Assembly: GCA_051047955.1 (NCBI GenBank)
Contig: JBPGPT010000003.1
Location: 1 to 64,000, forward strand
Direction: 5' to 3'
DNA: 64,000 nucleotides
DNA from: Cystobasidiomycetes sp. EMM_F5
Taxonomy: Eukaryota
Shown: positions 1-64,000 of the stretch, one piece after another
Numbering within the stretch: position 1 is the first letter of the stretch
Layout of the letters: every line of letters begins with the position of its first letter
Made by a program: the position numbers and the translations under genes
The notes under the pieces: model-generated
What the model was told of the DNA's origin: nothing
Database searches by the model: none
The model's input: the letters and a program-made list of their open reading frames with translations, nothing else

Positions 1-232
1 TGCGAGTGCGAAGCTGCTGCTGCTGATCGTCAGACTGACGACCCGGAAAGGTGTAACAGACCGTGCGCAGGTTTATGGTCGGCCCATGTGTGCTGCGCAA
101 GACATGTACATGTCACAAAGACTGTGCAATCAACAGTACTACTATTTAACGATCCCACGGATCCCAACGGCAGACTCAGAAGATAACGAGCCTAGTGGAT
201 TGATTGATTCACTACTGGTGACGCTGTCTAGC

Positions 233-886
233 TCATACATCAATCACATGATCCTGTCCACTTTCTACGACAGAGACGCGGGTGACGCCATTTTCCAAAG
301 CGATGATGAGCTTTTCGACAATCAGCTTATCCTCCTTCCATGACAGCACGGTGTGGGCTTGACGTATGTCGACGAATCGGAACGACATGATCTCCTCCGG
401 CTGAATGTTGACCTCTTTGTCGCTCGCCGTAACCTCAGCTGGCCAGACTACAACCACCTTGTTGCGGCCATTGCGTGGATTTGTATAACGGGACTCAAAG
501 TATGATGAACGAGACATGGTAATTAAGCTGATTGGGGTAAGGCCTGTCTCTTCCTTCAGCTCGCGTAGACCTGCAGCCTGGCGCACAAGGTCAATTTGCG
601 GACCACTTCGCGTATTTGTCGATTATACCATGCAGCTTACAATTGGGCTAGCATCGGTCTTTTCTGCGTGTCCCTTCGGGAAGCCGAATTCACCGGTAGA
701 CAGGCTATTTGTGTAGTGTATTGCATCAGTACTGGCTTCAGCATGCGGTCTGTCCTAAGTATTTGCGCACTGCTGAATCGTAAGAACCTCTATAAAGGAA
801 TCGTTCTGCCCGAAGCGCAACGGGATTATGCCGTAGGACCTTTCGCACTCATCGTCTGGAAATATGTCGTACGCTGTTGCTGCCAT
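233..886 (-). CDS. NUDIX hydrolase (Ap4A hydrolase-like), spliced
   Basis: Exons join as SYGIIP...FGFPKGHAEKTDASPI / AAGLRELKEETGL, a NUDIX box. ATG at 886, TGA at 233-235. Confidence 0.85.
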
Positions 887-1051
887 TGCTGCTGTTCGCG
901 TGCAGCTGAGTCTCCAATTCAGGGACGACAATGCACTCGAGCTCACGTGCAATCGATTGGTTCGCAAGTTTTTGCAGGATTGCGTACTGGAGCTGCGACT
1001 ACTGAAAGCTCAAGCGGGCGACGGAGCAATACTGGGTTCTCAATTCCTGAT

Positions 1052-4000
1052 ATGCCAGGCGTGCCGATAGCCAGGCCCGAGGCGGCGCATTTCAGCGCGG
1101 CCGCAAAGGGCAAAGGTCGAGCAACAGTGCCAGCACCGTCTAAATACTCGTTCGGCACGCTCGAGCGGGAGAAGCGCTTTGCAGGCCCGTCAACGACCGC
1201 TCACGATGTACCTGCACTCGAGGAGTTGACAGCTCCTCACATCCAGTCGTTTGACGCTCTTTTCCAAGGCGCTCTCGACGCCGACAGGAAACCTTTACCT
1301 GGTTCAGCGGGCAAAGGTCTATTGGAATTGGCCGTGAAAGACATAACGCACAAGGTCATCTTTGACGGAAAGGGGACTGCTAATGGGAAGCTTGGCAACA
1401 AGGTCGAGTGTACGTAGAGCCAAAGTTTTCGACAGGCATAGCGGAGATGTTTGCTGACAGTTCTTTGTCTTTTTGCTAGTCAAGATTGAAGGATTGACTG
1501 TAGGCGCACCTCGAGTCCCGGATCGCGAAAGGTATGGCTTGAATCCCGAACTCAAAGTCTACCCGACAAATGCAAGAGAGCGATTGCGAACATATGCTGG
1601 TCCAATGTCGTGTAAAATCTGCTGGTCTATCAACAATGGCCCATGGCAGTCCGACAACAGACAACTCGGCAACATGCCCATTATGGTCAGGAGCGCCAAA
1701 TGCAATCTCCGTGGCATGAGCAGTGCCGAGATGGTGCAGCATAGCGAGGAATCAGAAGAGATGGGCGGCTACTTTATCGTGAATGGCAACGAGAAGCTCG
1801 TGAGATTCCTTATCGTACCACGGAGGAACCACGTAAACGCCATTATTCGCCCCTCTTTCGGCAATCGTGGTCCATCATATTCGCAGTATGGCGTATCCAT
1901 TCGGTCTGTACGATCCGATCAGACATCTCAGACAAACACGTTGCACTACCTCACAGACGGAGCATTGACAATGCGGTTTTCATGGCGGAAGAATGAATAC
2001 ATGATTCCAGTGGTCATGGTTCTGAAGGCACTCACTTCAGCCTCTGACAAAGAGATCTTCCTCGGCATCATGCAGAACGAGTTTGAAAACACCTTTCTGA
2101 CTGACCGAGTCGAACTGTTACTACGATCCTTCAAGACATACAGTCTGTTCACCGGTGCCCAATGCTTGGCCTTCCTGGGGGAGAAGTTCCGCGTAGTCCT
2201 CGGATGCCCGGAAGATTGGTCGCATACGGAAATTGGACGATTTCTGCTGGATCGCATTATATGCGTACATCTGAAGAGCAACAAGGACAAATTCATTCTC
2301 ATACTGTTCATGATTCGCAAACTTTATGCTCTCGTTGGCGGAGAATGCTGCGCCGATAATCCTGATTCGCCGCAGCACCAGGAGATCTTAATGCCTGGAT
2401 TTTTATACGGCATGATAGTCAAAGAGAAATTGGACGAGATCCTGCTTGGTATACGCGCCCAAATTGCTCAAGATATCCGAAGGGGCACGGCCGACTGCGA
2501 TATTCTGGACAACAGCTACATCACGAAGGTCGTTCGTAAAGTCAATGCAGACGTTGGCAAAAAGCTAGAGTATTTCCTGGCCACCGGAAACCTTGTCTCG
2601 CCTACCGGTCTTGACTTGCAGCAAGCATCAGGGTATACTATAGTTGCTGAAAAACTAAACTTCTACCGCTACCTCGCGCATTTCCGCTGCGTACACCGTG
2701 GTTCCTTTTTTGCCGAACTTAAGGTGAGTGCAAGCAGTGATAGTGCAGCGAAAGCTGATAAATGCTTCATAGACTACTACTGTACGCAAATTGCTTCCAG
2801 AAGCATGGGGATTCTTGTGCCCTGTTCATACGCCAGATGGCTCCCCGTGTGGACTGTTGAATCACTTCGCCCATCAATGTAAATTGGTTACTCACCACCT
2901 AGAAGTATCACATCTTCCGGCCCTTCTGTCGGCCCTTGGCATGACGCAGGCATTTGACCGCTCAGTGAACGGTAAACACAATGTGTGCGTCCAACTTGAT
3001 GGTCGGATAATTGGCTGGGCCACGCCGGATCTGGTCAGAGATATGGGTCGCGCGCTGCGCGTGTGGAAGACGCAAAATCAAAACAATATTCCAATTGACC
3101 TTGAGATCGGTGTTGTTCCCACGTCACACGGCGGACAGTATCCTGGACTCTACCTCTTCAGTACACGGGCTCGGATGATGCGGCCAGTCAAATATCTATA
3201 CAATGACGAACGGGATCATGTTGGATCCTTTGAGCAGGTATACCTCGATATCGCCATCACAAAGGAAGAAATCGCGAAATGTAACGCTACACATATCGAA
3301 TATACGCCAACAAATGTATTGTCGGTTCTAGCAAACTTGACACCCTTCTCCGACTACAACCAGTCCCCTCGTAACATGTATCAGTGCCAGATGGGGAAGC
3401 AGACTATGGGTACTCCATCAACTGCTATCCAACACCGTACGGATAACAAGCTCTACCGACTGCAGACTGGGCAAACGCCCATTGTGAGGCCCAAGCTGCA
3501 CGATCGCTATCAGATGGATGGATATCCGCAGGGCACGAATGCGGTCGTCGCCGTCATTTCGTACACTGGGTACGACATGGAGGACGCTATGATCATCAAC
3601 AAGTCGGCTCTCGAACGCGGCTTCGGCTACGGCAGTATATACAAATCCCATATTACCGACCTCTCGGCAGTCAAAGGAGATCAAGCCCAAGATCCCATAT
3701 TTGGACTTGGCCCTGATATTAGAGCCAATCATAAAGCGCGTGAGGTCATTGACTCGGATGGCATGCCCTTCATTGGTACCAAATTGCGGTACGGTGACGC
3801 TTTGTGCGCATATTGGTCAGAAGCGACACGCCGTACTACGATAGAGAAATACAAGGGAGACGAAGAATGCTATGTTGATCAGGTCAGAGTAATAGGTGAG
3901 TCTCATGGGCAGCTCAGATATTGCAGAATGTGTAGCACTCGCTTATCTCCATTCTATAGCTAACGACCAGGTCGACGGTAAAGCGCAGAAAGCTCATATC

Positions 4001-4888
4001 AAGTTACGAATACCTCGTCCACCGACTATTGGCGACAAATTCTCTTCAAGACACGGCCAGAAAGGTGTCTGCTCACAGCGCTGGCCAGCTATCGACATGC
4101 CGTTCAGTGAGAGTGGTATGCAACCGGATGTCATCATCAACCCGCACGCCTTTCCAAGTCGTATGACAATCGGCATGTTTGTGGAGAGTATAGCCGGGAA
4201 GGCTGGTGGACTGCACGGGATGGCACAAGATGCAACGCCCTTCGCCTTCAGCGAGGAAGATACGCCAGTTGACTTTTTTGGCGAGCAGCTTAAGAAGGCA
4301 GGTTACAACTATTATGGCAATGAGCCAATGTATTCGGGCATTACTGGTCAGGAATTCCCTGCCGACATATACGTGGGCCTAGTGTATTATCAGCGCTTGC
4401 GTCATATGGTCGGCGACAAATGGCAAGTGCGGACGGTCGGGCCAGTTGATCAGATTACTCGACAACCTGTCAAAGGAAGGAAGAAGGGGGGTGGCATTCG
4501 CTTTGGAGAAATGGAACGCGATGCGCTGCTCGCTCACGGAACATCCTTCCTGCTGCAAGATCGCCTGATGAACTGCAGCGACTACTCTACGGCCTGGGTA
4601 TGCCGCACCTGCGGTAGTATGATTTCTCTCGGCTACGAAGATGTGGGACTCGGCATCGACATTGGACTGCATAAGCCGCTGCTGCGCACACGGAGCGAAG
4701 CTAAGGGAGAGTATTGCCGCGTTTGTCGCGCTGAGGAGCAAAAAGCCGTCACACCAGGCACCGGCCTTTCGAAGACCGTAAGTCTGCATCAGGGCGGGCT
4801 CGATGTCGTTGCGGTTCCCTACGTTTTGCGGTACTTGGTAGCTGAGCTGAGTGCTATGAACATCAATATTCGTTTTGGCACGACATGA
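1052..4888 (+). CDS. RPA135: RNA polymerase I second-largest subunit
   Basis: Motifs [69 protein letters not shown]. The Pol I-type [10 protein letters not shown] and [11 protein letters not shown] are present. Introns 1410-1479, 2724-2772, 3896-3959. Confidence 0.97.
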
Positions 4889-5109
4889 TATGTACGATTG
4901 TAGAGCAGGTGTTTCGCAGCTCAGGTAGTTGTGGTAATCGCTTTCCACTAGCAGCACCAAGCAGCAACCTACTCTTGTTGCTGGCTGCAGTCACGTATAC
5001 TAGACGTTCAACTTCTGGCCTCATAGCTCCCGAATCGCTTAATACAGTACGTTGCAAGCGAGCGGATGTCTACGAAAAGCATGCCAATTTGCGTATCGAC
5101 TAAAGTCTG

Positions 5110-8100
5110 CTATAGCGGTGGACTCAAAAGGTCTGCTGTTCCACCTCCATCTTCGTCTCTCATTTCACGAGTTGATTGATGGCGGAACACCGCATCGTCT
5201 TCGTCTTCATGTAGCTCGTCTGGTTCGCGCGCGAGGACGATGGCTGGAATTGCGCGTTGCCGAGCCGCTTCCGCACGATGCTGCAAGAACCTGCGGCGCC
5301 AGAACACCGTGCTCAGCAGGCCTCGTATTCGCTCGAGGCTGACGAGATCGTCAACTGTATCCATTCTGGCTTGACGGTGAAGAAGCTCCTCCATCCTACA
5401 ACCCGATCAGTTCCGAATAGCCATTCAGCAACAAGAGCTCACCCCAATGACTTGTTCACATCAATCAGCTTGTGATGTGCTAGGAGGAGAAGCATATCTG
5501 TGAAAGGGATACCGCGGCTAGTCTCACAAAGCAGAGCCTCATGATAGAGCCGATTGAAGAGGCGCTTCCGATCGGCGAGCTCCTTTGAATCTACTGTGTC
5601 CAGACGACGGGCAAGCTCAACCAGGTCAAGGCCCTCTACGAGCTCATTCCGGGTAGTCGATATGCTCTCGAGGGCCTTGGAAGTAGCTACGGTGCGCAAG
5701 TTGCGGAGCCGGAGTTGTTGTGGGTATACGCCAACTTCGAAGACGCCACTCAGATTCTGTGTCGGAAGCACTCAGCAGGTGTCCAGCCTTACAACGCCCG
5801 ACTGACCTTAAAGAAGGGTATGAAGTCATTTCGACGTATATGACCGTTACGGTATCTATCAAACATAGCCCATGCCTTCTTGTATCGACGCATTTCTTCC
5901 CGGCTGACTGAAACTGTTCGACCGTACAAACTGAACACGAAACTGAAGTTCTCTCTGCGAGCCAATAATTCAGCCACGGATCGTATAGATGGCTACTACG
6001 ACTTACACCACCACACCGGTGATCATGTTGAGGAAAATGTACATTGAGAGGATGTTCCATGTGATGAACAATGTGAAAGCATAGCCTGGACTTCCGCAAT
6101 CCGTGAAGAGGTAGCTATCGGAAGGACTGCAGTCAGGCGAATCCAAAGTATAATCATGCATATACGCGTTCCAGCCTTCTCTGTGTGTGAATGTCAGTTG
6201 AACGCAGCCTTCCCGTCAATATTCCCTTACCCAGTGCTCATCAATGTGAGCATGAGCATAGTTTTGGGTAATGTCTGAAAGAGAATAGGTCAAGTCGTGC
6301 AGGTGGTGTAGCCACGATTCGTACTGAGTAATTTTGTCGCCATGTCTCGTTTACGGACCAGCGCGTCAGGCTGAAGTTCTCCAGAAAAAAAATCGCCCAT
6401 ACGAGGAACAGAGTGAGCCATAGTCCAAATATGCTCATTATCGCAGGAAGACTCGTGCTGTGTGACTTTCTTCAGCATAGCTCGTACATGTGCCCAATGG
6501 ACGTGTGTTAAGACTGACATTGCAGTTTTGAAGAGTTGATTCAGGCTGTTATTCTTTTGCACCAGCTTAAAGGCGATGCTGACGAGGAAGAGCTTTTGTA
6601 ATTGTATAGCAGTTTGGCTGGAAGTGCCTAGGATGATGGGTATTGTTGTTGCGAACGTTCCCGTTACTACGAATATGTCATACAAATTCCATCCGTTTTG
6701 ACTAAAACTTTTCCATCCCAGTCCCGTGAAGCGAATGCCAATGTCAGTCGCGTACACCAGCGTGAAAATTAGAAAGATCCAGTCTGTCAATAACAAGCTC
6801 AATGTTTTGGCGGTACTTCACTGATTGGACTATCTTACCCCGCATTTCATCAGCCCAATCTGGCTGTGAATCCGTCTGGGACATGAGCACTGCGATATGT
6901 ATCAAGTATAGGAAAGTCATACATCTTGACCACCAGCCATGCTTATCCACAGATCGATCATAGCACCAGGCACCTATCGACCCCTCGGGGCGATGTATGG
7001 GCTGCTTGGCTGGCCGCTGTCGAACGAGGAGCTTTTTGAGGTCGATCCACTGGCGCTGTTCAGAGGTTAGCAGCGCCATACCAGACCGTAGTCCAAAATT
7101 TTCAATGATAACGGATACGAAGAGCGTGAGTACGACGATGGCGCCGATAAGATTGTAAATGAGGAAAAAGATGGAATTATATTGAGCCGCATCTTGCTGA
7201 GGTTGCTGATCACGGCCGATGATCCCCATAGCTGATGCCATCACTGCTGTCCACCCCTCGAGTGACACAATCTCAAATAGAATAAGGAAAGCAGATCGGA
7301 AAGAATCGAAAGACCAAACGTAGGGGTTCTGCCAGGCTCTAGGCATCAAAAAGGCCCACTCGGCTGGTCTAGCGAGATATTCCCCGGAACACTGCGCTTT
7401 TGTAAGCGCGCTGCTGTCGTTGCAGGAGTACAGTAGACCTGAAAATAGATTTTGACCCCAGACGGAGAAGGGGATAATGTAGAGAATAGTGAGGACAGAG
7501 GCGTCCAGAATGCGGCTTGCTCCTACAATCATAACGTTGTAGAATGTGTCACGCATAGTTGCGGATAAGTTGATGAGTCGTAATGCCCGGAAAGCTTTGA
7601 GCGACCGCACAAAACGATTCAGCGCTGCATTGCTGGTAGACAGCGACGTGGAGATGTCGATCACAAGAGTAATGAGGACAAACAAGTCCAGCAGATTCCA
7701 TATACTGAGAAGATAGGCATTTGGCGTGAAGATAAAACCGTCGGCGATAACCTTGACAAGGAATTCAATGATGAAAATGAACCCGAGTGCGGATTCGGTC
7801 AGATTAAACCACGTCAGTCGTATATGTCTATTTTCAACAAAGTACTGCAGAGAGAATGTGTCAGATGCAGTTGAATTATCACGCTGACTCGGACTCACTG
7901 CTCTGCGATATACAGGGGTCGCGATGGCAGCAACGGCTACACTGGCAATGATTGTGGCTAGGATTGCAATCTTGAATATCGCAGTCCATGTACGGTATGG
8001 GCGAACGCCGTTGACGCGGCTCCCGAAAGGTGGCTCGACTATACGTTGGCAGACTTTCCTCACGAAGTTTTGATTTGAAAAGATCCACAAGGAGCGATCA

Positions 8101-11100
8101 TAGGAAGGATGCGCATCGATGACTGCAGAAAAAGTTTAGATTCGCAAGAGTGTGCAGGCATACATGCTTACAGACGGCCTGTTTAGCTTGTAGCTCTTCC
8201 ACCATAGTCTGGCTTCTGGAAAGTACGGGGGGAGCGTTAAACGACAGGAGATGGCTGTGGGAATGTCTCAACTAAGGTAAGATACGTCTTGTTTTCTTAA
8301 ACTGACAGTTGCTTGTCCACATCATCCTCCATCTCTAAGTTCAATCGCCGCTTTCTGATGGCATGCTTGACCGTCGAAATAATGGAGTCCTGTCCGCCAA
8401 CGGCATCGAAAGGAATGCGGTCTCGACGCAGATGCCGCTGGCCTTTGGGAGAATCGCTTACGGAGCTCGGTTGAAGGCGATGACCAGAGTCTTGTGGGTT
8501 CGGTTTTAAGCCGGTGTGTGCGGCGCTTGCCTGTTGATTACTTCTGAGGAAACGATACGGGTTCAACCGACTGATCCAGCTCGCGTTGGGCTTGGCCGGC
8601 TCATTTTTCTTACTGAAAGCCTCGAGCTGAGCTTTCTGTTTCTCCTCCTCCGCCACAGCAAAACCTTCGTTGATCACTGCAATGAACATCTGGAGCAGAA
8701 TAACTTGAGGTGGTCGACACTTAGCTTTCGACGTGTGCGAATTCTGCAAAAACCCACAGTTTGCAAACATGAACCATCCGCTGATGAAAATCGCCGAAAT
8801 AACAGCCTGGTTGAAGGATGCTTCAAAGCCCAGGGCGTTGTAGAGCGGGGTAGTCCAATTCTCCGACGAAAAGATCTGGTGAAGGTGCCTCAGCAAGATG
8901 CATCTACGTTCATGCCAGGTAGACATACAACGTAGATGGTTAGAAAAGCATTGTATATTTGGTAGAATGACCATTCGATAGACTCGCCATCTGAAGCTGC
9001 GGGTATATCGCCTCGAAGAAACTGTACGGCCTGTATGATACGTATTTCAGTGACGAGAGGCATGCGTTGCTTATGTGACCACTGACAATGACAGCGACCA
9101 GGAAGTTGATCAGCAGCAAGAACAACAACATGTTCAACAGTCCTGCCACCGAAGAAAGAATCTTCGCCAAGAGCTTGCGCATACGCGGTACAGCCAGAAT
9201 AACTCGATAGAACCGCATCAATTGTAGCACAGTAAGCCAAGGATAGATTGCGGAATTATGAATGGCAGGTATCTGCAACACGCATGTGGAGATCGCAAGG
9301 ATAGAATCCGCTAGGTTACTAGCGCGTGCGTTGAAAGCGCGCCAATCAGGGAGGTAGCTCATAAAGCGTATGGCCAGTTCGACAAAGAAGGCCAGAGTAA
9401 AGTACAGCTCTAGATTATCTGCAACTAGATCAGCGCTGAGCGCATGCAATGCTAATTGCACTTACTTAGCAACTGTATGCGTTGAGGGGAATCATCAGCG
9501 GTTTTGGATGCTTGTATACCAACATCGACGATAACTAAAGCTATCCAGACGTAGGAGCCGCGGTCTACCATGCGTCGCCAGAAATAAGCTTGCTTTCTTC
9601 GCGAATTCTTCTGTGGTTCTTTATTGTCATCTACGACAGTTGACGCGTCCTTGCCAGCAAAGGCCGAATGTCTCGTCTCCTCGCGAATATTGCCAAAAGT
9701 GTTGATAATGACGGCAACAAAGATGTTAACCAGCCATATGTTCAAAAGCACAAGACAAACGACGAAGAAGAGCGATGATAGAAAGTACTCCGCATCCTAA
9801 AATTGACAGATGTGTGAGCCTTCTCATAACACCACGCCACAGACTTGTTCACCATGATGTTGTACATTAGCGATGTCCATGTGTTTGCTTGTGAGTCAGT
9901 AATCAGCACATCCGCTAGCCACAAGCTTGAGCTAATACGTACAGCTCATGATCACGACCACTTGAAGTAAGGACGCGAACACATTGTCAAAGCTTTGAGT
10001 GTTGTTGAACGGGTTGGCCTGCTCCAGGCATATTTGACCAAGCGGACAGATGAAGCCTTTGACAGCGATCCCGGAAGACATATTTGAAGCATCGATGAAG
10101 GAATTCGGTAAGCGGGTAAACGGATCGATATGACCGCCGCACAACTGGCTAGTCGAATAGGATGCCACGTTATTGACTGGGTCGACCCAAGTGCACATTC
10201 TCTTAAAAGACCCTCGAAATGACTGCACGCCGATAATACTGCGTTAGTCCGGGTGTGAAATCAGATAACAGTCCTGAGATGGAGTAGAGTTAGCGTCATA
10301 CCTGAAGAGCACCATCGCGAATACCACGAAGAAGGCTACGTTGACCATCATAGGAGCTGACTGTTTGAGACTACGTAATATAGTCTGCGGAGAGTTTAAA
10401 TCAGTGGACGCATTCGATCAATTCAAGAAGACCTTACAGTAGTTCCCGTAGTGATGACCAAAAGTCTGGCAGCACGCAACGTACTCAATGCACGGAACAA
10501 ATAGACATGTTTGTTCCCCTCCACTCCAGTGACAGCGAGTATAAAGCATAGCCAGAAGCTACACACTGCAACGAAATCGACGCGATTCCACGAATGACGC
10601 AAATAAGCCCGCGTGTGTTGCAAATGCTGATCCTGCTGAGCCTGAACTGCTCGGATGAATGGCACATCCTCATGAAGACGGTCGTTTCTGGCTACTTTAA
10701 GCGAACCGGGCATTGATGCTGCTGTCAGCAAGCCGCGTTTTGAGCTGAACGACTTGATGGTGGATGGCGCCGAGAGTGGCACTGGAGGATACGAGGGGGA
10801 TGTTATTGGCGCATCGTTCCTGGCATTGCGGGAATCAGCGCGATGGGGACGCTGCATATCGTCGAGAACCGAGATTGTGCTCGACGTCCTCCTCGGTCGA
10901 CCATGTGTGTTCTGCTCGAAGTTATCTCTGCTGGAAATGGTTCGGTTCCCTGTTTCTCCTGACAGCTTATATGATATCCATGTACGTGTGTTCTGCCATA
11001 TTCGCCTCACCCACCAGCGTGAACCTCCCACACGAAAGTTGAACCGCGAGCTTATGGGTCCTTGAAGAGAGTCTTGGCTGTCGTCGTATGGATCGAAGAT

Positions 11101-12672
11101 GAATCCGCTCACTACTACGCGCATAGCCATCTCAACAGTGAAAATGGAGAAGAGTACGAAGAGTGCGTAATCTTCCCAAGTATGAAAGTAGCCAGGTCCG
11201 CGATAGACTGGGTATATGTAAGTACTTGGTGCAGCTTGAATTGTCAGAACAACGATATTGGCTACTATTAGGGCCAATATGCATGGTTCTGTCCAGGCCC
11301 AGATTAGCACAGCTAAAGATGCTCGCCGCAAAGGATGGGATGGGTAGAACAGCCCTAAAGTTTTGCCTCGCAATGCTTCGCGATCGATCTCCCATCCAAC
11401 GGTGTACTTTTCTGAAGCTGCGTCTTCATGTAAATGCTGCTTTCCGCTGAGTGAAGGCTGTTCAGGGACTGGCGGGTTCAAGACTGGAGGTGCCCGCGTA
11501 GCTTGTCCGGCGTTCTGCTGCTTCTCGTCTGACGAGTCATCGCTGTCTGACTCTCCATCGGGCAACCGAATATGCGCATACTGGTCTGCAATTGCCGTCT
11601 GTTTGAGGTTGACCACTCTTACGCTCAGGCGTTGTAAGCCGCGCCTCGCTGATTCTAGTACAGATCGATTACGAGATAAGCCGGATACAGGAACTGCACT
11701 GCTAAAAGTGTTGGAGCGCTTGTTCCCTTGTCGAATTTCGCCAGCATCTTGTCCTGACCTAAAAGACCCCGAGAGCGTCCTTGGGCCGTACTCAACGTCT
11801 GTAGATCGTACCGCGTCGCTTTGCATGCCCGAGCTTGCATTTCCGATGGGAAAGGAGGTAGCCTCATAAGCAGACGAACTTGAGGAGCTGGCGCGCACCA
11901 TTTCACCTTGATACGAGTATTTCAGTGTTTCCGTCTGCCGCGCTTTGCCTTTCGGAGAACGCTGTTGGCTGGGCATTTCTTGTAGGGTTCGTGAAGAGAG
12001 TGATATGGCCTCTGCGTTGCCATTATCGTTTAGGAACGGATCATCGTGAAGGCTGACTTGGCTCCAGGTCGGCAGCAAGGTATGGCGTGATGCAGAAGCG
12101 TAGCTACCAGGTTGCACCTCTTGTATCGTTCTATGACTGTCGTCTGCGCCAGCCGAAATGTGCATTGTGTTGTCAGCAGAGTGAGACTGTCGGTTTGCGA
12201 TTCCAGTCTCGCCGTACATGTCAGCCGAGGATAGTGGCCTCTGGAGGCGTACTTCAGTACTCTGCAGACGTGAGTGGCCCAACGTAAATTGTCCCAAGTC
12301 AGCCGATGGGTCTCTCGCATGCCTTGAGGCGTAGAAGTTTCGCGGCGATGCGGTTGTAGGCGATGGAATCCAGTTCAGATGCGAAGATGCCGACATGGGT
12401 ATAGCTGCATCGTTGTCATTGGCCAAAGTGGCATTATTCCCATCAGCCAAATTACCAATGGAGCTCCTGCTAGAATTCCGGCGTTTAAGCTGCGAGACTT
12501 CTGCAGCGGGTGTCATCGACATTGAGGATGTTCCAGCGTACGTGTCATCCCCGTTTTGGTTGTTTAGGCCGGGTGAATTTGGTCGTGAATTTGACGAAGC
12601 CCCCGACACTGACGAGCCGATGGAGAAGTCATGGCGATGTCCGGAGCCAGTCGGAGTCAGCCGCGTCGCCAT
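5110..12672 (-). CDS. CCH1: Four-domain voltage-gated-like calcium channel Cch1
   Basis: Four 6TM repeats with S4 arginines. Pore loops after splicing are MSSNTWT, FSSENWT, VSLEGWT and MSTGEGWN (N/E/E/E). C-terminal EF-hand-like [12 protein letters not shown]. Many introns. Confidence 0.95.
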
Positions 12673-12835
12673 GAAGGCCAATAGCCTTGGACAGAGCTGC
12701 GTTTGCGAGCTTGTGCGAGCATTGGGCGAATCGCAAAACGCGGCAGACTTCAAAGGGCCTCGAATAAAGGGCTCCAATTCGACTGACACAATTGCAAGGA
12801 GCTGTGCTCAACTTCAACTGATTCCAAAGATCACC

Positions 12836-13285
12836 ATGCCACTGTCGCACTCGGCTGTCCTGCGTTACTTTACTCTAATCCCGACGTGCATAACCGTGGG
12901 CTACGGCTACACGTACTTCTTCCGACCCGAAGCAGCCCAAACCATCTTTGAATTTGACCATGTTCCCACTGGCCGAGATGCTTACATCTTCAAGACGCTG
13001 ATGGGCCTACTGGGCGCCAAAGTCTCGTTCATCGTGTTTGCTTTGGTCGCGTCGACATTCTTTGCCTCGCCCCGCTTTCTGGGTAGCTTGCTTTTGGCTG
13101 TAGCGGGCATGGCCTATCTCGATGGCGTTGTCGTCAAGACGTATGTGGGCCATGGCGAATGGAATCACTGGGGCTACGCAACTGCCCTGGTTGTGCAAGG
13201 ACTACTATTGTCGGGACTTTTCGATAATAGAAGACCTCTGACAAAGGTGCGCTTCCCGTACTGCAAAAGTGCACCGCGAGCTTGA
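12836..13285 (+). CDS. Small multi-pass membrane protein (DUF4267-like)
   Basis: MPLSHS... with 4 hydrophobic segments and the DG..V....G..W.HWG pattern. The 3' end may be spliced. Confidence 0.7.
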   Translation: MPLSHSAVLRYFTLIPTCITVGYGYTYFFRPEAAQTIFEFDHVPTGRDAYIFKTLMGLLGAKVSFIVFALVASTFFASPRFLGSLLLAVAGMAYLDGVVVKTYVGHGEWNHWGYATALVVQGLLLSGLFDNRRPLTKVRFPYCKSAPRA

Positions 13286-13493
13286 TGGTGATGGACACGA
13301 GTACAGTCCAAGCAGTGATGGTGCAACATACACGGTCAAGAAAGGTTAGGACTTCTGAGATCAACCGACCCGAATCCGGTCTGCGGAATGGCTAGTGCCA
13401 ACGTTTTCAAGCACAGCAAACGGCGGACCACGCACAAACAGACAAGGTACTACAGGCAGTAACTATACCATGAGCAGCTTTGCTTGAAATGAA

Positions 13494-16400
13494 CTACCAC
13501 CTTTTTGCACCATCGGAACGAGCCTAAATTGTAGGGAGCACAAAGTGTAAGAATCAGCTTTGAACATCTCGTATTACTCAGCCAAACTGTCATCACTCAC
13601 TCCAGGAGGTCGGTAAGTACCAGTCTTCTTGACAGGAGCCACAGTCTGGAAGCCATCCGCGTCCCCGTTACCGTTGGAAGCGGGTGGCGGTCCGCTTGAC
13701 GCCTCGCGAGTTTGTGATGGCGGGCGGGAGTCGATGCGTGCTTCGCTTTTAGGTTGCAGGTTGAAGCGAGGTCGTTCACCAGAAGGTGCAGCAGTATTGG
13801 CAGAAGGAACTGGTGGCGTAGCTGTGCGCGATGGCGGGCCAGATGAAGCAGGAGGTGCGGGTGCAGCTGATGAGCCGTCTCCTGCAGCCTTGCGCGCCGC
13901 CTCTCGCTCTCGCCAACTGCCAGGTGCAACTCCTGGAACACGAGGGCGTTCTCCAGAGGGAGCGGCAGTCGCAGCGGCGGATTCCGCTGGGCGCCACCCT
14001 GCGGAGCCTGGTACAGGGGCGCGTGCCGGAGCTGCAGAAATGCAGTTAGCCTGTTGTGCATCATCTGTACATAGTCCGCTTACGCTGTGCGCGTCGGGCA
14101 GCCTCCTTCTCAGCCAAGCGTCGCTCGACTTCTTCCTCTCTTGCGCGCTGCTTTGCTGCCTGCTCGTCGGCCCGGCCGCGTCGCTCAGCTTCCTCGGCGC
14201 GTCTCTTTTCCCTTGCTTCTTCTTGCACTCGCTTCTCTTCCGCAAGTCTCGCTTCTTCAGCAGCCCGAGCAGCTTCCTCTGCTTCCAAACGAGCTTCCTC
14301 TTCTTCACGGGCGCGACGCTCTGCTTCCTCGGCTGCGCGGCGAGCTTCCTCCTCCTGTCGTCTTCGTGCACGGATCTCTTCGCGTTTACTCTCAACTTCC
14401 TTGCGGCGTTTCTCAATCTCTTCATCAATCTTCTTTTGCGCTTTCGCCAAGCGCTTCTTGTGCTCCGCTTGAACCGCAGCCGTCTTTTCTTCTCGAAAGC
14501 GTTCATAGTCGGGCAGAATGGTATCCAGACGCGCTTTAATCTGTACGTTCTGCGCATGCGCAGCCCGGAGAACTTCGATACGCTGTGCACGAGCGCCTTC
14601 GAATGCCTCACGATCGCGCTTCTGCTGAATCTCATAGTCGAGTTTCAACAGCGGGATCTCTTCGCGTCGCATGGCTCGCTCGGTATGATCAATTCGCTTG
14701 CTGACAATGCGCATCTTCTCGGTCATGTCGCGTCTTGTCTTTTCGATCTGCTCAACTTGAATCTTCATAAGGGCAGCAGTATCCAAATTTTCAATGTCCT
14801 TGTCTGCGACCTTGAGTGCACCAGCAGATCGTAGCTTTTCGGCCAACTTCTTGGCCTCGTCAGCTTTGACTTGCTCATTGTTTTTACGGATCTGCTCGAG
14901 TTGTCGGTGCCTTGCCTCTTGTTCGACTCGGCGAGCTTCTTTGAGCTCGTGCTCACGCTTGGCTGTCGCACGGGCTGCTTCTGCCTCACGCTCCTTGCGA
15001 GAGGCTTCAGCCTCAGCACGCTGCTTCCTCTGCTCCGCGATGAGACGGCGCGACAATAGAGCATCTCGATCAGCAGCCATATTGGCAGCGACGGCTTGCA
15101 ACGCCTTTTCGGCATTCGCTTTGACAATCGCTAGAGCGGAGTGATTTGGAGACAGAATGTCGAGAGAAACGTACAAGGACTGTGCGAGGTGAGTCAGATG
15201 TGTTTGCAGCAAAGTGGAGGGTGTAGGCTGTAGCAGGTCAACAGTTCGCGCGTTGTTCTGGCTATGCGGAGATGGTCCAATCGTCGGCAAAACATCTGCT
15301 GCTTGGTGTTCCACCTCGAAGAGGTTCTCCTCGAATTCTACAATACCGTCATTGTGGTCCAGACGGACCGACAGCTCTCCCCGGCGACACGCATCGGTGA
15401 TGAATTTTTCGATGCGGACCTTTGCCGCATCGGAAGAAGCGGCTTCTCCATCAACCTCGTCCTTGAAAGAAGCCAATTTAACGACGCGTTTCAGACTAAG
15501 ACTGTCGTATACTTGACCGAGCTGTTGGAAGAGCCGTGACAGAACGACATTCTTGAGTGGTTCCACATAACGTTGCGTTTCTGGCGATGCATTGAGGTGA
15601 GCAAGAATTGGCTCTATCTTGCTAGTGATGTGGAGCGGGTGAAAATCAACTTCGATTATGCTGTAAAGCTCCCGGAGTTCTGGTGATACAGATTTCAGAA
15701 TGCCATGTTTGAGCTGTGACAGTGCTTATTAATTAGCGACGGCAAACGAATCAGTACATCGCGAACGAACCGCCTGAGTGAGAAGAGTCTCCCTGCTTGG
15801 AGCAGTGGGAAGATCAAGCAGACCCATCAAGGTCATGCGTCCACGAGTGTAGTCACGCTCGTCGCCGGCATTGCGATTCTTTCGGAATTTGCCCTCATCG
15901 CCAGCAGTGATTGGGACGGACAAAGCACTCAGCAAAACTAAGCCTGCAATGCGGTCTCCTTCAGTGCCAGCGGCACCTGGTGTGGCGGCTTGCAACGTCC
16001 ACAGCTTGCTGTAAGCGGCAGCGTGAAATAGGAAATTCTGTCCAACAGCGAAAACCTTGACGAGCTTCTCGTAGAAGGATGCCATAACGCTCGCTCTGGG
16101 CGTGCGCTTGGATGCTGCCACTAGACCGTGGATATCTTCGGCAGATCGGAAAGCTTCCTGCCATAGTTCCAGTTCGACGGCCGTGTTGAGCTGGGCGAAG
16201 CGGGTGTCGAGGTATCGCTGCAAAGTATCGGGATCCGAGATGTTGATGGCATAATTCTGTTGAGAGTACTTTTGAGCCGTTGCAAAGTGAATTCTAAGCA
16301 TGTCTGCCAGTCTACGGAATTCTGTCTTGCGTTGATGCTTGAGGCAGAATTGAAAAGTCTCGAGAGCGACCTGCTGGTACAAGACTTCGAGACGCGCATT

Positions 16401-17145
16401 GTTGCGCAGAATGTCGAGTGCAGTGCGGTACGCCTCCCAAAGGAATCGTAACCACGGTGTGACGAGTGCACGGTACGTCCTGTCTCTGCTCTTCTCTTCG
16501 CTGACGGCGGACAGCAGGATGGATTCGGGGGTATCAGCAGCCTCGAGGTCCTCGACATCGGCCGTTCCGTTTGCGCCATCGTCCTTGCTCGTGGTCGCTG
16601 CGGCATCTGTAGCAGCATCTGCTGGCCCTGCGACCTCGTCAACCTTTGCAAGTGCTTCGTCCAGTTTCTCTTTGCTCTTGTCGAGGAAGTGCCTGATGAC
16701 TGCCTCTACTGCAGTTTCTGAAGTGTTTTGAGCTACATATTTGTACTGTTTTCTGAGGTCGCAATGTCGAGGTACTCAGCCAGCGTGTGACGACCGTGCG
16801 AGCGATACTCTACAACTCACAATCCCTCTCTGGCAGTCTTTCCGCGCTTGAGCAAGATGCACAGGTCCAGGAAGCGGAACAGGATTGGCTCGAGCGTGCT
16901 CAGTGGAGTCGACCGAAATCGCTTCGAGCTGAATATCTCAGACACGCTGCTGAGCGCGGCAGCAGGCTGATTGACGGCCAGCAGCTCATCGGAGCGCTGT
17001 AGCATTCCAGAACAAAGACATTGTCACTGTCAGCATTCGCAGTCTCCATTGACAATCCTGGTTGCCTTTGAAATCCTGCAAGGCCCGTTTTCGAGTGGAA
17101 AAAGTGACTGCAACTCACCCTAAGCGCCGTGTCTGGTCGCGACAT
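13494..17145 (-). CDS. TIF32: Translation initiation factor eIF3 subunit A
   Basis: MSRPDTALRRSDELL start, RKTEFRRL, YLDTRFAQLNTAVELELWQEAFRS, PCI domain, E/R-rich coiled coil with RIDHTERAMRREEIP, C-terminus RPPGARSDGAKRW*. Confidence 0.96.
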
Positions 17146-17319
17146 GGGGCAGGCTGATGGTGCACACAGCTGTTCGTGTTGCTGTGTACAGACTGCAGCT
17201 GACGATTGTTCTCGACTTGGTTGGTCTGCTGGTCCGACGTGCCCGACCTCTGAAATTTGGCAGCTCGGAGTCCTCGATCTTTCACAAACCAGCTAAATCA
17301 TGACCATGACACGGCCAGT

Positions 17320-19275
17320 ATGAGTGAAGGCAGCGAAGCCAACCGCGATGCCGCCAAGCAGGCTCTGGACATCGCCAGGCGGGTCAGTCTTGTCGTGCCC
17401 GCAGCGCCGGCAGGCTTATGCAGTTGGATCTCTGAGCTGATTGCGTGTTTCGACGCTCGTTGCTACGTCTATACGCTTTCCGTACTACTCCTTATCTATC
17501 ACAACGCAAAACCCGCTACTCCGCTTTGGTCGATGTATTCGCTTTGCGCACGCACATTCGGCAATATGGACATACATTGCTACCGGCCACCAATGGACGA
17601 TTACCTCCATTGAAAATCCACTTGCTCACAGAAACTTGCCTCTGGGGAAATAGAGGCTGCCGTACGGTTTTGCACCAAATCAATATCGCTATTCTCAACA
17701 ACGACTGCACAATCACTTCTGAAGGAATTGCAAGCTCTTCAAAGGGAAGGAAGTGGCTCGAGAGCGAGTACTTCCTCATCCTCTGCTAGTACTTCCAATG
17801 GATATGCCAGACCTGCGAAGGCGTCGAATGGCGAGACGAGCGCCGCCAAGGAGCGTGTTCACACTCCAGAACAAGCCGCACTTGTCAAGCGAGTGCGTAT
17901 TATTGATTAGCATACATCTGACCGTTAGATCTGATTAGTTACTCTGCTGCTATCAGATTAGAAGCTGTCGGGCAACCGACTACTACGAGATTCTGTCAAT
18001 ACAAAAGGATGCTGAAGAAGTGCACATAAAGAAGGCCTATCGCAAACTAGCCCTCAGTCTTCATCCGGACAAGGTGCGTTTCACAGGCTCGCCGAAGCTG
18101 TTTCTTCTGTCCCTGACTTGCTGGTAACAGAATGGCGCTCCCGGCGCAGATGAAGCTTTCAAATTAGTCTCGAAGGCATTTCAAGTGTCAGTGAATAAGA
18201 AGCTGCGATGCATCTGGCGATAGCTTACATAAATATGGTTTACATCCATCTACCAGCTTATCGGACCCTCAAAAACGGTCTGCTCATGATTCTCACGGGA
18301 GTGATCCAGATGATCGGTCTACAGGCTTCTCACGCTCACCTTTCGCTGCCTCACGGGGCGGTGGAGGAGGGGGCATGTACAGTGACGAAGTGTCACCGGA
18401 AGAGCTTTTCAATATGTTCTTTCCCGGCGGCATGGGACGTTCGGGTATGCGCTTTGGTGGCGGTTCGCCATTTGGCGGTTCGGGCGTGCATTTCTCCACG
18501 TTTGGAAATGGCCGTCCGCAACGGCCTGCTCAGGCCAGAGATCCAAATGCTCCGCAGCAACCCGCCTGGGTACAGCTTTTGCCCCTCATTCTTCTCGTCG
18601 CATTCAGTCTTCTTACCCAACTTCCAAGCTTGTTCACGACTCCACCCACGCCCGACCCGTCGTTCAGCTTTGAGCGCTCTACCTTCTTCGACCTTGAACG
18701 CGAGACTCATTCAAACATTAAAGCGAGCTAGTGAGTTTTATCCTTCGGAATGACCCTGGCATAATTACTAAACACTCGTGATGTTATAATTCAGCTTCGT
18801 CAACTCCCGCCAGTACGCTAACCACCCATTTTTCGCTAGTCTTGTCGAAGCCAATCCAGATAAGCTGGTGTATCCAATCCCGGGCTCTACAGCCGAAGCC
18901 ACTCATGTGCCTCCTGCTGCTAAGGGATCCGATATTCCGGACGAGACTGCAACTGCTCCCGCTCAGGAAACCACGATTACACCTGCAGCGTCTCTCAGCA
19001 ATGAAAGGCAAGAGCATGCTCTCGCTTACCCGACACTTCCGACGGGTTTGAAAATACCGCGAGACTATGCGCGTTTCGAACAAGGCATTGAACAAGCGTA
19101 CCTCCGCCGACTACAGGAGATCTGCCAATTTGAGATTCAGGATCGCAATGAGCGGCTGAACCGCGCCCGTGGTTTCCTTGGTCTCGGAGCAGATTGGGAT
19201 GAAGTTCGTCGGCAAGAGCAGCGCGTTCTAGAGGGCTGCAACAAGTTGCGCTCGCTTGGCTATCGGATAGGTTAA
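17320..19275 (+). CDS. ER-membrane J-domain protein (DNAJB12/Hlj1-like, DUF1977)
   Basis: J domain DYYEIL...[39 protein letters not shown]-rich region, one TM helix, and a C-terminal luminal domain with two Cys. Confidence 0.92.
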
Positions 19276-19872
19276 CGGTGACCAATGCTTTTACTGCTTG
19301 CTCGCGTGTCTATGGCTTATCAGTATTATAGTCTGTAGTCCGCTCATTGTTGTTTTACTAGTGTGCAATGTTAATTCGCAAACGTCAGATCTCGCTGTGC
19401 TCGTATACGGGCTCAACTATAGAGGCTCTTTACACGTACTTCGCGGGACCGCATCATGATCGGGATTTCGGGAAGCAAAATTACGCACCGTCAAAGTGCG
19501 CAGTGCTTGGCTGGAATCTTGGATGGCTACTTCAGACCACAGCTCTCTATCTATGGCTCAACCTGCAACCTGATCCGACCGTCTTGTTGCGCAAAGCAAG
19601 CCAGTTGTTCTGGCCCGCAGTTGCCTCCTGCCGCTACTGGCCGCCACTCACCCTTCCCGGCTTCAGAACAGAAGACCTTGCTTTCTTTAAGCTATCCTAG
19701 TGAGGAGGTGATAGTAATAGTATGCAACATGCTTACGAGTGCTGCCTCAACAAAAATTGACTTTGTACCGCAGCGCCCGTCAAGAAACGTCATTCGCAAC
19801 GGCAACACCTTTCTCAATCAATTGTCTCGTTTCTGAAGTGAAAGCTTTAGTACATCATCCTCTTGTCTCGAC

Positions 19873-20544
19873 ATGGCTTCTACACGGCAGAGCACATCGC
19901 CCAACTATGGGACCGTTTTGTCGCCCGGTCAATCTGCGGTCTACCCATCTTCACTCTTCACGGGAGCGACTGTTCCCAGCTCAAACACCAGCTACGCTGT
20001 ATCCAATGGACTGTCAAAGGGAGCGATAGCGGGTATCGCAGTTGGAGCGGCCGTCGGCGCTATACTTCTCGTGGCCGTGATCATCGCTTTGATAGTTCGA
20101 AACAGGAGAAAGCGAAAGCAAGCCAAACGAGAATCGCAGACGGCACTACTTGGTTCGACATCCGGTGTGGCTTCTCAACCGGAGATGCGGCAGCAATACG
20201 GTGCAACTGGCAATACGTCTTCCGCAAGCGGACCGTATTCTGATGTAAATCTGCGGAAAGCATCAATGCAACCTGTTCCATTCCCTGCTCCCGTTGCACA
20301 GTCCTCGTACCACCACCGGAAAGTTGGCAAGCCCGGGCTACAATTTGGCGCTCTTGGCACACCCTCCACGGGTTACGATAACCATCGGCGAACGGACTCC
20401 GCATCTTCGACTGCACCTTTCCTGCCAGCTCACGGCGGGCATACCAGGTACTCCAGTGGAGAAACAACGCTCGAGCGTCCATCCACCGACTCCGATAGTC
20501 AGCCATCACCAGAGTTCGCAGCACCACCACGATTCCAAGACTGA
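19873..20544 (+). CDS. Single-pass membrane protein (Mid2-like TM motif)
   Basis: S/T-rich stretch followed by LSKGAIAGIAVGAAVGAILLVAVIIALIV-RNRRKRK. Upstream exons may exist but were not resolved. Confidence 0.65.
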   Translation: MASTRQSTSPNYGTVLSPGQSAVYPSSLFTGATVPSSNTSYAVSNGLSKGAIAGIAVGAAVGAILLVAVIIALIVRNRRKRKQAKRESQTALLGSTSGVASQPEMRQQYGATGNTSSASGPYSDVNLRKASMQPVPFPAPVAQSSYHHRKVGKPGLQFGALGTPSTGYDNHRRTDSASSTAPFLPAHGGHTRYSSGETTLERPSTDSDSQPSPEFAAPPRFQD

Positions 20545-20816
20545 GTACATAGCGGTCAAGCGTACATAGTAAACGGCATCTGAGGATCCCAAGGTCGCTC
20601 CGTATCACTATTTAACATACATTGTACATATCATCGTCCCCTAGAGCAAACAGTACCATGGGCTAACCGGCAGGGTGCTCGATGAGTCTCTTGTGCGTTT
20701 AGCGAGAGCCTCGCTTAACTTTGACCCCTCGATTATGCTGTGACTGGAAAGCTCTTCGTCTTTCTCCGAATCGTTCTGCTGTGCAGCAGCAATCACATAT
20801 TCGACATTCCTCCGTA

Positions 20817-23073
20817 ATGATGCCGTCTACTGCTGATGACAGCGTCCCCTTGTCGATACTTCATCACGGCGATAGAATCGACAACGCTGATGTCACAGTA
20901 GACGAGAAACCGAAGTATTTGACAGAAGATGATCTCTTGGATCAAACGCTATATCTGCCAGTGAGGTCGGACGCCCTCTGCCGATTTTTAGGCAACTCCA
21001 TTGACTCCTGCATAGACTCGACAAGTTTTACTACTAACGCTCACCGTGGCTTTGAGCTATTTCCTGGCTATAATCGAGCAGACAGTCACTTCCACTACAC
21101 TGCCCACTATCGCTTCCGGTGGGCAGGGTCAGCAGCGGTCAGAATACATATTTGGCTAAAAGTCTCTCTCACGTAGCGTTTGACGGTGGCAAACTTGTTT
21201 CTTGGGTAGTCCTGGCCTACCTTATAGGCGCAGCGGCCATTCAGATGGTCTTCGGTCGATTATGGTGGGATTTCGCACACCTTCCGTGACTCGTTTGTCT
21301 AACAACTCTTCAGCGATATTTTCGGACGGCGGACTCTGCTACTGAGCTCGACCGTTGCATTCTTTATTACAACGGTCATGTGCGCATTCAGTCAGAATTT
21401 GGTCATGCTCATGTGCGTTCTGGCATTCGCCGTGCAAAGCAACGCTGATGATATATAGTTGCAGTGTGGCTCGTGGCCTGCAAGGAGCAAGTGGAGATGG
21501 AATAACTACCGCAAGCTTGGTCTTTTAGCTGATTCAATACCAATGAAGCGACGTGTGTATCTCATTCCATTCTATCTGGCTATGCTTCGCTGATGCAATT
21601 GTCACCATCAGGTGGGAAGTACCAGGGTAAACGAAATGGCGTTGCTTTTTTTCGCCCACCGTCTAACCACCACTTTCAGCCATATTTGACACAGTAACGC
21701 TGATCGGTCAGGCTGTAGGTCCGCTTGTCGGCGCGGGCACATCGACGTTTTCTTGGCGGGCTAGCTTCTGGTGAGAACCTCTGGAAGGTACCTGTAATCG
21801 CTAGCTTATGGAGCGCAGGGTGCAACTGCCCTTGATTGCACTCGCCTTTTGCCTGCAATTAGTTTACATTCCGTCAAAGAGGACCTCAGGCGCAGATTGG
21901 CGTGTGAAGCTGCGGTCAATCGACCATGGCGGCTGCTTTTTGAGCCTGGCGTTTACTCTTCTCCTTCTAGTGGGTCTACTGCGTGGCGGAAGCGAGGTGA
22001 GCAGAAACATCCGTCATTATGAGGGTGTTCAACCTGAGGTTACCAACAGGCTCCGTGGGGTAGTGCGCAAGTGCTAGGGCCGCTCGTGGCATCGACAGCT
22101 GCCTTCGTTTTGCTGCTATTTTGGGAGCGGCGGATAGCCATTCTGCCTATATTGCCGCCGAGATTATTCGCCAACCGAGACTTCGTCGGGGTCTTGTTCT
22201 TTACGGGAATAACATTCGCAGCGAATTTTATCATCGTGTATTATGTGCCAGCATTCGCTCAGTTGGCGCGAGGCCTCTCACTGGTGGAGTCGGGGTTAGT
22301 AGCATTGCCCTATGGAGCAGCGAATAGTGCGGCTAGCTGCTGTAGACCCGGAAATAAGCCACTCAAGGTTCTTCTGCAGGTCTATGTGTTTTCCTCTCCA
22401 TCCTAGCCAGCAAGCGATTCGGAATCAAGGTTGGTGATGATCGGTATTTAGATATGCCACGGAGCTGATCCTTCTCACGTTCGAACAGCGCGTGATGATA
22501 ACTGGTACAGCAATCTGGACCATAGGCTCAGGCCTGCTCAGCCTCATGAATGGAAGCAGCAGCTTGGGTTTAATATTTGGTTTCAATACAGTTGCAGGCG
22601 TCGGCTGCGGCTTCTGCGTCGTTCTCTCCACCCTTCAATTACAGGCTTGCCTCCCTAGGGCGGACGTCGCGGTAGCAATGAGCATCCGTGCGTATGTGCG
22701 ACTGCTTGGTGCTGCGATCGGCACTGCGTTGGCAAGCGTCGCCGTGTTGAATGGGTTACCCGTCAAAATGGACAATCTCGGCCTTTCTAACGATATTCAG
22801 CAAATTATCATCGATGATCCGATGTCGATACGGCATGAGCTGCAAACTCGCTTATCGTCCACGACACTCGACGGCATTGTACAGGCGTACGTCGACATTT
22901 ATCGCATCATCTTCTGGATGGCCACTGGCCTATTGCTTTGCGCCCTCATCGCTTCTGCCGCCATATTAGGACAATATAGCTTGGATCGTCCTGACGATGC
23001 GGAACTCATCGCAGCTGGTAGTCAATATGCAGACGAGAAGGAGAGGGAAGAAGGATCAAGATCCGCTGAATGA
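20817..23073 (+). CDS. MFS transporter, DHA2 (14-TM drug:H+ antiporter) family, copy 1
   Basis: EQTVTSTTLPTIA, motif A RLCDIFGRR, SIDHGG, PILPPRLF. Multiple introns. Confidence 0.85.
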
Positions 23074-23250
23074 AGTATGATGTAGGGCAGTCCAAGCAAG
23101 AAATGTTATGTGCAACGGTCCCCCACGAATTTCGGGGGCAAAAGCGTTGCCAAACAAAGCCCATCGTATCAGCCGAGCGCATTTGCAATCTTCAAAGTGT
23201 CATGTAGTACTCTCTTCCAGCCTTCAATACTGTTATCCACTATTCTGAAT

Positions 23251-25291
23251 ATGTCTGAACCGCAAGAACTGCTGCATGCACAAGCACTCGCAACTCTGGA
23301 TGTTGACAAAAGCCATTTTCACGAAGGTAGCATACAGCAACAAATTCTGGTACTGTCCAGAAAGAGCAAGTGGGGAGTCGCCTCGGTGGCAGCTTTGAGC
23401 TTCAGCATGCACCTTTTCGAGTGAGTAAGTCATAAGCTGATTGGCTAGCCTGGCGGCTCAATCAATTCCAGACAAACGATTGTCGCCACCGCGTTGCCTT
23501 CGATAGCCAGAGATTTGCATGGCGGTCATGCAGTAGTCTTCGTGATAGACGCCTACATCATTGGAATGGCATTGCCTGTCGCGTTCGTGGCACGCTTGTC
23601 CGAAGTGTTCGGTCGAAAAAAGGCCATCTTGACGGCCACCGCAGCCTTCTTTGTAACGACAGGCGCTTGTGCATTGAGCCGCTCTTTGGTACAATTGATG
23701 TCAGTGCGCGGCGCAGCCATGTGGACATTACACTGACCTTTCCTGCGTCCGCAGCATATTTCGCGGCTTTCAAGGCATATGCACCGCATCGCTTTCGGTC
23801 TTTGCGATGCTATACATGAGCGATTGCTTGCCTTTGGCTGAACGTGGTCCTTATCAAGCTCTCATTGAGGGAGTAGGTCGGTCCCATTCCTGAAGTCCGC
23901 CAGTGTTAAACTTTGTTGGAATCAGTGTTGTATGCTCGCACAAGGTATCGGCCCATACCTCGGTGGTGCCCTGGCCTCATGCTCCCTTGGCTGGCGAAGT
24001 TGCTTTTGGGCGACGCTTCCATTGATTGCGCTGCTGGTCGTAGCGCAACTCGCATTGCTACCTAGAACAGAACAACGCGAGGTTTCTTGGCGACACTTCA
24101 GAGCTTTAGATTACATCGGAACGCTTCTGTCTGGATCAGGTGCCATCCTGCTGGCAGTGAGGCGCGTTGCGTTCGTCGTGCATGATGGTTGTTGACCACC
24201 AGTAACGTAAACAGACTGGGGTGCTCTGCGGGAAGGTATACGCCCCATGGAGCTCCCCACTCATCATTTCGTGCTGTTGCCTGGGACTTTGCAGTTTCAT
24301 CGCCTTCGGCTTGTGGGAATATGCTGTCGCGCGCATACCGCTGTTACCACCGGCATCATTCAGAACAATTCCGTTGGCGACTTGCCAACTCGTTACCTTT
24401 TTAAGCTTTGGAGGTCTGTCTATCTTGATGGTGCATATACCAGGATTCCTGCAGATAGTAAGAGGATTTACCCCTGAAAAGGTGTGGTCAGATCGCGCAT
24501 TTCCCTCGCCCTTTATTGACGGTTCTTTAGTCCGGTGCACTGTACTTACTCTTTGGCGCACTCTTGAGTGCGTTCATCTGTACTCTACGTCTTGAGGACT
24601 TATAGCTGAAGGCTCTAGAAGCGTTTGTCATCTACCTCGCCGTCGTTGCTGGAATGAAAATTGGCATGGCAGTATGTACCTCTGTCAAAGCTTGCTGTGC
24701 GTTGACTAATGTTTGTGTGAGCCGATAATTCTGCTAGGCCTCTGTGTTTGGACTGCTTTTGCCGGTCTTCTCTACCTTTGGACAGAGGAATGCGATGTCG
24801 CTCTTGTCTGCAGCTTGCTGGTAATGGGAGCCATCGGCGCCGGCGGATGCGACGTCACTGTAGTTATGTATATGCAACAGTCTGTAGACGAAGAAGCCAT
24901 GGCTATGGTCACATCGTCACGGCATTACATGCGCCAGCTGGGGTCAGCCTTGTGCTTGGCGGCAGCAACTAGCATGATCAATAATTCTTTGATTGATTCT
25001 TTGGAGAATCGGAAGATAGATGCGGTAATCATCTCTACGATTCTCGATGATCCTTCCAGAGTGCGCCGAGAGTACTTCACGTCGATTATCAGCGGGACGA
25101 CTGTTGCCGGACACTCCATTATCACGGATCTCCTCATAGCGTATAGGCGGGCCTGGTATTTCTTGGTCGCTCTGCTCGGAGGTTCTGCCATCTCTTCCGC
25201 CTGCTTACTCTTCTATACGCCGGAGCGTCAGCAAGTCAAGGCTCTATCGGCCTGTCGAAGAGTGGACATGGGAAATGAGGAAGTCCAGTAA
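23251..25291 (+). CDS. MFS transporter, DHA2 family, copy 2 (divergent tandem paralog)
   Basis: EQTIVATALPSIA, RLSEVFGRK, LDYIG, PLLPPASF, ILDDP. Exon layout resembles copy 1. Confidence 0.82.
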
Positions 25292-25358
25292 GTTCCTCTC
25301 TCCAAGACTCTCTGACCCCTGGCTTGCGAGATTGTCAGTTCATGATCTCGTAAAATTA

Positions 25359-26612
25359 TCAGTACAAGCTGTGCCAGCTGCCACTTTGACTACTCTGCAA
25401 CGCATTCTCGATGAACGACACGTCAAGTAGCGTCGCATGACTGCCGCTACGACTTTGCACATCGCGCGCTGAGTGGCTGTCTGGGCCATCGACAAGCGCT
25501 TTCGCGAAGGCTTGAAATTCCTGTTCAACACCTTGAACATGGATTGATGCGACTTCCTCCTCCTGACCATTTTGCAAGATCTTGAGAGACATTCTCGGCC
25601 CTTGCCTCACCACCGTGATGATGGCCTTCGAGCCGCGGATGACATACCCGGAAGGCTTTGACACTTCGTGCGCCATAGAGATAATGAATGTACCACCAAC
25701 TCTTTCGTTGTCTGTTTTGATGACACCTTGTAAGGTATCGAAAGGGGCGAGGTCATCACGGATCAGACAATTGAATGCTGAGACGGAGGCCATTTGGACG
25801 CCTAAAGCCGATAACAGGTAGCGAATACCCGCTACAAAGTGAACGCCGCCATCCAGAAGGAAGCCTCCTTGATACTCTGGGTTCTTTCGCCAAGCGGTAT
25901 TGTAGTAGGGATTTTCTGCAGGCAGAATATAAGGATCCAAAGGACCGGCTGAAAGGTTTACGCACCTGGGGTCACGTTGTTGTTCCACTCCAAGCTAAAC
26001 GACCGCAGCTCGCCTATTACACCCTGCGACAGCATTTCGTGCACTTTTACGTACGCGGTTTCGTACTAAGTGATTCGCGTTGGTGTCATCTTGGATGTAG
26101 CGAGTGTGGATAGGCGGAAGTACGTACCGGAAACTGCTCAGCGATGATCCATTGGATGCCTGTCGACCTGTACGTTGTTTCATAGATGTCAATCAACTGC
26201 TTCGCCGTAGCTACGTCTTTGGCGATAGGCTTCTCCGATATGACGTTCTTCCCGGCTCTCCAAGCTGCTTGAATAATTTCCGGTTGGAACGTAATAGGTA
26301 GACACACCACGACCGTCTGTATGTCGTCTCGGCTTAGAACCTTCGCCAAGCCGTCTGAACCATGATACACGTCAATTCCAGGTAATCCGAGCTTTCGAGA
26401 GGCCGCAGCGAGGGACTGTGCTGAACCTTCAGACCGCGAGTATACAGCCTTTAGTGACAGATCTTGGCATTTGAGTATAGCCGGGAGGTGCTACCCGAAG
26501 TATTCATCAGACCGGATAGGATCCCGACCTCAGACTGCTACGCAACGACATCGAATCCACTCACTGCCGTGGTCGCGAAGATTCCTGCTCCAAGTAACCC
26601 AATACCGCACAT
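25359..26612 (-). CDS. Gfo/Idh/MocA family oxidoreductase
   Basis: Rossmann GIGLLGAGIFA, AGKNVISEKPIA, WR...YQGGFLLDGGVH. Confidence 0.9.
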
Positions 26613-26804
26613 CTTTGCGCTTGCCTATTCACGTAGGTGCGAGAATTGCGAGCTGCCTGGAAAGCGGTCTTTCGCCTCTGCCAACCCTGCTTTGCCCCAC
26701 ATGGTCCCACCTGAGCCGGATTTGCACTGCAATTCGTCACTAAGCAGCTACTGCTACTGCTCATTATGTACAAGACAAAATTATTTCGAGTTTCGGCGTT
26801 CATT

Positions 26805-27808
26805 TCAGTATTCTCCGCCCTCGTCTCCGCCATCACCAATCCCATCATCGTTAGAATCCTCCCCAGCATCGAAGTAATTGTTGTCGTAGTCTCGATTCTC
26901 CTGAGCATCGGCGCCGTGAGTGAATATTGAAGGTTCTCTCGGCAAATCAAAGCGAGACTCGCCTCTTCATCGTCAAATTCATCAGCTTCTTCCTCGTCTT
27001 TTTCGTCGCCGGATCGCGGTTGTTCGTCGTTGTCCTGTGAGACAGTAAATCCAGCATTAGCATAAAGTTATATCCGAGTGAGCACGCGTACCTTGGCATC
27101 GTCTTCTCCGTCTGCGCCTTCCTCTCCGCCGACAACGTCCTTCGTCGCCTTGGCCACCTTCTTATGCTTCTTTCGCGCTAGGAGAGGCAACCTTTCAGTC
27201 GTTCCCCTGTCAGATACAAAGCCGCGGCATAAGATACGCACTGGATCTGCGCTCTCCGTCGAAAAATGCTTTCCACGTCAGGTTCGGAAAAAACTCTGCG
27301 TTCAAGCGAGCTTTCTGTTCTGCATCAGCTAAGCTGGGTAGTTTTTCGACCGGATCTTCGTATCTATCCGAGTATTTCACTGTACCAGCTGTTGAGACGT
27401 GCGGCAAATCAGCGCAATCCATGCACGCAGCCGTGTGTGTATGACTTGCCATCTTTTTCTTCAGGTATTGCTACGTGGTAGGCAGAAAAACGTAACTGCT
27501 TGAGATAAGATTGATAGTATCTCTGGCCCCTCTGCTCCCTATGCGTCGGTTCTTGCCAGTCGGGCAGACCTTGCTTCTGATTTCGCGCAAACAGAGGACA
27601 AATTTAGAACGTCGTTCATATAGGTGTACAAACCTGAACAGCCGCTACGTACGGGAAACAAGCTCTTCTTGAGTTCCTCCTTGCCAGCTTCAATAACTTC
27701 CGTAAAAGAAAATCCTCCCATGAGAGAGCTGCCCGTCATAAACATCCCACCGCGACCAGTGCTGGGTCCGCCTCTGCCCCGTCCTCTGCCGCCGCCGCGA
27801 CCAGACAT
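26805..27808 (-). CDS. RPC31: RNA polymerase III subunit C31
   Basis: RGG-rich N-terminus, KYSDRY, FFP..W, and acidic C-terminus ending NDYDNNYFDAGED...GGEY*. Confidence 0.85.
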
Positions 27809-28087
27809 TATGCTTATGTGTGCGTCAACGGAAGTATTTCAGAGCGATTGGTCTCGCAATAGTCCTCGAATGATATTGCGACCTGTGACGGTTTCGAATT
27901 CGGGATGCGTCAAAGCGAAGACGTATCATGGACAGCAGCCTGCATATTCATCGAGCGAGGTTGTGGAAAATCATTCGATTGTAGAGTCGAGAGCCTATGT
28001 TGTCAAGTATCGTCTTGAGGAAGAAGGGGTGGCAACGGGGTCAAGGCTGTTTTGCTATAATAATTGTACAATGAACACGATGCGAGG

Positions 28088-29802
28088 CTAAGGCAACAGA
28101 TTTTGTAATGGCGGTTCCCTACATTCTCTCTCCCATGTTTCGTTTGTCATAGTAACAGATCTCAATGCTGCTTGGAATGCTGCCACTACGGAGAACACAC
28201 CGTGTCAGCAAGGCTTTCAAGAGCAAGTAAGGCGACCCTCTCACAAGTGCAGACTGTTCCGTCGCTTCCTTCTAGATGGTCTCCAGGCGCCGCGCATCCA
28301 GGAATTCTGACGTCCTGGCTGTTGTATCGCAAGCGCACAAACGCATCATCATCGCTAACGGTCTGAGGTCGATGACCAATTCCCACGCTATGAAGCCATC
28401 CCTTTGACGACGTTGGTTTCGTGGATGGTACTTCTCGCTTGAACAGCTCCACACTAATGTAGGAAGTAAATGCTGGCCATTTGTCATCGTAGCAGCCAAG
28501 AGATTTGAGCATTCCGCCAAGCGTCGTGTCGTGACATCCATACAGCGCCAGCTTGAGCTTAGCGGATGGATCTCGCACCCGTGCACGAAATCTCTCCAGT
28601 AGATCTCCCCACAACCGGCCCATAGCTAATTGAGCGAATTGACGGGATGAGTAGGCGTTGAACCATTCGTACACAATGGCGTTTTCCTGGGTATACCGTA
28701 AATGGTGGTAAGAAGTCACTATAAAGGTAATCGTACGCACCATGGTACTCGATACCGTCGAGTCCGAAAAGATGGCAGGCACACCGATGCCGTGCGCTTG
28801 ACACGACTTTATGGTGTCAAAAACGCCATTAGCGGAAGGATGGCTGCCAATCCTGATTGGCCTAGAAAGACAGTCAGTTATGGGAGTGATATTTGTAGCA
28901 AGAGTGACTGACACGCCGACAGTCTTTCCAACAGACGCGTCCAATGGCGCGAGAGTAGCCTCGTCGTATTGCTGGGCTGCACGTTTCTTGCCTTGTTGAT
29001 CTAACAGTCTTAAAGTCGAGCACGAGCCAGTGTTGGGATACAACGACTCTTCATTTATTGATCTGGATAGGGTTCAGTCCCACTTGATAGCCACGCTGTA
29101 GGGAACGCATTCCCACCTGCAGGACGTTTCCGGGGTAAAGGCCGACGTCTGCTTTGGAATGAGGCCTTGTATACATTGCTGTAGGGACTCCTGCGCTCGC
29201 GGGACAGCGGTACTTCGGAAATGAAAGAGCTCGACGTCCTCTGTCTGTAGCGAAGCCGGTAGGAATTGCAACCTGAAACGATTCAGATTTGTTAGCCATA
29301 TGTGGACGAGGATATGCCTGGGATTCGTTCAGCTCGCCTGTTGACGTAAAGCTCACGCAATTGCTGTCCCAACCGTAACGTGCTTGTACGGCCCAAATTT
29401 GTCAGCTCGCCGAAGTAGCACTCGTTGACGTCTCCTGTTCTGACGGAATTGGTGCCACATGTGCTTTCTAAACGTCGCCGAAGGAGCAGTAATTGCGTGG
29501 ACTGTCGGCCTCCATCATTAATCACGCCAGCACCAAACTCGCGACCAGCTCCGCATAGTGAGAAGCGTTCGGGTATTCCAAGGTGGACGAGGCGTTTTCG
29601 AACGGGGGTCCTCTCGCCTGCAGTGCAATCCGCATCAGCAATTGGCTACAATTCAGCGGAGCGCGAGGTAGCGATGTATCAGCCTACCATGTCGAAAGAA
29701 CCAGTGCGCTGAAAGCAATTCCAAGCCGTCTGGGAGTCGAAGATTTGGAATTTCATCATAATTAGGTGGATAGCCAGGAGTGGGAGCAGGTTTTGCTGCC
29801 AT
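28088..29802 (-). CDS. Histidine acid phosphatase (ACP6-like)
   Basis: RHGERTP (split by an intron), GELTNLGR, RSTAVPRAQESLQ, catalytic GCHDTT, WPAFTSYISVELF. Confidence 0.9.
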
Positions 29803-30001
29803 GTTAGGTGCGCTCTGTAGAAGCTTCTAAATCATGTTGCATTCGCTGTCATGCGTGCATGCTCGGGGTCGCGTGGAACAGTCGCAGTCTGTGCAATCAA
29901 GCAATGAACACATACAATACGACAAGAGTGGTTAAGATCGACCCACATCGCCCTCCTCTAGTATCAATCTCTAAGTGTCTACTTGGAATGCGCGAGCAAA
30001 T

Positions 30002-31683
30002 TCACCTTTCGCCTTCAAGGCGAGTGACGGGGCCAGGGCTGTCATCATCTGGAAAGAATGCGTCTTGCAAGTTCGCTATTGCGTTCAATACATCTAATGC
30101 TGTGGCTTGACCTATCTGTGTATGCTCTGAATATTGGGTCAGCCGCTTGCGACGCCGTACGTACAAGGGCCATCACCTACTTGTATATTGCTCCGTCCAA
30201 TTCCGTCCGTACAGCTTTGGGTGCGTTTTCGAGTCGCTGTTTAGTTGTGTGAGGCCATGGTATCTATGAAACACATCAGCATGAGAAAGGAGACCAGACG
30301 AGAGCGGGGCATACTGTATGATAACGAAGCGGTGTATGTCAGCAAACAGCTCCGGCATTTCGTGTATATACTCGTGTTGCAATAGCTGAGCCAAAGCCCG
30401 CATGAGGACCGCTTTGAAGCCAATCACATCGTTATTCTCATTGTTTGGACCGGTTCCTTCGTTTATTATGCCGTCCTTCCGATTCCAATGGGCGGTTCGT
30501 ATTGCAGTGGTAGTGGCAGAACAGGCTTTGGACCACCACTGCCGTCTGCGAGGCACTTGACACGAAGCTAGGAGTGCGCATGTGGCTATGTATAATCCTT
30601 GATTGTACGTAAACTTCCAATCCACCAGGTGTCCATTCCTTGAGTCCATGTGATCTTTGATCAAGCCAGTTGCCTCATCAAGTAAATGCGCCTCGATCCA
30701 CTGCAAGGATACTTCTGCTTGATGTGCATACGCCTCGAGTCCCGTTGCCAGAGCGAGCTCTGCACACAATCTGCCGGCTGATGTAAGATATAGTGCGGTA
30801 TGCTCTTTAAGCTGTACGCCTACTGTGCGAAGAGACCAGTAGATACAGCATTCACATCCGCATCAAACTTGTCGTTCTTCCAATAGACACCTGGAAGTAA
30901 GGCTATCAGTAAGCCTCGCAAATCACAATTACTCGTCTAATCACCTCCGACTGCGGATTTTCCTCGATAGCGCCTGTGAAAGTTTACCGAATCGTCTTTG
31001 CAAGGTAAGTGTAAATTGTTGCCCTTGGTTGGGAGTATGTCACAATCGCGAATGAGTCCATGAGCCTTTACATACTGGCGATTGGGTCAGATTCTGCTGG
31101 TAGCTCTGATGATTGTCTGGGAACTGACATCGCAACACTGCGCCGCCCACCGCAAGTACGTCTCTTTCTCAAGAGTGTAGGTCTTGTTCGCCTGCACGCA
31201 AGCCAAAGCCCACCATAGGAGATCATCGTTGAATTCGTTTATGAACGGAGCGTGCTTGCTGAAAGCTTCCCAAACATGACCTTCGAAGCGAGTAGTGGTA
31301 TTGATCAGATCGTGGTTGACAATCGTTGTCCAAGCGTTCTGTTGCAGAACAACGATTAGCACCATTCAGGAACAATGAACAATGGAGCTGGCAGGCGGAC
31401 GTACCGCCTGTTGCCAATAGCCTAACCCGCTCCAGCCATGAATCGTGTCATCGAGCTCGTCAATTAAGGCGTCGAACGATCCAGCCGTCAGTGTCTGAAT
31501 CGTAGCCTTCGTACGGCATAGCTGCACCATAGGATAGTGCAAGCGGGTGTCAGGATCCTGCTTCCGATACACAGAGTGATTAGCATCAGTTTGGTCTGAC
31601 ATGCGCACAAGCCAACCAACCTCATCAAGCGGCTGTTGGATCCTTCTGTCCTTGCGCTGGAGGCCGCAACAGCGTAGGAACAT
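30002..31683 (-). CDS. Glycoside hydrolase family 76 (alpha-1,6-mannanase-like)
   Basis: GYWQQA, NEFNDDLLWWALA (catalytic DD), GGVYW, TYNQGL, FKAVLMR, QATALDVLNA. Start codon uncertain. Confidence 0.85.
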
Positions 31684-32380
31684 GCACAGAACGGGCCTCA
31701 AAAGGTCCTACGCGCTCGCTGAGGACTGTCATCCAGCACGAACGATAAATCGCTCGCTCCGCAGGTGCCCCTTTGGCTCATGTTTGGGTTAGGCGGAATT
31801 CAATGACGTTGGAGATCAGGCTCTACCTGCGCTGTCAGAATATCGTGTCCAAACTGCGTCCGCTTCCAGGATTTATCTGAAGCAATGCTGATAGCACAGA
31901 GCCAATAACAACGAGCTGACGTGCAGTCACTGCTATAGCTACTGATGACTGACCCAGACGTATTCGTTTGCGCGTCATTCTCCGCGCTGGATCGTAAGCC
32001 GAAATTACGCACGTGGGTTTCTTTCTGGAGTCCGCCGAGCCCAAAGCCCAAGACTGCAGCAAGGCTTCAACCGCATCGACTTCCCAAGCAAGGCAACACA
32101 AGCAGCTGCAAGGTCTTGCTGCACAAGCTTGTGCTTGTCGCAGGCTCTACTCGTGGCAGATCAACGCTCTCAACGATTCTCGCGACGGGTACAGCCGCAC
32201 GCGATTCCTCATTTACCCGTCCGCCAAGTCCGAACAGGCGACAGAGACGCTTTGGTATTCACCACCGGAAGTCATCCCGGAGTGGAGTCCCCAGCTACGC
32301 AGGCAACAGAGCTCGTTACCCTTGAACTTTTGCTCAGCTCCAGCTTGCTTCGCATCCCATCGCGAGCTCTTCGGGACATT

Positions 32381-33214
32381 ATGTCGGCAGTATCAGGTCA
32401 ACACTGCTATCCCGACCGCGGGTTCTTCTGGGAAGAGACTGGCAAACACTTGCAAATAGTCAGCGAGCCAGAGTGAGTATCCAGCATGCTTACGACCTCG
32501 CGCTTCCGTCTATCGCTGACCTCGAGCGATTACCAAAACAGGCCCATGCCGAATTTCGGCAGGCACTCGACATGGTCCATCGTACACAAAGCTGACCAGA
32601 CGGACGACGAAACGTCTGGTAGCACTTCATCTTTGCACGACGCGGGTCCAGAGTTGTCAAATGGTTCCAATCAAGACTGCGAGACATGCTGCGATGATGC
32701 CGCAGAACGCTCTTGCTGCATCGGATACGATTGCAACGATGCGGACTGCCCTATCACTGCGCTGGAGTGTTCCTGCTGTAAGGAAGATGGGGAATGCTGG
32801 TCGCCTCTGCCCAGTGGCTCTTCGGCGAGATCCTACGACACATCGACCGTTGCCATCCACTCCATTTTCGACGATTACCCCATGTCTTCTGTGGAGGCTT
32901 CTCCGACCATCCTCACACGCATTCCCTCTTACGAGTTCCGTCCTCTGCACTACTATGAGCCTGCCAACCCGCATTTCCTCGACATCAAGCTCAAGTCCCT
33001 ACAAATGTCACAGAAGCGGAGGGAACGGGAGGAAAGCGAAGCCAAGACACTGCATGCCGATACCGAAGGTCCCATACACGAAGAGAGGTGGCAGCGTGCA
33101 CTACAATTCGCAGCATTTCATCGCACGGGCAGCGCTGGCAGCCTTGAGCAGTTGGATGATCCGGACACGGTTCCTTTTGGATTGCGCATCCTACTGCGGA
33201 GAGTTACCTTATGA
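32381..33214 (+). CDS. Hypothetical protein with an acidic Cys-rich cluster
   Basis: ATG at 32381. Intron 32473-32541 (GTGAGT...GCTGAC...AACAG) joins in frame to the long ORF ending at 33214. Confidence 0.6.
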
Positions 33215-33435
33215 ATGTTCGAGGGCACGAGACTGGCAATTACCATGTTGTTCATTGGGCCACCTTGTTATATTGCAAGATCAGAGCGTTGACGGTCTTA
33301 GCGGTATTTGACTATGGACACTAGTAGAAGCGAGCATGACAATCCGATATATGAGATATGCGTTCAATCATCAGTCTATGCTCCCAATGACCACAATTTG
33401 CCAATCGCCCTATTTCTTGTTTATTCCCAGCCAGT

Positions 33436-33538
33436 GCCACGTCGACGCTCTCCTTTCCCCCAATACCCGTGACGTGGCACATCCAATTTTCAGCAAAACA
33501 CCCCTTCCTGCTCAGCTCTGATTTGCAGCGACACGTCG
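33436..33538 (+). promoter_or_regulatory. UPRE-like bZIP sites upstream of the HAC1-like gene
   Basis: GCCACGTCG 33436-33444, TGACGTGGC 33470-33478, GACACGTCG 33530-33538, lying 100-200 bp before ATG 33641. Confidence 0.6.
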
Positions 33539-33640
33539 ACAGCTGCGCTGGTCGGAGAGCTTTAGCCCTGTCGGACTTCATCACCTACCTGTACTCCCCT
33601 CGTTTAAGCTCTCCGACCCAGATCTTCACCACTCCACGAC

Positions 33641-34808
33641 ATGCCCAAGCGAGCAAGAGAGGCGTCCATCGCCTGCTCATCGTCTTCGTACGACACTACC
33701 AGTGACCTATCCTTCGACACTCCTGCCAAACGCCGTGCAACTGCAGCTACCGTAAGTATACTTACGGCCCAATCCTTCGATCACGTTCCATGGAGCTGAG
33801 GCGGTGTATTCAACAGAGCCATGGACAAACATCGGCCAGTGCAGACAAGGCTGCGAGGCAAGAAGCACGTAAGGAACGAAACAGGATATCCGCTCAAGCC
33901 TCGAGGGATCGCAAGAAGTCTGAGCGAAGTGGAATGGAGGACAGGTTGGCAGAAGCTGAGCAACGCGTGGCAGAATTGACTGCAGAGAATGCTCAGCTCC
34001 GTGCTGAGGCCCTGCAAAGTCAACAAGCGCAGGCAGATCGGACCGCCGAAATGGAGAACCAGCTTCGAGCTTTCGAAGACCGGTTCAAATTGTTGGAAGG
34101 TCTCCTAAATATACAGAGCGCTGGCAATTTAACACCACAACCGCAACCACCCACCTCTATTCTATCGCCGCCCACAGTGTCGACTACCACTGCTACATCA
34201 TCACAGCAGCTTCCGCTCACGCACCTGCAATTGCCCTCGACCGCGTTAACTGGCAGCGAGACCCATGCTACGGGTATGCACTCGCTTGCACGTTCGATGC
34301 AGTCGAGAGTGGCGAAAGCAGTACCAGAGCCTACAGCGGCTATGATACCGTTACAGCACAATCAGCCGAAGCGCACAACGATCTCGGTCTCGGCTTCCTT
34401 TCCTTTGACTTCAACGCCGACATGCTCAATTATCAAACAAGTAATGCCGATGAGGTCTTCCACCCTTCGACCTACTCCCTCACGTCGACCTATCCTGCAG
34501 ACTTTGCGGACCAGACTTCGATACCGGAGGGACAGTGGTCCACGGCAGAAGCTCATCTTGACAATCAAGAAGCTTTAGAAGCACTCTTGGCGAACCTTGC
34601 ATCCAGCAACTGCGACGCCCAATCTGGGCAGGACGCCATGTTGGATGCTTTTACCGAACAAGTTCATCAGCAGCAGGAGCCATTCAGCACTGATCTCTTT
34701 GGCGATTTCGACTTCCAAGCCATCCTATCATCACACGTTCCGGCGCCCTCGCCCGCGATGTGGAACAACGGAAACGCCCTCGGCCTTGATCTTGGGATAG
34801 CCGCATAG
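33641..34808 (+). CDS. HAC1: bZIP transcription factor, Hac1/Hxl1/Cib1/XBP1-like
   Basis: ATG 33641 and spliceosomal intron 33752-33816. bZIP RKERNRISAQASRDRKK plus zipper. The unshifted frame ends at 34578 with a basic tail; an overlapping acidic/aromatic frame ends at 34808. Confidence 0.8.
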
Positions 34809-35423
34809 GGCATATCATTTGCACTCCCTTTCGACTTTTCTTCCCCCTCTCAGCCAATCTTTCCATCCTCACGATGCCGATTCCACAAGTACTCGTCATG
34901 CAAGAGGCTTTCCACGTCTGTCGCCCAGTGGCGTACGTATTGACACGGCGAATCAGGGTATCCGTACTCCTTCATCCCCGATATGCGTGCTCGCGCCCTC
35001 AACGAGGATGCCGCTGAGCTTACCGTATCGGAGGGTGCAGAGTGTGGACACCCCTTTCCCGTCCATTCAACCTCGTTACGTTCACGTTGATCAGTCGATG
35101 AGTTGGCAACTTCTTGTAAGCAAGCGGGAGTGTGGAGCGTTTGTCGTCGAAGGAACGGGAATTGAAATGTCTGATAGCCTTTGTTTGTAGCCTGTTGCTT
35201 ACATTCGTTGTATGTTAGCTTGGATAGTGGTGCCGCCAATGATAGAAGTCTCCTCGATTATCTTGTGCCTCCCCGGCTGGTTCGTTGGAGCATTGGCCGT
35301 TGATGTTCTACTCTACTATTGGGCACGGCGCAATTCCACTTCTTGCTTAACTATGCCCTCCCACGTCCATGCTGGAACTTACAGCAGGATGGTCATGTTA
35401 CTGACTGCTGATACAGTGGAGAT

Positions 35424-38400
35424 ATGAGCGAGCCGGTGTTGCCGCCTGCTCGGGCGCGGACGCCGACAGCCAGCACCCATCATCACCCACGCAAGAAGCT
35501 GCTCAATAGGCTACACGCTATCGTATCAGGGCCTAAACGTCTGCTAGGTAATCCGACACCTCCAATTCTCGACCCATACACTCCAAGCGGTGGTAGCGAA
35601 ACATCGTCATCGGTCAATAGTAATCTTGGCGAGAGTGATGACGACGAACAACAGTCATCGTCCAAACGTACCGCTCACCTGGATGACCAAGGCGAGGATG
35701 GACGAGCGGAGAGACGGAGAGGTCGCTCAGGCACGGCTTTGCCAATGGCTATACAATCAGCAGCTGCATCATCGAACGCAGGCAGGGCTCCACCGCTATT
35801 CAGAAGCGATTCTGCGTATAGTTCTCGCGTAGAACATATAATCGACACGGAGACGCCGCAACCTCCGGTAATCATCAGACCCCACTTTAAAATCCGTATC
35901 GTAACTTGGTGGGTAGTGAGATGAACGATGGCGGCAGCTCAATCAGTGACTATCCAACTGATCTCAGGAATATGCACGACTCTTTACCTTCTGGCGATTT
36001 GACAGAGCTGATGGGCCACAATGAAGGACCGAATATCAAAACGAGTTGCTCCAATCTTGAAAATGATAGCACTAGACCGACATCAGGGGCCAATGTAACA
36101 ACATCTGAATCTTCAGGATACGGCGGAGAATCTGGCAATCCTGATAATGATCAATTTGGCATACTCTCGGACAAATCGCCATATCATTTGGTAGTCGTGG
36201 GCGGCCAAGAAGTCCCGGTAGGTGGTATGGGATGGAATATGCCCAACTGGACGGAGGTTGTACAATCCTGGTTGGACGGCGGACAGCAATTCGCTCAGCA
36301 GAATTCTACGGCTGCAATGCGCCGAGAATCACAAGTACCAAGCGACACTGAAGGAAGGGCGGTGTCGCCATCTAGCAACCTACATGTGGCAGAGCAAGCC
36401 CTTTCCATGAGCGATAGCCCAATCTCGCCGCCCGTGTCGTCCGCCTCAGCGAGTTTTCCCGATGCGGCCAGTCCTCTTCTGCGAACAGAGGATCAAGTCT
36501 CAATCAATGCGAACAAAGATGCTGGCTCAGACAGTGCGGATCGTACACCGCAAGAAGCGCATTCCACCCCCTTTGCGCACACGAACGGGGAGTGGCCAAA
36601 GATAGACGACGAGGCGGTTGAGTCTGATATGCCTAATGAAACCGCCTTAGACGTTCAAGACGAACGTCTTTTACCCACTGCAGGAATCCGAGACCGCATT
36701 GGCGTTGAATCCACTACGATGCTTTCTCCTGTTCGCACGGAGGGTCTGTGTGCAATCCCAGCGTCTCAAGTTCCAAGTCCACTGTTACAGCCGATGATAC
36801 CCGCAAAAGATCGGGAGAAACGAGGCAGTATTACTGCTGCCATGCTTGGAGGCTTGCGGTCAGACAAGGATCGACTTCGGGATAAGGAAAAGGATAGAAT
36901 GAAAGACAACCAAGAAGCAGAGCGACGGCAAAGACAGGCAAACTCAGCTTACATACTAGTTACCAAAGAACGCCTGATGGGCATCTACATCAGCATATGG
37001 GTGCACAGAAGCGTGCAGCATCTCTTGCGAGGCAGCAGCACCGGCACTGTAACTGCAGGCTTACTAGCGGGAAAACTCGGTAATAAAGGCGCCGCATGTG
37101 TCGCTGTGCACATGAATGCATACTCCGGTCCTAATTTTGCCGATAGAAGTGGCGAAGACAGGTCATTGCGGCTGTTGTTCGTCTGTGCTCACCTCGCTGC
37201 GCATTCGGAAAAAGCGGCTACTCGGCAACAGAACGTGAACAAGATCAAAGAAGAACTCCTTATAGATACTTTCCGCGGTGATGAAACTCTGCGCAGTGAT
37301 GAAAGCAAAGAGGAGGCCAAGGAACGCTTACATCGAGAACACCGAGAGCGTGCAGATGCGCGTACTACCGATATCACAGATGCCTTTGACTACACTTTCT
37401 GGTTCGGAGATTGTATGCATATGCTTTCGCTCGCATTGGAGATATGCTCACACGGACACTTTCAGTGAATTTCCGTCTAAATATTTCCAGGCTGCACGCC
37501 GATTACCTCATCAATAAACAGAAAGACTATGCGACCGCCCTGTCGTTCGATCAACTGGCACCAATCCTGTGAGCGATCTTGTTGAGTCTTATAGTCGTTT
37601 CGTCCTGCTAATGTCAGCATTGTACACAGGCGAGACCCTGCCGGGTGTTTCAGCGGTTTTAAAGAAGCGCCAATCACCTTTCCTCCCTCGTATAAGTATG
37701 ATCTGATTAAGCTGAAACGCACGAAAACTTTGCAGAGAGCAAACACAACCTCATCAACCACTTCTTTACATCAACCCGAAGGACGCGCAGCCAAGGCCGT
37801 ATCAATGCAGCCAAGCGCATCGCGAACGACTCTTCCTATTAAAGAGTGCGATGAGTGTGCTATTGATGGCGAAGATGGCGAAGATGACGAAGAAGATGGC
37901 ATTTCACCTGTCGATGATCGCAAGACGGTGGCTAGCTCTAAAGCGTCTATCAGATCCTCGTACTCGATGACCGATCGACAGCTCGATATCATTCATCAGC
38001 ACAGTGTCGTGTCGAAGAAGTCTACGCCAAATTCTCCTATTCCCACTGCCGAGAAGCTAGCAGACAGCGCCAAAAACTTCTTCAACATTCACCGTCCACA
38101 AAGTGTCCTCGCTCGCGTCACTTCCTCATCGTGTGCAAATGATGCTGCAGCTCGTCTCGAGACAGGGGCCGAAAGCCTACCTGCTTCGAGTCCTGATCGT
38201 GCTGCAACTGATAATCTTGCCTCGGCGGTCCAGATCACTGCTACAGGCAACGATGTCGGAGGTGTCTCGGAGCTCAACGAGAACCCGCAAATTTCGGTAT
38301 CCTCGCCTCAATCACCTCGATATTTCACGCGCCCGATCTTGCCACGCATGAGGACCAGTACCACTATCACATCAAGCTTTGATGTTACTAGAGCGCCCAG

Positions 38401-39784
38401 TCGCAATTCATCAAGGAGGGAGACAGGCACCTTAGATGAAGAAGAGGCAGTCTTTGACACATCAAGTAAACAAAGGGTGCAAAGCTGGACTGATCGCATA
38501 CTGTACAAATCGACCATAAAAACTGTGACCGAGCTGCAGCAGGAAGCGGACGCACGCGAACAAGCGGAAAGAGAATCTCGGCATCTGGGTAGTGTTTTGC
38601 TTGATTCTCTGCGTGGCGTTAGAAGGACACTGACTGGCCATGGGAATGAGCCCAGTGCCACAACTAGTCCTGCCATCGATGTTGACGTCAAACGCAAGCT
38701 ACTGTCGCGGGTCACTTCTTTCAGTGAATCGCATCAAAGAAATGATAAGAGGGGGCTGGCACCCTCAACGACGGTGATCTCCGCCCTACCAAGTGCATCG
38801 CAGGTCTCGCTGTGCGATGACGTAGCTTCGCGATCGAATCACCGCGTCAGACAGCGTCTCGGCAAGCTCTTCCGGCGGAATAGCAGTGACCTGCAAGTCG
38901 AATTGTCCGAGAGCAGGGGCACCCAGAGAAAATCCGTGGATGATGTCAATCTTCAACGACGGGCGTCCTCCTCGCATCGCAACGGACCTTTCCTATCGTC
39001 TGGCTTGCGGAGATCTACGTCAGTCCGCTCTACGGCCTCTATGCATGCAAAAGATGCGCCGGGAGCACACACTCAGCCCCCTTATCGTCCGCTACCAAGC
39101 ACTAACACGCTTGTATCGAATTCGGCCTTGAATGCAGGTCGAGTTGACACAATCGCTTTACAACGAAGTGCGCATGTGGAAGGAAGCTCGCCTATTCCCG
39201 AAACTGGTGGATGGGTTGATGGGCAGACAAATGGTGTCGACGATGATGCTTCGTCCCTCGTTCCAAGTCCAGGCGCATTGACTGGTGACGGCGTTTGCCA
39301 AGACACGATCATTCATAACCGACGGTCGACAACTCCACTTCCTTCATACGATCACAAGCAGACCGATACAGTCCATTCAGCACATCCAGTGGCATCAGAT
39401 ACTCGCCCTTTGCCCACTCGGATCACCCTCGCGCACGCCAGCACTGTTCCTGTCCGCACTATGGGAATGTCTCCCGAACACAACGAAGTCGGCGGCGGTG
39501 CTTTGCGGCAGTGGTGGAACAGTCACAACTTGCACATTCCCTTTTTCGCGCATCACAATCAGCCGTCAATCTCTGCCAGTCTGGCCGATGAGAGTTGCAC
39601 TCCTCCGAGCATGCCTTCAAATCTTTCCGAACCTCTCGACATAGCAGTAACACTTCCACGCCTAGTGGGGCCCGAAAGAGGTGAAGTGCAGTGCTTAAGT
39701 TATCAGTCCATTCATGATTTAGTACGTATGCAAGCATTATCAGATCATCATCCTGTTGTTGCTACTTTTGCTGTAGGCCTGTAG
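35424..39784 (+). CDS. Inositol polyphosphate 5-phosphatase
   Basis: IRIVTW/NM, GGQE, GNKG, CAHLAAH, FWFGDLNFRL, FPPSYKYD, SWTDRILYK, SDHHPV. Confidence 0.92.
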
Positions 39785-40127
39785 GCCACCACGTTATCTG
39801 AGGTAGCACGCAGTGCGGCTGCTGTCTGGCCGTCGTGGTGATGATAGAGATTGAGCTCACCGAGTCCTCACAGTGACACTGGCAATACATCCCCAAAAGC
39901 ATCGCTTAAGCCTATTTGTAGGCAGAAAATCGGATGCGTGCACAAAGATCGCACGCATGCGTGCCCTCATTTGACATGCAGGCACAGACGACTTTGAATG
40001 ATATAGCTATCCAGCTAACTTTACGATTTTTCCAACTTGAATATGGCTGGTAGGCACTAATTACGTCGAAAATCAAATCCAGACAAGTAAATTCGCCAGC
40101 ACCCCATATCACTCTTACGCACATGCT

Positions 40128-42873
40128 TCAAAGCATGTATCGATAACCAGGATGTAACTTTTGCGAACAGTCAGCGAAGTCTGGGGTGCGGCAGAGAAAC
40201 GTCACACAACTGACCGAACCTAGGCTCAGGATCTCTTCCTGGGATTTTCCTTCCAAACCCCACTTGCTCAACTGCTCCGGACTAGCGTGCAGTGGATTGA
40301 GTCCCGGCGCGGCTGGTCCGTAAAGCTGATCACGTCTACGATTCTCACGACCGTGGTCGATCATAAGGATCGCTGTGCAAAGAATGGCCAGAGCCGCGAA
40401 TGCAAGCGCAAGACTGTGCCCTTGGAAGTAGCGAGGCTTCGAGTTCACGGGCCAAGAAGCGGGAAACGCACGAGACAGGAGAAAGAAGTGGGAGTAAAAT
40501 TAGTAAAGCGAGGCAGGTTTTCGCTGTTGTAGACCTACCGCTGTCGAGGCCGGGTAGACCTGCAGCAGAAGTAGCGGTATCACGGAATCTCAGCCGATCA
40601 CGAAACAGAAGCTGGAACCACGCAGCACTGACATTACTACTGATAATACCGGCACTATTACCTGCAGAAAAGAAGATGCCCATGACTGCCGCTCTGGTCG
40701 TAACGGGGCCCCAGTTAGATCCGACCTGCAACGCGTTGTATCAGTTGCCTGCTGTGGACAATTAGATGCGGATACGGCATACGAAGGTAATGGCAAGCGC
40801 GATGCCTGGCGACACTCCAGCAACCGTCAGAAAGATCGCAAAATACGAGACAGCCGAATTATTCTGCGCGATCAGGATAATGTAGCCAATGATCGTGATG
40901 GTCATTACCAGGATGAGCCAAATACCGCGGCGCCGCGTTTTGTCGGACAGCCAGCAAAATCCGAGCGTTGTGAGGAAGCCTAGCGCGAACGGAGGCGCAC
41001 TTAGAGCATTAGCAGCAGCATTCGTGAATCCTTGCGGTGATCGTACGTCAGAACAGCCTCGAAATACAGCAAAGCTGTATCAGACTCACCTAAAGCAGCA
41101 ATGATGGAGGGCAGGAAGAGAGATACACAATAGAATGGCCTGCCAACAAATGGAATGGCGAAATTAGTTGGTTCTGTCTCCACTTTCTGGCGGTACTTTT
41201 ATTCGTTGGTTCTGCTCTTGGGCAGACTCAAGAATAGAATATCACCTACATGGCGATGCTGATGTATAGAGTTGCGTAGATGTATGTGCGCCAGTCCTTC
41301 AAGGCTCTCCAGACGTGATCCCAGTTGAATGGGAGTGGCGCAGAAGTTACGCCCTGAGAGACATGCAAGTGGTGCATCCAAATTTGACGATCATTTCCTT
41401 GGTCGAGAGTCTTGGACTTGTCGGGAAAGTCCGTCACAAGCCAGTATCCCGGAAGCGCACACACGAGGGTCAGAAGACCTTTGGCGGTCCTCGTGTAAAT
41501 TGGAGGCAACGGAAGCAGGAGCATATGACTTTACCTTCGAGAATGAAGATCCAAGACCATGCGCCGCGCCCACCTACGCCGTCCATTTCTGTGGACGTAG
41601 TGAGGATTACTATTTGGGAGGATTGCATTGTCTTGCAAGACTTACGGCGAATACCGAAGCTGAAAAAATTTAAGCATCAGTAGTAAACAGTAAATATGAC
41701 CTCGCCGTAGTCAGTTCAGGGTACACTAGTCTTAGTGAGGTCCAAGCCTACGCCTGAAAAAAGGGAAGCAATCGGAGAGTCGTAAGAGATTGAGCAGAAA
41801 ACGAAGACGATTCAACCGACGAGTAAACCTCCGAAAGCGCCCGCGAGCGTAGCACCTGCAAAGAACAGAGCCACTCGCTTGCCAAGCTCCTCTCGAGTGT
41901 ACCAAAGCGAAAAGACAAAATTAAGGCCTGGAAAATCGTTCAGCGTGTTACTCTTCGGAGTGACACAGGCCTATGCGTAGCTTACCTGGAAAAGTGTTGT
42001 ACAGCATACAAGCCCCCGACTATGTTAGTATATTTGGTGAGCCAGACTCGGAAACTAAGATGCGTGCCTGGGAAAAGACCTGATGCGGGGTACCTGCCGT
42101 CAGTGCAGGCAGAACAGGATTACAGCGTATATCTCACCTCCTTCGAACAGACCAAGCAAGAAACGGACCGCCATTAGTTGTCCTGGTGTTTGGACGAAAC
42201 CCTTACGAAACGAGAAAGTCAATACCAAAAGGAACATACATAATTCTGTCCAGCTGACCATAAAAATCATGCAAAGCGACCAAGCTATCATATTCCCAGT
42301 GATCCATGGACGAGGGCGTATGTATTTTAATGCCAAGTTGGATGGCAGCTCGACGGCAACGTCTGATGAAATGTCAACGTTCAGCCAGAGTATACTGGAA
42401 GGCGGGCGAGACCAACATGATACGAAGAAGACGGTAAGAGCGATTTGGTATTCATCGTTGGTCATCTGCGTGCAGGAATTGCCGTTAGAAGCTGTTTCTG
42501 CTGCTTCGAAAGAACCTACCTTCAAGGCAGGAAGGAGGCCTGCGACCTGATCAGTGATGGTCAGCAAATTCGTTTCTCAGTAGGCATCGCGATAATGTCT
42601 TCACTCTTGCTTGACCAATATTGACACGGTCTGCGCACTAGCTTCAGCCGAGTCATCCTATCCGGACCAAACGATGTGTGGCTCACCGAGAAAGGACAGG
42701 AGGTACAGCAGAGCGCTGTATGGAACTACAGCGTAGTCAATCTTGCGAAGTATGCGTTTGACATCTTTCGGGTCGGCATCAGGGTCGCCGGGCAGACTGC
42801 GTGCATCGATGTCGTTGATGCCATTCTCAGACCCCTTCTCTTCGTTAGATTGTACTGCATGATGGGAAGCCAT
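40128..42873 (-). CDS. MFS anion:cation symporter family permease (TNA1/DAL5-like)
   Basis: ILRKID, LSFLDRVNIGQA, ELPSN, RFLLGLFEGGLFPG, WYTREELGKR, W.WIFILEG, HPGYRYML*. Very intron-dense. Confidence 0.92.
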
Positions 42874-43332
42874 GGTCTTAATGGTCCGAAGCAGGAGTGC
42901 ACCAAACCAACACCGCTCGTTCGGCCCTCTACTCGGCTGTCGGCATTTACTTTTTCGGTTCAGGGCTTTTCTTTTATTCTTCCGCCTGGCTTAGAAAGCG
43001 GGGTCCCGCCATATAGCGGGCGAAACGGCGGAAGGCAAAATGTACTTTGATTTTCTCGACGAATGGGCTTGGCCGCATGTGAATGCGCATCATGTCAATA
43101 TCGAGGACAGACTTCGTACATACATCCGGACAGCCTTTAGTACTTTAGCAAAGCGAGTCGATTACTAGTATTGCACTTCACTTGCAAATCGCCTTTAGTA
43201 TTGTTCAAATAACAGGATTTGAGACAGCACCTTGGCAAGAAACGAGATACTATGATTAGAAGCAAATTGCCAGTTCAGACCATGATAAATTCCCAACTTC
43301 TTTTCCCTCCTTGTCTAGCGGGCTAAAGTGAT

Positions 43333-45337
43333 TCATTGCCCAGTAGGCGCAGTAGCTTCCCGCTCATTGGCCGGTGCTACCGCAGACATGGCGTGACTCT
43401 TCTCGGTATGATGCACTGAAGCGGTAGGACTTTGCGGTCCCATCGAGTAGTGCGTATAATCTACATCCCGGCGTACAAATGCATAATCGTAGCCAAGTTC
43501 TGGGAGATGACACGCAATTTAGCGGTTTGATAATTAGACGAAACTCAGGAAAGACTTACCGCCAATTTGGTCCTCGTCGCAGCCGACCAACTCGCCCTCT
43601 TCGGATACTCGGAGAGACAATCCTGGGATGTAGTCGAGAACCACGCAGATAATCATGGTCACGACAAATGACCAAGCAATAATGGCAACGGAGTCCGCCA
43701 ACTGGTAACCGAGTTGCACGTAGTTGTGGTCTGGTCGGCAAAATACACATTAGCTGGCCGAACTGGACATTTCGCACGAATTGTCGCAACTTACTGATCC
43801 ACCCTCCGGGAATAGAGCTGAAGCCATCGAAGTCGACAATTCGCGAGTCCGCGAACAGACCAGTCAACAGGGATCCGACGAAACCGCCTACTCCGTGTGT
43901 CGCAAAGATATCAAGAGCGTCGTCGTAGCCAAAGATGCCCTTGAGTTTTGTTGCAAAATTGCAAGCGACTCCGGTGACGACGCCGATGGCAACTGCTGCG
44001 GGGGTACCGACGTAACCGGATGCAGGAGTGATGCCGACGAGACCTGAAATGGCACCAGAGCAGAATCCGACTGCGGACCACTTGCGCTCAAGACGCCAAT
44101 CAAGCATCATCCAAGTCAGACCGCCAACGGCAGCAGCGACGTTGGTGACCAGAAGGGCTTGAGTTGCCCTCAAGTTGGCAGCAAGTGCGGATCCTCCATT
44201 GAAACCGTTCCAGCCGAACCACAGGAGTACCGTTCCGAGAACGACAAAGGTGGTGTTTTGTGGCTTGTAGGCCAAGGAAGCGGTACCGTAGCCCTTACGA
44301 CGTCCGAGCCAGATGGAGTATGCGAGCGCGCCAGTACCGGAAGTCATGTGAACGGGACCTCCACCAGCGAAGTCGAGCGCTCCCATGATGTATGTCCACC
44401 CATTCGGTGCCCACGTCCAGCAAGCAACCGGGTCGTATACCAATGTTGCCCAGATGAAAGCAAAGACCAAGGCAGGAGCAATACGCCCTCTCTCCGCAAC
44501 AGCACCGAGCAAGATCATAGGCTAATTGGAGAAACGTGAGCCCAGTGCGCCGAAAGCCAAGCTGAACAATGCATGCGTACGGTGATGGTTGCGAACATCA
44601 TTTGGTAGACGCAGTACACCAATGCGGGAATCTTTGCGGAACCGGCAGAGACCTGGTCGAGAGTGCTCATGAGACCGAAGTTTCTCAGGTCACCAATAAA
44701 TTTGCTGCCAGTGGGCGAGAATGTGAGTGAGTAACCCCAGAAGAACCACTGTACAGCCGAGTGTGTCAGTACACGATGCAAGAGACAGCTACCGGTGCGC
44801 AGCATACTTGGAAAGCGACCACTGTGCACGAAGAGGAGATCAGCAGGTGCAGCATGCGATGCTGAAGCTGCTACATACCCGAAAAGACGGCCATGGACAG
44901 AAATATGGGCTGTAGTGCATTTTTCCGCCGTAATAGTCCCGAGTAAAAGAAACCAACTGTTGAGAAGAGAGCAGTGTATTAGCTTCCTGCACAAACCATC
45001 TCGAGAAGAGCGACTGCTCACGACCGGGTGTCACTGAAAGATGACGGAACGGTACAGTGCCGCGATTAGACTGCGTCGAAGCTCATTGTCAACGGTAGCA
45101 ACCTACTGATCATCACTGGACAGCAGACACATATCAGTCAGCATCCCATTCGATATTTGGCAGGGAGGCTTCGGCAACGGCTTCCGAAGAAGCGGAGAGT
45201 CGCTGCCATCCAACAAACTCACCAAGAGCCGTCGAAGTAAGCACCCAGGCGATATCACCTGGATTGTATACGTTTACTGTCCCATCCTCGAGGGTCGAGA
45301 TCATAGACCCGCTCTGGTCATATGTGATGTTTGGCAT
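43333..45337 (-). CDS. MEP2: Ammonium transporter (Amt/Mep), twin-His type
   Basis: GDIAWVLTSTALVMIMTPGLGFFYSG (assembled from micro-exons), QWFFWGYSL, DFAGGGPVH, LLWFGWNGFNGGS, DDALDIFATHG. The exact paralog is uncertain. Confidence 0.92.
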
Positions 45338-45379
45338 AATGGGCGAATCGTCGCAACCGCCGAGGGTTGGTTCTGCTTA

Positions 45380-46066
45380 TTATCGACGACGAGCAGGTGT
45401 ACCAGAGAGAAGAGGGGAGGGGGGAGGGCAGGGCGAGACTTTTCGAGGTGACCGGTCGACGAGATGCGAAGCAAAGAAGAACCACAAACTGGAGGCTCTG
45501 GCGAAGATTATCGGGACGACCCCGGAATCGGATGGTCTTTGATTTTTGGGTGCTGGCCAGTTTTTCCCACCAGCCAGATTTGAGCCGTTTTTGTGGCACC
45601 ACACTCCCCCCAACTGATAAGGAATTGCCTGTACGGACGGCGGCCAAGGGGGTGATCGGGCTAGGCGATAAGGATAAGAAAGATGGCGGACGAATTAATG
45701 GCCAATTACAAAGATTGACACTTGCTTTCTTGAATTGTGATACGCTCAAACATCATCACTTCATCAGCTTTATCAACATAAATGAATTACTGTACGACCT
45801 CTTCAGCCTTATTATTGTGCTCTGACGCCGAGAAGCAACTGCAGCCGCCAAGCTCAGCGGCAACGCTCGGGAGACGAATGGATGTATGGCTCCAAGCAGC
45901 GTGTTACATACGCCTTGTGCGTTGAAATTGTTGGGCGCCGGCGTCGTCATTGCCGCTGCAGCTCTCCGGATTATGGAAACCGTTCCTTTGAGCTGCACGG
46001 AAAACCCCGGAATGGTTATTTACAGTGGTAAGCCGAGGGATACGCGATTGCCGTCGAAAAGATAAG
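45380..46066. promoter_or_regulatory. GATAA cluster (nitrogen-regulated GATA factor sites) upstream of the ammonium transporter
   Basis: GATAAG at 45616, 45667, 45673 and 46061; TTATC at 45380, 45508 and 45770. Confidence 0.65.
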
Positions 46067-46556
46067 GACGGCGTACTCGAGTTGGTCAGCATCGTTGCGT
46101 TAAAGCGAGGGAAAAAGCTTGTTGATCAAAAAGCCCCGACTCATCGATGTCGATGTACGCGCGGCATTCGAACAGACGCGTACATATTGATCATGAAAGA
46201 TTCGTAGTGAAGACTGAAGAACAGGAAGGCGGCATCATCAGACATGTCAAGAAGTCGTCTTTACGCAGCCAGTGCCCACATCCGACCCGGAAGCCAACGC
46301 GTCGGGGCTCTAGACTTGGGCAAAACACGGCGATGCCAACACAGCGTCAAACAAAGCCAAGAGCGCGTGCAGAAGCGTAGAAATTCCACTGATATATCCA
46401 AAGGTGTACTAGATCTTAGAAGAACAGACTTGCAGAGCAGCGACGCGAGCGACTAGCGGGGTGTACTAATTCGAATGGAAGTTTGACGGACGGAGATTCA
46501 AGGTATCTCTCCGCCATCACGACCCGGAAACCATTTCTCCATATTCAAACTACCGC

Positions 46557-48816
46557 CTACTCTTCTGGAACGGGCTCCTCCTCATACTCGCCCTCTGGCT
46601 CTTCCTCTTCCGCAGTCGCCTCCTGGTACTGAACGTACTCTTGAATGAGATCGTGCAAGTTCTGCATTATTCACCGTCGTCAGTGATCAGTTGCAGCAGA
46701 AGCCACATCTTCGTTCAGAGACTCACCGACTCTGCCTCTGTGAACTCCATCTCGTCCATGCCCTCGCCAGTGTACCAGTGCAAAAAGGCCTTGCGACGGA
46801 ACATTGCTGTAAACTGATCGCTGACTCTTTTAAAGATTTCCTGAATGGCAGTAGAATTGCCGATAAAGGTGACTGCCATCTTGAGACCTCTTGGTGGAAT
46901 ATCGCACTGCGCCAGTTGCACGTTGTTGGGGATCCATTCGACAAAGTATGATGCATTCTTTTGCTGCACGCTCAACATGTTCTCCTCAATCTCCTTCATA
47001 CTGCACTTGCCCCTGAAGTAGGCCGCCACAGTGAGGTATCGTCCATGTCGTGGGTCGGACGCTGCCATCATATTCTTGGCATCAAACATTTGCTGAGTGA
47101 GTTCGGGAACGGTGACTGTAATGATATTGTAATGCGTAAGCCTTCGTCAGATCTACTCAAGACCTGCATCATCGGCTTACCAGCCCTGTACGACGAAGAT
47201 GCACGAGCAGTGAGGGGCGCGAAACCGACGAGGAAGAAGTGAAGACGCGGGAAGGGAACCATGTTGACGGCCAGTTTACGCAGATCTGAGTTGAGCTGAC
47301 CAGGGAAACGCAGGCAGGTAGTGATACCGCTCATGACGATGGATACGAGGTGATTGAGATCACCGTAAGTGGGAGCATTCAGCTTGAGCGTCCTGAAGCA
47401 GATGTCGTATAATGCTTCATTATCGATGCAAAAGGTTTCTGTATACCAATCCCTTCATCAGCTGAAAGACCCATCCTTTCGCGCAAGAATACACACCATC
47501 GGAGTTCTCGACGAGCTGGTGGATAGATAGAGTCGCGTTGTAGGGCTCCACAACGGTATCGGAGGTCTTTGCGGAAGGGATGACGGAGAAAGTAGCCATC
47601 ATGCGATCGGGGAACTCTTCACGAATCTTGCTAATGAGAAGCGTACCCATACCGGAACCTGTACCTCCGCCGAGCGAGTGGGTGATTTGGAAACCTTGCA
47701 ATTGATCGCATCCTTCGGCTTCCTTTCGAACAACGTCGAGAACGCTATCTACGAGCTCGGCTCCCTCCGTGTAATGTCTGCGGTAACGTATAATCAGTCA
47801 GCTTGGCTTTAATCAAGGCTGACGCGCCGCCTGCACGTACCCCTTAGCTATCGTCGCACAACAGTTTGATGGTCAGACTCAGTGTTTTCGATCGGTGTCA
47901 AGATACTCACCCCAATTATTACCGGCACCAGATTGGCCGAATACGAGGTTGTCTGGTCTGAAGAGAGCGCCGAGTGGTCCAGCTCTGACCGAGTCCATCG
48001 TGCCTGGCTCGAGGTCAACCAAAACTGCGCGAGGCACATAACGATTGGATTGACTCTCGTTGAAGTATACCTGTACATGTCGTGTCAGACATTCGATACG
48101 CGTTGTAATGTGTGGCCGTGTCGCTCCAACCCACATTAATTCGGTCGAGCTGAGCATCGTTGTTGCCCTTGTACTGGCCGGATCCATCAATCCCGTGTTC
48201 TTCGGAGATGACTTCCCAAAACTTGGAGCCGATTTGGTTACCGCATTGTCTGCATATGATTTGGTGTTAGCATTGCTTCAGCCGTACAGCAAAGTGTACT
48301 AGGAACTGACCCTATAATGCGCGAAGACACAGTCGGAGTAGATTGGAAATAAGGATGGTGTCAGCTTGTATTCGACATTTGGTTGCAAGTTGTGCACCAC
48401 GCTCTGCCCTCCGTCCAGGCGGCCGAGCGAAAACATGTAAACTTGCCTGTTTGCCTGCAGAGTTCGAGGGTCGTGACGAGAGTGAATCAAGGCGCAGGTA
48501 GCAGCGACGCAGCGTCAGCTATGTTAATTGAATATTCGTGCGTACTGCTGAGGTATACACGTCGACCTCTCGCGAAGACGTCCGCATTGCCAGACATCGC
48601 GACAAGGTCCGCGCGCGTCCTGGGACTTTTGAAGCGACAAACGGTCCCGAATACCGAGCAGGCAGAGGGCTGGTTGCACTTACAGGTGCACAATCTGCGC
48701 AGATGTATAACACAGACATATCAGCCCCGTCTGTATGCCTCGCCAAAACAAATGGTCGTTTTGACGAGTGTTCCTGGCTGTTTTCCAGATCCGCCAAAAC
48801 TGCCTACCTCGCGCAT
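46557..48816 (-). CDS. TUB2: Beta-tubulin
   Basis: MREIVHLQTGQCGNQIG reconstructed from micro-exons, [37 protein letters not shown], acidic tail. Confidence 0.98.
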
Positions 48817-49172
48817 GATTGCTAGTCTATTGCTGCGTCTGTACTGAGTGTGGTGTCCGCGTGCAGGTGTCAGAGACTGTGGTCGAGTCGGCAACCTCGC
48901 TTCAGAGATGGGTGGGTCGGGTCGAGCTCAGGCGGCTGCAGCCAAAACTCGCAGCTTTGTTGTTGGACAATTCAGATGAACAACAAACAAGAAGAAGATG
49001 ACGAGCATTTCCGATATACACACATGACTCGCAGAGACACTGACGAATTCACTGACGCTCTGTCTTTTCGCGACAACAAGTGACTATGTTGTAGTTCACT
49101 TTATGACGCGAATGCCGAGGAATGTGCAGGGCAGAAGGTCTCAACGTGGCTTATACTGAAACAACATGCAGG

Positions 49173-50489
49173 CTACGCTTGGTGAGCTAGCCAAGCGTGG
49201 TAGTATACCTTGATACCCTCCGCAAGCGGGGCGCGTTGAGGTCTCCAGCCCAACAGAGACCGCGCCAGCTGAGGCCGCAGAACAGCAGACGACGTTGCCG
49301 CATCTTCGAAGGCTAGTACAAAATAACTTTCCGTTAGCCTTTCCCATCACATGCAGTCGGGGGAAAGCAGAGTCGCTCACGGCTTGCTGGCTTGACAAAT
49401 TCGATGCTTTTAGCTGCTGAAACAGTCTTGAGCTGTTCTAGAATGTGCATGATTGGCTCAGAGTAATCGTTGCCTATCGTAATCGTTAGTTCTTCCTCGG
49501 CTTGTGAACAACGCAAGGAGAATCTAGCCTACTGATGTCGAAAATTACGCCAGGTACGGCGTATGACTGCATGTAACGCATGAGATGTGGAACGTCGTTT
49601 CCGAAATACTCAAAACTCACCTTCTCTCCAGCAAGACGGAAAGCCTCGCCAACATCAGTTTTGTGCACAGTGGACACTCGTGCACCCGCGTCTCCTTTCC
49701 AAACGATGGCCCCATCCTTTGCACTTTGGAAGACACCTGCAAATATACTTGCGCTGCCACCGTATAGGAGGGACGGGCGGAGGATATTTGCAGTGAAACT
49801 CTTGGAAATGGACGTGATTGCCTTTCTTTCAATGTCTAGGCGCCATGATGTGAGGGGCATCGGGTGATCCGTTGGCGTGCGATCGGAGATGATGCTGTGT
49901 CGTTCGTCACCGTGGACCCAAGTGCCTGTGCAAATATCGACATCACTCGGACGTCACTCACAAGCAGGTGAGAGGTTGTTTTACCTGAGCAATAAATGTA
50001 AGATAACGGCGGACCATTTGGTCGACTCTTCTCTGCTTCCTTGATAGTCACATCCAAGATGTACGGTCCCGTCTTCGAGATGTCACCGCCGCTGCAATCA
50101 ACGACCACATCCGCTTCGCTGATCAAATGTCGCCATTGTGACGCATCGAGGCCGTCACACACTTTCGGAGTGACTGGTGCGGCATAAGGGTCAGCTCAGC
50201 GCATAGATGATAATCCCAGGTATGTGCGACACTCACTCTCTTCCGCCTCCAAGCCTTTGGCGCTCTCTGCGGATCTCGTTGTCCCGATGACATCGTGACC
50301 GGCTCTGACATAAGCCAGAGCCACTCTGAACCAACGAGATTGTGATCGTTACGCGTTAGGAAGGAATAATCGAGGTAGAAGATACGTTCACCGTTAATAC
50401 TGTCAGCAATATTATTTCGACGGCATCGATACCTATTTGACGCACTCGTGTCCGATGAAGCCAGTAGCGCCAAACACGAGGACTTTCAT
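49173..50489 (-). CDS. NAD-dependent epimerase/dehydratase (extended SDR)
   Basis: MKVLVFGATGFIG, YIYCSGTWVHG, ILRPSLLYG, STVHKTDVG, ARSLLGW.P. Confidence 0.88.
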
Positions 50490-50674
50490 TGTAATATCTG
50501 TGAACTAGAGTAGTGCTGTTGTGTTGGAACGTAGAAGCGAAAGAGAGGCCAGCAAAACATGGGCGTAGTTACACGTCGGCAGTAACGTCGGTGTTTACGT
50601 TTCGAACGCCATGCGGCTCTCCTCGCAATCAATCAGCAGCAGGTGCACGCTCTGCTGAGCAATCGCTGCAGACT

Positions 50675-52175
50675 ATGAATAACCTCGACAGTATTCTGAC
50701 GCTGCGGAAAGCGTTAGTCGAGGCTGAAAGTGCCGATAATGTCCAAGTGGGTCGAGAGTATTTGACTGTCAAAGGAGGTCAGGATGGTCTGACACTTTGT
50801 GACGACGACCCAGGACATCAAAAACGTACTCCAACAGTTGAAGACTGAAGTCAAGGCTACAGAGGAATTGCTGCGCGTGAGAATCAGTTGTCGGAAATGT
50901 CATAGCCGTTCAGAAACGCTCAATACGATAATTTCGTCTGGACTCCAAGGAAACCAAAGTCGGCCTCAAAGTAGGCAAGTTGAGATCTCATGCCAACAAG
51001 GACATTGTCGCTCTAGCTCGGGAGTTGGTCAAGAAGGTCAGTCGGAGACGGATGTTCACCTTGGCCAAAACTGTCCCAGGCTGTGCTGGAAATGGGCACA
51101 ACTAACGCGATACCTCTGCAATCCTGGCTGTACGGCTTTCTGCGACGTAGTGGAGAGAAGACGTGGGTCGTGGAGCCAAAACCGACAAAGATACTAGCGC
51201 ATCACAAAGTACGGGTTGGACACGAGAGCAGCGTACTTCAGCTGACACTTGATTGTCTGGCTGGGAATCTATCTTACAGGTCCATCTACCTGTACAAAAC
51301 CATCCACTGCACCATCGACTCCCCAAGCCTCGACTCCTACGAATGGCACTCCAGCTCCATCAAAAGCGTCAGCATCGCGACCATCCATAACCGCTACTAC
51401 CTCTACAACGTCTATAGCTCCATCTGAAGGCTCTCCGCCTCCGCCGCTCGAGTCCGGACGCCTGCGAACAACAGAAACCGACAAGGTTCGAACGGAAATA
51501 ACTAACGACAAGACTCGCAATAATTGCATACGCCTAATATACGATGCGCTAGCGATCGGATCGTTGCACTGTAAGTAGTATGCCGATCTTATCGCATCGC
51601 TTGGGATTGTCTAAACAGGCTGCTGTACCGCCTCATAGCAACGACGATTATTCTGTCAAGAGCGACAGATGTCGAGAGTGGAGCCTGGAACAACAAAAAG
51701 GATGAAGGCGGATACCGGCAAAAGATGCGCTCGCTCGTACTTACGCTCAAAGCCAAGGATAATCCCGATTTACGGTCAGCCGTAGTCGCGGGCGAAGTTG
51801 AGGCGGCACAACTATGGAGCATGACGCCAGCAGAGCTCGCGAGCGCAGAGAAGAAGGCAGAGCTCGCCAAAATGCACGAACAAGCGCTATGGGACGCGCA
51901 AGGGGCGGCACCCAAAAAATCAGAGACAGACATGTTTGAATGCTCGAAATGCAAAAAGAGACGAACAACATACTATCAGATGCAGACACGGAGTGCAGAT
52001 GAGGTGAATTGCCCGCGCGGCTGGTGTTGATGACACTTCGAAGGCTGACGATCCCGCTCAACAGCCTATGACAACATTCGTCAGTTGTTTGAATTGCGGG
52101 AACAACTGGAGAGTAAGTCAGTCACGAGGCTGCGGCTGTGTAACAACTGATGTTTGCACATTGCAGTTTTCATAA
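50675..52175 (+). CDS. DST1: Transcription elongation factor TFIIS
   Basis: N-terminal TFIIS domain (LLRETKVGLKVGKLR), central domain (YRQKMRSL...NPDLR), zinc ribbon CSKCK...[29 protein letters not shown]. Confidence 0.96.
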
Positions 52176-52428
52176 GCCACGGAGCAGGGCACGTACAACA
52201 GAAGGGCGTCATTTGCTGTTACACATGTATCGATATAAGGATGGATGTTTATGGGGTCATTTTGTGGTGACCTTAGGTACGACGCCAGATCCTAATGCTA
52301 GGACTAGCAAAACTTGAGGTTTACATGCGTTATCAAAGCATTGTGCTCGATAACGACTGTAAAGTAGCTCAGCTCAGGCATTATTATGCTGAACGATTGT
52401 TGTGAAGTGAAGCCATAGCAGCCTACAT

Positions 52429-54257
52429 TCATGCCCCATTAGATAGCTGATTGTTACTAGACGCAGTCGCCTGTCTCCACGAATGCGCGACTGCGAGGCG
52501 TGATACTGGTCTTGATTCCGGTGCTTGCTTGCGGCTTTTAACATCATACGTCGACCCGTCTGCAAGCCTGTTTAGTGTGGAGGAGGACACAGCCCGGCCG
52601 AAATTGCCTTGTCGAGGAGCTGAGATATTGGATGCAGCTACGGGCATCGCTATTGCACCAATACCAGATCCGTTCAGGTAAAATAGGCCAGCTCGATTCA
52701 TGGAATGTGCAGCGGCTTTGCTGTGAGGTGAGTATTCCAGCGAGATGACACGCAACTTGCTTTCTGGGTGAGAATCGGGATTGATTGGCTCATTGAGCTG
52801 CAGGAGCGTTGCCAACCGTCGACCAATTGCATTGATGTTCTCAAAGTCACACCCTTCGCGGATCCAAAGCTGTAGCTTGTAGACTTTGGGCCGCGTTGAC
52901 ACAACCGCCCCGCATATGTAGTCGTTCAAATTGTCGAAGTCCTCCCCAATCTGCACGTACAATTGCGACTCGTCAGCATGAAAACATTGCTGTGTGCAAG
53001 GGTGAGAACATACGAGTGCAAAGCAAAGCCACTTCCAAGCTCGATTGGCTCCTTCGAAAGTCGAAGCGTCAATCTTGAGAGTCCACCGCCCGCCAGCTTT
53101 GTTCTTAGGGTCTTCCCACATCGGTCGGATGCCATCCTTGAACAGGTATAGATTTTCATGCATTGCCATGCGAGACGGACCCTTTAGCCAGTTGAAGAGC
53201 CGGCAGAATGATTCAATAGAGCCAACCTCAGCTACGGTGACGAGTCCAGCTTCGAAGTCGTCTTTGTTATTGCCCGCAGAGCGACGTGCGTATGTTGACT
53301 TGCATGCATTTCCAGCATTTGAGTTTTTGCCATCATAGTACAGAACCCAGACGTGCTGCAGTAGATGGCCGTTCATCGCACCTGATGTCATTGCATCGGT
53401 GCCCGTGTCGGCCGGGCTTTCAGGATCGGACTTTGTGCACGACTTCTCGACAAGAGGTTCTGCATCCGTGCAAGTACCAGAGTCGTCTGCTGTAGTCGCT
53501 TCAATGTCTTTCTCATTCGATGACAGAGTCGCAACCTGATGACTAGGCTGTTCGACTAATGAGGCTTGGGGTATGGCTACGTTTGTGCGGCAGTCAAATA
53601 AACAACGCCTGTTACAATTGTAATTGAGCTCACATACCTTCAGCGAGCAGAGGCACCACAGTGGAGATAGAATTCTTCCGTTGGCAGACTCTTTCGCTCA
53701 GAGTCTGCAAACTTGGCAATGTTGCTAATTTCTGGGTCACGCAGGCAGACTGCTCAGCAGATGGTCCATCTTCCATGGTCACCGTCGAATTGCTAGACAT
53801 GCGTTCCATCCTGGCTCCAAGACGAGAAGGGCGTCGCAGACGCGGTTCTGTTGACGTGATGAGATGAACTGGCGGTTTATGAAAATGTAAAATTGAGAGA
53901 GGCTTACCTGATGCTTGATCTGAGGCATTGGGGAAGTGTCCATCGTCCACCTCCACTGCTCGATTTTCGGAGATTGCAGTCGATTGAGTGGTAGTGTCGC
54001 CTTGCGCAGATTCATCTGTGTTGTTGAAAGAGGCATCTGGTGTGGCTTCAGTAGAATCTTCATGTCTTCTGTGTTGTCATGACGAAACATCAGCAGCCGG
54101 GCACTTGTCAGGCAGAGTGGGAAAACCATTAGCCAGCAACGCACCGACGACCAAAGGTTTGTGCAATCTGCATTAAGGACGGCGGTCTCTTCGAAATGCT
54201 GCCGACGTGACTCCGCTGGCTGCCATTAGCAGTGGCGGGCGTGTTTGACACGGTCAT
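52429..54257 (-). CDS. eIF4E-family cap-binding protein (class II/4EHP-like) with a long N-terminal extension
   Basis: HLLQHVWVLYYD, LFKDGIRPMWEDPKNKAGGRW, ICGAVVSTRP, LQLW. The upstream exons (start MTVSNT) are less certain. Confidence 0.88.
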
Positions 54258-54482
54258 TCGAAGGAGCAGTGAGAAGGATACGATAGGCTGGAAGCGAGTG
54301 GTGAATGAACGAGTAAGTACGCGTCGCTGTGAGAGTTTAGCAAACACGACGGCCGTCTGGTCAGAAGTCAACCCGTATGTTTGCGCAGTGCTCCTCCTTG
54401 TCAACCCTGAGCGCCACACCAGGTCCGAGAGTCGCGAAATGGGTAGTTTTACAATATGACAGCTCTCGTTCTGCTTCCTCCT

Positions 54483-55521
54483 CTACAGTCGCGACTTCGC
54501 ACAAAGCTTCTCAAGTGCCTTGACTGTATTCTCCTTTTCCTCCTTGACCAGCTTTGATATATTCCGAAACTGGGGATGTGAGGCATCGACTGTGATGTGG
54601 AAGACGCTGCCTCAGTATGTGCACACGCGAATTAAGAAAAAGATCACTCGCCCATCAACTGGAAGAGCAGACTTTCCGTCGTGGTGACTTTTGCGCCAGC
54701 CTGCCGCAGCCTTTCGAGCGCAATTGGCACTTCCTGCGCATTGCAAGATGATACCGCATCTGCTACGATATGGACATCCAGCCCGCGTTCCAAACCTGTC
54801 GATTCAAAGCAACATCAGTTCCTGATAGGTTTGATCAAAATGAATCTTGGCAAACAATCCAACGCTGTCTGCAAAACACAGACATGGCTCTTGAAGGAGA
54901 GAATTGCGCGTGCAGGGATTCAGCAAATGACAGACGTATATGCGTGTGTACTCACCTCGATACCGAAAATCGCTACGCTGACTACGCCGTTCTTCGACAG
55001 GCTTTCCGAAACCTCCGGTATCAACATGGAAAACAAGGTTTTGCCTAGAGGCCGTCCAAGTGGTTGCAGCTCGGTAGGGAGTTCAGCCAGCCCTAGCTCC
55101 GATACTGTACTGCCGAGAGCGTGCTAAGCCAAATGTTACACGTTGGAGAAGAAGCACGATTCGGTAGACCAAGACGCAGTCGGAGAAAACACGCAGGTGG
55201 TGATTTGCGAATGCAAACGATAAGCATATTCAGAAGTACAGATAAGTCAGGATATGACCTATCTTTGGGTTCTGCTCCGTAGCGTATACTGGGATACGAA
55301 GAATTCCGGCTGCCTTGACCAGCTTTGTTCCGGCTAGACACATTTCGTTGAAGCCATAGATTGCGGTGCGAAAGCGATCTTGCTGTAGATATTTCCATTC
55401 CTCAGTCACTCTCCCTTGTAGCCGGCGGGGAATCACCGGAGGAGAGGCAGCGTACAATATCGCATAGCAGGAAAGCCGTCTTGTCTGGCTTGATCTTGAA
55501 GGAGGAAGAGCTCGTCGACAT
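54483..55521 (-). CDS. Isochorismatase-like hydrolase (ISOC2-like)
   Basis: TAFLLCDIQDRFR, ATEQNPK, KTLFSM, VVLFGIESHVCVLQTALD, DAVSS. Ends AKSRL*. Confidence 0.9.
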
Positions 55522-55656
55522 AGCTGAAGCTTGCAATATCGGCGCAACGAGTGAGTGTGGACCAACACTAGTAGTAGCGACACGTTGTAAAATGATCGGA
55601 GTGTCACACAAAGTCCATTCTGCAGCAATGCGAGACTTGACAGAAAGCAGGAAGCT

Positions 55657-56794
55657 ATGCCCGTTGTTCCACTCGTCGTCGCGACGCTCACGAAAGGATT
55701 GGTCTATTCTCTGAGTTCCAGCGTACAAGTAGAAGGCCTGGAAAATTTACTGGAAGCGCTCCGGAAAGGCAAAGGCGTGTTGACTGGTGGGATAGATATT
55801 CTTCACTATGTTTCGTATAGCTGACGTTCTAACGCCCGTATCACACAGTCTCAAACCACATTTCCGTCATTGATGAGCCATCAGCATTGTCTGTCGCGCT
55901 ACCCTGGCGATATTTACTCGATGCAAAGACAACGCGCTGGACGATGGCAGCAGCAGATGTTTGCTTCACTAACCCGTGCATTACTACATCTTCCCTCGCA
56001 CGTACACCGACATCGAAGCTGACATTTCGCGACCTCTTAGCGCATCGCGGGCTTTCTTCAACGCTGGACAAGTTATCGAAACGTTCCGCTCGAAGCACGA
56101 TCCCGAAAGGGCAGGCATTTACCAAATCGCTGTAGACCGTGCTATAGAGAAAGTAAGTGCGGTAGCTGTATGGATTGGCACGTTATTCAATAACAGTTTG
56201 TTGCATCATTATCATCATCTGCCATGCCAGCTCGACAAGGGCTTATGGCTACATATCTTCCCCGAAGCATTCGTAAACCAACACCCCGAGAAGGAGCTCC
56301 TTCGTTTTCGGTGGGGCGTCTCCAGAATTCTGATGGAGACAACGGGACAACCCGAAATTATCCCAATGTGGTTAGAAGGTGGGTAAATCAATGCGATCTA
56401 CACGCAAATCTAAGGCTAGATCACAGGTTTCGACACACTCATGCCGGAACCTCGTGATTTTCCTCGCTTTGTCCCACGATTCTGGCGTGGCGCGCGTATA
56501 CGCATAGTGTTCGGCGAACCGATCACTGGTCGTGTACAAGATCTGGTTCAGGAGTATCAGCGCGAACGAGAGAAGTCTCACATAGCTGTAGCCAGTTCAA
56601 TTGTCGACAGCCTGTCTACACCTACGATAGCTCTTTACGATCCGGTAGATGGGCAGACAAAGCTTCGGCCTCGACCACCAAATTACGAGGGAGACACTCT
56701 GCTCGCGAAGGAGTTCCGGACAAAAATTGCAGCGGTCCTGAAAGAAGAGGTCGAGAAGCTAGGGCGCTCAATGGGAAAGAAAACGCCAACATAA
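55657..56794 (+). CDS. TAZ1: Tafazzin (cardiolipin transacylase)
   Basis: LTVSNHISVIDEP (HxxxxD), RWTMAAADVCFTN, GIYQ, WLHIFPE, FRWGVSRI, IIPMWLEG. Confidence 0.92.
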
Positions 56795-57097
56795 CGATTG
56801 ACACTCTTCGCTTGGCTGGAAGGCACCTGCTGTAACATCGGTCGTGATCCTGCTCCCCAAAAAAAAGCGCAGATCTGTTCAGATTCGCCATGCTACTGGC
56901 ATAGCATTCAGCAGTCTCTCCCATCGAGATCATGAGGGTCTCAGCCAGCGGTCACCTGAAGGACAGCCGGCTCGGTCGCCCCGCCTCTACTTCGATCACA
57001 TGCCACAGCTGCAGAAATTCGGCGCAGCAAGCAACAGCAGGCAGGCCTCGCGGTAACTATTCTCTCGACGTGTAGCCTTCGTTATCCCATCAGTGTC

Positions 57098-58741
57098 ATG
57101 TCCAATGTCGACGCAGTCATCGGTGCTATATCAATAGGGAAGTGAGTTGGCTATGGAGTCTGTTTATTTATCGTGACAGGTGATCGAAAACTGAAGTCTA
57201 TGCTTGCCCTGACTTGCTAAAAGCTGGATCAATTGCGGGTGCGCTGGCTTTGTTATAGGCATCTCTTCAATGGAAGGTCTCGGGGTCCTAATTTTTGCGC
57301 ATTGTCCTCGTCAGGCTATACGCAAGCGTGTTGCATTCGGCCTGGTTTTATTTCCGAACATACAGGAAGGATAGTTGGAAGATCAAGGTTCTGGTCGCGG
57401 CGCTCCTTTTCAACGACACAATCTGCTCTATTGTCAACTGTATCTCCGTATACTTGTGAGCTCCGTGCGTACCGGCTCGAACATACAAAGTGCTTAAACA
57501 AAGCGATAGTTACACAGTGACGAGCTTTGGCGATACACAAGCTATCCTTCAGATCAATTGGGCCTTCATCGTTCTCGCGATCAGTGTCGGAGTGTCGTCA
57601 CTATTGTGCCAAGGCTTCTTGATATGGAGACTTACAAAGCTCGTCAGGAAATGGTGGATTATAATACCGCTGGCCGCTCTCGCCTTGACGTGTTTCGGAT
57701 CAACTTGCTATGGCGCGTATCTATTTGACAAGTACCCAAGATTCGACCAGCGGCAATGTAAGCCGTGTTCGAACTTTTGACACTCAAGGCCATTCAGCAA
57801 GTTGATTTTTAATGCCTCTTGTAATCCAGATCTAGCTACACTCATCACTCTCTGGGCCGCGGCTGAGGCGGCCGCGGATGTCGCAGTGTGTCTTAGGTCC
57901 TATGCGTGATCTGCTTCTCCCCGGGCTGAAGGCAACCTCGCAGATCAACGGTGTCCTTATGGGTTATCTATACATTCAAGGGAGAAAGACAGAGTTTGGG
58001 GCAACGAAACGGTGAGCTGATTTACTACGTGTAGCACAACCGTACTGAAACAGATTTGTGCATTTGATGCCCAGACTTGTCTTGCGTCTCTCCCTGTTGG
58101 CATTGTGCGACAAAGTCACGGCGCTTTTGCTAAATACGGAAGCTGATTACATTCGCGCCTCAGTCATTCTGGCGCTGCGCCGAGCATATGTGCTCTCCTG
58201 GTTCTTATCTTTTTCCGCGTCATGCTCAATACGGACGCATCCGTTGCAGCGGCATTCTGCATTGGCCGCATATACTCGTTGACATTGCTATCCAAGTACG
58301 TAAGACTCATATTCCCCACCCAATTACGGCATGCCGCTGACCTCTTGCACCGTTGTACCCAGCCTGAACTCACGCAACGTCCCTGTCACTACTATACGAT
58401 CGACTCAATTCGATTCCGATGCGCGCCCCGTCAGCAATTCACAACATGTCTACTTTCCGAGCTCTCGACTCAGTAAATCAGCTATGGATCACGACATCGT
58501 TCTTGACCTTGATGGAATGGACGAAGTAGGTGTCTGCAAAGAGCCGCCGACGACACTTCCAGTCATCATTGTTCAGAGCGCTACGACCCCGAGTCTTGCT
58601 ATCGGGCATACAAAGGATGAACAAGATTCCGAGCACGATATAGAGTATGCGGGTAGCGCGACGGGAATTTCAGCTCTTGATAATCCGCCAAAAGAACAAA
58701 ATGTCGAGGCTGTCCATGATCTAGGCGGACACTTGCCATGA
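57098..58741 (+). CDS. Multi-pass membrane protein, DUF6534 family
   Basis: About 7 hydrophobic segments, CQGFLIWR, AAADV, GRIYSLTLL..LNSR. Many small exons. Confidence 0.75.
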
Positions 58742-58887
58742 CAGTTATAGTAAGCAGTGGACGCTTGCTCGGCGGTCGGCAGCTCGTGTTACACATAATC
58801 TATCGCATTCCTGTACGCTTTGGCAGGTGTAATGACATAGTACTCCGTATTTCATGACCTAGGAGCAGTGACCGTGACCGGCGTGTA

Positions 58888-59015
58888 TCGTATAGCACAT
58901 GTGCAGTCATATCGTTTAGTGGACAATTCTGTATGTTCAGCTGTCATCATACGGAATCCGCGGTCGAGTCGCCTCTGGCTCAACCCAGCCGCCAGGTCCC
59001 GTCAGGTCGTGCGAT
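58888..59015. promoter_or_regulatory. Candidate sterol-responsive elements upstream of ERG25
   Basis: TCGTATA 58888-58894, TCGTTTAG 58912-58919, ATCATACGGA 58946-58955, GTCGTGCGAT about 59006-59015. Confidence 0.4.
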
Positions 59016-59128
59016 ATTTGCCACTTTGATCTGTGGTGTTCCGAGGCAAACTTGCGAAGACCGTACAGGCTTCCCTTTGGATCCATACATCCCTTGGTCT
59101 GAGCAGCTCTGCACAGGGAGGCATCACT

Positions 59129-60594
59129 ATGGCGTCCCAGATTGTACAATCGCTGGGCAGCGTGGTCAACACAACGGTATCGGCAGCGGCGGGCGTTCTC
59201 GAAGGAGCGACTCTGTCAAGCGCGCTCAAAGCCACACAAGCTCCGCATCACCTGTACGCTGGACATGACTGGAGCAGTCTCAACCTTCTCGAACAGTGGT
59301 GGGCGCGATGGGTGAGTGGCCGCACTTGCACCCTTATGGGCAATTTTCTAGAGATGTCAAAGTGCATTATTGGGAAAATGCAGGCTGACAATCGCGGTAT
59401 GCTCGTCTTCTTTCGCTTCAACAGTACATGTGAGCGAGAATTGGGAGCTGTGTCGCGAGAGTTCCCATCTTAATTGGTTGATTTTGCGATCTCTCTAGGT
59501 GGATCGATGACCCTGTGCTCGCTACTGGAATTATGTCCTTCATTCTGCACGAAGTCACCTACTTTGGAAGATGTATTCCGTGGATTATTGTCGACAGAGT
59601 GCCATATTTCCGCAAATATAAGCTTCAAGACGAGAAGATTCCGACGCCAGCGGAACAATGGAAGTGCACGAAATACGTCTTGATGACACACTTTACGGTC
59701 GAATTGCCGCAAATATGGGGCTTTGGACCCATCTGCGAATACTTTGGCATGCTCACCCATCATGTGCCTTTCCCGTCCTGGAAGGCCATGACTGCTCAAA
59801 TACTGCTCTTTTTTGTGTTTGAGGATGCATTCCACTACTGGTGCGTCCGCATCAATCAATTGCTATCTGATCGAGACTCATTCATTCTGCATCTTCAGGG
59901 CGCACCGGGCACTACACTGGGGACCATTATACAAGCATATTCACAAGCTGCACCACTCCTTCTCGGCGTTCGTCGCGTTGTAGCTCCGTGAAGCAGGCGC
60001 TGGCTAAAGTGTTTCATATGCAGCCCTTTCGGCTTAGCTACAGAGTATGCTCACCCCCTGGAAGTCCTCATATTGGGGACTGGCACTGTTGGTAAGCAAT
60101 CGTCCGCATCAGAGGCGGATCGGGGCACTGACATGACTCTCACAGGCGGTCCAATGCTATACACTTACCTCAGCGGCGGCAATTTCCATATCATCACCAT
60201 GGTTCGTTGAGTCAAATTGTAGCTGGCTTCCTGGCTGACATTCTCATTGCTTCCCAGTATATCTGGATCACTCTACGCCTTTTCCAAGCCGTAGACGCTC
60301 ACTCAGGCTATGATTTCCCTTGGTCATTGCGTAATATCTTGCCTTTCTGGGCTGGCGCCGACCATCATGACTATCATCACGTTCGTTGCGTCCATGCAGA
60401 TTGTCTACTCTACATTTGCTGACTATGTCCACCTACAGGAGGCCTTCACAGGCTGCTACTCCACCAGCTTCAGATGGTGGGATCACATGTTTGGTACCGA
60501 CAAGGGTTACAAGGCAAAGCGGGAGAGGCAAAGGAATGCTAGAGCTGCAAAGGCGGCGGCGGCTGCCGGAGGCGCGACCAAGAAGACGCAGTAA
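59129..60594 (+). CDS. ERG25: C-4 methylsterol oxidase
   Basis: [21 protein letters not shown]; His boxes [30 protein letters not shown]. Confidence 0.96.
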
Positions 60595-60933
60595 CAGCCC
60601 GACACGCGAAGCATGCTCTACGATACCGTTAGAATGTCGTCATTCTCGTTAGTTCTCAAGCATTGTGCATTTATTGCAGTAATCTGTTGTATGAGCTCAT
60701 TTCTGAACGCAATATGCATGTCGATACCGCAGAGGTACAGTTCAATGCTAATATCCCGTCATTGTCCTGAATTTTGTTGCATATCGGACCCCTTCAAACA
60801 GCCAAACATATTTTTGCGTCCGGCTTCGGTCTTCGCTCAAACGCTGAACAAACAATCCAGCAACATTCGGTCATGGTGAGAGACGGACGCTAGCGGGCCT
60901 TTCCTCCAGACGTACTGATACGCGTACTCCATC

Positions 60934-61321
60934 ATGGGTAACATCAAACGACGAATGTCAATCAAGGACAAGCTGAAGAAGATTGAACACGCGCTGTTTG
61001 AGAGCGGCGACCACAAGGCGGGACCGGATAGCGATGCAGCAAACGCGCAGCGTGATGCAGATGCTCAGAGAAGATTAGAAATGATGCAAAGTGAGTGCTC
61101 TTGTTTGCCGTATTCGAGTGCGCTTCAGCCCGAACGCGTCCAAACGTCATGTTTTGGATCTGACTGACCGGTGCGCACCCTACTTGTTAGAACACCCGAA
61201 TGAAGCGCCGTCGGGGTACGGTACAAATTTGAAACATGGGGAGCTCTCCACTGTCCCTAAAGCTGCGGATGCTGGCATTGACAATTACCACATGCAGCAC
61301 GTCGAACCGACAATCGCGTAA
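60934..61321 (+). CDS. Small hydrophilic hypothetical protein (about 95 aa)
   Basis: Two ORF segments join in frame through intron 61091-61190 (GTGAGT...CTGAC...TTAG). Confidence 0.6.
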
Positions 61322-61527
61322 GCACGCTAGATGCACATCACCTCACGACCTATGTTGACGACGAATGACAGCCGACACCATGCTGCAGACAATACAGCGC
61401 TTCGCCCAGGCTCCCAAGAACAAGCCGAAGGCGATGGGACTGCGGGGGATGACCTGGCCATTTAGTCTCGTAGCTGTGATAGCAGTAATTCCCTCGTGCT
61501 GTCATACTCTTGGAGTACTGTAGTAGC

Positions 61528-62712
61528 CTATGCACCCTCGTCCTTCAGTCGACGCTCCGTTTCTTCCCTTAGTTTCCGCAATGCATCGACCTTCTCTTCC
61601 TTGGTCGCGTCGAACGCGACTGTAGCTTGATTGAACGGATTCGAAGGATCGCGTTTGAAGTCTTTGAATAGAACTTCTTCGTATTGCTGAAGACGCAATC
61701 CAGGACGTTCTTTTCTTAATATCGGTAATTCCCGCTCCTTGTACGCTGCAAACGCAGCCTTGAACCTCCTTTCTGGATGAGACTGTGAGGACAATATACC
61801 ATCAATCACCAAGCGCTGTGCTCAGAAGCAGTGTCAGATGACTTACATCAATCTGCCCTGCTCGCGACCCCACGGAGGCTTTGTCTTGCTTTTCGTTGAC
61901 GAGTGAGAGCAATGAGAGGGCATCGTCCTGGAGATAGCTCGTTAGCCTATGCTGTACTGGCAGAAATGAACAACTCACAATGTTGCTTGCACTGAAGCTG
62001 TCTATTGGCTCGTGCAACGCTTCTTCAAATGAGGGGATGTCGCCGCGCTTTGGCGTGCTAGGAAGTGAATCTCGAGGTGTTTGAGAACCACTTCCCGAGG
62101 GAGATTGCGTGGCTGCTGCTGCGGGCACCGTCTTTTTGACGGGTTTTGACCCAGCTTTGGCTACAGGTTTAGGCTTCGAAGCTGTTGCTGCCTCTTCTTC
62201 CGCAAGCAAGCGATCCCTTTCGGCTTTGGCATCTTTCGCAGCGGCAGCTTTCGCTTTCGCATCTATGCCTTTCTCTTTCTTGGCTCCCTTGTCCCATTCC
62301 GCAGCTTCTACAGCGTCCTGTTGTGGCGACGGTCATAGTATTGAACGTCAAATTATGGTAAGCCAGCCTATGGACAGACACGCACCTTGGTAGCGTCATT
62401 CTTTGCTTTCTTGTCGTTTTCCCGCTGCGTCGGAGTTCCGCAAATATCAGGTCATTCGCTTCGCATGTTTGGTCGCCTCTGCGGTTGCTACAGAACTTAC
62501 ACTAGCTTTCGCTTCCTGTGGCATTGGCCGTCAGATTTCATAACATACGTAGAATCAGTCATCAGCCTACTCTAGCGGCTTGAGCTCTACCAGAGGACGG
62601 TTCGGTCAAGCGTAGTTTGCAGTGTCAGCGTGGCTAACCAGCTCAAAGCGCCGCAGCTTGGACAGTCTCTGGGCTGCATTCAGACGTACTTTGCGTTTCC
62701 TTTGGGTGCCAT
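61528..62712 (-). CDS. CCDC124/Lso2 (DUF1014) ribosome hibernation factor
   Basis: MAPKGNAKAQAAREAKAS... assembled from small exons; ASNIDDALSLL; HPERRFKAAF; PGLRLQQY; NPFNQ. Confidence 0.9.
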
Positions 62713-62874
62713 GCGGCCGGTAGCACAGGCCTAGTAGGGCGCGATTGGATTGAGGCAGAGAAAGTGTGGTCACCGGAGCAAACATACATCCTCAAGATGC
62801 CTCTCATAAGCAATGCGAAATCTGACTCGTGGATAGTTTACTGTTCAACCGTGTACTCTCCGCAAGAATAATGC

Positions 62875-64000
62875 CTACGACAAATCGCAAACGAACAAAG
62901 CGGACGTTGTAATGCCGGTAAGGTAGAGCTTTCCTTTATACAGCTGAGCATTAGTGGTACCGGGTGTAACTTCGCCTGGATCTGCAAAGATACGTTTTGT
63001 AACGTACTTATGGCCATAGAAGCTGTCACAGTCGACCGTCAGTCATTCGCGCAAGCACACAACGTCCCGGGTCATCGGGCTTACCTTCCTTCTCCCGTGT
63101 TATTACTGACCTTCCACACCTCAGTCGCGCTCGGTCCACTGCCTATAACAGCTCTAGCGATGAAAGGCTTGACTATCGGGATCGTTGCGGCGATGATGCT
63201 GCCATGCTCGTCGACTTGTATATTGTCAATCGCTCTACCCAATTCGGCGACCGTCTCCACTTCATGCAATAAACCATCGGCGTCTGCACTCAGCGACAAG
63301 ATACGCCCAGTCGCTACTGATCCGACATATATGGAGGGATAGGGCGAGTCCGAGGATGGTCCACGAGCAATGCCGTTTGGATACAAGAGGCCAGTAAACG
63401 CTTCTATGCATCCATGAGATCCTGAGCCGGCTTCACCAAAACTGCAATAGACTATCGAGCTATGACCTGTAGGTAGTGATAGTATGTAAGACTGGCGGAC
63501 CTTTGGTTGCCAGACAGTACACAATTACAATCAGTGGACCACTTGAATCAATGCAGATCAAATCTTACCAAGCCTGTCTTTGCGGGATGATCGTTCGTAA
63601 CATAAAAGCTCCCATGACCTGTGGCCACTATGTTATTGGGCGTCAAGATTAGTCTGTCGCGGATAGTCTTGACATGTTTCCACCTTGTCTCGCCTAGCCT
63701 GCTTTCGAATACTTCGATCGTAGACTCCGCGCCATGCTTGTGGACGTCCCCCAAGGCGATGCCTTGCGGAACAGCGTGATTATTTAGGAAGAATGTTACC
63801 TTCTTTGAATCTACTGGATCTACAAAGCCATCGATTCCGTGTAAATGTAGCTTCTCAAGGTGGGGTGGTCGATTCAGAATCTCAATTGGCTTCACCAAAC
63901 CCGAAGATGTATCATAGATGTAGACGGTATCGGAAGGGAGGCTATCCACTTTTGAGGCATTTAGATGATCCATTGCGGGGACCCAAGCCATCCGGGATTC
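62875..64000 (-). CDS. Paraoxonase/arylesterase-like six-bladed beta-propeller (5' end outside the window)
   Basis: LHGID, PNNIVA, FYVTNDH, YPNGIA, IDNI; C-terminus KLYLTGI...FVCDLS*. Confidence 0.85.

What the first reader, a model, noticed from the sequence alone, without database searches (positions are those of the whole stretch)
34273..34808. HAC1-like frame switch with atypical Ire1 stem-loops
Seen: the bZIP frame ends in a basic tail at 34578. An overlapping frame (SGYDTVTAQSAEAHNDLGLGFLSFDFNADML...DLFGDFDFQAIL) looks like an acidic activation domain and needs removal of 3n+2 nt. Established: Ire1 introns of 20, 26, 56 and 65 nt are all 3n+2. Seen: a long hairpin at 34273-34325 with apical ATG|CAGT, and an adjacent hairpin AGCC-TACAGC-GGCT at 34328-34341. 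Both deviate from CNG|CNG, and canonical-register cutting between them removes 34 nt, which gives a stop rather than the activator. Frame-compatible options are a 35-nt offset cut, 34289-34353 (65 nt), 34334-34353 (20 nt, in the register of ascomycete hacA), or a spliceosomal GTATGC..TTACAG intron at 34274-34356 (83 nt). Inference: altered Ire1 specificity or a different switch mechanism; a 1-nt assembly error is also possible.
Basis: partly seen in the sequence, partly recalled or inferred. Interest (0 to 1): 0.75.

Follow-up and report, generated by a model that had tools for sequence, protein, structure and literature searches.

The report
Yeast stress switch, possible 11-base intron
This yeast's protein-folding stress gene (HAC1/XBP1 type) seems to be switched on by cutting just 11 bases from the tip of one long RNA hairpin, instead of cutting at two separate hairpins; if confirmed, that would be shorter than any such intron we found in print.

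Summary
The two overlapping frames are real. This is the HAC1/XBP1-type bZIP gene of a Cystobasidiomycetes-type yeast, and relatives show the same layout, so an assembly error is very unlikely.

The conserved element starts upstream: a 35-nt block (34252-34286), invariant but for one pair-keeping change in three DNAs, at the tip of an unbranched ~147-nt hairpin (34200-34346; z -3.7, -6.4, -5.9).

The tip holds two AUG|C sites 11 nt apart (3n+2): one in a 7-nt loop (G34267), one in a 5-nt bulge (G34278). The second is forced by the peptide in 12 of 12 orthologues and is the only near, frame-compatible G|C partner shared by all. Best model: Ire1 excises 34268-34278 and Trl1 ligates. The shortest Ire1 intron I found in print is 19 nt.

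No spliced read was seen, so the cut is inferred. Ire1 shows no sign of altered specificity at the positions checked. The scan noted twin-loop HAC1 introns in other genomes, not this one-hairpin form.

The parts
33641..33751 (+). Coding exon 1 of the HAC1/HXL1-like gene (ATG at 33641, 37 codons)
   Evidence: Sequence; N-terminus resembles those of P0003, P0004, P0007; joins exon 2 in frame
33752..33816 (+). Ordinary 65-nt spliceosomal intron (GTAAGT..CAG), phase 0
   Evidence: inferred from consensus and frame; HXL1 also has a conventional intron before the bZIP (PMC3154848)
33847..34023 (+). bZIP domain
   Evidence: Pfam PF00170 E 3.2e-6; own-genome scan
33817..34578 (+). Unspliced frame; 290-aa protein with exon 1, ending in a basic, acid-poor tail
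34200..34346 (+). Long unbranched irregular RNA hairpin (42 pairs enclosing the tip in the MFE); exon-exon stem under the best model; conserved in fold, not in arm sequence
   Evidence: z -3.70, 0 of 200 shuffles; orthologues z -6.44 and -5.87; two flanking controls z -1.02 and +0.32
34252..34286 (+). Invariant 35-nt block at the hairpin tip: core stem 34255-34260 with 34281-34286, 4-bp helix 34261-34264 with 34272-34275, 7-nt loop, 5-nt bulge
   Evidence: 9 of 10 codons identical vs 2 of 18 in the bZIP, Fisher p 7e-5
34265..34271 (+). Proposed 5' cleavage loop AUG|CUAC, cut after G34267
   Evidence: Only 7-nt G-at-position-3 loop with a stem of 4 or more shared by all three DNAs; P0011 peptide implies CNG|CNGC in this register (codons inferred)
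34276..34280 (+). Proposed 3' cleavage site AUG|CA in a 5-nt bulge, cut after G34278
   Evidence: Forced by M|H or M|P in 12 of 12 orthologues; inferred, not observed
34268..34278 (+). Proposed 11-nt unconventional intron; removal gives a 363-aa protein ending at the acidic frame's stop
   Evidence: inference
34293..34307 (+).
   Evidence: frame-compatible but paired in context and absent in L006 and L007
34279..34808 (+). Acidic, hydrophobic-patch C-terminal frame (probable activation domain), 175 aa after the proposed junction
   Evidence: 26 D/E vs 1 K/R; L006 30 vs 8; L007 25 vs 1; activator role inferred from XBP1/HacA

Best explanation
The gene is this yeast's UPR transcription factor. 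Its mRNA folds into one long hairpin whose tip flips between a closed form (the two AUG motifs paired) and an open form (7-nt loop, 4-bp helix, 5-nt bulge). Under ER stress Ire1 cuts after G34267 in the loop and after G34278 in the bulge (both AUG|C). The 11-nt piece drops out, the long stem holds the two exons together, and Trl1 ligates them. The frame moves from the basic tail to the acidic tail. Shown: frames, conservation, covariation, predicted fold, presence of Ire1 and Trl1. Inferred: the cuts, the enzyme, the stress dependence, the activator role.
For: (1) Block invariance is at RNA level: 9 of 10 codons identical against 2 of 18 in the bZIP. (2) Outer stem has 3 pairs changed on both sides; 44 of 45 cells pair; slid controls 18-47% (n=3, structure drawn from these sequences). 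(3) The hairpin is significant in all three DNAs, with the block at its tip, like the long exon-exon stem S1 of XBP1 (PMC4687415). (4) With a cut at G34267, L006 offers only three frame-compatible G|C partners: +11, +17, +446. +17 lies in the paired core and fails in P0010 (S|F). +11 is forced in 12 of 12 sequences, about 7 separate lineages by my grouping. (5) All 8 observed amino-acid changes in the block can keep the core stem, the 4-bp helix and both G|C; 37 of 72 one-base-reachable changes could. (6) P0011's two changes give CNG|CNGC at the 5' loop if its Ser is TCN. (7) Both sites fit the S. pombe Ire1 motif UG|C, cut in 3- to 9-nt loops (PMC6037481; bias against G at +2, PMC3470409). 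(8) Ire1 RNase domain and Trl1 are present. (9) Only this one of 11 bZIP hits shows a long basic/acidic frame overlap (crude scan without introns).
Against: No spliced read, contig or protein was found. The 3' site is in a bulge, not a hairpin loop, and I found no precedent. The open form is the minority in the predicted ensemble (0.26, 0.06, 0.26). The second AUG could be conserved because of the closed form or a GTATGC donor rather than cleavage. Only three DNAs; nine other orthologues are peptides with inferred codons. Both loops break the S. cerevisiae rule CNG|(C/A)NGN.
Confidence: 0.57

Rival explanations
1. Ire1 uses the conserved 5' loop (G34267) but a separate, lineage-specific 3' hairpin: here the reader's AUG|CAGU loop (G34299), giving a 32-nt intron; other species use other sites.
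For: Frame-compatible, 7-nt loop, 4-bp stem, same AUG|C motif; the short region 34250-34330 folds as a two-armed structure. P0003 and P0006 allow UG|C at +32 and P0007 forces one at +38. It lines up with the LQR-type peptide of P0016, P0017, P0025 (that this is their 3' site is recalled).
Against: G34299 is paired in the long stem at probability 1.0. L006 and L007 have no such site; their nearest frame-compatible 7-nt loops are at +287 and +344, with unlike motifs, and would delete much of the acidic frame. P0008 allows no UG|C but +11 within 45 codons.
Confidence: 0.2
2. A regulated spliceosomal intron: the conserved G|GTATGC at 34274 is a donor hidden in the hairpin and joined to a downstream AG (83 nt here).
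For: GTATGC is compatible with all 12 peptides and present in 3 of 3 DNAs; in-frame YAG acceptors exist at 29, 83, 92 nt (window) and 65 nt (L006). Gene model P0002 uses a 29-nt GT-AG.
Against: No CTRAY or CTGAG branch before any of 13 in-frame AGs listed; L007 has one in-frame AG within 260 nt, an AAG. GTATGC is not enriched in 271 kb (ratio 1.09, rank 76 of 256) and is followed by branch plus YAG in 11% of cases, against 27% for GTRAGT and 14% background. L007 lacks the ordinary intron kept in P0010 yet keeps the block. A donor does not explain the 7-nt loop. An ATGAT at 34342 could be a weak branch for the 83-nt option.
Confidence: 0.08
3. The hairpin is cut once (decay or translational control) or serves another role, and the acidic frame is reached rarely or by another route such as ribosomal frameshifting.
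For: All 12 orthologous sequences are in the unspliced frame; only one proper loop is conserved; the Ire1 interface is of the type that the authors of PMC8104961 link to decay activity.
Against: A 175-199 aa acidic frame is kept open in 3 of 3 DNAs. In L007 that frame has a stop just before the block, so any switch falls inside the stem, where I saw no slippery heptamer by eye.
Confidence: 0.09
4. Same 11-nt excision, but by another nuclease such as the tRNA splicing endonuclease reading the loop-helix-bulge like a bulge-helix-loop motif.
For: Two like motifs follow each strand of a 4-bp helix; archaeal pre-tRNAs are cut at bulge-helix-bulge motifs (PMC13149111). The AUGC repeat makes the product the same for shifted cuts.
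Against: The bulge is 5 nt, not the 3 nt I recall for that motif; P0011 points to an Ire1-type loop; no stress link is evident.
Confidence: 0.05
5. A 1-nt assembly error splits one continuous frame.
For: No reads cover the site, so it was not checked directly.
Against: The identical 262-aa unspliced-frame protein is on record on a 143,805-nt contig while this contig is 839,066 nt; L006, L007 and nine proteins show the same layout.
Confidence: 0.01

Closest known systems
Cryptococcus neoformans HXL1 (56-nt Ire1 intron; PMC3154848, passages read)
   Same: Basidiomycete bZIP, conventional intron before the bZIP, unconventional intron after it, different C-termini
   Different: HXL1 has stem-loops at both borders with CAG; here one hairpin, AUG|C at both proposed sites, 11 nt proposed
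Metazoan XBP1 bifurcated stem-loop (PMC4687415, passages read)
   Same: Long bulged exon-exon stem holding the ends; frame switch
   Different: XBP1 has two arm stems with 7-nt C(C/U)G|CAGC loops; here the second arm would be reduced to a 5-nt bulge
Candida albicans HAC1 (19 nt) and Aspergillus/Trichoderma hacA (20 nt) (PMC6222058, PMC13703316, passages read)
   Same: Very short intron causing a frameshift; block conserved at peptide level
   Different: 19-20 nt with two hairpin loops; the proposed intron is about half that
S. pombe Ire1 UG|C sites (PMC6037481 passages and section 8; PMC3470409 passages)
   Same: UG|C motif, variable loop size; the SPAC4G9.15 substrate printed there contains the same seven letters as the 5' loop here
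   Different: S. pombe has no HAC1 and cuts for decay; splicing at UG|C was shown only with an engineered 30-nt, two-site cassette

Membership tests
HAC1/XBP1/HXL1 UPR transcription factors | N-terminal bZIP of the Hac1/XBP1 type | tested here: met
   PF00170; top Atlas cluster 'X-box-binding protein 1', score 0.95, mostly Basidiomycota (automatic name); PDB search gave only weak generic bZIP hits
HAC1/XBP1/HXL1 UPR transcription factors | Two alternative C-termini in overlapping frames, joined by a short deletion | tested here: met
   1 of 11 bZIP hits in G000
HAC1/XBP1/HXL1 UPR transcription factors | Activates UPR genes; loss gives ER-stress sensitivity | not testable with these tools
   needs knockout or expression data
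Canonical twin stem-loop Ire1 intron | Two separate stem-loops, each with a 7-nt loop | tested here: not met
   One conserved 7-nt loop only; the second conserved site is a 5-nt bulge
Canonical twin stem-loop Ire1 intron | CNG|(C/A)NGN at both sites | tested here: not met
   AUG|CUAC and AUG|CA in 3 of 3 DNAs; consensus from PMC6037481; P0011 may meet it at the 5' site (inferred)
Canonical twin stem-loop Ire1 intron | Exon-exon stem enclosing the intron | tested here: met
   under the 11-nt model; prediction plus covariation in three sequences
Canonical twin stem-loop Ire1 intron | Ire1 kinase-RNase and tRNA ligase in the genome | tested here: met
   G000:C13 Ire1; G000:C46 Trl1 ligase domain
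Canonical twin stem-loop Ire1 intron | Stress-induced, Ire1-dependent excision | not testable with these tools
   no reads covered the site
U2 spliceosomal intron | GT donor with branch point and YAG acceptor in frame | tested here: not met
   Donor-like GTATGC present, no consensus branch before any in-frame AG in three DNAs
Rfam RNA families | Match to a covariance model | tested here: not met
   6 chance-level matches, none near a gathering score, 33300-35300

The most novel reading that the evidence does not exclude
Cystobasidiomycete yeasts have compressed the twin-hairpin Ire1 intron into one hairpin tip: two AUG|C sites, each three bases after a strand of a shared 4-bp helix, release an 11-nt intron. 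It would be the shortest natural Ire1 intron, a natural case of splicing at S. pombe-type UG|C sites, and a bistable RNA tip could set the threshold of the switch.
Probability: 0.55. Interest if true: 0.85.

Novelty: new variant of a known kind. Interest (0 to 1): 0.72.

Why it matters
Two hairpin loops with CNG|CNG are taken as the defining substrate of Ire1 splicing and are used to find HAC1/XBP1 genes. An 11-nt intron at one hairpin tip would reset the lower size limit, show that a bulge can serve as a splice site, and link the decay-type UG|C specificity to productive splicing. It would also mean that such switches are missed: gene finders bridge them with false GT-AG introns (as P0002 appears to), and read aligners would report so short a gap as a deletion (recalled behaviour). 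A 60-nt RNA and purified Ire1 would test it directly.

Tried and rejected
Run search: no RNA holder listed; 2 runs with small shares. Laid: 3 contigs covering 34024-34254, 34473-34626 and 34671-34835, none across 34255-34472, so no information. Three protein searches (7, 16 and 10 hits), a representative search with the acidic frame (1 hit, P0002) and cluster look-ups for 10 proteins (4 of the 5 extra members read) gave no naturally spliced form; this blank is not evidence. Metagenome scan: 15 hits, 13 dropped as unrelated bacterial-type frames, 2 kept. Viral and prokaryote collections: 0 hits. My first model (32-nt intron) was demoted after L006 and L007. CAG|CAG-type motifs downstream in L006 and L007 were rejected: wrong frame for the conserved 5' loop, stems of 2 bp or less, Gln-rich coding. 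Cuts at -14 or -11 paired with G34267 were rejected because they lie in the stem and -11 fails in P0011 and P0023 (Asn). A recalled precedent for a tiny Ire1 intron in S. pombe was not found in the section read and is not used. Promoter CCACGTCR boxes: 6 in the window against 4.1 expected, no support. Literature: 0 papers with 'Cystobasidi' and 'Ire1'; 0 with HAC1, Ire1 and an 11-, 14- or 17-nt intron phrase; none of the 20 listed or 15 listed held the taxon word; one search listed nothing on Ire1 micro-introns. Hooks and Griffiths-Jones 2011 is not held and is known to me only through citing papers; its alignments, the HXL1 figure S2 and papers outside the open library may bear on the size record.

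Full report
Gene and frames. The window holds a bZIP gene starting at 33641, with an ordinary 65-nt intron (33752-33816) and a second exon whose frame stops at 34578. A -1 frame runs to 34808. The first tail is basic and the second acidic. The named homologues are from Cystobasidiomycetes, and more distantly Sporobolomyces and other basidiomycetes. The Atlas places the protein with an XBP1-named cluster. Among 11 bZIP hits in G000, only this one shows a long basic/acidic overlap, in a crude scan that ignores introns. Ire1 and Trl1 are in the genome.

Both fold when cut out alone, at modest z-scores, and the frame arithmetic is right. In 220 nt of context they have probabilities of 0.01 or less, and orthologues lack them.

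What is conserved. All close homologues keep a 12-residue peptide far from the bZIP. A degenerate scan of JGI contigs gave 15 hits, of which 2 are orthologues, L006 and L007. L007 lacks a 28-residue insert present in its near-twin P0010, so it looks like processed mRNA that still carries the two-frame layout. Across the three DNAs, 34252-34286 is identical but for one A-to-G change that keeps a pair with U. Nine of 10 codons are identical there against 2 of 18 in the bZIP (p 7e-5). The block caps an unbranched hairpin of 42-49 enclosing pairs whose arms differ in sequence (z -3.70, -6.44, -5.87, controls -1.02 and +0.32). The inner part of the arms shows 3 pairs changed on both sides (22 of 500 shuffles reach this; three sequences only).

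The tip. Twenty nucleotides (34261-34280) can fold as a 4-bp helix with a 7-nt loop AUG|CUAC and a 5-nt bulge AUG|CA (-11.7 kcal/mol), or with the two AUG motifs paired (-12.2). The loop is the only 7-nt, G-at-position-3 loop with a stem of 4 or more shared by all three DNAs. In P0011 two amino-acid changes would turn it into CNG|CNGC, the canonical motif, provided its Ser codon is TCN; the closed fold loses a pair there. I take G34267 as the 5' cut with fair confidence.

The 3' cut. It must lie 3n+2 downstream. In L006 the only G|C candidates in the whole acidic frame are +11, +17 and +446. +17 is inside the core stem and impossible in P0010. +11 is forced by Met-His or Met-Pro in 12 of 12 sequences. 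All 8 observed substitutions in the block are compatible with the stem, helix and both sites, where 37 of 72 reachable ones would be (the substitutions are not all independent). Removing 34268-34278 gives a 363-aa protein ending at the acidic frame's stop, and makes the whole long stem exon-exon, as in XBP1 (PMC4687415).

The enzyme. The G000 Ire1 RNase domain aligns to human IRE1 with the same Asp and Lys in the two stretches that carry the dimer-interface positions (my mapping of these columns to yeast 992 and 1059 is recalled, as the yeast alignment was not printed). PMC8104961 states that human IRE1 and most species have this tolerant pattern, and its supplement lists D/K for Cryptococcus, Ustilago, Rhodotorula and Mixia (rows found by search). 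So the enzyme is of the common type at these positions; other specificity changes were not tested. S. pombe Ire1 cuts UG|C in loops of 3 to 9 nt and can splice an engineered UG|C cassette, which makes the chemistry plausible.

Against and open. No spliced molecule was seen. The bulge site has no precedent in what I read. The open tip is a minority fold. The spliceosomal reading lacks branch points. P0002 matches the window letter for letter in both frames and sits on a contig of the same length, so it is not independent, and its 29-nt intron looks like a gene-finder bridge.

Comparison and verdict. Published lengths seen: 19 nt (C. albicans) to about 850 nt, 20-23 nt in moulds, 56 nt in HXL1. 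It works like a HAC1/XBP1 switch, but fails two defining features of the canonical twin stem-loop intron, so I file it as a new variant. Papers were read as passages or named sections only; others (Mucorales Trl1 preprint; PMC4891664) passages added nothing used here. Interest 0.72; 11-nt Ire1 model 0.57.

Noticed in passing
window 33434-33518: Three CACGT-core boxes within 90 nt of the promoter, resembling UPRE/CRE sites (resemblance recalled); possible autoregulation. The motif is not above chance window-wide.
   Followed up: partly
window 34286-34303; P0017: A second pair of G|C sites 11 nt apart (after G34288 and G34299) is also frame-compatible in the window only. Its peptide resembles SLARRATLQR of Sporobolomyces pararoseus P0017, where the same reading would give a 17-nt intron; possibly a relic of the ancestral basidiomycete sites.
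   Followed up: partly
P0002, P0013, P0014, P0015, P0024: Public gene models of these HAC1-like genes run from the bZIP into an acidic tail without the conserved basic-frame peptide, suggesting gene-finder introns across the unconventional site; shown by frame arithmetic only for P0002.
   Followed up: partly
L006 (minus strand, flanks of the block): CAG-rich Gln codons upstream pair with CAG/CUG/UUG repeats downstream, so poly-Q coding in two different frames builds the long stem.
   Followed up: partly
window 35891-37468 (+): Downstream frame with an endonuclease/exonuclease/phosphatase domain (PF22669, E 1.5e-12), probably an inositol polyphosphate 5-phosphatase (inference).
   Followed up: no
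window 32477-33214 (+): 245-aa open frame with a Cys-rich stretch and no Pfam match, ending about 430 nt before the bZIP gene.
   Followed up: no

Follow-up and report, generated by a model that had tools for sequence, protein, structure and literature searches.

A 140-nt intervening sequence in a Tna1-like transporter gene of a basidiomycete may consist of two abutting U2 introns separated by a zero-length exon

Analysis of a Tna1-like transporter gene of the yeast-like fungus Cystobasidiomycetes sp. EMM_F5 inclines us to the view that 140 nt of its minus strand (42067-41928), which interrupt a strictly conserved protein motif, are two abutting U2 introns that are separated by a zero-length exon and would each be excised through intron definition, whichever of them goes first. 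The upstream unit u1 (41986..42067, minus strand) would be an 82-nt GC-AG intron with its branch point in CTAAC within TACTAAC, and the downstream unit u2 (41928..41985, minus strand) would be a 58-nt GT-AG intron. The architecture is likely to be a by-product of intron gain via repeated local insertion or duplication. All positions refer to the window, the whole stretch of 64,000 nt (contig JBPGPT010000003.1, positions 1 to 64,000) that has been analysed.

The entire homology-guided model of the Tna1-like MFS transporter gene (40128..42873, minus strand) consists of 18 exons and 17 introns with a coding sequence of 1539 nt. The 18 exons together form an uninterrupted open reading frame of 512 aa, and tblastn revealed that the model is colinear across its full length with the relatives P0002 and P0004. 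This full-length homology assigns the product to the Tna1/Dal5-like members of MFS_1. The relatives carry the domain PF07690 and one of them, P0126, matches MFS_1 with an E value of 4.5e-39. A Pfam search with two single exons of the window gene, which are too short to match, yielded no family, and no Pfam family was found for the plus-strand ORF at 41827-42177. The RNA data comprise one run (share 0.06) and a single contig that covers 40854-41268 only. This spliced contig of 246 nt is identical to the window and confirms the introns 12 and 13. The gene is intact, and because the spliced contig matches the window exactly, it is transcribed and its transcript is processed. Eleven of the 17 introns are 54-59 nt long, with a minimum of 54 nt, and longer introns of 92, 102 and 110 nt occur elsewhere in the gene. 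Moreover, the conserved sequence GGLLAFGI requires an exon of 2 nt (41753-41752) that is flanked by introns of 67 and 92 nt. Thus, near-abutting introns must be handled in this gene.

The 140 nt are located between a microexon and exon 8. According to the homology-guided model, the 64-nt exon 6 (42138..42201, minus strand) ends with GFVQTPGQLMAVRFLLGLFEG and base 1 of the next Gly codon, and it is followed by the 58-nt intron 6 (42080..42137, minus strand; GTGAGA...CTGAC...CATCAG). Sequence and homology then define the 12-nt microexon GTCTTTTCCCAG (42068..42079, minus strand), which encodes (G)LFP(G), and the bases directly after it, 42067-42066, are GC. The 107-nt exon 8 (41821..41927, minus strand) encodes (G)LNFVFSLWYTREELGKRVALFFAGATLAGAFGGLL and shares 79% identity with P0002 and P0004 (tblastn). 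The earlier note had claimed that the GC donor at 42067 must join the acceptor at 41928, and indeed GLFPG|LNF is restored only by excising 42067-41928 (GC...AG, 140 nt). The spliced model with the 42068|41927 join reads ...RFLLGLFEGGLFPGLNFVFSLWYTREELG..., and the same stretch is FEAGLFPGLNF in P0002 and P0004 and LFEGVLFPGLNFVFSLYY in P0126. The residues G-L-F-P-G-L-N-F are invariant in the alignment of four sequences, and the join is therefore forced by homology. Retention of the 82-nt unit, of the 58-nt unit or of all 140 nt leads in each case to an early stop, and so does the inclusion of a 34-nt exon between the ATAG of u1 and the internal junction. Skipping of the microexon keeps the frame and removes four conserved residues. 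Exon ends that would avoid the GC were also checked by reading, namely the donor GTTTCC at 42054, exons that begin downstream of an AG at 42055, 42047 or 42020, and an intron from GTAAGC to 41856. They were rejected because they cause a frameshift or a stop or add residues to the fixed 7-residue FPG-WY spacing. With GC at +1/+2, AG at the 3' end and boundaries that are demanded by the frame, the 140 nt have the boundaries of a GC-AG U2 intron.

Both units carry a complete set of candidate splice signals. The donor of u1 is GCACGC (42067-42062) and its acceptor is TTTTCCAG (41993-41986); in between lie, on the same strand, CTCAC (42043-42039), TACTAAC (42030-42024) and ATAG (42023-42020). The unit u2 begins with the donor GTAAGC (41985-41980), contains the branch-like motifs GTAAC (41951-41947) and GCTGAAC (41944-41938) on the minus strand and ends with the acceptor TTTTCCAG (41935-41928), whose CAG, the final one of the whole 140 nt, ends at 41928. 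At 41986/41985, in the sequence TTTTCCAG|GTAAGC, an acceptor thus stands directly against a consensus donor. The positions that the earlier note had assigned to the microexon, the GC, TACTAAC, ATAG, the internal junction and the final CAG were all confirmed. Likewise, its division into units of 82 and 58 nt at an acceptor abutting a consensus donor agrees with the coordinates and the scores, and the branch-like motif that it had announced for each unit is present as TACTAAC in u1 and as GTAAC and GCTGAAC in u2.

The splice sites have been scored with donor and acceptor matrices that were built from the 16 other introns of the homology-guided model, two introns of which are RNA-confirmed. In its context, the u2 donor GTAAGC reaches 9.5 bits (0.5 to 10.8 bits for the 16 other introns), and the acceptors of u2 and of the internal junction reach 5.7 and 6.7 bits, respectively (3.4 to 10.2 bits for the other introns). 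With this length and donor score, u2 is typical of the introns in this gene. The outer donor CAG|GCACGC is the sole non-GT donor among the 17 introns and scores -1.7 bits, which is below all 16 others; with T at +2 it would score 3.2 bits and still fall below 14 of the 16. GC donors usually have an otherwise strong consensus. The outer donor shares the forced GC...AG boundaries with GC-AG U2 introns, but it departs from the consensus at +4 and +6 and is the weakest donor of the gene. Since this donor scores lowest, U1 should favour the internal one. The motif GCTGAAC is located 12 nt from the AG of u2, and the word GCTGAA is also present near the 3' ends of the introns 1 and 4. The unit u1 has its own CTAAC branch motif within TACTAAC and no AG between 42019 and 41988. 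Its branch A is 39 nt away from the AG, which exceeds the distance of all strict YTNAY candidates listed in the other introns (4 to 36 nt); most of these introns have a candidate at 11 to 24 nt.

The 14-nt pattern YYYYNYAGGTRAGY has a single match on both strands of the window, which is the one at the junction, while 0.17 matches are expected; at least one match occurred in 16 of 100 shuffled windows. Among 200,000 Markov-simulated introns of 140 nt, only 29 contained an internal AG|GT with scores at least as high as those observed and with both units at least 45 nt long. The same criterion selected 45 of 200,000 shuffled 140-nt introns. The acceptor matrix is weak, as both loose thresholds are passed by 12 of the 408 AGGT sites of the window, ordinary exon ends among them. 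TACTAAC is no more frequent in the window than expected (3 matches versus 3.21). By these sequence statistics, the internal AG|GTAAGC junction is more than a chance motif. Since, in addition, the anatomy fits, the zero-length exon is the best-supported reading of the 140 nt.

In this fungus with its short introns, splice sites are presumably paired across the intron. The partner of the strong GTAAGC donor would then be the acceptor at a distance of 58 nt, while the weak GC donor would act together with the internal acceptor and the TACTAAC branch. From these signals, we infer that the internal splice site is used and that splicing proceeds stepwise. Two lariats are predicted, and the identical mRNA would result from either order of removal. 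Excision of the 82-nt unit as the first step would regenerate the 5' splice site CAG|GTAAGC and would thus be recursive splicing in the strict sense. Excision of the 58-nt unit as the first step would bring the internal acceptor against exon 8.

The borders of the two units are marked by short repeats. The 3' end of the microexon, TTTCCCAG followed by GC, is the repeat copy R0. The repeat search placed the copy R1, AACACTTTTCCAG|G, at the zero-length-exon junction (41985..41998, minus strand; family D5, 58-nt spacing) and the copy R2, AACGATTTTCCAG|G, at the 3' end of the 140 nt including base 1 of exon 8 (41927..41940, minus strand). The TTTCCCAG|GC ahead of the outer donor is a repeat of the acceptor's TTTTCCAG|GC. 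This would account for the GC donor, whose GC is identical to bases 1 and 2 of exon 8. The 10 nt preceding the donor (TTTCCCAGGC) match the 10 nt at the acceptor and in the exon (TTTTCCAGGC) with a score of 8, which was equalled by 1.1% of 272 control pairs. Hence, a short direct repeat is present at both intron borders, as is characteristic of gain by duplication or insertion, and the second unit is bordered by the repeat family D5. In local alignments and in 3'-anchored identity at L = 12 to 30, the 3' ends of u1 and u2 rank second among 153 pairs of intron ends, with ties for this rank, and rank 1 is held by the neighbouring pair that is split by the 2-nt exon. The 3' ends of these two abutting or near-abutting pairs were reported as the repeat families D3 and D5. 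Over their whole length, u1 and u2 are not detectably alike (z = 0.5; 97 of 300 shuffles equally good); their interiors rank 61st and their first 22 nt rank 8th among the 153 pairs. Because the units are detectably alike at their 3' ends alone, a whole-intron duplication is not supported. The 3'-end similarity could be due to convergence on a pyrimidine tract and CAG|G.

Other sources of the 140 nt have been considered. An origin of u1 as a copy of intron 6 and the microexon was rejected (whole-length z = 1.1; 46 of 300 shuffles equally good), and so was a repeated element or introner, because blastn-short of the introns 6, 7, 8, 9 and 12 against the window gave self-matches and otherwise matches of at most 15 nt with E values of at least 0.31. 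An Rfam scan of 41500-42400 for a hosted small RNA gave no match with E values up to 1, and the RNA fold of the 140 nt has a z value of 0.41. In the fold of u1, TACTAAC occupies the loop of a terminal hairpin, which is a weak signal (z = -1.57; 12 of 200 shuffles as good).

Judging by the repeats, the coding site ...TTTCCCAG|GC... would first have received an insertion or undergone a duplication, which left a direct repeat and hence the GC donor. The 58-nt unit would have been added later, by another event at the 3' splice site that had been created in this way. More tentatively, and with odds that we would place below even, both the zero-length exon and the 2-nt exon about 170 nt downstream may have emerged when an intron that was already present had its 3' splice region duplicated, with filler DNA between the copies, the GC donor being a copy of the last two bases of the Gly codon and recursive splicing in the strict sense taking place within the 140 nt. 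Among the seven distinct loci of relatives that have been read, L001 and L005 have no intron at the site; L007, L011 and L012 have an intron 3 nt downstream of it, and in L002 this distance is about 21 nt. In L013, the same codon position probably carries an intron of 123 nt, and a recent gain is therefore not certain.

The 140 nt may also be a single ordinary long GC-AG intron that is removed in one step, with a branch point near 41939-41948 and with the internal AG|GTAAGC as an unused relic or a chance motif. Since 140 nt would be lost in either case, this reading and that of two abutting introns predict indistinguishable mature mRNAs. The gene does contain introns of 92, 102 and 110 nt, the last of which has been removed in the RNA contig and lacks a useful internal AG|GT. 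Furthermore, a later insertion of the second unit would imply that the outer donor had formerly been functional together with an acceptor downstream of it. However, the spliceosome would have to pass over a 9.5-bit donor at 58 nt from the acceptor, which is the modal intron length, in favour of a donor of -1.7 bits, and an equally good junction rarely arises by chance (the 29 in 200,000 given above). We regard one-step removal as unlikely. A defect in the gene or in the sequence is less probable still: the C at 42066 could stem from an error of the assembly or from a T-to-C mutation of recent date, or else the gene itself could be decaying, so that the GC does not function as a donor. It is true that the donor is the only non-GT and the lowest-scoring one of the 17 introns. 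Moreover, protein searches gave no identical match to the exons of the gene (best matches of 61% and 74% identity), whereas the neighbouring ammonium transporter has a match with an identity of 92-100% in its exon pieces. Yet the 18 exons encode an unbroken protein of 512 aa that is colinear with its relatives, the spliced contig identical to the window attests transcription and processing, the flanking repeat accounts for the GC, and the composite architecture would persist even with T at +2.

The earlier note had also raised the possibility of a regulated NMD switch, in which use of the ATAG acceptor at 42020 would include a 34-nt poison exon (42019-41986), or retention of a unit would occur, and thereby tune the expression of the transporter. 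That inclusion of this exon disrupts the frame was correct, as the computed stop lies at model codon 170, and the 34-nt exon or either retained unit leads to a stop 13 to 29 codons downstream. In addition, CTCAC (42043-42039) could serve as a branch point 20 nt upstream of the AG of ATAG. The splice sites of the poison exon nevertheless do not appear usable: with -4.2 bits, the acceptor ATAG is weaker than each of the 16 other acceptors (3.4 to 10.2 bits), it is only 5 nt past the branch A of TACTAAC, and the resulting intron of 48 nt would be shorter than the 54-nt minimum of the 17 introns. The NMD switch is thus weak and in our view very improbable. Hardly any credence can be given to the idea that the 140 nt arose as a tandem copy of exon 8 and have since diverged, as in the classical tandem-duplication model, in which case the internal AG|GT would correspond to the coding GCAG|GTGCT of exon 8. 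When read through the donor, GLFPGTHLSFRVWLTK aligns to GLFPGLNF[LV]F[ST]TWY[ST]R of the relatives with 41-47% identity over 17 aa (tblastn), of which five residues belong to the real microexon, and the intronic TTTCCAGGTAAGCTACGC aligns to TTTGCAGGT--GCTACGC of exon 8. The local alignment score of 22 is not significant when compared with shuffled sequences (19.2 +/- 3.1; 103 of 500 shuffles as good), and the in-register identity of 17/48 is reached by 6.9% of 2,753 background windows.

The two abutting introns resemble several known systems without matching any of them fully. Zero-nucleotide-exon ratchet points have been described for recursive splicing in Drosophila and in long vertebrate genes (10.1101/006163), and they have been cited elsewhere as abutting U2 introns that are excised by recursive splicing (PMC6616335). 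The junction shares with them the motif Y-tract-AG|GTRAGT, with a pyrimidine tract and CAG directly against GTAAGC, and removal of the upstream part would regenerate a 5' splice site. However, the known cases split very long animal introns, whereas here 140 nt are divided into parts of normal intron size, u2 may be removed first without an obligatory 5'-to-3' ratchet, and the stepwise removal is predicted. Of the proposal in the earlier note of a zero-length exon with recursive splicing, the abutting-intron anatomy is the part best supported by the sequence statistics. To all appearances, however, the arrangement is a side effect of intron gain by local duplication or insertion and not an evolved long-intron ratchet. 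Stwintrons are spliceosomal twin introns of ascomycetes, for which 'stwintronisation' has been put forward (PMC7138796; see also PMC6616335). They too are complex fungal intervening sequences made of two short U2 units that are removed by intron definition, and the origin proposed here, in which splice elements undergo small duplications, resembles 'stwintronisation'. In stwintrons, the internal intron is inserted into a splice element of the external intron (donor, branch or acceptor), which imposes an obligatory order, whereas the units described here are not nested but abut at 41986/41985 with contiguous splice elements; furthermore, stwintrons are known in ascomycetes and the present fungus is a basidiomycete, belonging to Pucciniomycotina as judged from the gene next to the transporter. 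Intron gain via tandem genomic duplication or via double-strand-break repair with short direct repeats is treated in four reports (PMC4974935, PMC3443670, PMC3265369, PMC3020277). The direct repeats TTTCCCAGGC/TTTTCCAGGC at the ends of the 140 nt and the repeats at the ends of the second unit are in line with such a gain, and two relatives (L001, L005) lack an intron here. Differences are that the interior contains no detectable copy of the flanking exon, that the repeat has AG|GC instead of the classical AG|GT and that two rounds at one site would be needed. A limited search of the literature on fungal abutting introns and recursive splicing returned no case of abutting introns in fungi.

The mechanisms of intron gain are still debated, largely for want of clean natural examples. 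If the reading as two abutting introns is true, short fungal introns can be removed end to end with zero or two exon bases between them, and such pairs would originate where a 3' splice site already exists, through a local insertion or duplication whose repeats can still be seen. A non-canonical GC donor could then be inherited from duplicated coding bases. On the more tentative reading given above, the gene would also provide a case of intron gain beside an existing intron in which the target-site repeats can still be read. Moreover, gene predictors seldom model exons of 0 or 2 nt, and genes of this kind are therefore likely to be missed or truncated in the annotations of intron-rich basidiomycetes.

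The site lies within a minus-strand gene (42873-40128; ATG at 42873, stop at 40130-40128) that encodes a Tna1-like MFS transporter; once translated, its exons match Tna1-like proteins from basidiomycetes. The homology-guided gene model was based on tblastn searches against the relative proteins P0002 and P0004 and on reading of the window sequence. It is colinear with the relatives and comprises 18 exons and 17 introns, with a CDS of 1539 nt encoding 512 aa. The gene is thus unusually intron-dense; introns 1-17 measure 56, 58, 54, 54, 57, 58, 140, 67, 92, 57, 56, 110, 59, 57, 73, 102 and 57 nt, and the short exons include ones of 12, 2, 14 and 21 nt. Protein searches with exons 12 and 14 returned 4 of 23 candidates (identity 53-61%) and 7 of 153 candidates (best identities 74% and 71%), respectively, with E <= 0.001, and P0126, the closest full-length relative, matches Pfam MFS_1 with E = 4.5e-39. 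Moreover, a 246-nt contig from one public RNA run is identical to the window and spliced exactly as model introns 12 (41249-41140) and 13 (41089-41031), which reveals that the gene is transcribed and processed; the contig ends at 41268, short of the 140-nt site.

Re-reading of the sequence revealed that all coordinates in the earlier note are correct, and its claim that the GC donor at 42067 must join the acceptor at 41928 was borne out. Joining 42068 to 41927 is forced because it restores the conserved reading: the joined exons read LFEGGLFPGLNFVFSLWYTREELG, where relatives have FEAGLFPGLNF and P0126 has LFEGVLFPGLNFVFSLYY, and G-L-F-P-G-L-N-F is invariant across the alignment of four relatives. 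The sole near-canonical boundaries for this removal are GC (42067-42066) and AG (41929-41928). An early stop results if all 140 nt or either the 82-nt unit (42067-41986) or the 58-nt unit (41985-41928) is kept, and also if the 34-nt piece (42019-41986) is included, which agrees with the earlier claim that this piece would disrupt the frame. Skipping of the 12-nt microexon (42079-42068) preserves the frame at the cost of conserved residues.

Splice sites were scored with matrices derived from the gene's 16 remaining introns; these introns are taken from our own gene model, and the matrix for acceptors is weak. The internal donor CAG|GTAAGC at 41985 (minus strand) scores 9.5 bits, within the range of the 16 others (0.5 to 10.8), and the outer donor CAG|GCACGC at 42067 scores -1.7 bits, or 3.2 with T at +2. 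The internal acceptor at 41986 and the final acceptor at 41928 reach 6.7 and 5.7 bits, respectively (others 3.4 to 10.2). An internal AG|GT this good or better, with both parts of at least 45 nt, occurred in 29 of 200,000 Markov-simulated and 45 of 200,000 shuffled 140-nt introns. Furthermore, YYYYNYAGGTRAGY has a single match in the window, at the internal junction (0.17 expected). As to specificity, the window has 408 AGGT sites, of which 12 pass loose thresholds, ordinary exon ends among them. The 58-nt unit matches the normal introns of the gene in length, donor, acceptor and branch-like motif (GCTGAAC, 12 nt from the AG). TACTAAC in the 82-nt unit shows no enrichment across the window (3 seen, 3.21 expected), although it includes the CTAAC core that the gene uses at other places. 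A hairpin in the 82-nt unit pairs the 5' end with a stretch 15 nt from the 3' end and places TACTAAC in the loop; it is weak (-18.4 kcal/mol, z = -1.57, 12 of 200 shuffles as good).

We lean towards reading the 140 nt as two abutting introns, likely the scar of an intron gain. The GTAAGC donor at 41985 would pair with the acceptor at 41928, leaving the acceptor at 41986, together with the TACTAAC branch, for the weak GC donor; this pairing is expected from statements in the cited parts of PMC7138796 and PMC6616335. The mRNA would be correct whichever unit left first; prior loss of the 82-nt unit would regenerate a 5' splice site, which would be recursive splicing proper. The motif defining a zero-nucleotide recursive splice site is present at the internal junction. 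However, the cited portions of 10.1101/006163 and PMC6616335 report such sites in very long animal introns, and here the intron has 140 nt. Nor is the site a stwintron as defined in the relevant part of PMC7138796, since the splice elements of each unit are left uninterrupted by the other unit. A limited literature search found no case of abutting introns in fungi.

The distant branch of the 82-nt unit and its poor GC donor count against removal in two steps: the branch lies 39 nt from the AG, whereas the strict YTNAY candidates listed in the other introns lie at 4 to 36 nt, with one at 11 to 24 nt in most of these introns. Single-step removal of a 140-nt GC-AG intron, which would use the same outer boundaries and leave the rare internal junction idle, is nevertheless rather unlikely in our view. 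It is less probable still that the site reflects a defective gene copy or a base error: the outer donor is indeed the sole GC donor of the gene, but the gene yields spliced RNA. The earlier note had offered a zero-length exon or a poison exon: the anatomy of abutting introns speaks for the former, and the latter fares poorly, since the ATAG acceptor at 42020 (minus strand) scores -4.2 bits (16 others 3.4 to 10.2). Thus, an NMD switch is very improbable, even though inclusion of the 34-nt piece gives an early stop. An origin of the intron as an exon copy ranks lowest, as the likeness of the 140 nt to the downstream exon failed significance tests. Derivation of the 82-nt unit from the 58-nt unit, or from intron 6 plus the microexon, was also rejected as not significant.

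Several repeats bear on how abutting introns could have arisen. When the last 25 nt of the intron units were aligned locally in all 153 pairings, introns 8 and 9 ranked first and the 82-nt and 58-nt units second. The same ranks were obtained by 3'-anchored identity without the AG (L = 12, 15, 20, 25 and 30; rank 2 tied at L >= 20), and a repeat search assigned the ends of the first pair to family D3 (spacing 94) and those of the second to family D5 (spacing 58). The 10 nt ending just past the outer donor site (TTTCCCAG|GC) are repeated at the final acceptor and exon (TTTTCCAG|GC), which 1.1% of 272 control pairs equalled; the donor GC is therefore identical to the second and third bases of the split Gly codon. 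A GC donor is what would remain after an insertion at ...CCCAG|GC... with duplication of the target site, and such an event could explain why the gene has only this one. The unit-to-unit repeat (AAC..TTTTCCAGG) reaches further upstream than the repeat shared with the microexon. These extents would fit an older 82-nt GC-AG intron that later received a 58-nt insertion at its 3' splice site. Alternatively, the ends may have converged on a pyrimidine tract and CAG|G. The site resembles intron gains with flanking direct repeats, as described in the cited parts of PMC3020277, PMC3443670, PMC3265369 and PMC4974935. No repeated element was found at the site, and no Rfam family in 41500-42400.

Exon pieces of the adjoining ammonium transporter gene (43336-45337, minus strand) share 92-100% identity with a 486-aa protein whose name assigns it to a Cystobasidiomycetes species, which places the window in a fungus of the Pucciniomycotina. 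No match was obtained for its residues 39-45 (VMIMTPG), so a microexon of about 21 nt is probable between 45224 and 44957. In the protein searches, neither exon 12 nor exon 14 of the MFS gene retrieved an identical protein, whereas this neighbour has one. Existing annotation may lack the MFS gene or contain it in broken form, as expected if predictors cannot model exons of 0 and 2 nt. Upstream, on the plus strand, 37595-39784 holds a Ser/Thr/Pro-rich open frame of 729 codons.

Fourteen metagenome loci encode relatives, 12 of them with the xFPG motif, and intron positions were read in seven distinct loci. L001 and L005 are without an intron after FPG and carry one just before AG[LF]FPG instead. 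It is in phase 0 after Glu, 4 nt upstream of intron 6 (42137-42080; phase 1, second Gly codon), an offset due either to intron shift or to independent gains. In L007, L011 and L012 an intron sits 3 nt downstream of the position of the 140-nt intron, and L002 has one before WY. In the distant relative L013, a 123-nt intron (716-838) most likely occupies the same codon position (phase 1, Gly of FPG), an alternative parse lying 4 nt downstream; its donor GTTGGT is the hexamer of the intron 4 donor. Judged from these differing sites, intron positions around the motif are fluid in the family.

L001 has a single continuous exon where the MFS gene carries introns 8, 9 and 10. In the model, intron 8 (67 nt, 41820-41754) and intron 9 (92 nt, 41751-41660), both on the minus strand, flank a 2-nt exon, GC (41753-41752), which is required to read the conserved GGLLAFGI; reading of the sequence found no canonical alternative to it. 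Intron 9 contains an internal AG|GT (GGCGAG|GTCATA) that would give 51 + 41 nt, 41 nt being shorter than every intron of the gene. If the MFS gene works, the fungus removes introns lying 2 nt apart, and a spacing of 0 nt is therefore less strange.

Follow-up and report, generated by a model that had tools for sequence, protein, structure and literature searches.

Can an exon of a single nucleotide be spliced into the messenger of a gene as conserved as beta-tubulin, or does the arrangement that suggests it have another cause? The question is raised by a gene on the minus strand of the window, which is the whole stretch of 64,000 nucleotides analysed here from the fungus Cystobasidiomycetes sp. 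EMM_F5. A preliminary description of this DNA proposed that the codon for Gly10 of beta-tubulin is split among three exons, the middle one of which is the single base G48311. We find this to be the best-supported explanation of the locus, the support being the logic of the genomic sequence: the beta-tubulin gene is functional and belongs to a Pucciniomycotina fungus, and G48311 is probably a genuine spliceosomal exon of one base within it.

The gene occupies positions 46557..48816 of the minus strand from ATG to stop, as delimited by the exon model and its translation, Pfam matches and sequence identity. The model consists of 11 exons, with lengths of 9, 11, 8, 1, 115, 160, 7, 281, 258, 389 and 105 nt, and 10 introns; the joined exons make up 1344 nt, or 447 codons and a stop, with no internal stops, and the protein of 447 amino acids starts with MREIVHLQTGQCGNQIG. 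The Tubulin (PF00091, E 4.4e-29) and Tubulin_C (PF03953, E 3.3e-31) domains are matched on exons 6, 8 and 10. Both domains, the N-terminal motifs MREI and GQCGNQIG, and the high identity to known homologs (90.4% to P0049 and 84.6% to Puccinia triticina beta-tubulin) place the product in the beta-tubulin family. In an alignment of 32 full-length beta-tubulins, the sole deviation at columns that are at least 97% conserved is P173A. The anatomy of the gene and its intactness are established, and the protein, to judge from its sequence, is under strong constraint.

The 5' part of this gene is finely divided. The coding part of exon 1 (ATGCGCGAG; 48808..48816, minus strand, as are all other features described here) specifies MRE and is followed by a 113-nt GT-AG intron. 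Exon 2 (48684..48694) is an 11-nt micro-exon that contributes IVH and two bases of Leu7, and is followed by a GT-AG intron of 229 nt. Exon 3 (48447..48454), preceded by the acceptor ctgcag, is an 8-nt micro-exon, GCAAACAG, made of the third base of Leu7, the codons of Gln8 and Thr9, and the first base of Gly10. The 115-nt exon 5 (48135..48249) opens with ACAATGCGGTAAC, the initial base of which is the third base of Gly10. Farther downstream, exon 7 (47841..47847) is a 7-nt micro-exon, CTAAGGG, that completes W-AKG-H and lies between two 63-nt GT-AG introns. The same gene therefore contains micro-exons of 11, 8 and 7 nt with canonical introns on either side. When introns 3 and 4 are set aside, the eight remaining introns of the gene are all canonical GT-AG, introns 5-10 forming a class of 58-65 nt, and all 12 other introns modelled in the window, 47-229 nt in length, are likewise GT-AG.

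Exons 1-3 add up to 28 coding nucleotides and exon 5 begins with the third base of codon 10, which leaves a gap of exactly one base between them; this frame requirement is established. The proposed one-base exon (48311..48311) would supply it as the middle base of the Gly10 codon (G-G-A). The base sits directly between an acceptor AG and a donor GT, in the sequence TATAG/G/GTCAGT at 48316-48305, and when it is included the 447-codon frame is open throughout and reads LQTGQCGN. On its upstream side is the putative intron 3 (48312..48446), a 135-nt GC-AG intron in phase 1 of codon 10, with the donor CAG/GCAAGT and the acceptor TTATAG; on its downstream side is the putative intron 4 (48250..48310), a 61-nt GT-AG intron in phase 2 of the same codon, with the donor G/GTCAGT and the acceptor ATGCAG. 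The candidate branch site of intron 3 is GCTGAC (48360..48365), whose branch A, at 48361, is separated from the 3' splice site by an AG-free distance of 49 nt; that of intron 4 is GCTAAC (48266..48271), whose branch A, at 48267, precedes the 3' splice site by 17 nt. Each of the two flanking introns has a donor, a branch motif and an acceptor of its own, and a workable length. In all these respects the sequence is as the preliminary description had it: exon 3, the donor GCAAGT at 48446, the acceptor tatag at 48312, the G at 48311, the donor GTCAGT at 48310 and the acceptor tgcag at 48250 follow each other on the minus strand in this order, the exon model gives introns of the same lengths and types, and one branch motif is present per intron (GCTGAC at 48365-48360 and GCTAAC at 48271-48266).

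The donor context of intron 3, CAG/GCAAGT, agrees with the consensus of GC-AG introns, which is a strong one; its acceptor TATAG is the first AG downstream of the CTGAC motif and matches the acceptors ATAG and TATAG of the RPA2 gene in the same window; and intron 4, with its 61 nt, falls within the length class of introns 5-10. Less than ideal are the GC of the intron 3 donor itself, the C at position +3 of the intron 4 donor, a position that is A or G in all 11 reference introns, and the distance of 49 nt between the best branch motif of intron 3 and its acceptor, compared to 14-31 nt in the six short introns 5-10. Intron 2 is laid out similarly to intron 3, with a CTGAC candidate 60 nt from the acceptor and no AG in between. 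Comparison of introns 3 and 4 with each other gives no sign that they are sister introns or products of duplication (score 16, with a shuffle mean of 13.3 and maximum of 22), and nothing notable is seen in the predicted RNA fold of 48460-48240 (z = +1.46). Elsewhere in the window, a stricter intron finder picks up four further candidates headed by a GTCAGT donor, which are pattern-defined and unverified, and one further candidate with a GCAAGT donor, all of them leads only; a first de novo finder, with 81 GT versus 75 GC candidates in the window, was too permissive and was dropped as a source of frequencies.

Which other routes from exon 3 to exon 5 does the sequence allow? We enumerated all splice paths across this gap that consist of up to three introns of at least 35 nt each, with GT or GC donors and AG acceptors. 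There are 118 in-frame, stop-free paths, and LQTGQCGN is obtained from two of them, in both cases via a one-base exon. The stronger of the two is the path through G48311, between the 135-nt GC-AG and the 61-nt GT-AG introns. The other employs a different one-base exon, G48408, and needs an intron of 38 nt, shorter than each of the 12 other modelled introns, as well as the donor GCAGAG, which is without the +5 G found in all 11 reference introns. The existence of this path, together with single non-canonical introns that produce the same motif (see below), makes it too strong to say that an exonic G48311 is the sole way to recover LQTGQCGN. The path that starts with the donor GTTTAC does exist as stated, with the donor at 48442, a 193-nt intron and an inserted Lys (LQTGKQCGN; cDNA junction ACAGGCAAACAA). 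Finally, there is a fully canonical path that skips the G, from the GC donor at 48446 to the acceptor at 48250 over 197 nt; its frameshifted junction would read ACAGACAATGC, and it runs into a stop at codon 113.

The AG-G-GT arrangement is more than chance. In dinucleotide shuffles of the 197-nt interval, the pattern YAG-G-GTNNGT, flanked on each side by 45 nt or more, appeared in 50 of 20,000 trials. With the additional branch rule, namely a CTRAY motif 10-60 nt upstream and no AG in between, the number fell to 15 of 50,000. The 10-mer pattern itself occurs three times, the G48311 site included, in the 128 kb that the window amounts to when its two strands are taken together. That the motif seldom arises by chance is established.

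We infer that the gene has two separate U2-type introns one base apart within the Gly10 codon. Splicing probably proceeds by intron definition, so that the donor, the branch site and the first downstream AG would be recognised for each intron individually. The 3' splice site of intron 3 appears to physically overlap the 5' splice site of intron 4 (TATAG/G/GTCAGT), and because of this overlap the two introns would have to be removed one after another, in a process akin to recursive splicing, except that one base is kept. The order of removal is probably free, and either intron may go first: AGG precedes the intron 4 donor both before and after the removal of intron 3, and the acceptor TATAG/G of intron 3 is unaltered by prior removal of intron 4. 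The spliced product is predicted to read ...CAA ACA GGA CAA TGC..., encoding LQTGQCGN. The usage of these sites, no less than the order and efficiency of intron removal, is in the nature of a prediction.

Is the Gly10 codon interrupted in other beta-tubulin genes? A pattern scan of metagenomes for an acceptor AG, one base, and then back-translated QCGNQIG yielded 12 stretches: a genuine beta-tubulin at the locus L005, and 11 fortuitous matches in DNA of bacterial appearance. In L005, an exon ends with GG and the next one opens with C CAG TGC, which corresponds to the phase-2 position in Gly10. An unspliced open reading frame, P0243, has ...LFS directly before QCGNQIG, and this juxtaposition means that the Ser codon must be AG plus a pyrimidine. 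Going by these two sequences, the phase-2 intron position in Gly10 is occupied in two sources other than the gene under study. A homologue search of genome contigs with P0049 produced 42 loci, each of which is either a tubulin-like gene of bacteria or a contig with eukaryotic tubulin that sits in the assembly of a prokaryote. Seven of the 42, as well as L005, were picked for their long match span or long contig and compared with the gene model; in all seven of these intron-bearing or long contaminant loci the intron at Gly10 is absent, at least the first 19 codons being on one segment. The same query found no match in viral contigs. Among six sequencing runs, each contains no more than 11% of the sampled words, and none of the six is on record as RNA. 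The search with the protein encoded by exon 5 among database proteins of at least 71 amino acids gave no match above 85% identity, and hence no transcript-derived protein of this species.

The two additional sources bear on the possibility of an assembly or sequencing error, in which case the true genome would have GGG, not GG, at the border of exon 3 and intron 3. Exon 3 would then end with GG, one ordinary phase-2 GC-AG intron of 197 nt would follow, and the internal AG-G-GT would be coincidental. The phase-2 position in Gly10 is the same as that seen in L005 and P0243, and to this extent the error is attractive. It nevertheless appears very improbable: the internal YAG-G-GTNNGT with its workable sub-introns would have to arise by chance, at the shuffle frequencies given above; there are no frameshifts either in about 3.3 kb of the RPA2 coding sequence or in the other 1343 nt of the tubulin coding sequence; and the assembled donor is the ideal CAG/GCAAGT, which an extra G would turn into the weaker AGG/GCAAGT. 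Another proposal takes the assembled sequence as it is and assumes one-step removal of a single intron of 196-197 nt with non-canonical ends, either CA-AG (48445-48250) or GC-CA (48446-48251), to give the identical mRNA without an internal exon. The exonic G is the same in identity as G48446, the first base of the intron 3 donor, and as G48250, the last base of intron 4, so that the one-base-exon, CA-AG and GC-CA models all give CAAACAGGACAATGC. A cDNA with this sequence had been suggested as a test; it does not separate the one-base exon from one non-canonical intron, which could also make use of the terminal branch site CTAAC. However, GT-AG ends are the rule for the 12 other introns modelled in the window, the internal signals would once more be coincidental, and intron ends other than GT-AG, GC-AG and AT-AC are extremely rare, all of which makes such an intron extremely improbable.

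It is also conceivable, if very improbable, that the locus does not make canonical beta-tubulin. It could be a recently disabled paralogue, in which the G is skipped and the frame is shifted, or it could use the donor GTTTAC and accept the Lys in LQTGKQCGN. The splice sites of the skipping path are fully canonical (GC-AG) and its branch site, CTAAC, is strong, a second beta-tubulin gene may be located outside the stretch analysed, and the substitution P173A is unusual. However, once the frame had been shifted at codon 10, one would not expect the 437 codons that follow to have remained open, P173A has no companion among the most conserved columns, and the eight other introns have kept their canonical GT-AG ends. 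The Lys variant, in turn, requires a donor without the +5 G found in 11 of 11 reference donors, and would place Lys inside the motif G-Q-C-G-N, which is present in nearly all fetched tubulins. The reading that we prefer is the one-base exon at G48311.

Exons of this kind are rare but already documented, and beta-tubulin is probably a new case; the earlier statement that they are very rarely documented is out of date. In Fusarium, a one-base exon is found in 20 CYP621A orthologs, with support from SRA reads (Nelson and Syed 2026, PMC12940212). CYP621A and beta-tubulin are both fungal nuclear genes with the identical AG/G/GT core (AGGGT), a lone G stands in the middle of a Gly codon in a conserved motif, the intervening sequences taken together exceed twice the usual length of an intron, and both exons have been inferred from out-of-phase flanking exons (PMC12940212). 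The differences are that CYP621A is a rarely expressed accessory gene of Ascomycota, whereas the present one is a core housekeeping gene of Pucciniomycotina; that the upstream intron of beta-tubulin is GC-AG; and that the CYP621A exon has orthologs and reads behind it (PMC12940212), whereas the beta-tubulin exon is predicted from genomic sequence.

The single-nucleotide exon of Arabidopsis thaliana APC11 has been proven by a base substitution followed into cDNA (Guo and Liu 2015, PMC4674806). The exon is constitutive and consists of one base needed for frame between two U2-type introns, similar to the arrangement proposed here, and the branch site, a candidate in the case of beta-tubulin, is about 44-49 nt upstream of the base in both genes (PMC4674806). 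APC11 differs in being a plant gene and in that its base is A, which makes confusion with the G of a donor impossible (PMC4674806). Long-read annotation of Coprinopsis cinerea, a basidiomycete as well, includes 13 genes with one-base exons in a genome-wide count, and micro-exons of 1-3 nt belong to normal gene structure there (PMC12230235), from which it follows that basidiomycete spliceosomes handle exons of 1-3 nt. Three supplementary spreadsheets of the same publication contain no gene list of the 13, and the words 'tubulin' and 'exon' are absent from them (PMC12230235). Our search of the literature found no one-base exon or micro-exon in a tubulin gene, older papers on the structure of rust and basidiomycete beta-tubulin genes being probably beyond the scope searched.

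Recursive splicing in Drosophila and vertebrates relies on ratchet points, zero-length exons of the form AG/GT from which nothing is retained. As at a ratchet point, the acceptor in beta-tubulin adjoins the donor, and two consecutive reactions would reuse the same few bases; the difference is that a ratchet point keeps nothing, while G48311 is expected to stay in the mRNA. Since G48311 separates AG from GT and is needed in the mRNA, the locus is not a recursive splice site in the sense of a zero-length exon. In fungal stwintrons, an internal intron interrupts the donor, the branch site or the acceptor of an external intron, and the latter does not come into being until a first excision has taken place (Fekete et al. 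2017, PMC5587772). Stwintrons and the one-nucleotide intron shift have much in common with the present case, namely fungal origin, two consecutive U2 reactions, intron definition, and intron positions one base apart around a shared G (PMC5587772). A stwintron, however, has no exonic base between its introns (PMC5587772). In beta-tubulin the signals of the two introns are intact, and the 'discordant' positions, which are phases 1 and 2 of the same codon, would both be occupied at once. We discarded the stwintron readings [D1,2] and [A2,3], since all splice signals are continuous in the genomic sequence: the donors GCAAGT and GTCAGT and both acceptors are intact, with one exonic base between the two introns.

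The one-base exon may also act as an inherent switch for the splicing of a gene that is both essential and highly expressed, though we hold this to be unlikely. The productive mRNA would in that case be made via two ordered, recursive-like splicing steps, and the skipped transcript would stop at codon 113, upstream of three exon junctions, so that the ratio of inclusion to skipping could tune beta-tubulin output via nonsense-mediated decay. To this the switch reading adds the simultaneous occupancy of both 'discordant' intron positions one base apart; if one or the other intron were then lost from such a double-occupied state, the outcome would look like a one-nucleotide intron shift.

If the one-base exon at G48311 is real, the smallest possible exon resides in a housekeeping gene that is universal, abundantly expressed and in standard use as a phylogenetic marker of fungi. 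Exons of this kind have been published for APC11 of a plant, for a P450 of Fusarium that is rarely expressed, and for a set of Coprinopsis genes given without names. Thanks to the high expression of beta-tubulin, the half-spliced intermediates and both lariats would be easy to detect, and the order and efficiency of two overlapping reactions, one of them with a GC donor, would become measurable. The locus also bears on the origin of intron positions that are one base apart. On the practical side, the design of primers and markers across the 5' end of beta-tubulin in Pucciniomycotina would need to allow for four micro-exons, and in genes of this kind the N-terminus will be truncated or misread by gene prediction programs; an example of N-terminal misannotation is the annotated Phenoliferia beta-tubulin P0116, which is without the QCGN residues.

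The beta-tubulin gene is intact and runs on the minus strand from an ATG at 48816 to a stop codon at 46557 (48900-46200 was read and the exons joined by coordinates). Its 11 exons measure 9, 11, 8, 1, 115, 160, 7, 281, 258, 389 and 105 nt, and its 10 introns 113, 229, 135, 61, 64, 63, 63, 58, 65 and 65 nt; the coding sequence of 1344 nt comprises 447 codons and a stop, without internal stops, and exons 6, 8 and 10 match the Pfam domains Tubulin and Tubulin_C. The product is 84.6% identical to beta-tubulin of Puccinia triticina and 90.4% identical to database protein P0049, a 447-residue sequence from a 1.7-kb contig that is too short for introns, so that P0049 is probably the transcript of a relative. 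Comparison with 32 full-length beta-tubulins reveals a single deviation, P173A, at columns at least 97% conserved, which indicates strong purifying selection on the gene. At this codon (about 47560-47580, minus strand) the T5-loop motif is SAKTSD in place of the usual SPKVSD, the form kept in the closest relative, P0049.

The first ten codons are interrupted by four introns, and the three 5'-most introns (113, 229 and 135 nt) are 2-4 times the length of the remaining seven (58-65 nt). Besides the candidate one-base exon, there are micro-exons of 11 nt (48684-48694), 8 nt (48447-48454) and 7 nt (47841-47847), all on the minus strand and with canonical flanks; very short exons are thus routine in this gene. 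The Gly10 codon would be assembled from three pieces of the minus strand. Exon 3 (48454-48447, GCAAACAG) ends with its first base; intron 3 (48446-48312, 135 nt) reads GCAAGT ... TTATAG; the candidate exon is the single G at 48311; intron 4 (48310-48250, 61 nt) reads GTCAGT ... ATGCAG; and the first base of exon 5 is the third base of Gly10. Branch-like motifs are found in both introns, GCTGAC at 48365-48360 and GCTAAC at 48271-48266. When the minus strand was reread and the exons joined, all coordinates of the preliminary description proved exact, and the two motifs were present where it had placed them.

We enumerated all splicing paths from exon 3 to exon 5 that use GT or GC donors, AG acceptors and no more than three introns, each 35 nt or longer. 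The conserved LQTGQCGN motif is obtained by two of the 118 paths that are in frame and stop-free, both with a one-base exon. One path uses G48311; the other uses G48408, set between a 38-nt intron, shorter than all 12 other introns modelled in the window (47-229 nt), and a 158-nt intron whose donor, GCAGAG, does not have the +5 G present in 11 of 11 reference donors (eight tubulin introns and three from RPA2, a gene for a subunit of RNA polymerase I elsewhere in the window). The best path that dispenses with a one-base exon takes the donor GTTTAC and inserts a Lys (LQTGKQCGN), as had been claimed at the outset. The companion claim, that the motif is recovered only via G48311, is too strict, as the G48408 path and single introns with non-canonical ends also fit.

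The intron-3 donor begins, and intron 4 ends, with the same letter as the exonic G, and therefore a single non-canonical intron, either CA-AG (48445-48250) or GC-CA (48446-48251), would yield exactly the same mRNA. An ordinary 197-nt GC-AG intron in phase 2 would do so too, had one G been lost in assembly at the exon 3 border. It follows that a cDNA read, proposed in the preliminary description as a discriminating check, cannot separate these models. Either single-intron model, however, demands that the internal YAG-G-GTNNGT with workable sub-introns be a coincidence. When the interval was shuffled with its dinucleotides preserved, this arrangement appeared in 50 of 20,000 trials, and in 15 of 50,000 when CTRAY was also required 10-60 nt upstream with no AG between; over the whole window (64 kb, both strands) the 10-mer pattern has only three occurrences, the G48311 site included. 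Moreover, a single intron would measure 197 nt, whereas intron 4 alone (61 nt) is of the size seen in introns 5-10, which span only 58-65 nt. As for a lost G, the donor context as assembled, CAG/GCAAGT, is the ideal one for a GC donor, and the extra base would turn it into AGG/GCAAGT; against an assembly error in general, frameshifts are absent from the approximately 3.3 kb of RPA2 coding sequence (compared with two homologs) and from the rest of the tubulin CDS.

The intron-3 acceptor TATAG is the first AG past the CTGAC motif, 49 nt downstream, compared with 14-31 nt in the short introns; intron 2 is arranged in the same way, its CTGAC lying 60 nt before the acceptor with no intervening AG, and acceptors of the TATAG type are found in two of three RPA2 introns. 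The intron-4 donor carries C at +3, a position held by a purine in 11 of 11 reference donors; GTCAGT heads four other, pattern-defined and unverified, intron candidates in the window. There is also a fully canonical path from the GC donor at 48446 to the acceptor at 48250, which skips the G and reaches a stop at codon 113, so some unproductive splicing is plausible. Among sequencing runs compared by sampled words, none had a share above 11% and none was listed as RNA; a protein search of the databases with exon 5 gave no match above 85% identity. Judged from the genomic sequence, a one-base exon at G48311 is the best explanation and is probably real. It would be a notable case, given a core, highly expressed gene and GC-AG and GT-AG introns one base apart.

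In fungi, the splice sites are paired over the intron rather than the exon, a mode known as intron definition (argued in PMC5587772). Introns 3 and 4 would each possess a complete signal set of their own, with the intron-3 acceptor and the intron-4 donor on a common 10-base patch, on which two spliceosomes could not act simultaneously, so that removal would be sequential. Either order would be workable, because AGG precedes the intron-4 donor with or without intron 3, and the intron-3 acceptor is TATAG/G in both cases. Functionally, the process might be described as recursive splicing with one base kept. A stwintron was rejected, as no splice signal is interrupted, and so was a zero-length recursive site, as one base is retained. 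We found no unusual RNA structure at the locus and no similarity between introns 3 and 4.

G48311 would add to published one-base exons and would not be the first of its kind. That of Arabidopsis APC11 was proven by tracking base substitutions into cDNA (PMC4674806), and long-read annotation of Coprinopsis cinerea reports one-base exons in 13 genes (PMC12230235). The one-base exon of Fusarium CYP621A, described in 20 orthologs with SRA read support, resembles G48311 in its AGGGT core and in its place at the centre of a Gly codon (PMC12940212). For tubulin genes, our search found neither one-base exons nor micro-exons described in the literature, older gene-structure papers possibly lying outside its range.

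Scanning metagenomes by pattern for a phase-2 intron in the Gly10 codon gave 12 stretches, one of them a real beta-tubulin (L005:2500-2620, minus strand of the locus; MREIVHIQAG...), from an unrelated eukaryote; it has a GT-AG intron there, with an ordinary upstream exon ending in GG and the next beginning C CAG TGC. Protein P0243, whose tubulin looks Agaricomycete-like to us, is the translation of an unspliced ORF on a contig of 2.6 kb, with ...LFS immediately before QCGNQIG; its Ser codon must consist of AG and a pyrimidine, the AG being an acceptor and the pyrimidine the third base of Gly10. These two cases show that other lineages share the position of intron 4. Nowhere else in the sequences compared did an intron turn up at the phase-1 position of intron 3, and none of seven tubulin contigs examined inside prokaryote assemblies has an intron at Gly10. 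In the nearest named group, the annotated beta-tubulin of Phenoliferia sp. (P0116) has an N-terminus without QCGN, probably, to judge from the annotated protein, because small exons at the 5' end misled the gene prediction; N-terminal micro-exons of beta-tubulin may thus be widespread and mis-annotated in Pucciniomycotina.

Among the matched loci L013-L054, short contigs of eukaryotic beta-tubulin, 72-85% identical, occur in many assemblies with bacterial or archaeal labels, most likely as eukaryotic contamination; a supposed Microbacterium isolate and several metagenome-assembled genomes from the gut are examples. Long Myxococcota/Polyangia contigs carry a distinct set at 46-52% identity, and these look like true tubulin-like genes of bacteria.

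RPA2 (1052-4882, plus strand) has three GT-AG introns, all short (about 47-67 nt). In the databases searched it comes closest, among named groups, to Microbotryomycetes (Microbotryum, Leucosporidium, Phenoliferia) at only 67-70% identity, which places the organism in Pucciniomycotina, in a lineage that is poorly sampled and has no close relative among the sequences there. Pfam matches identify as further neighbours eIF4E (52429-53697), two ORFs with ion-transport domains (6744-8135 and 10423-12807) and a PCI-domain protein (14061-15725), all on the minus strand, and a protein of the endonuclease/exonuclease/phosphatase family (35891-39784, plus strand). The window may contain another GC-AG intron at 27389-27449 (minus strand), a 61-nt candidate with the donor GCAAGT, a CAG acceptor and CTRAY at a distance of 20 nt from the latter; the open frames on its two sides run to 51 and 58 codons.
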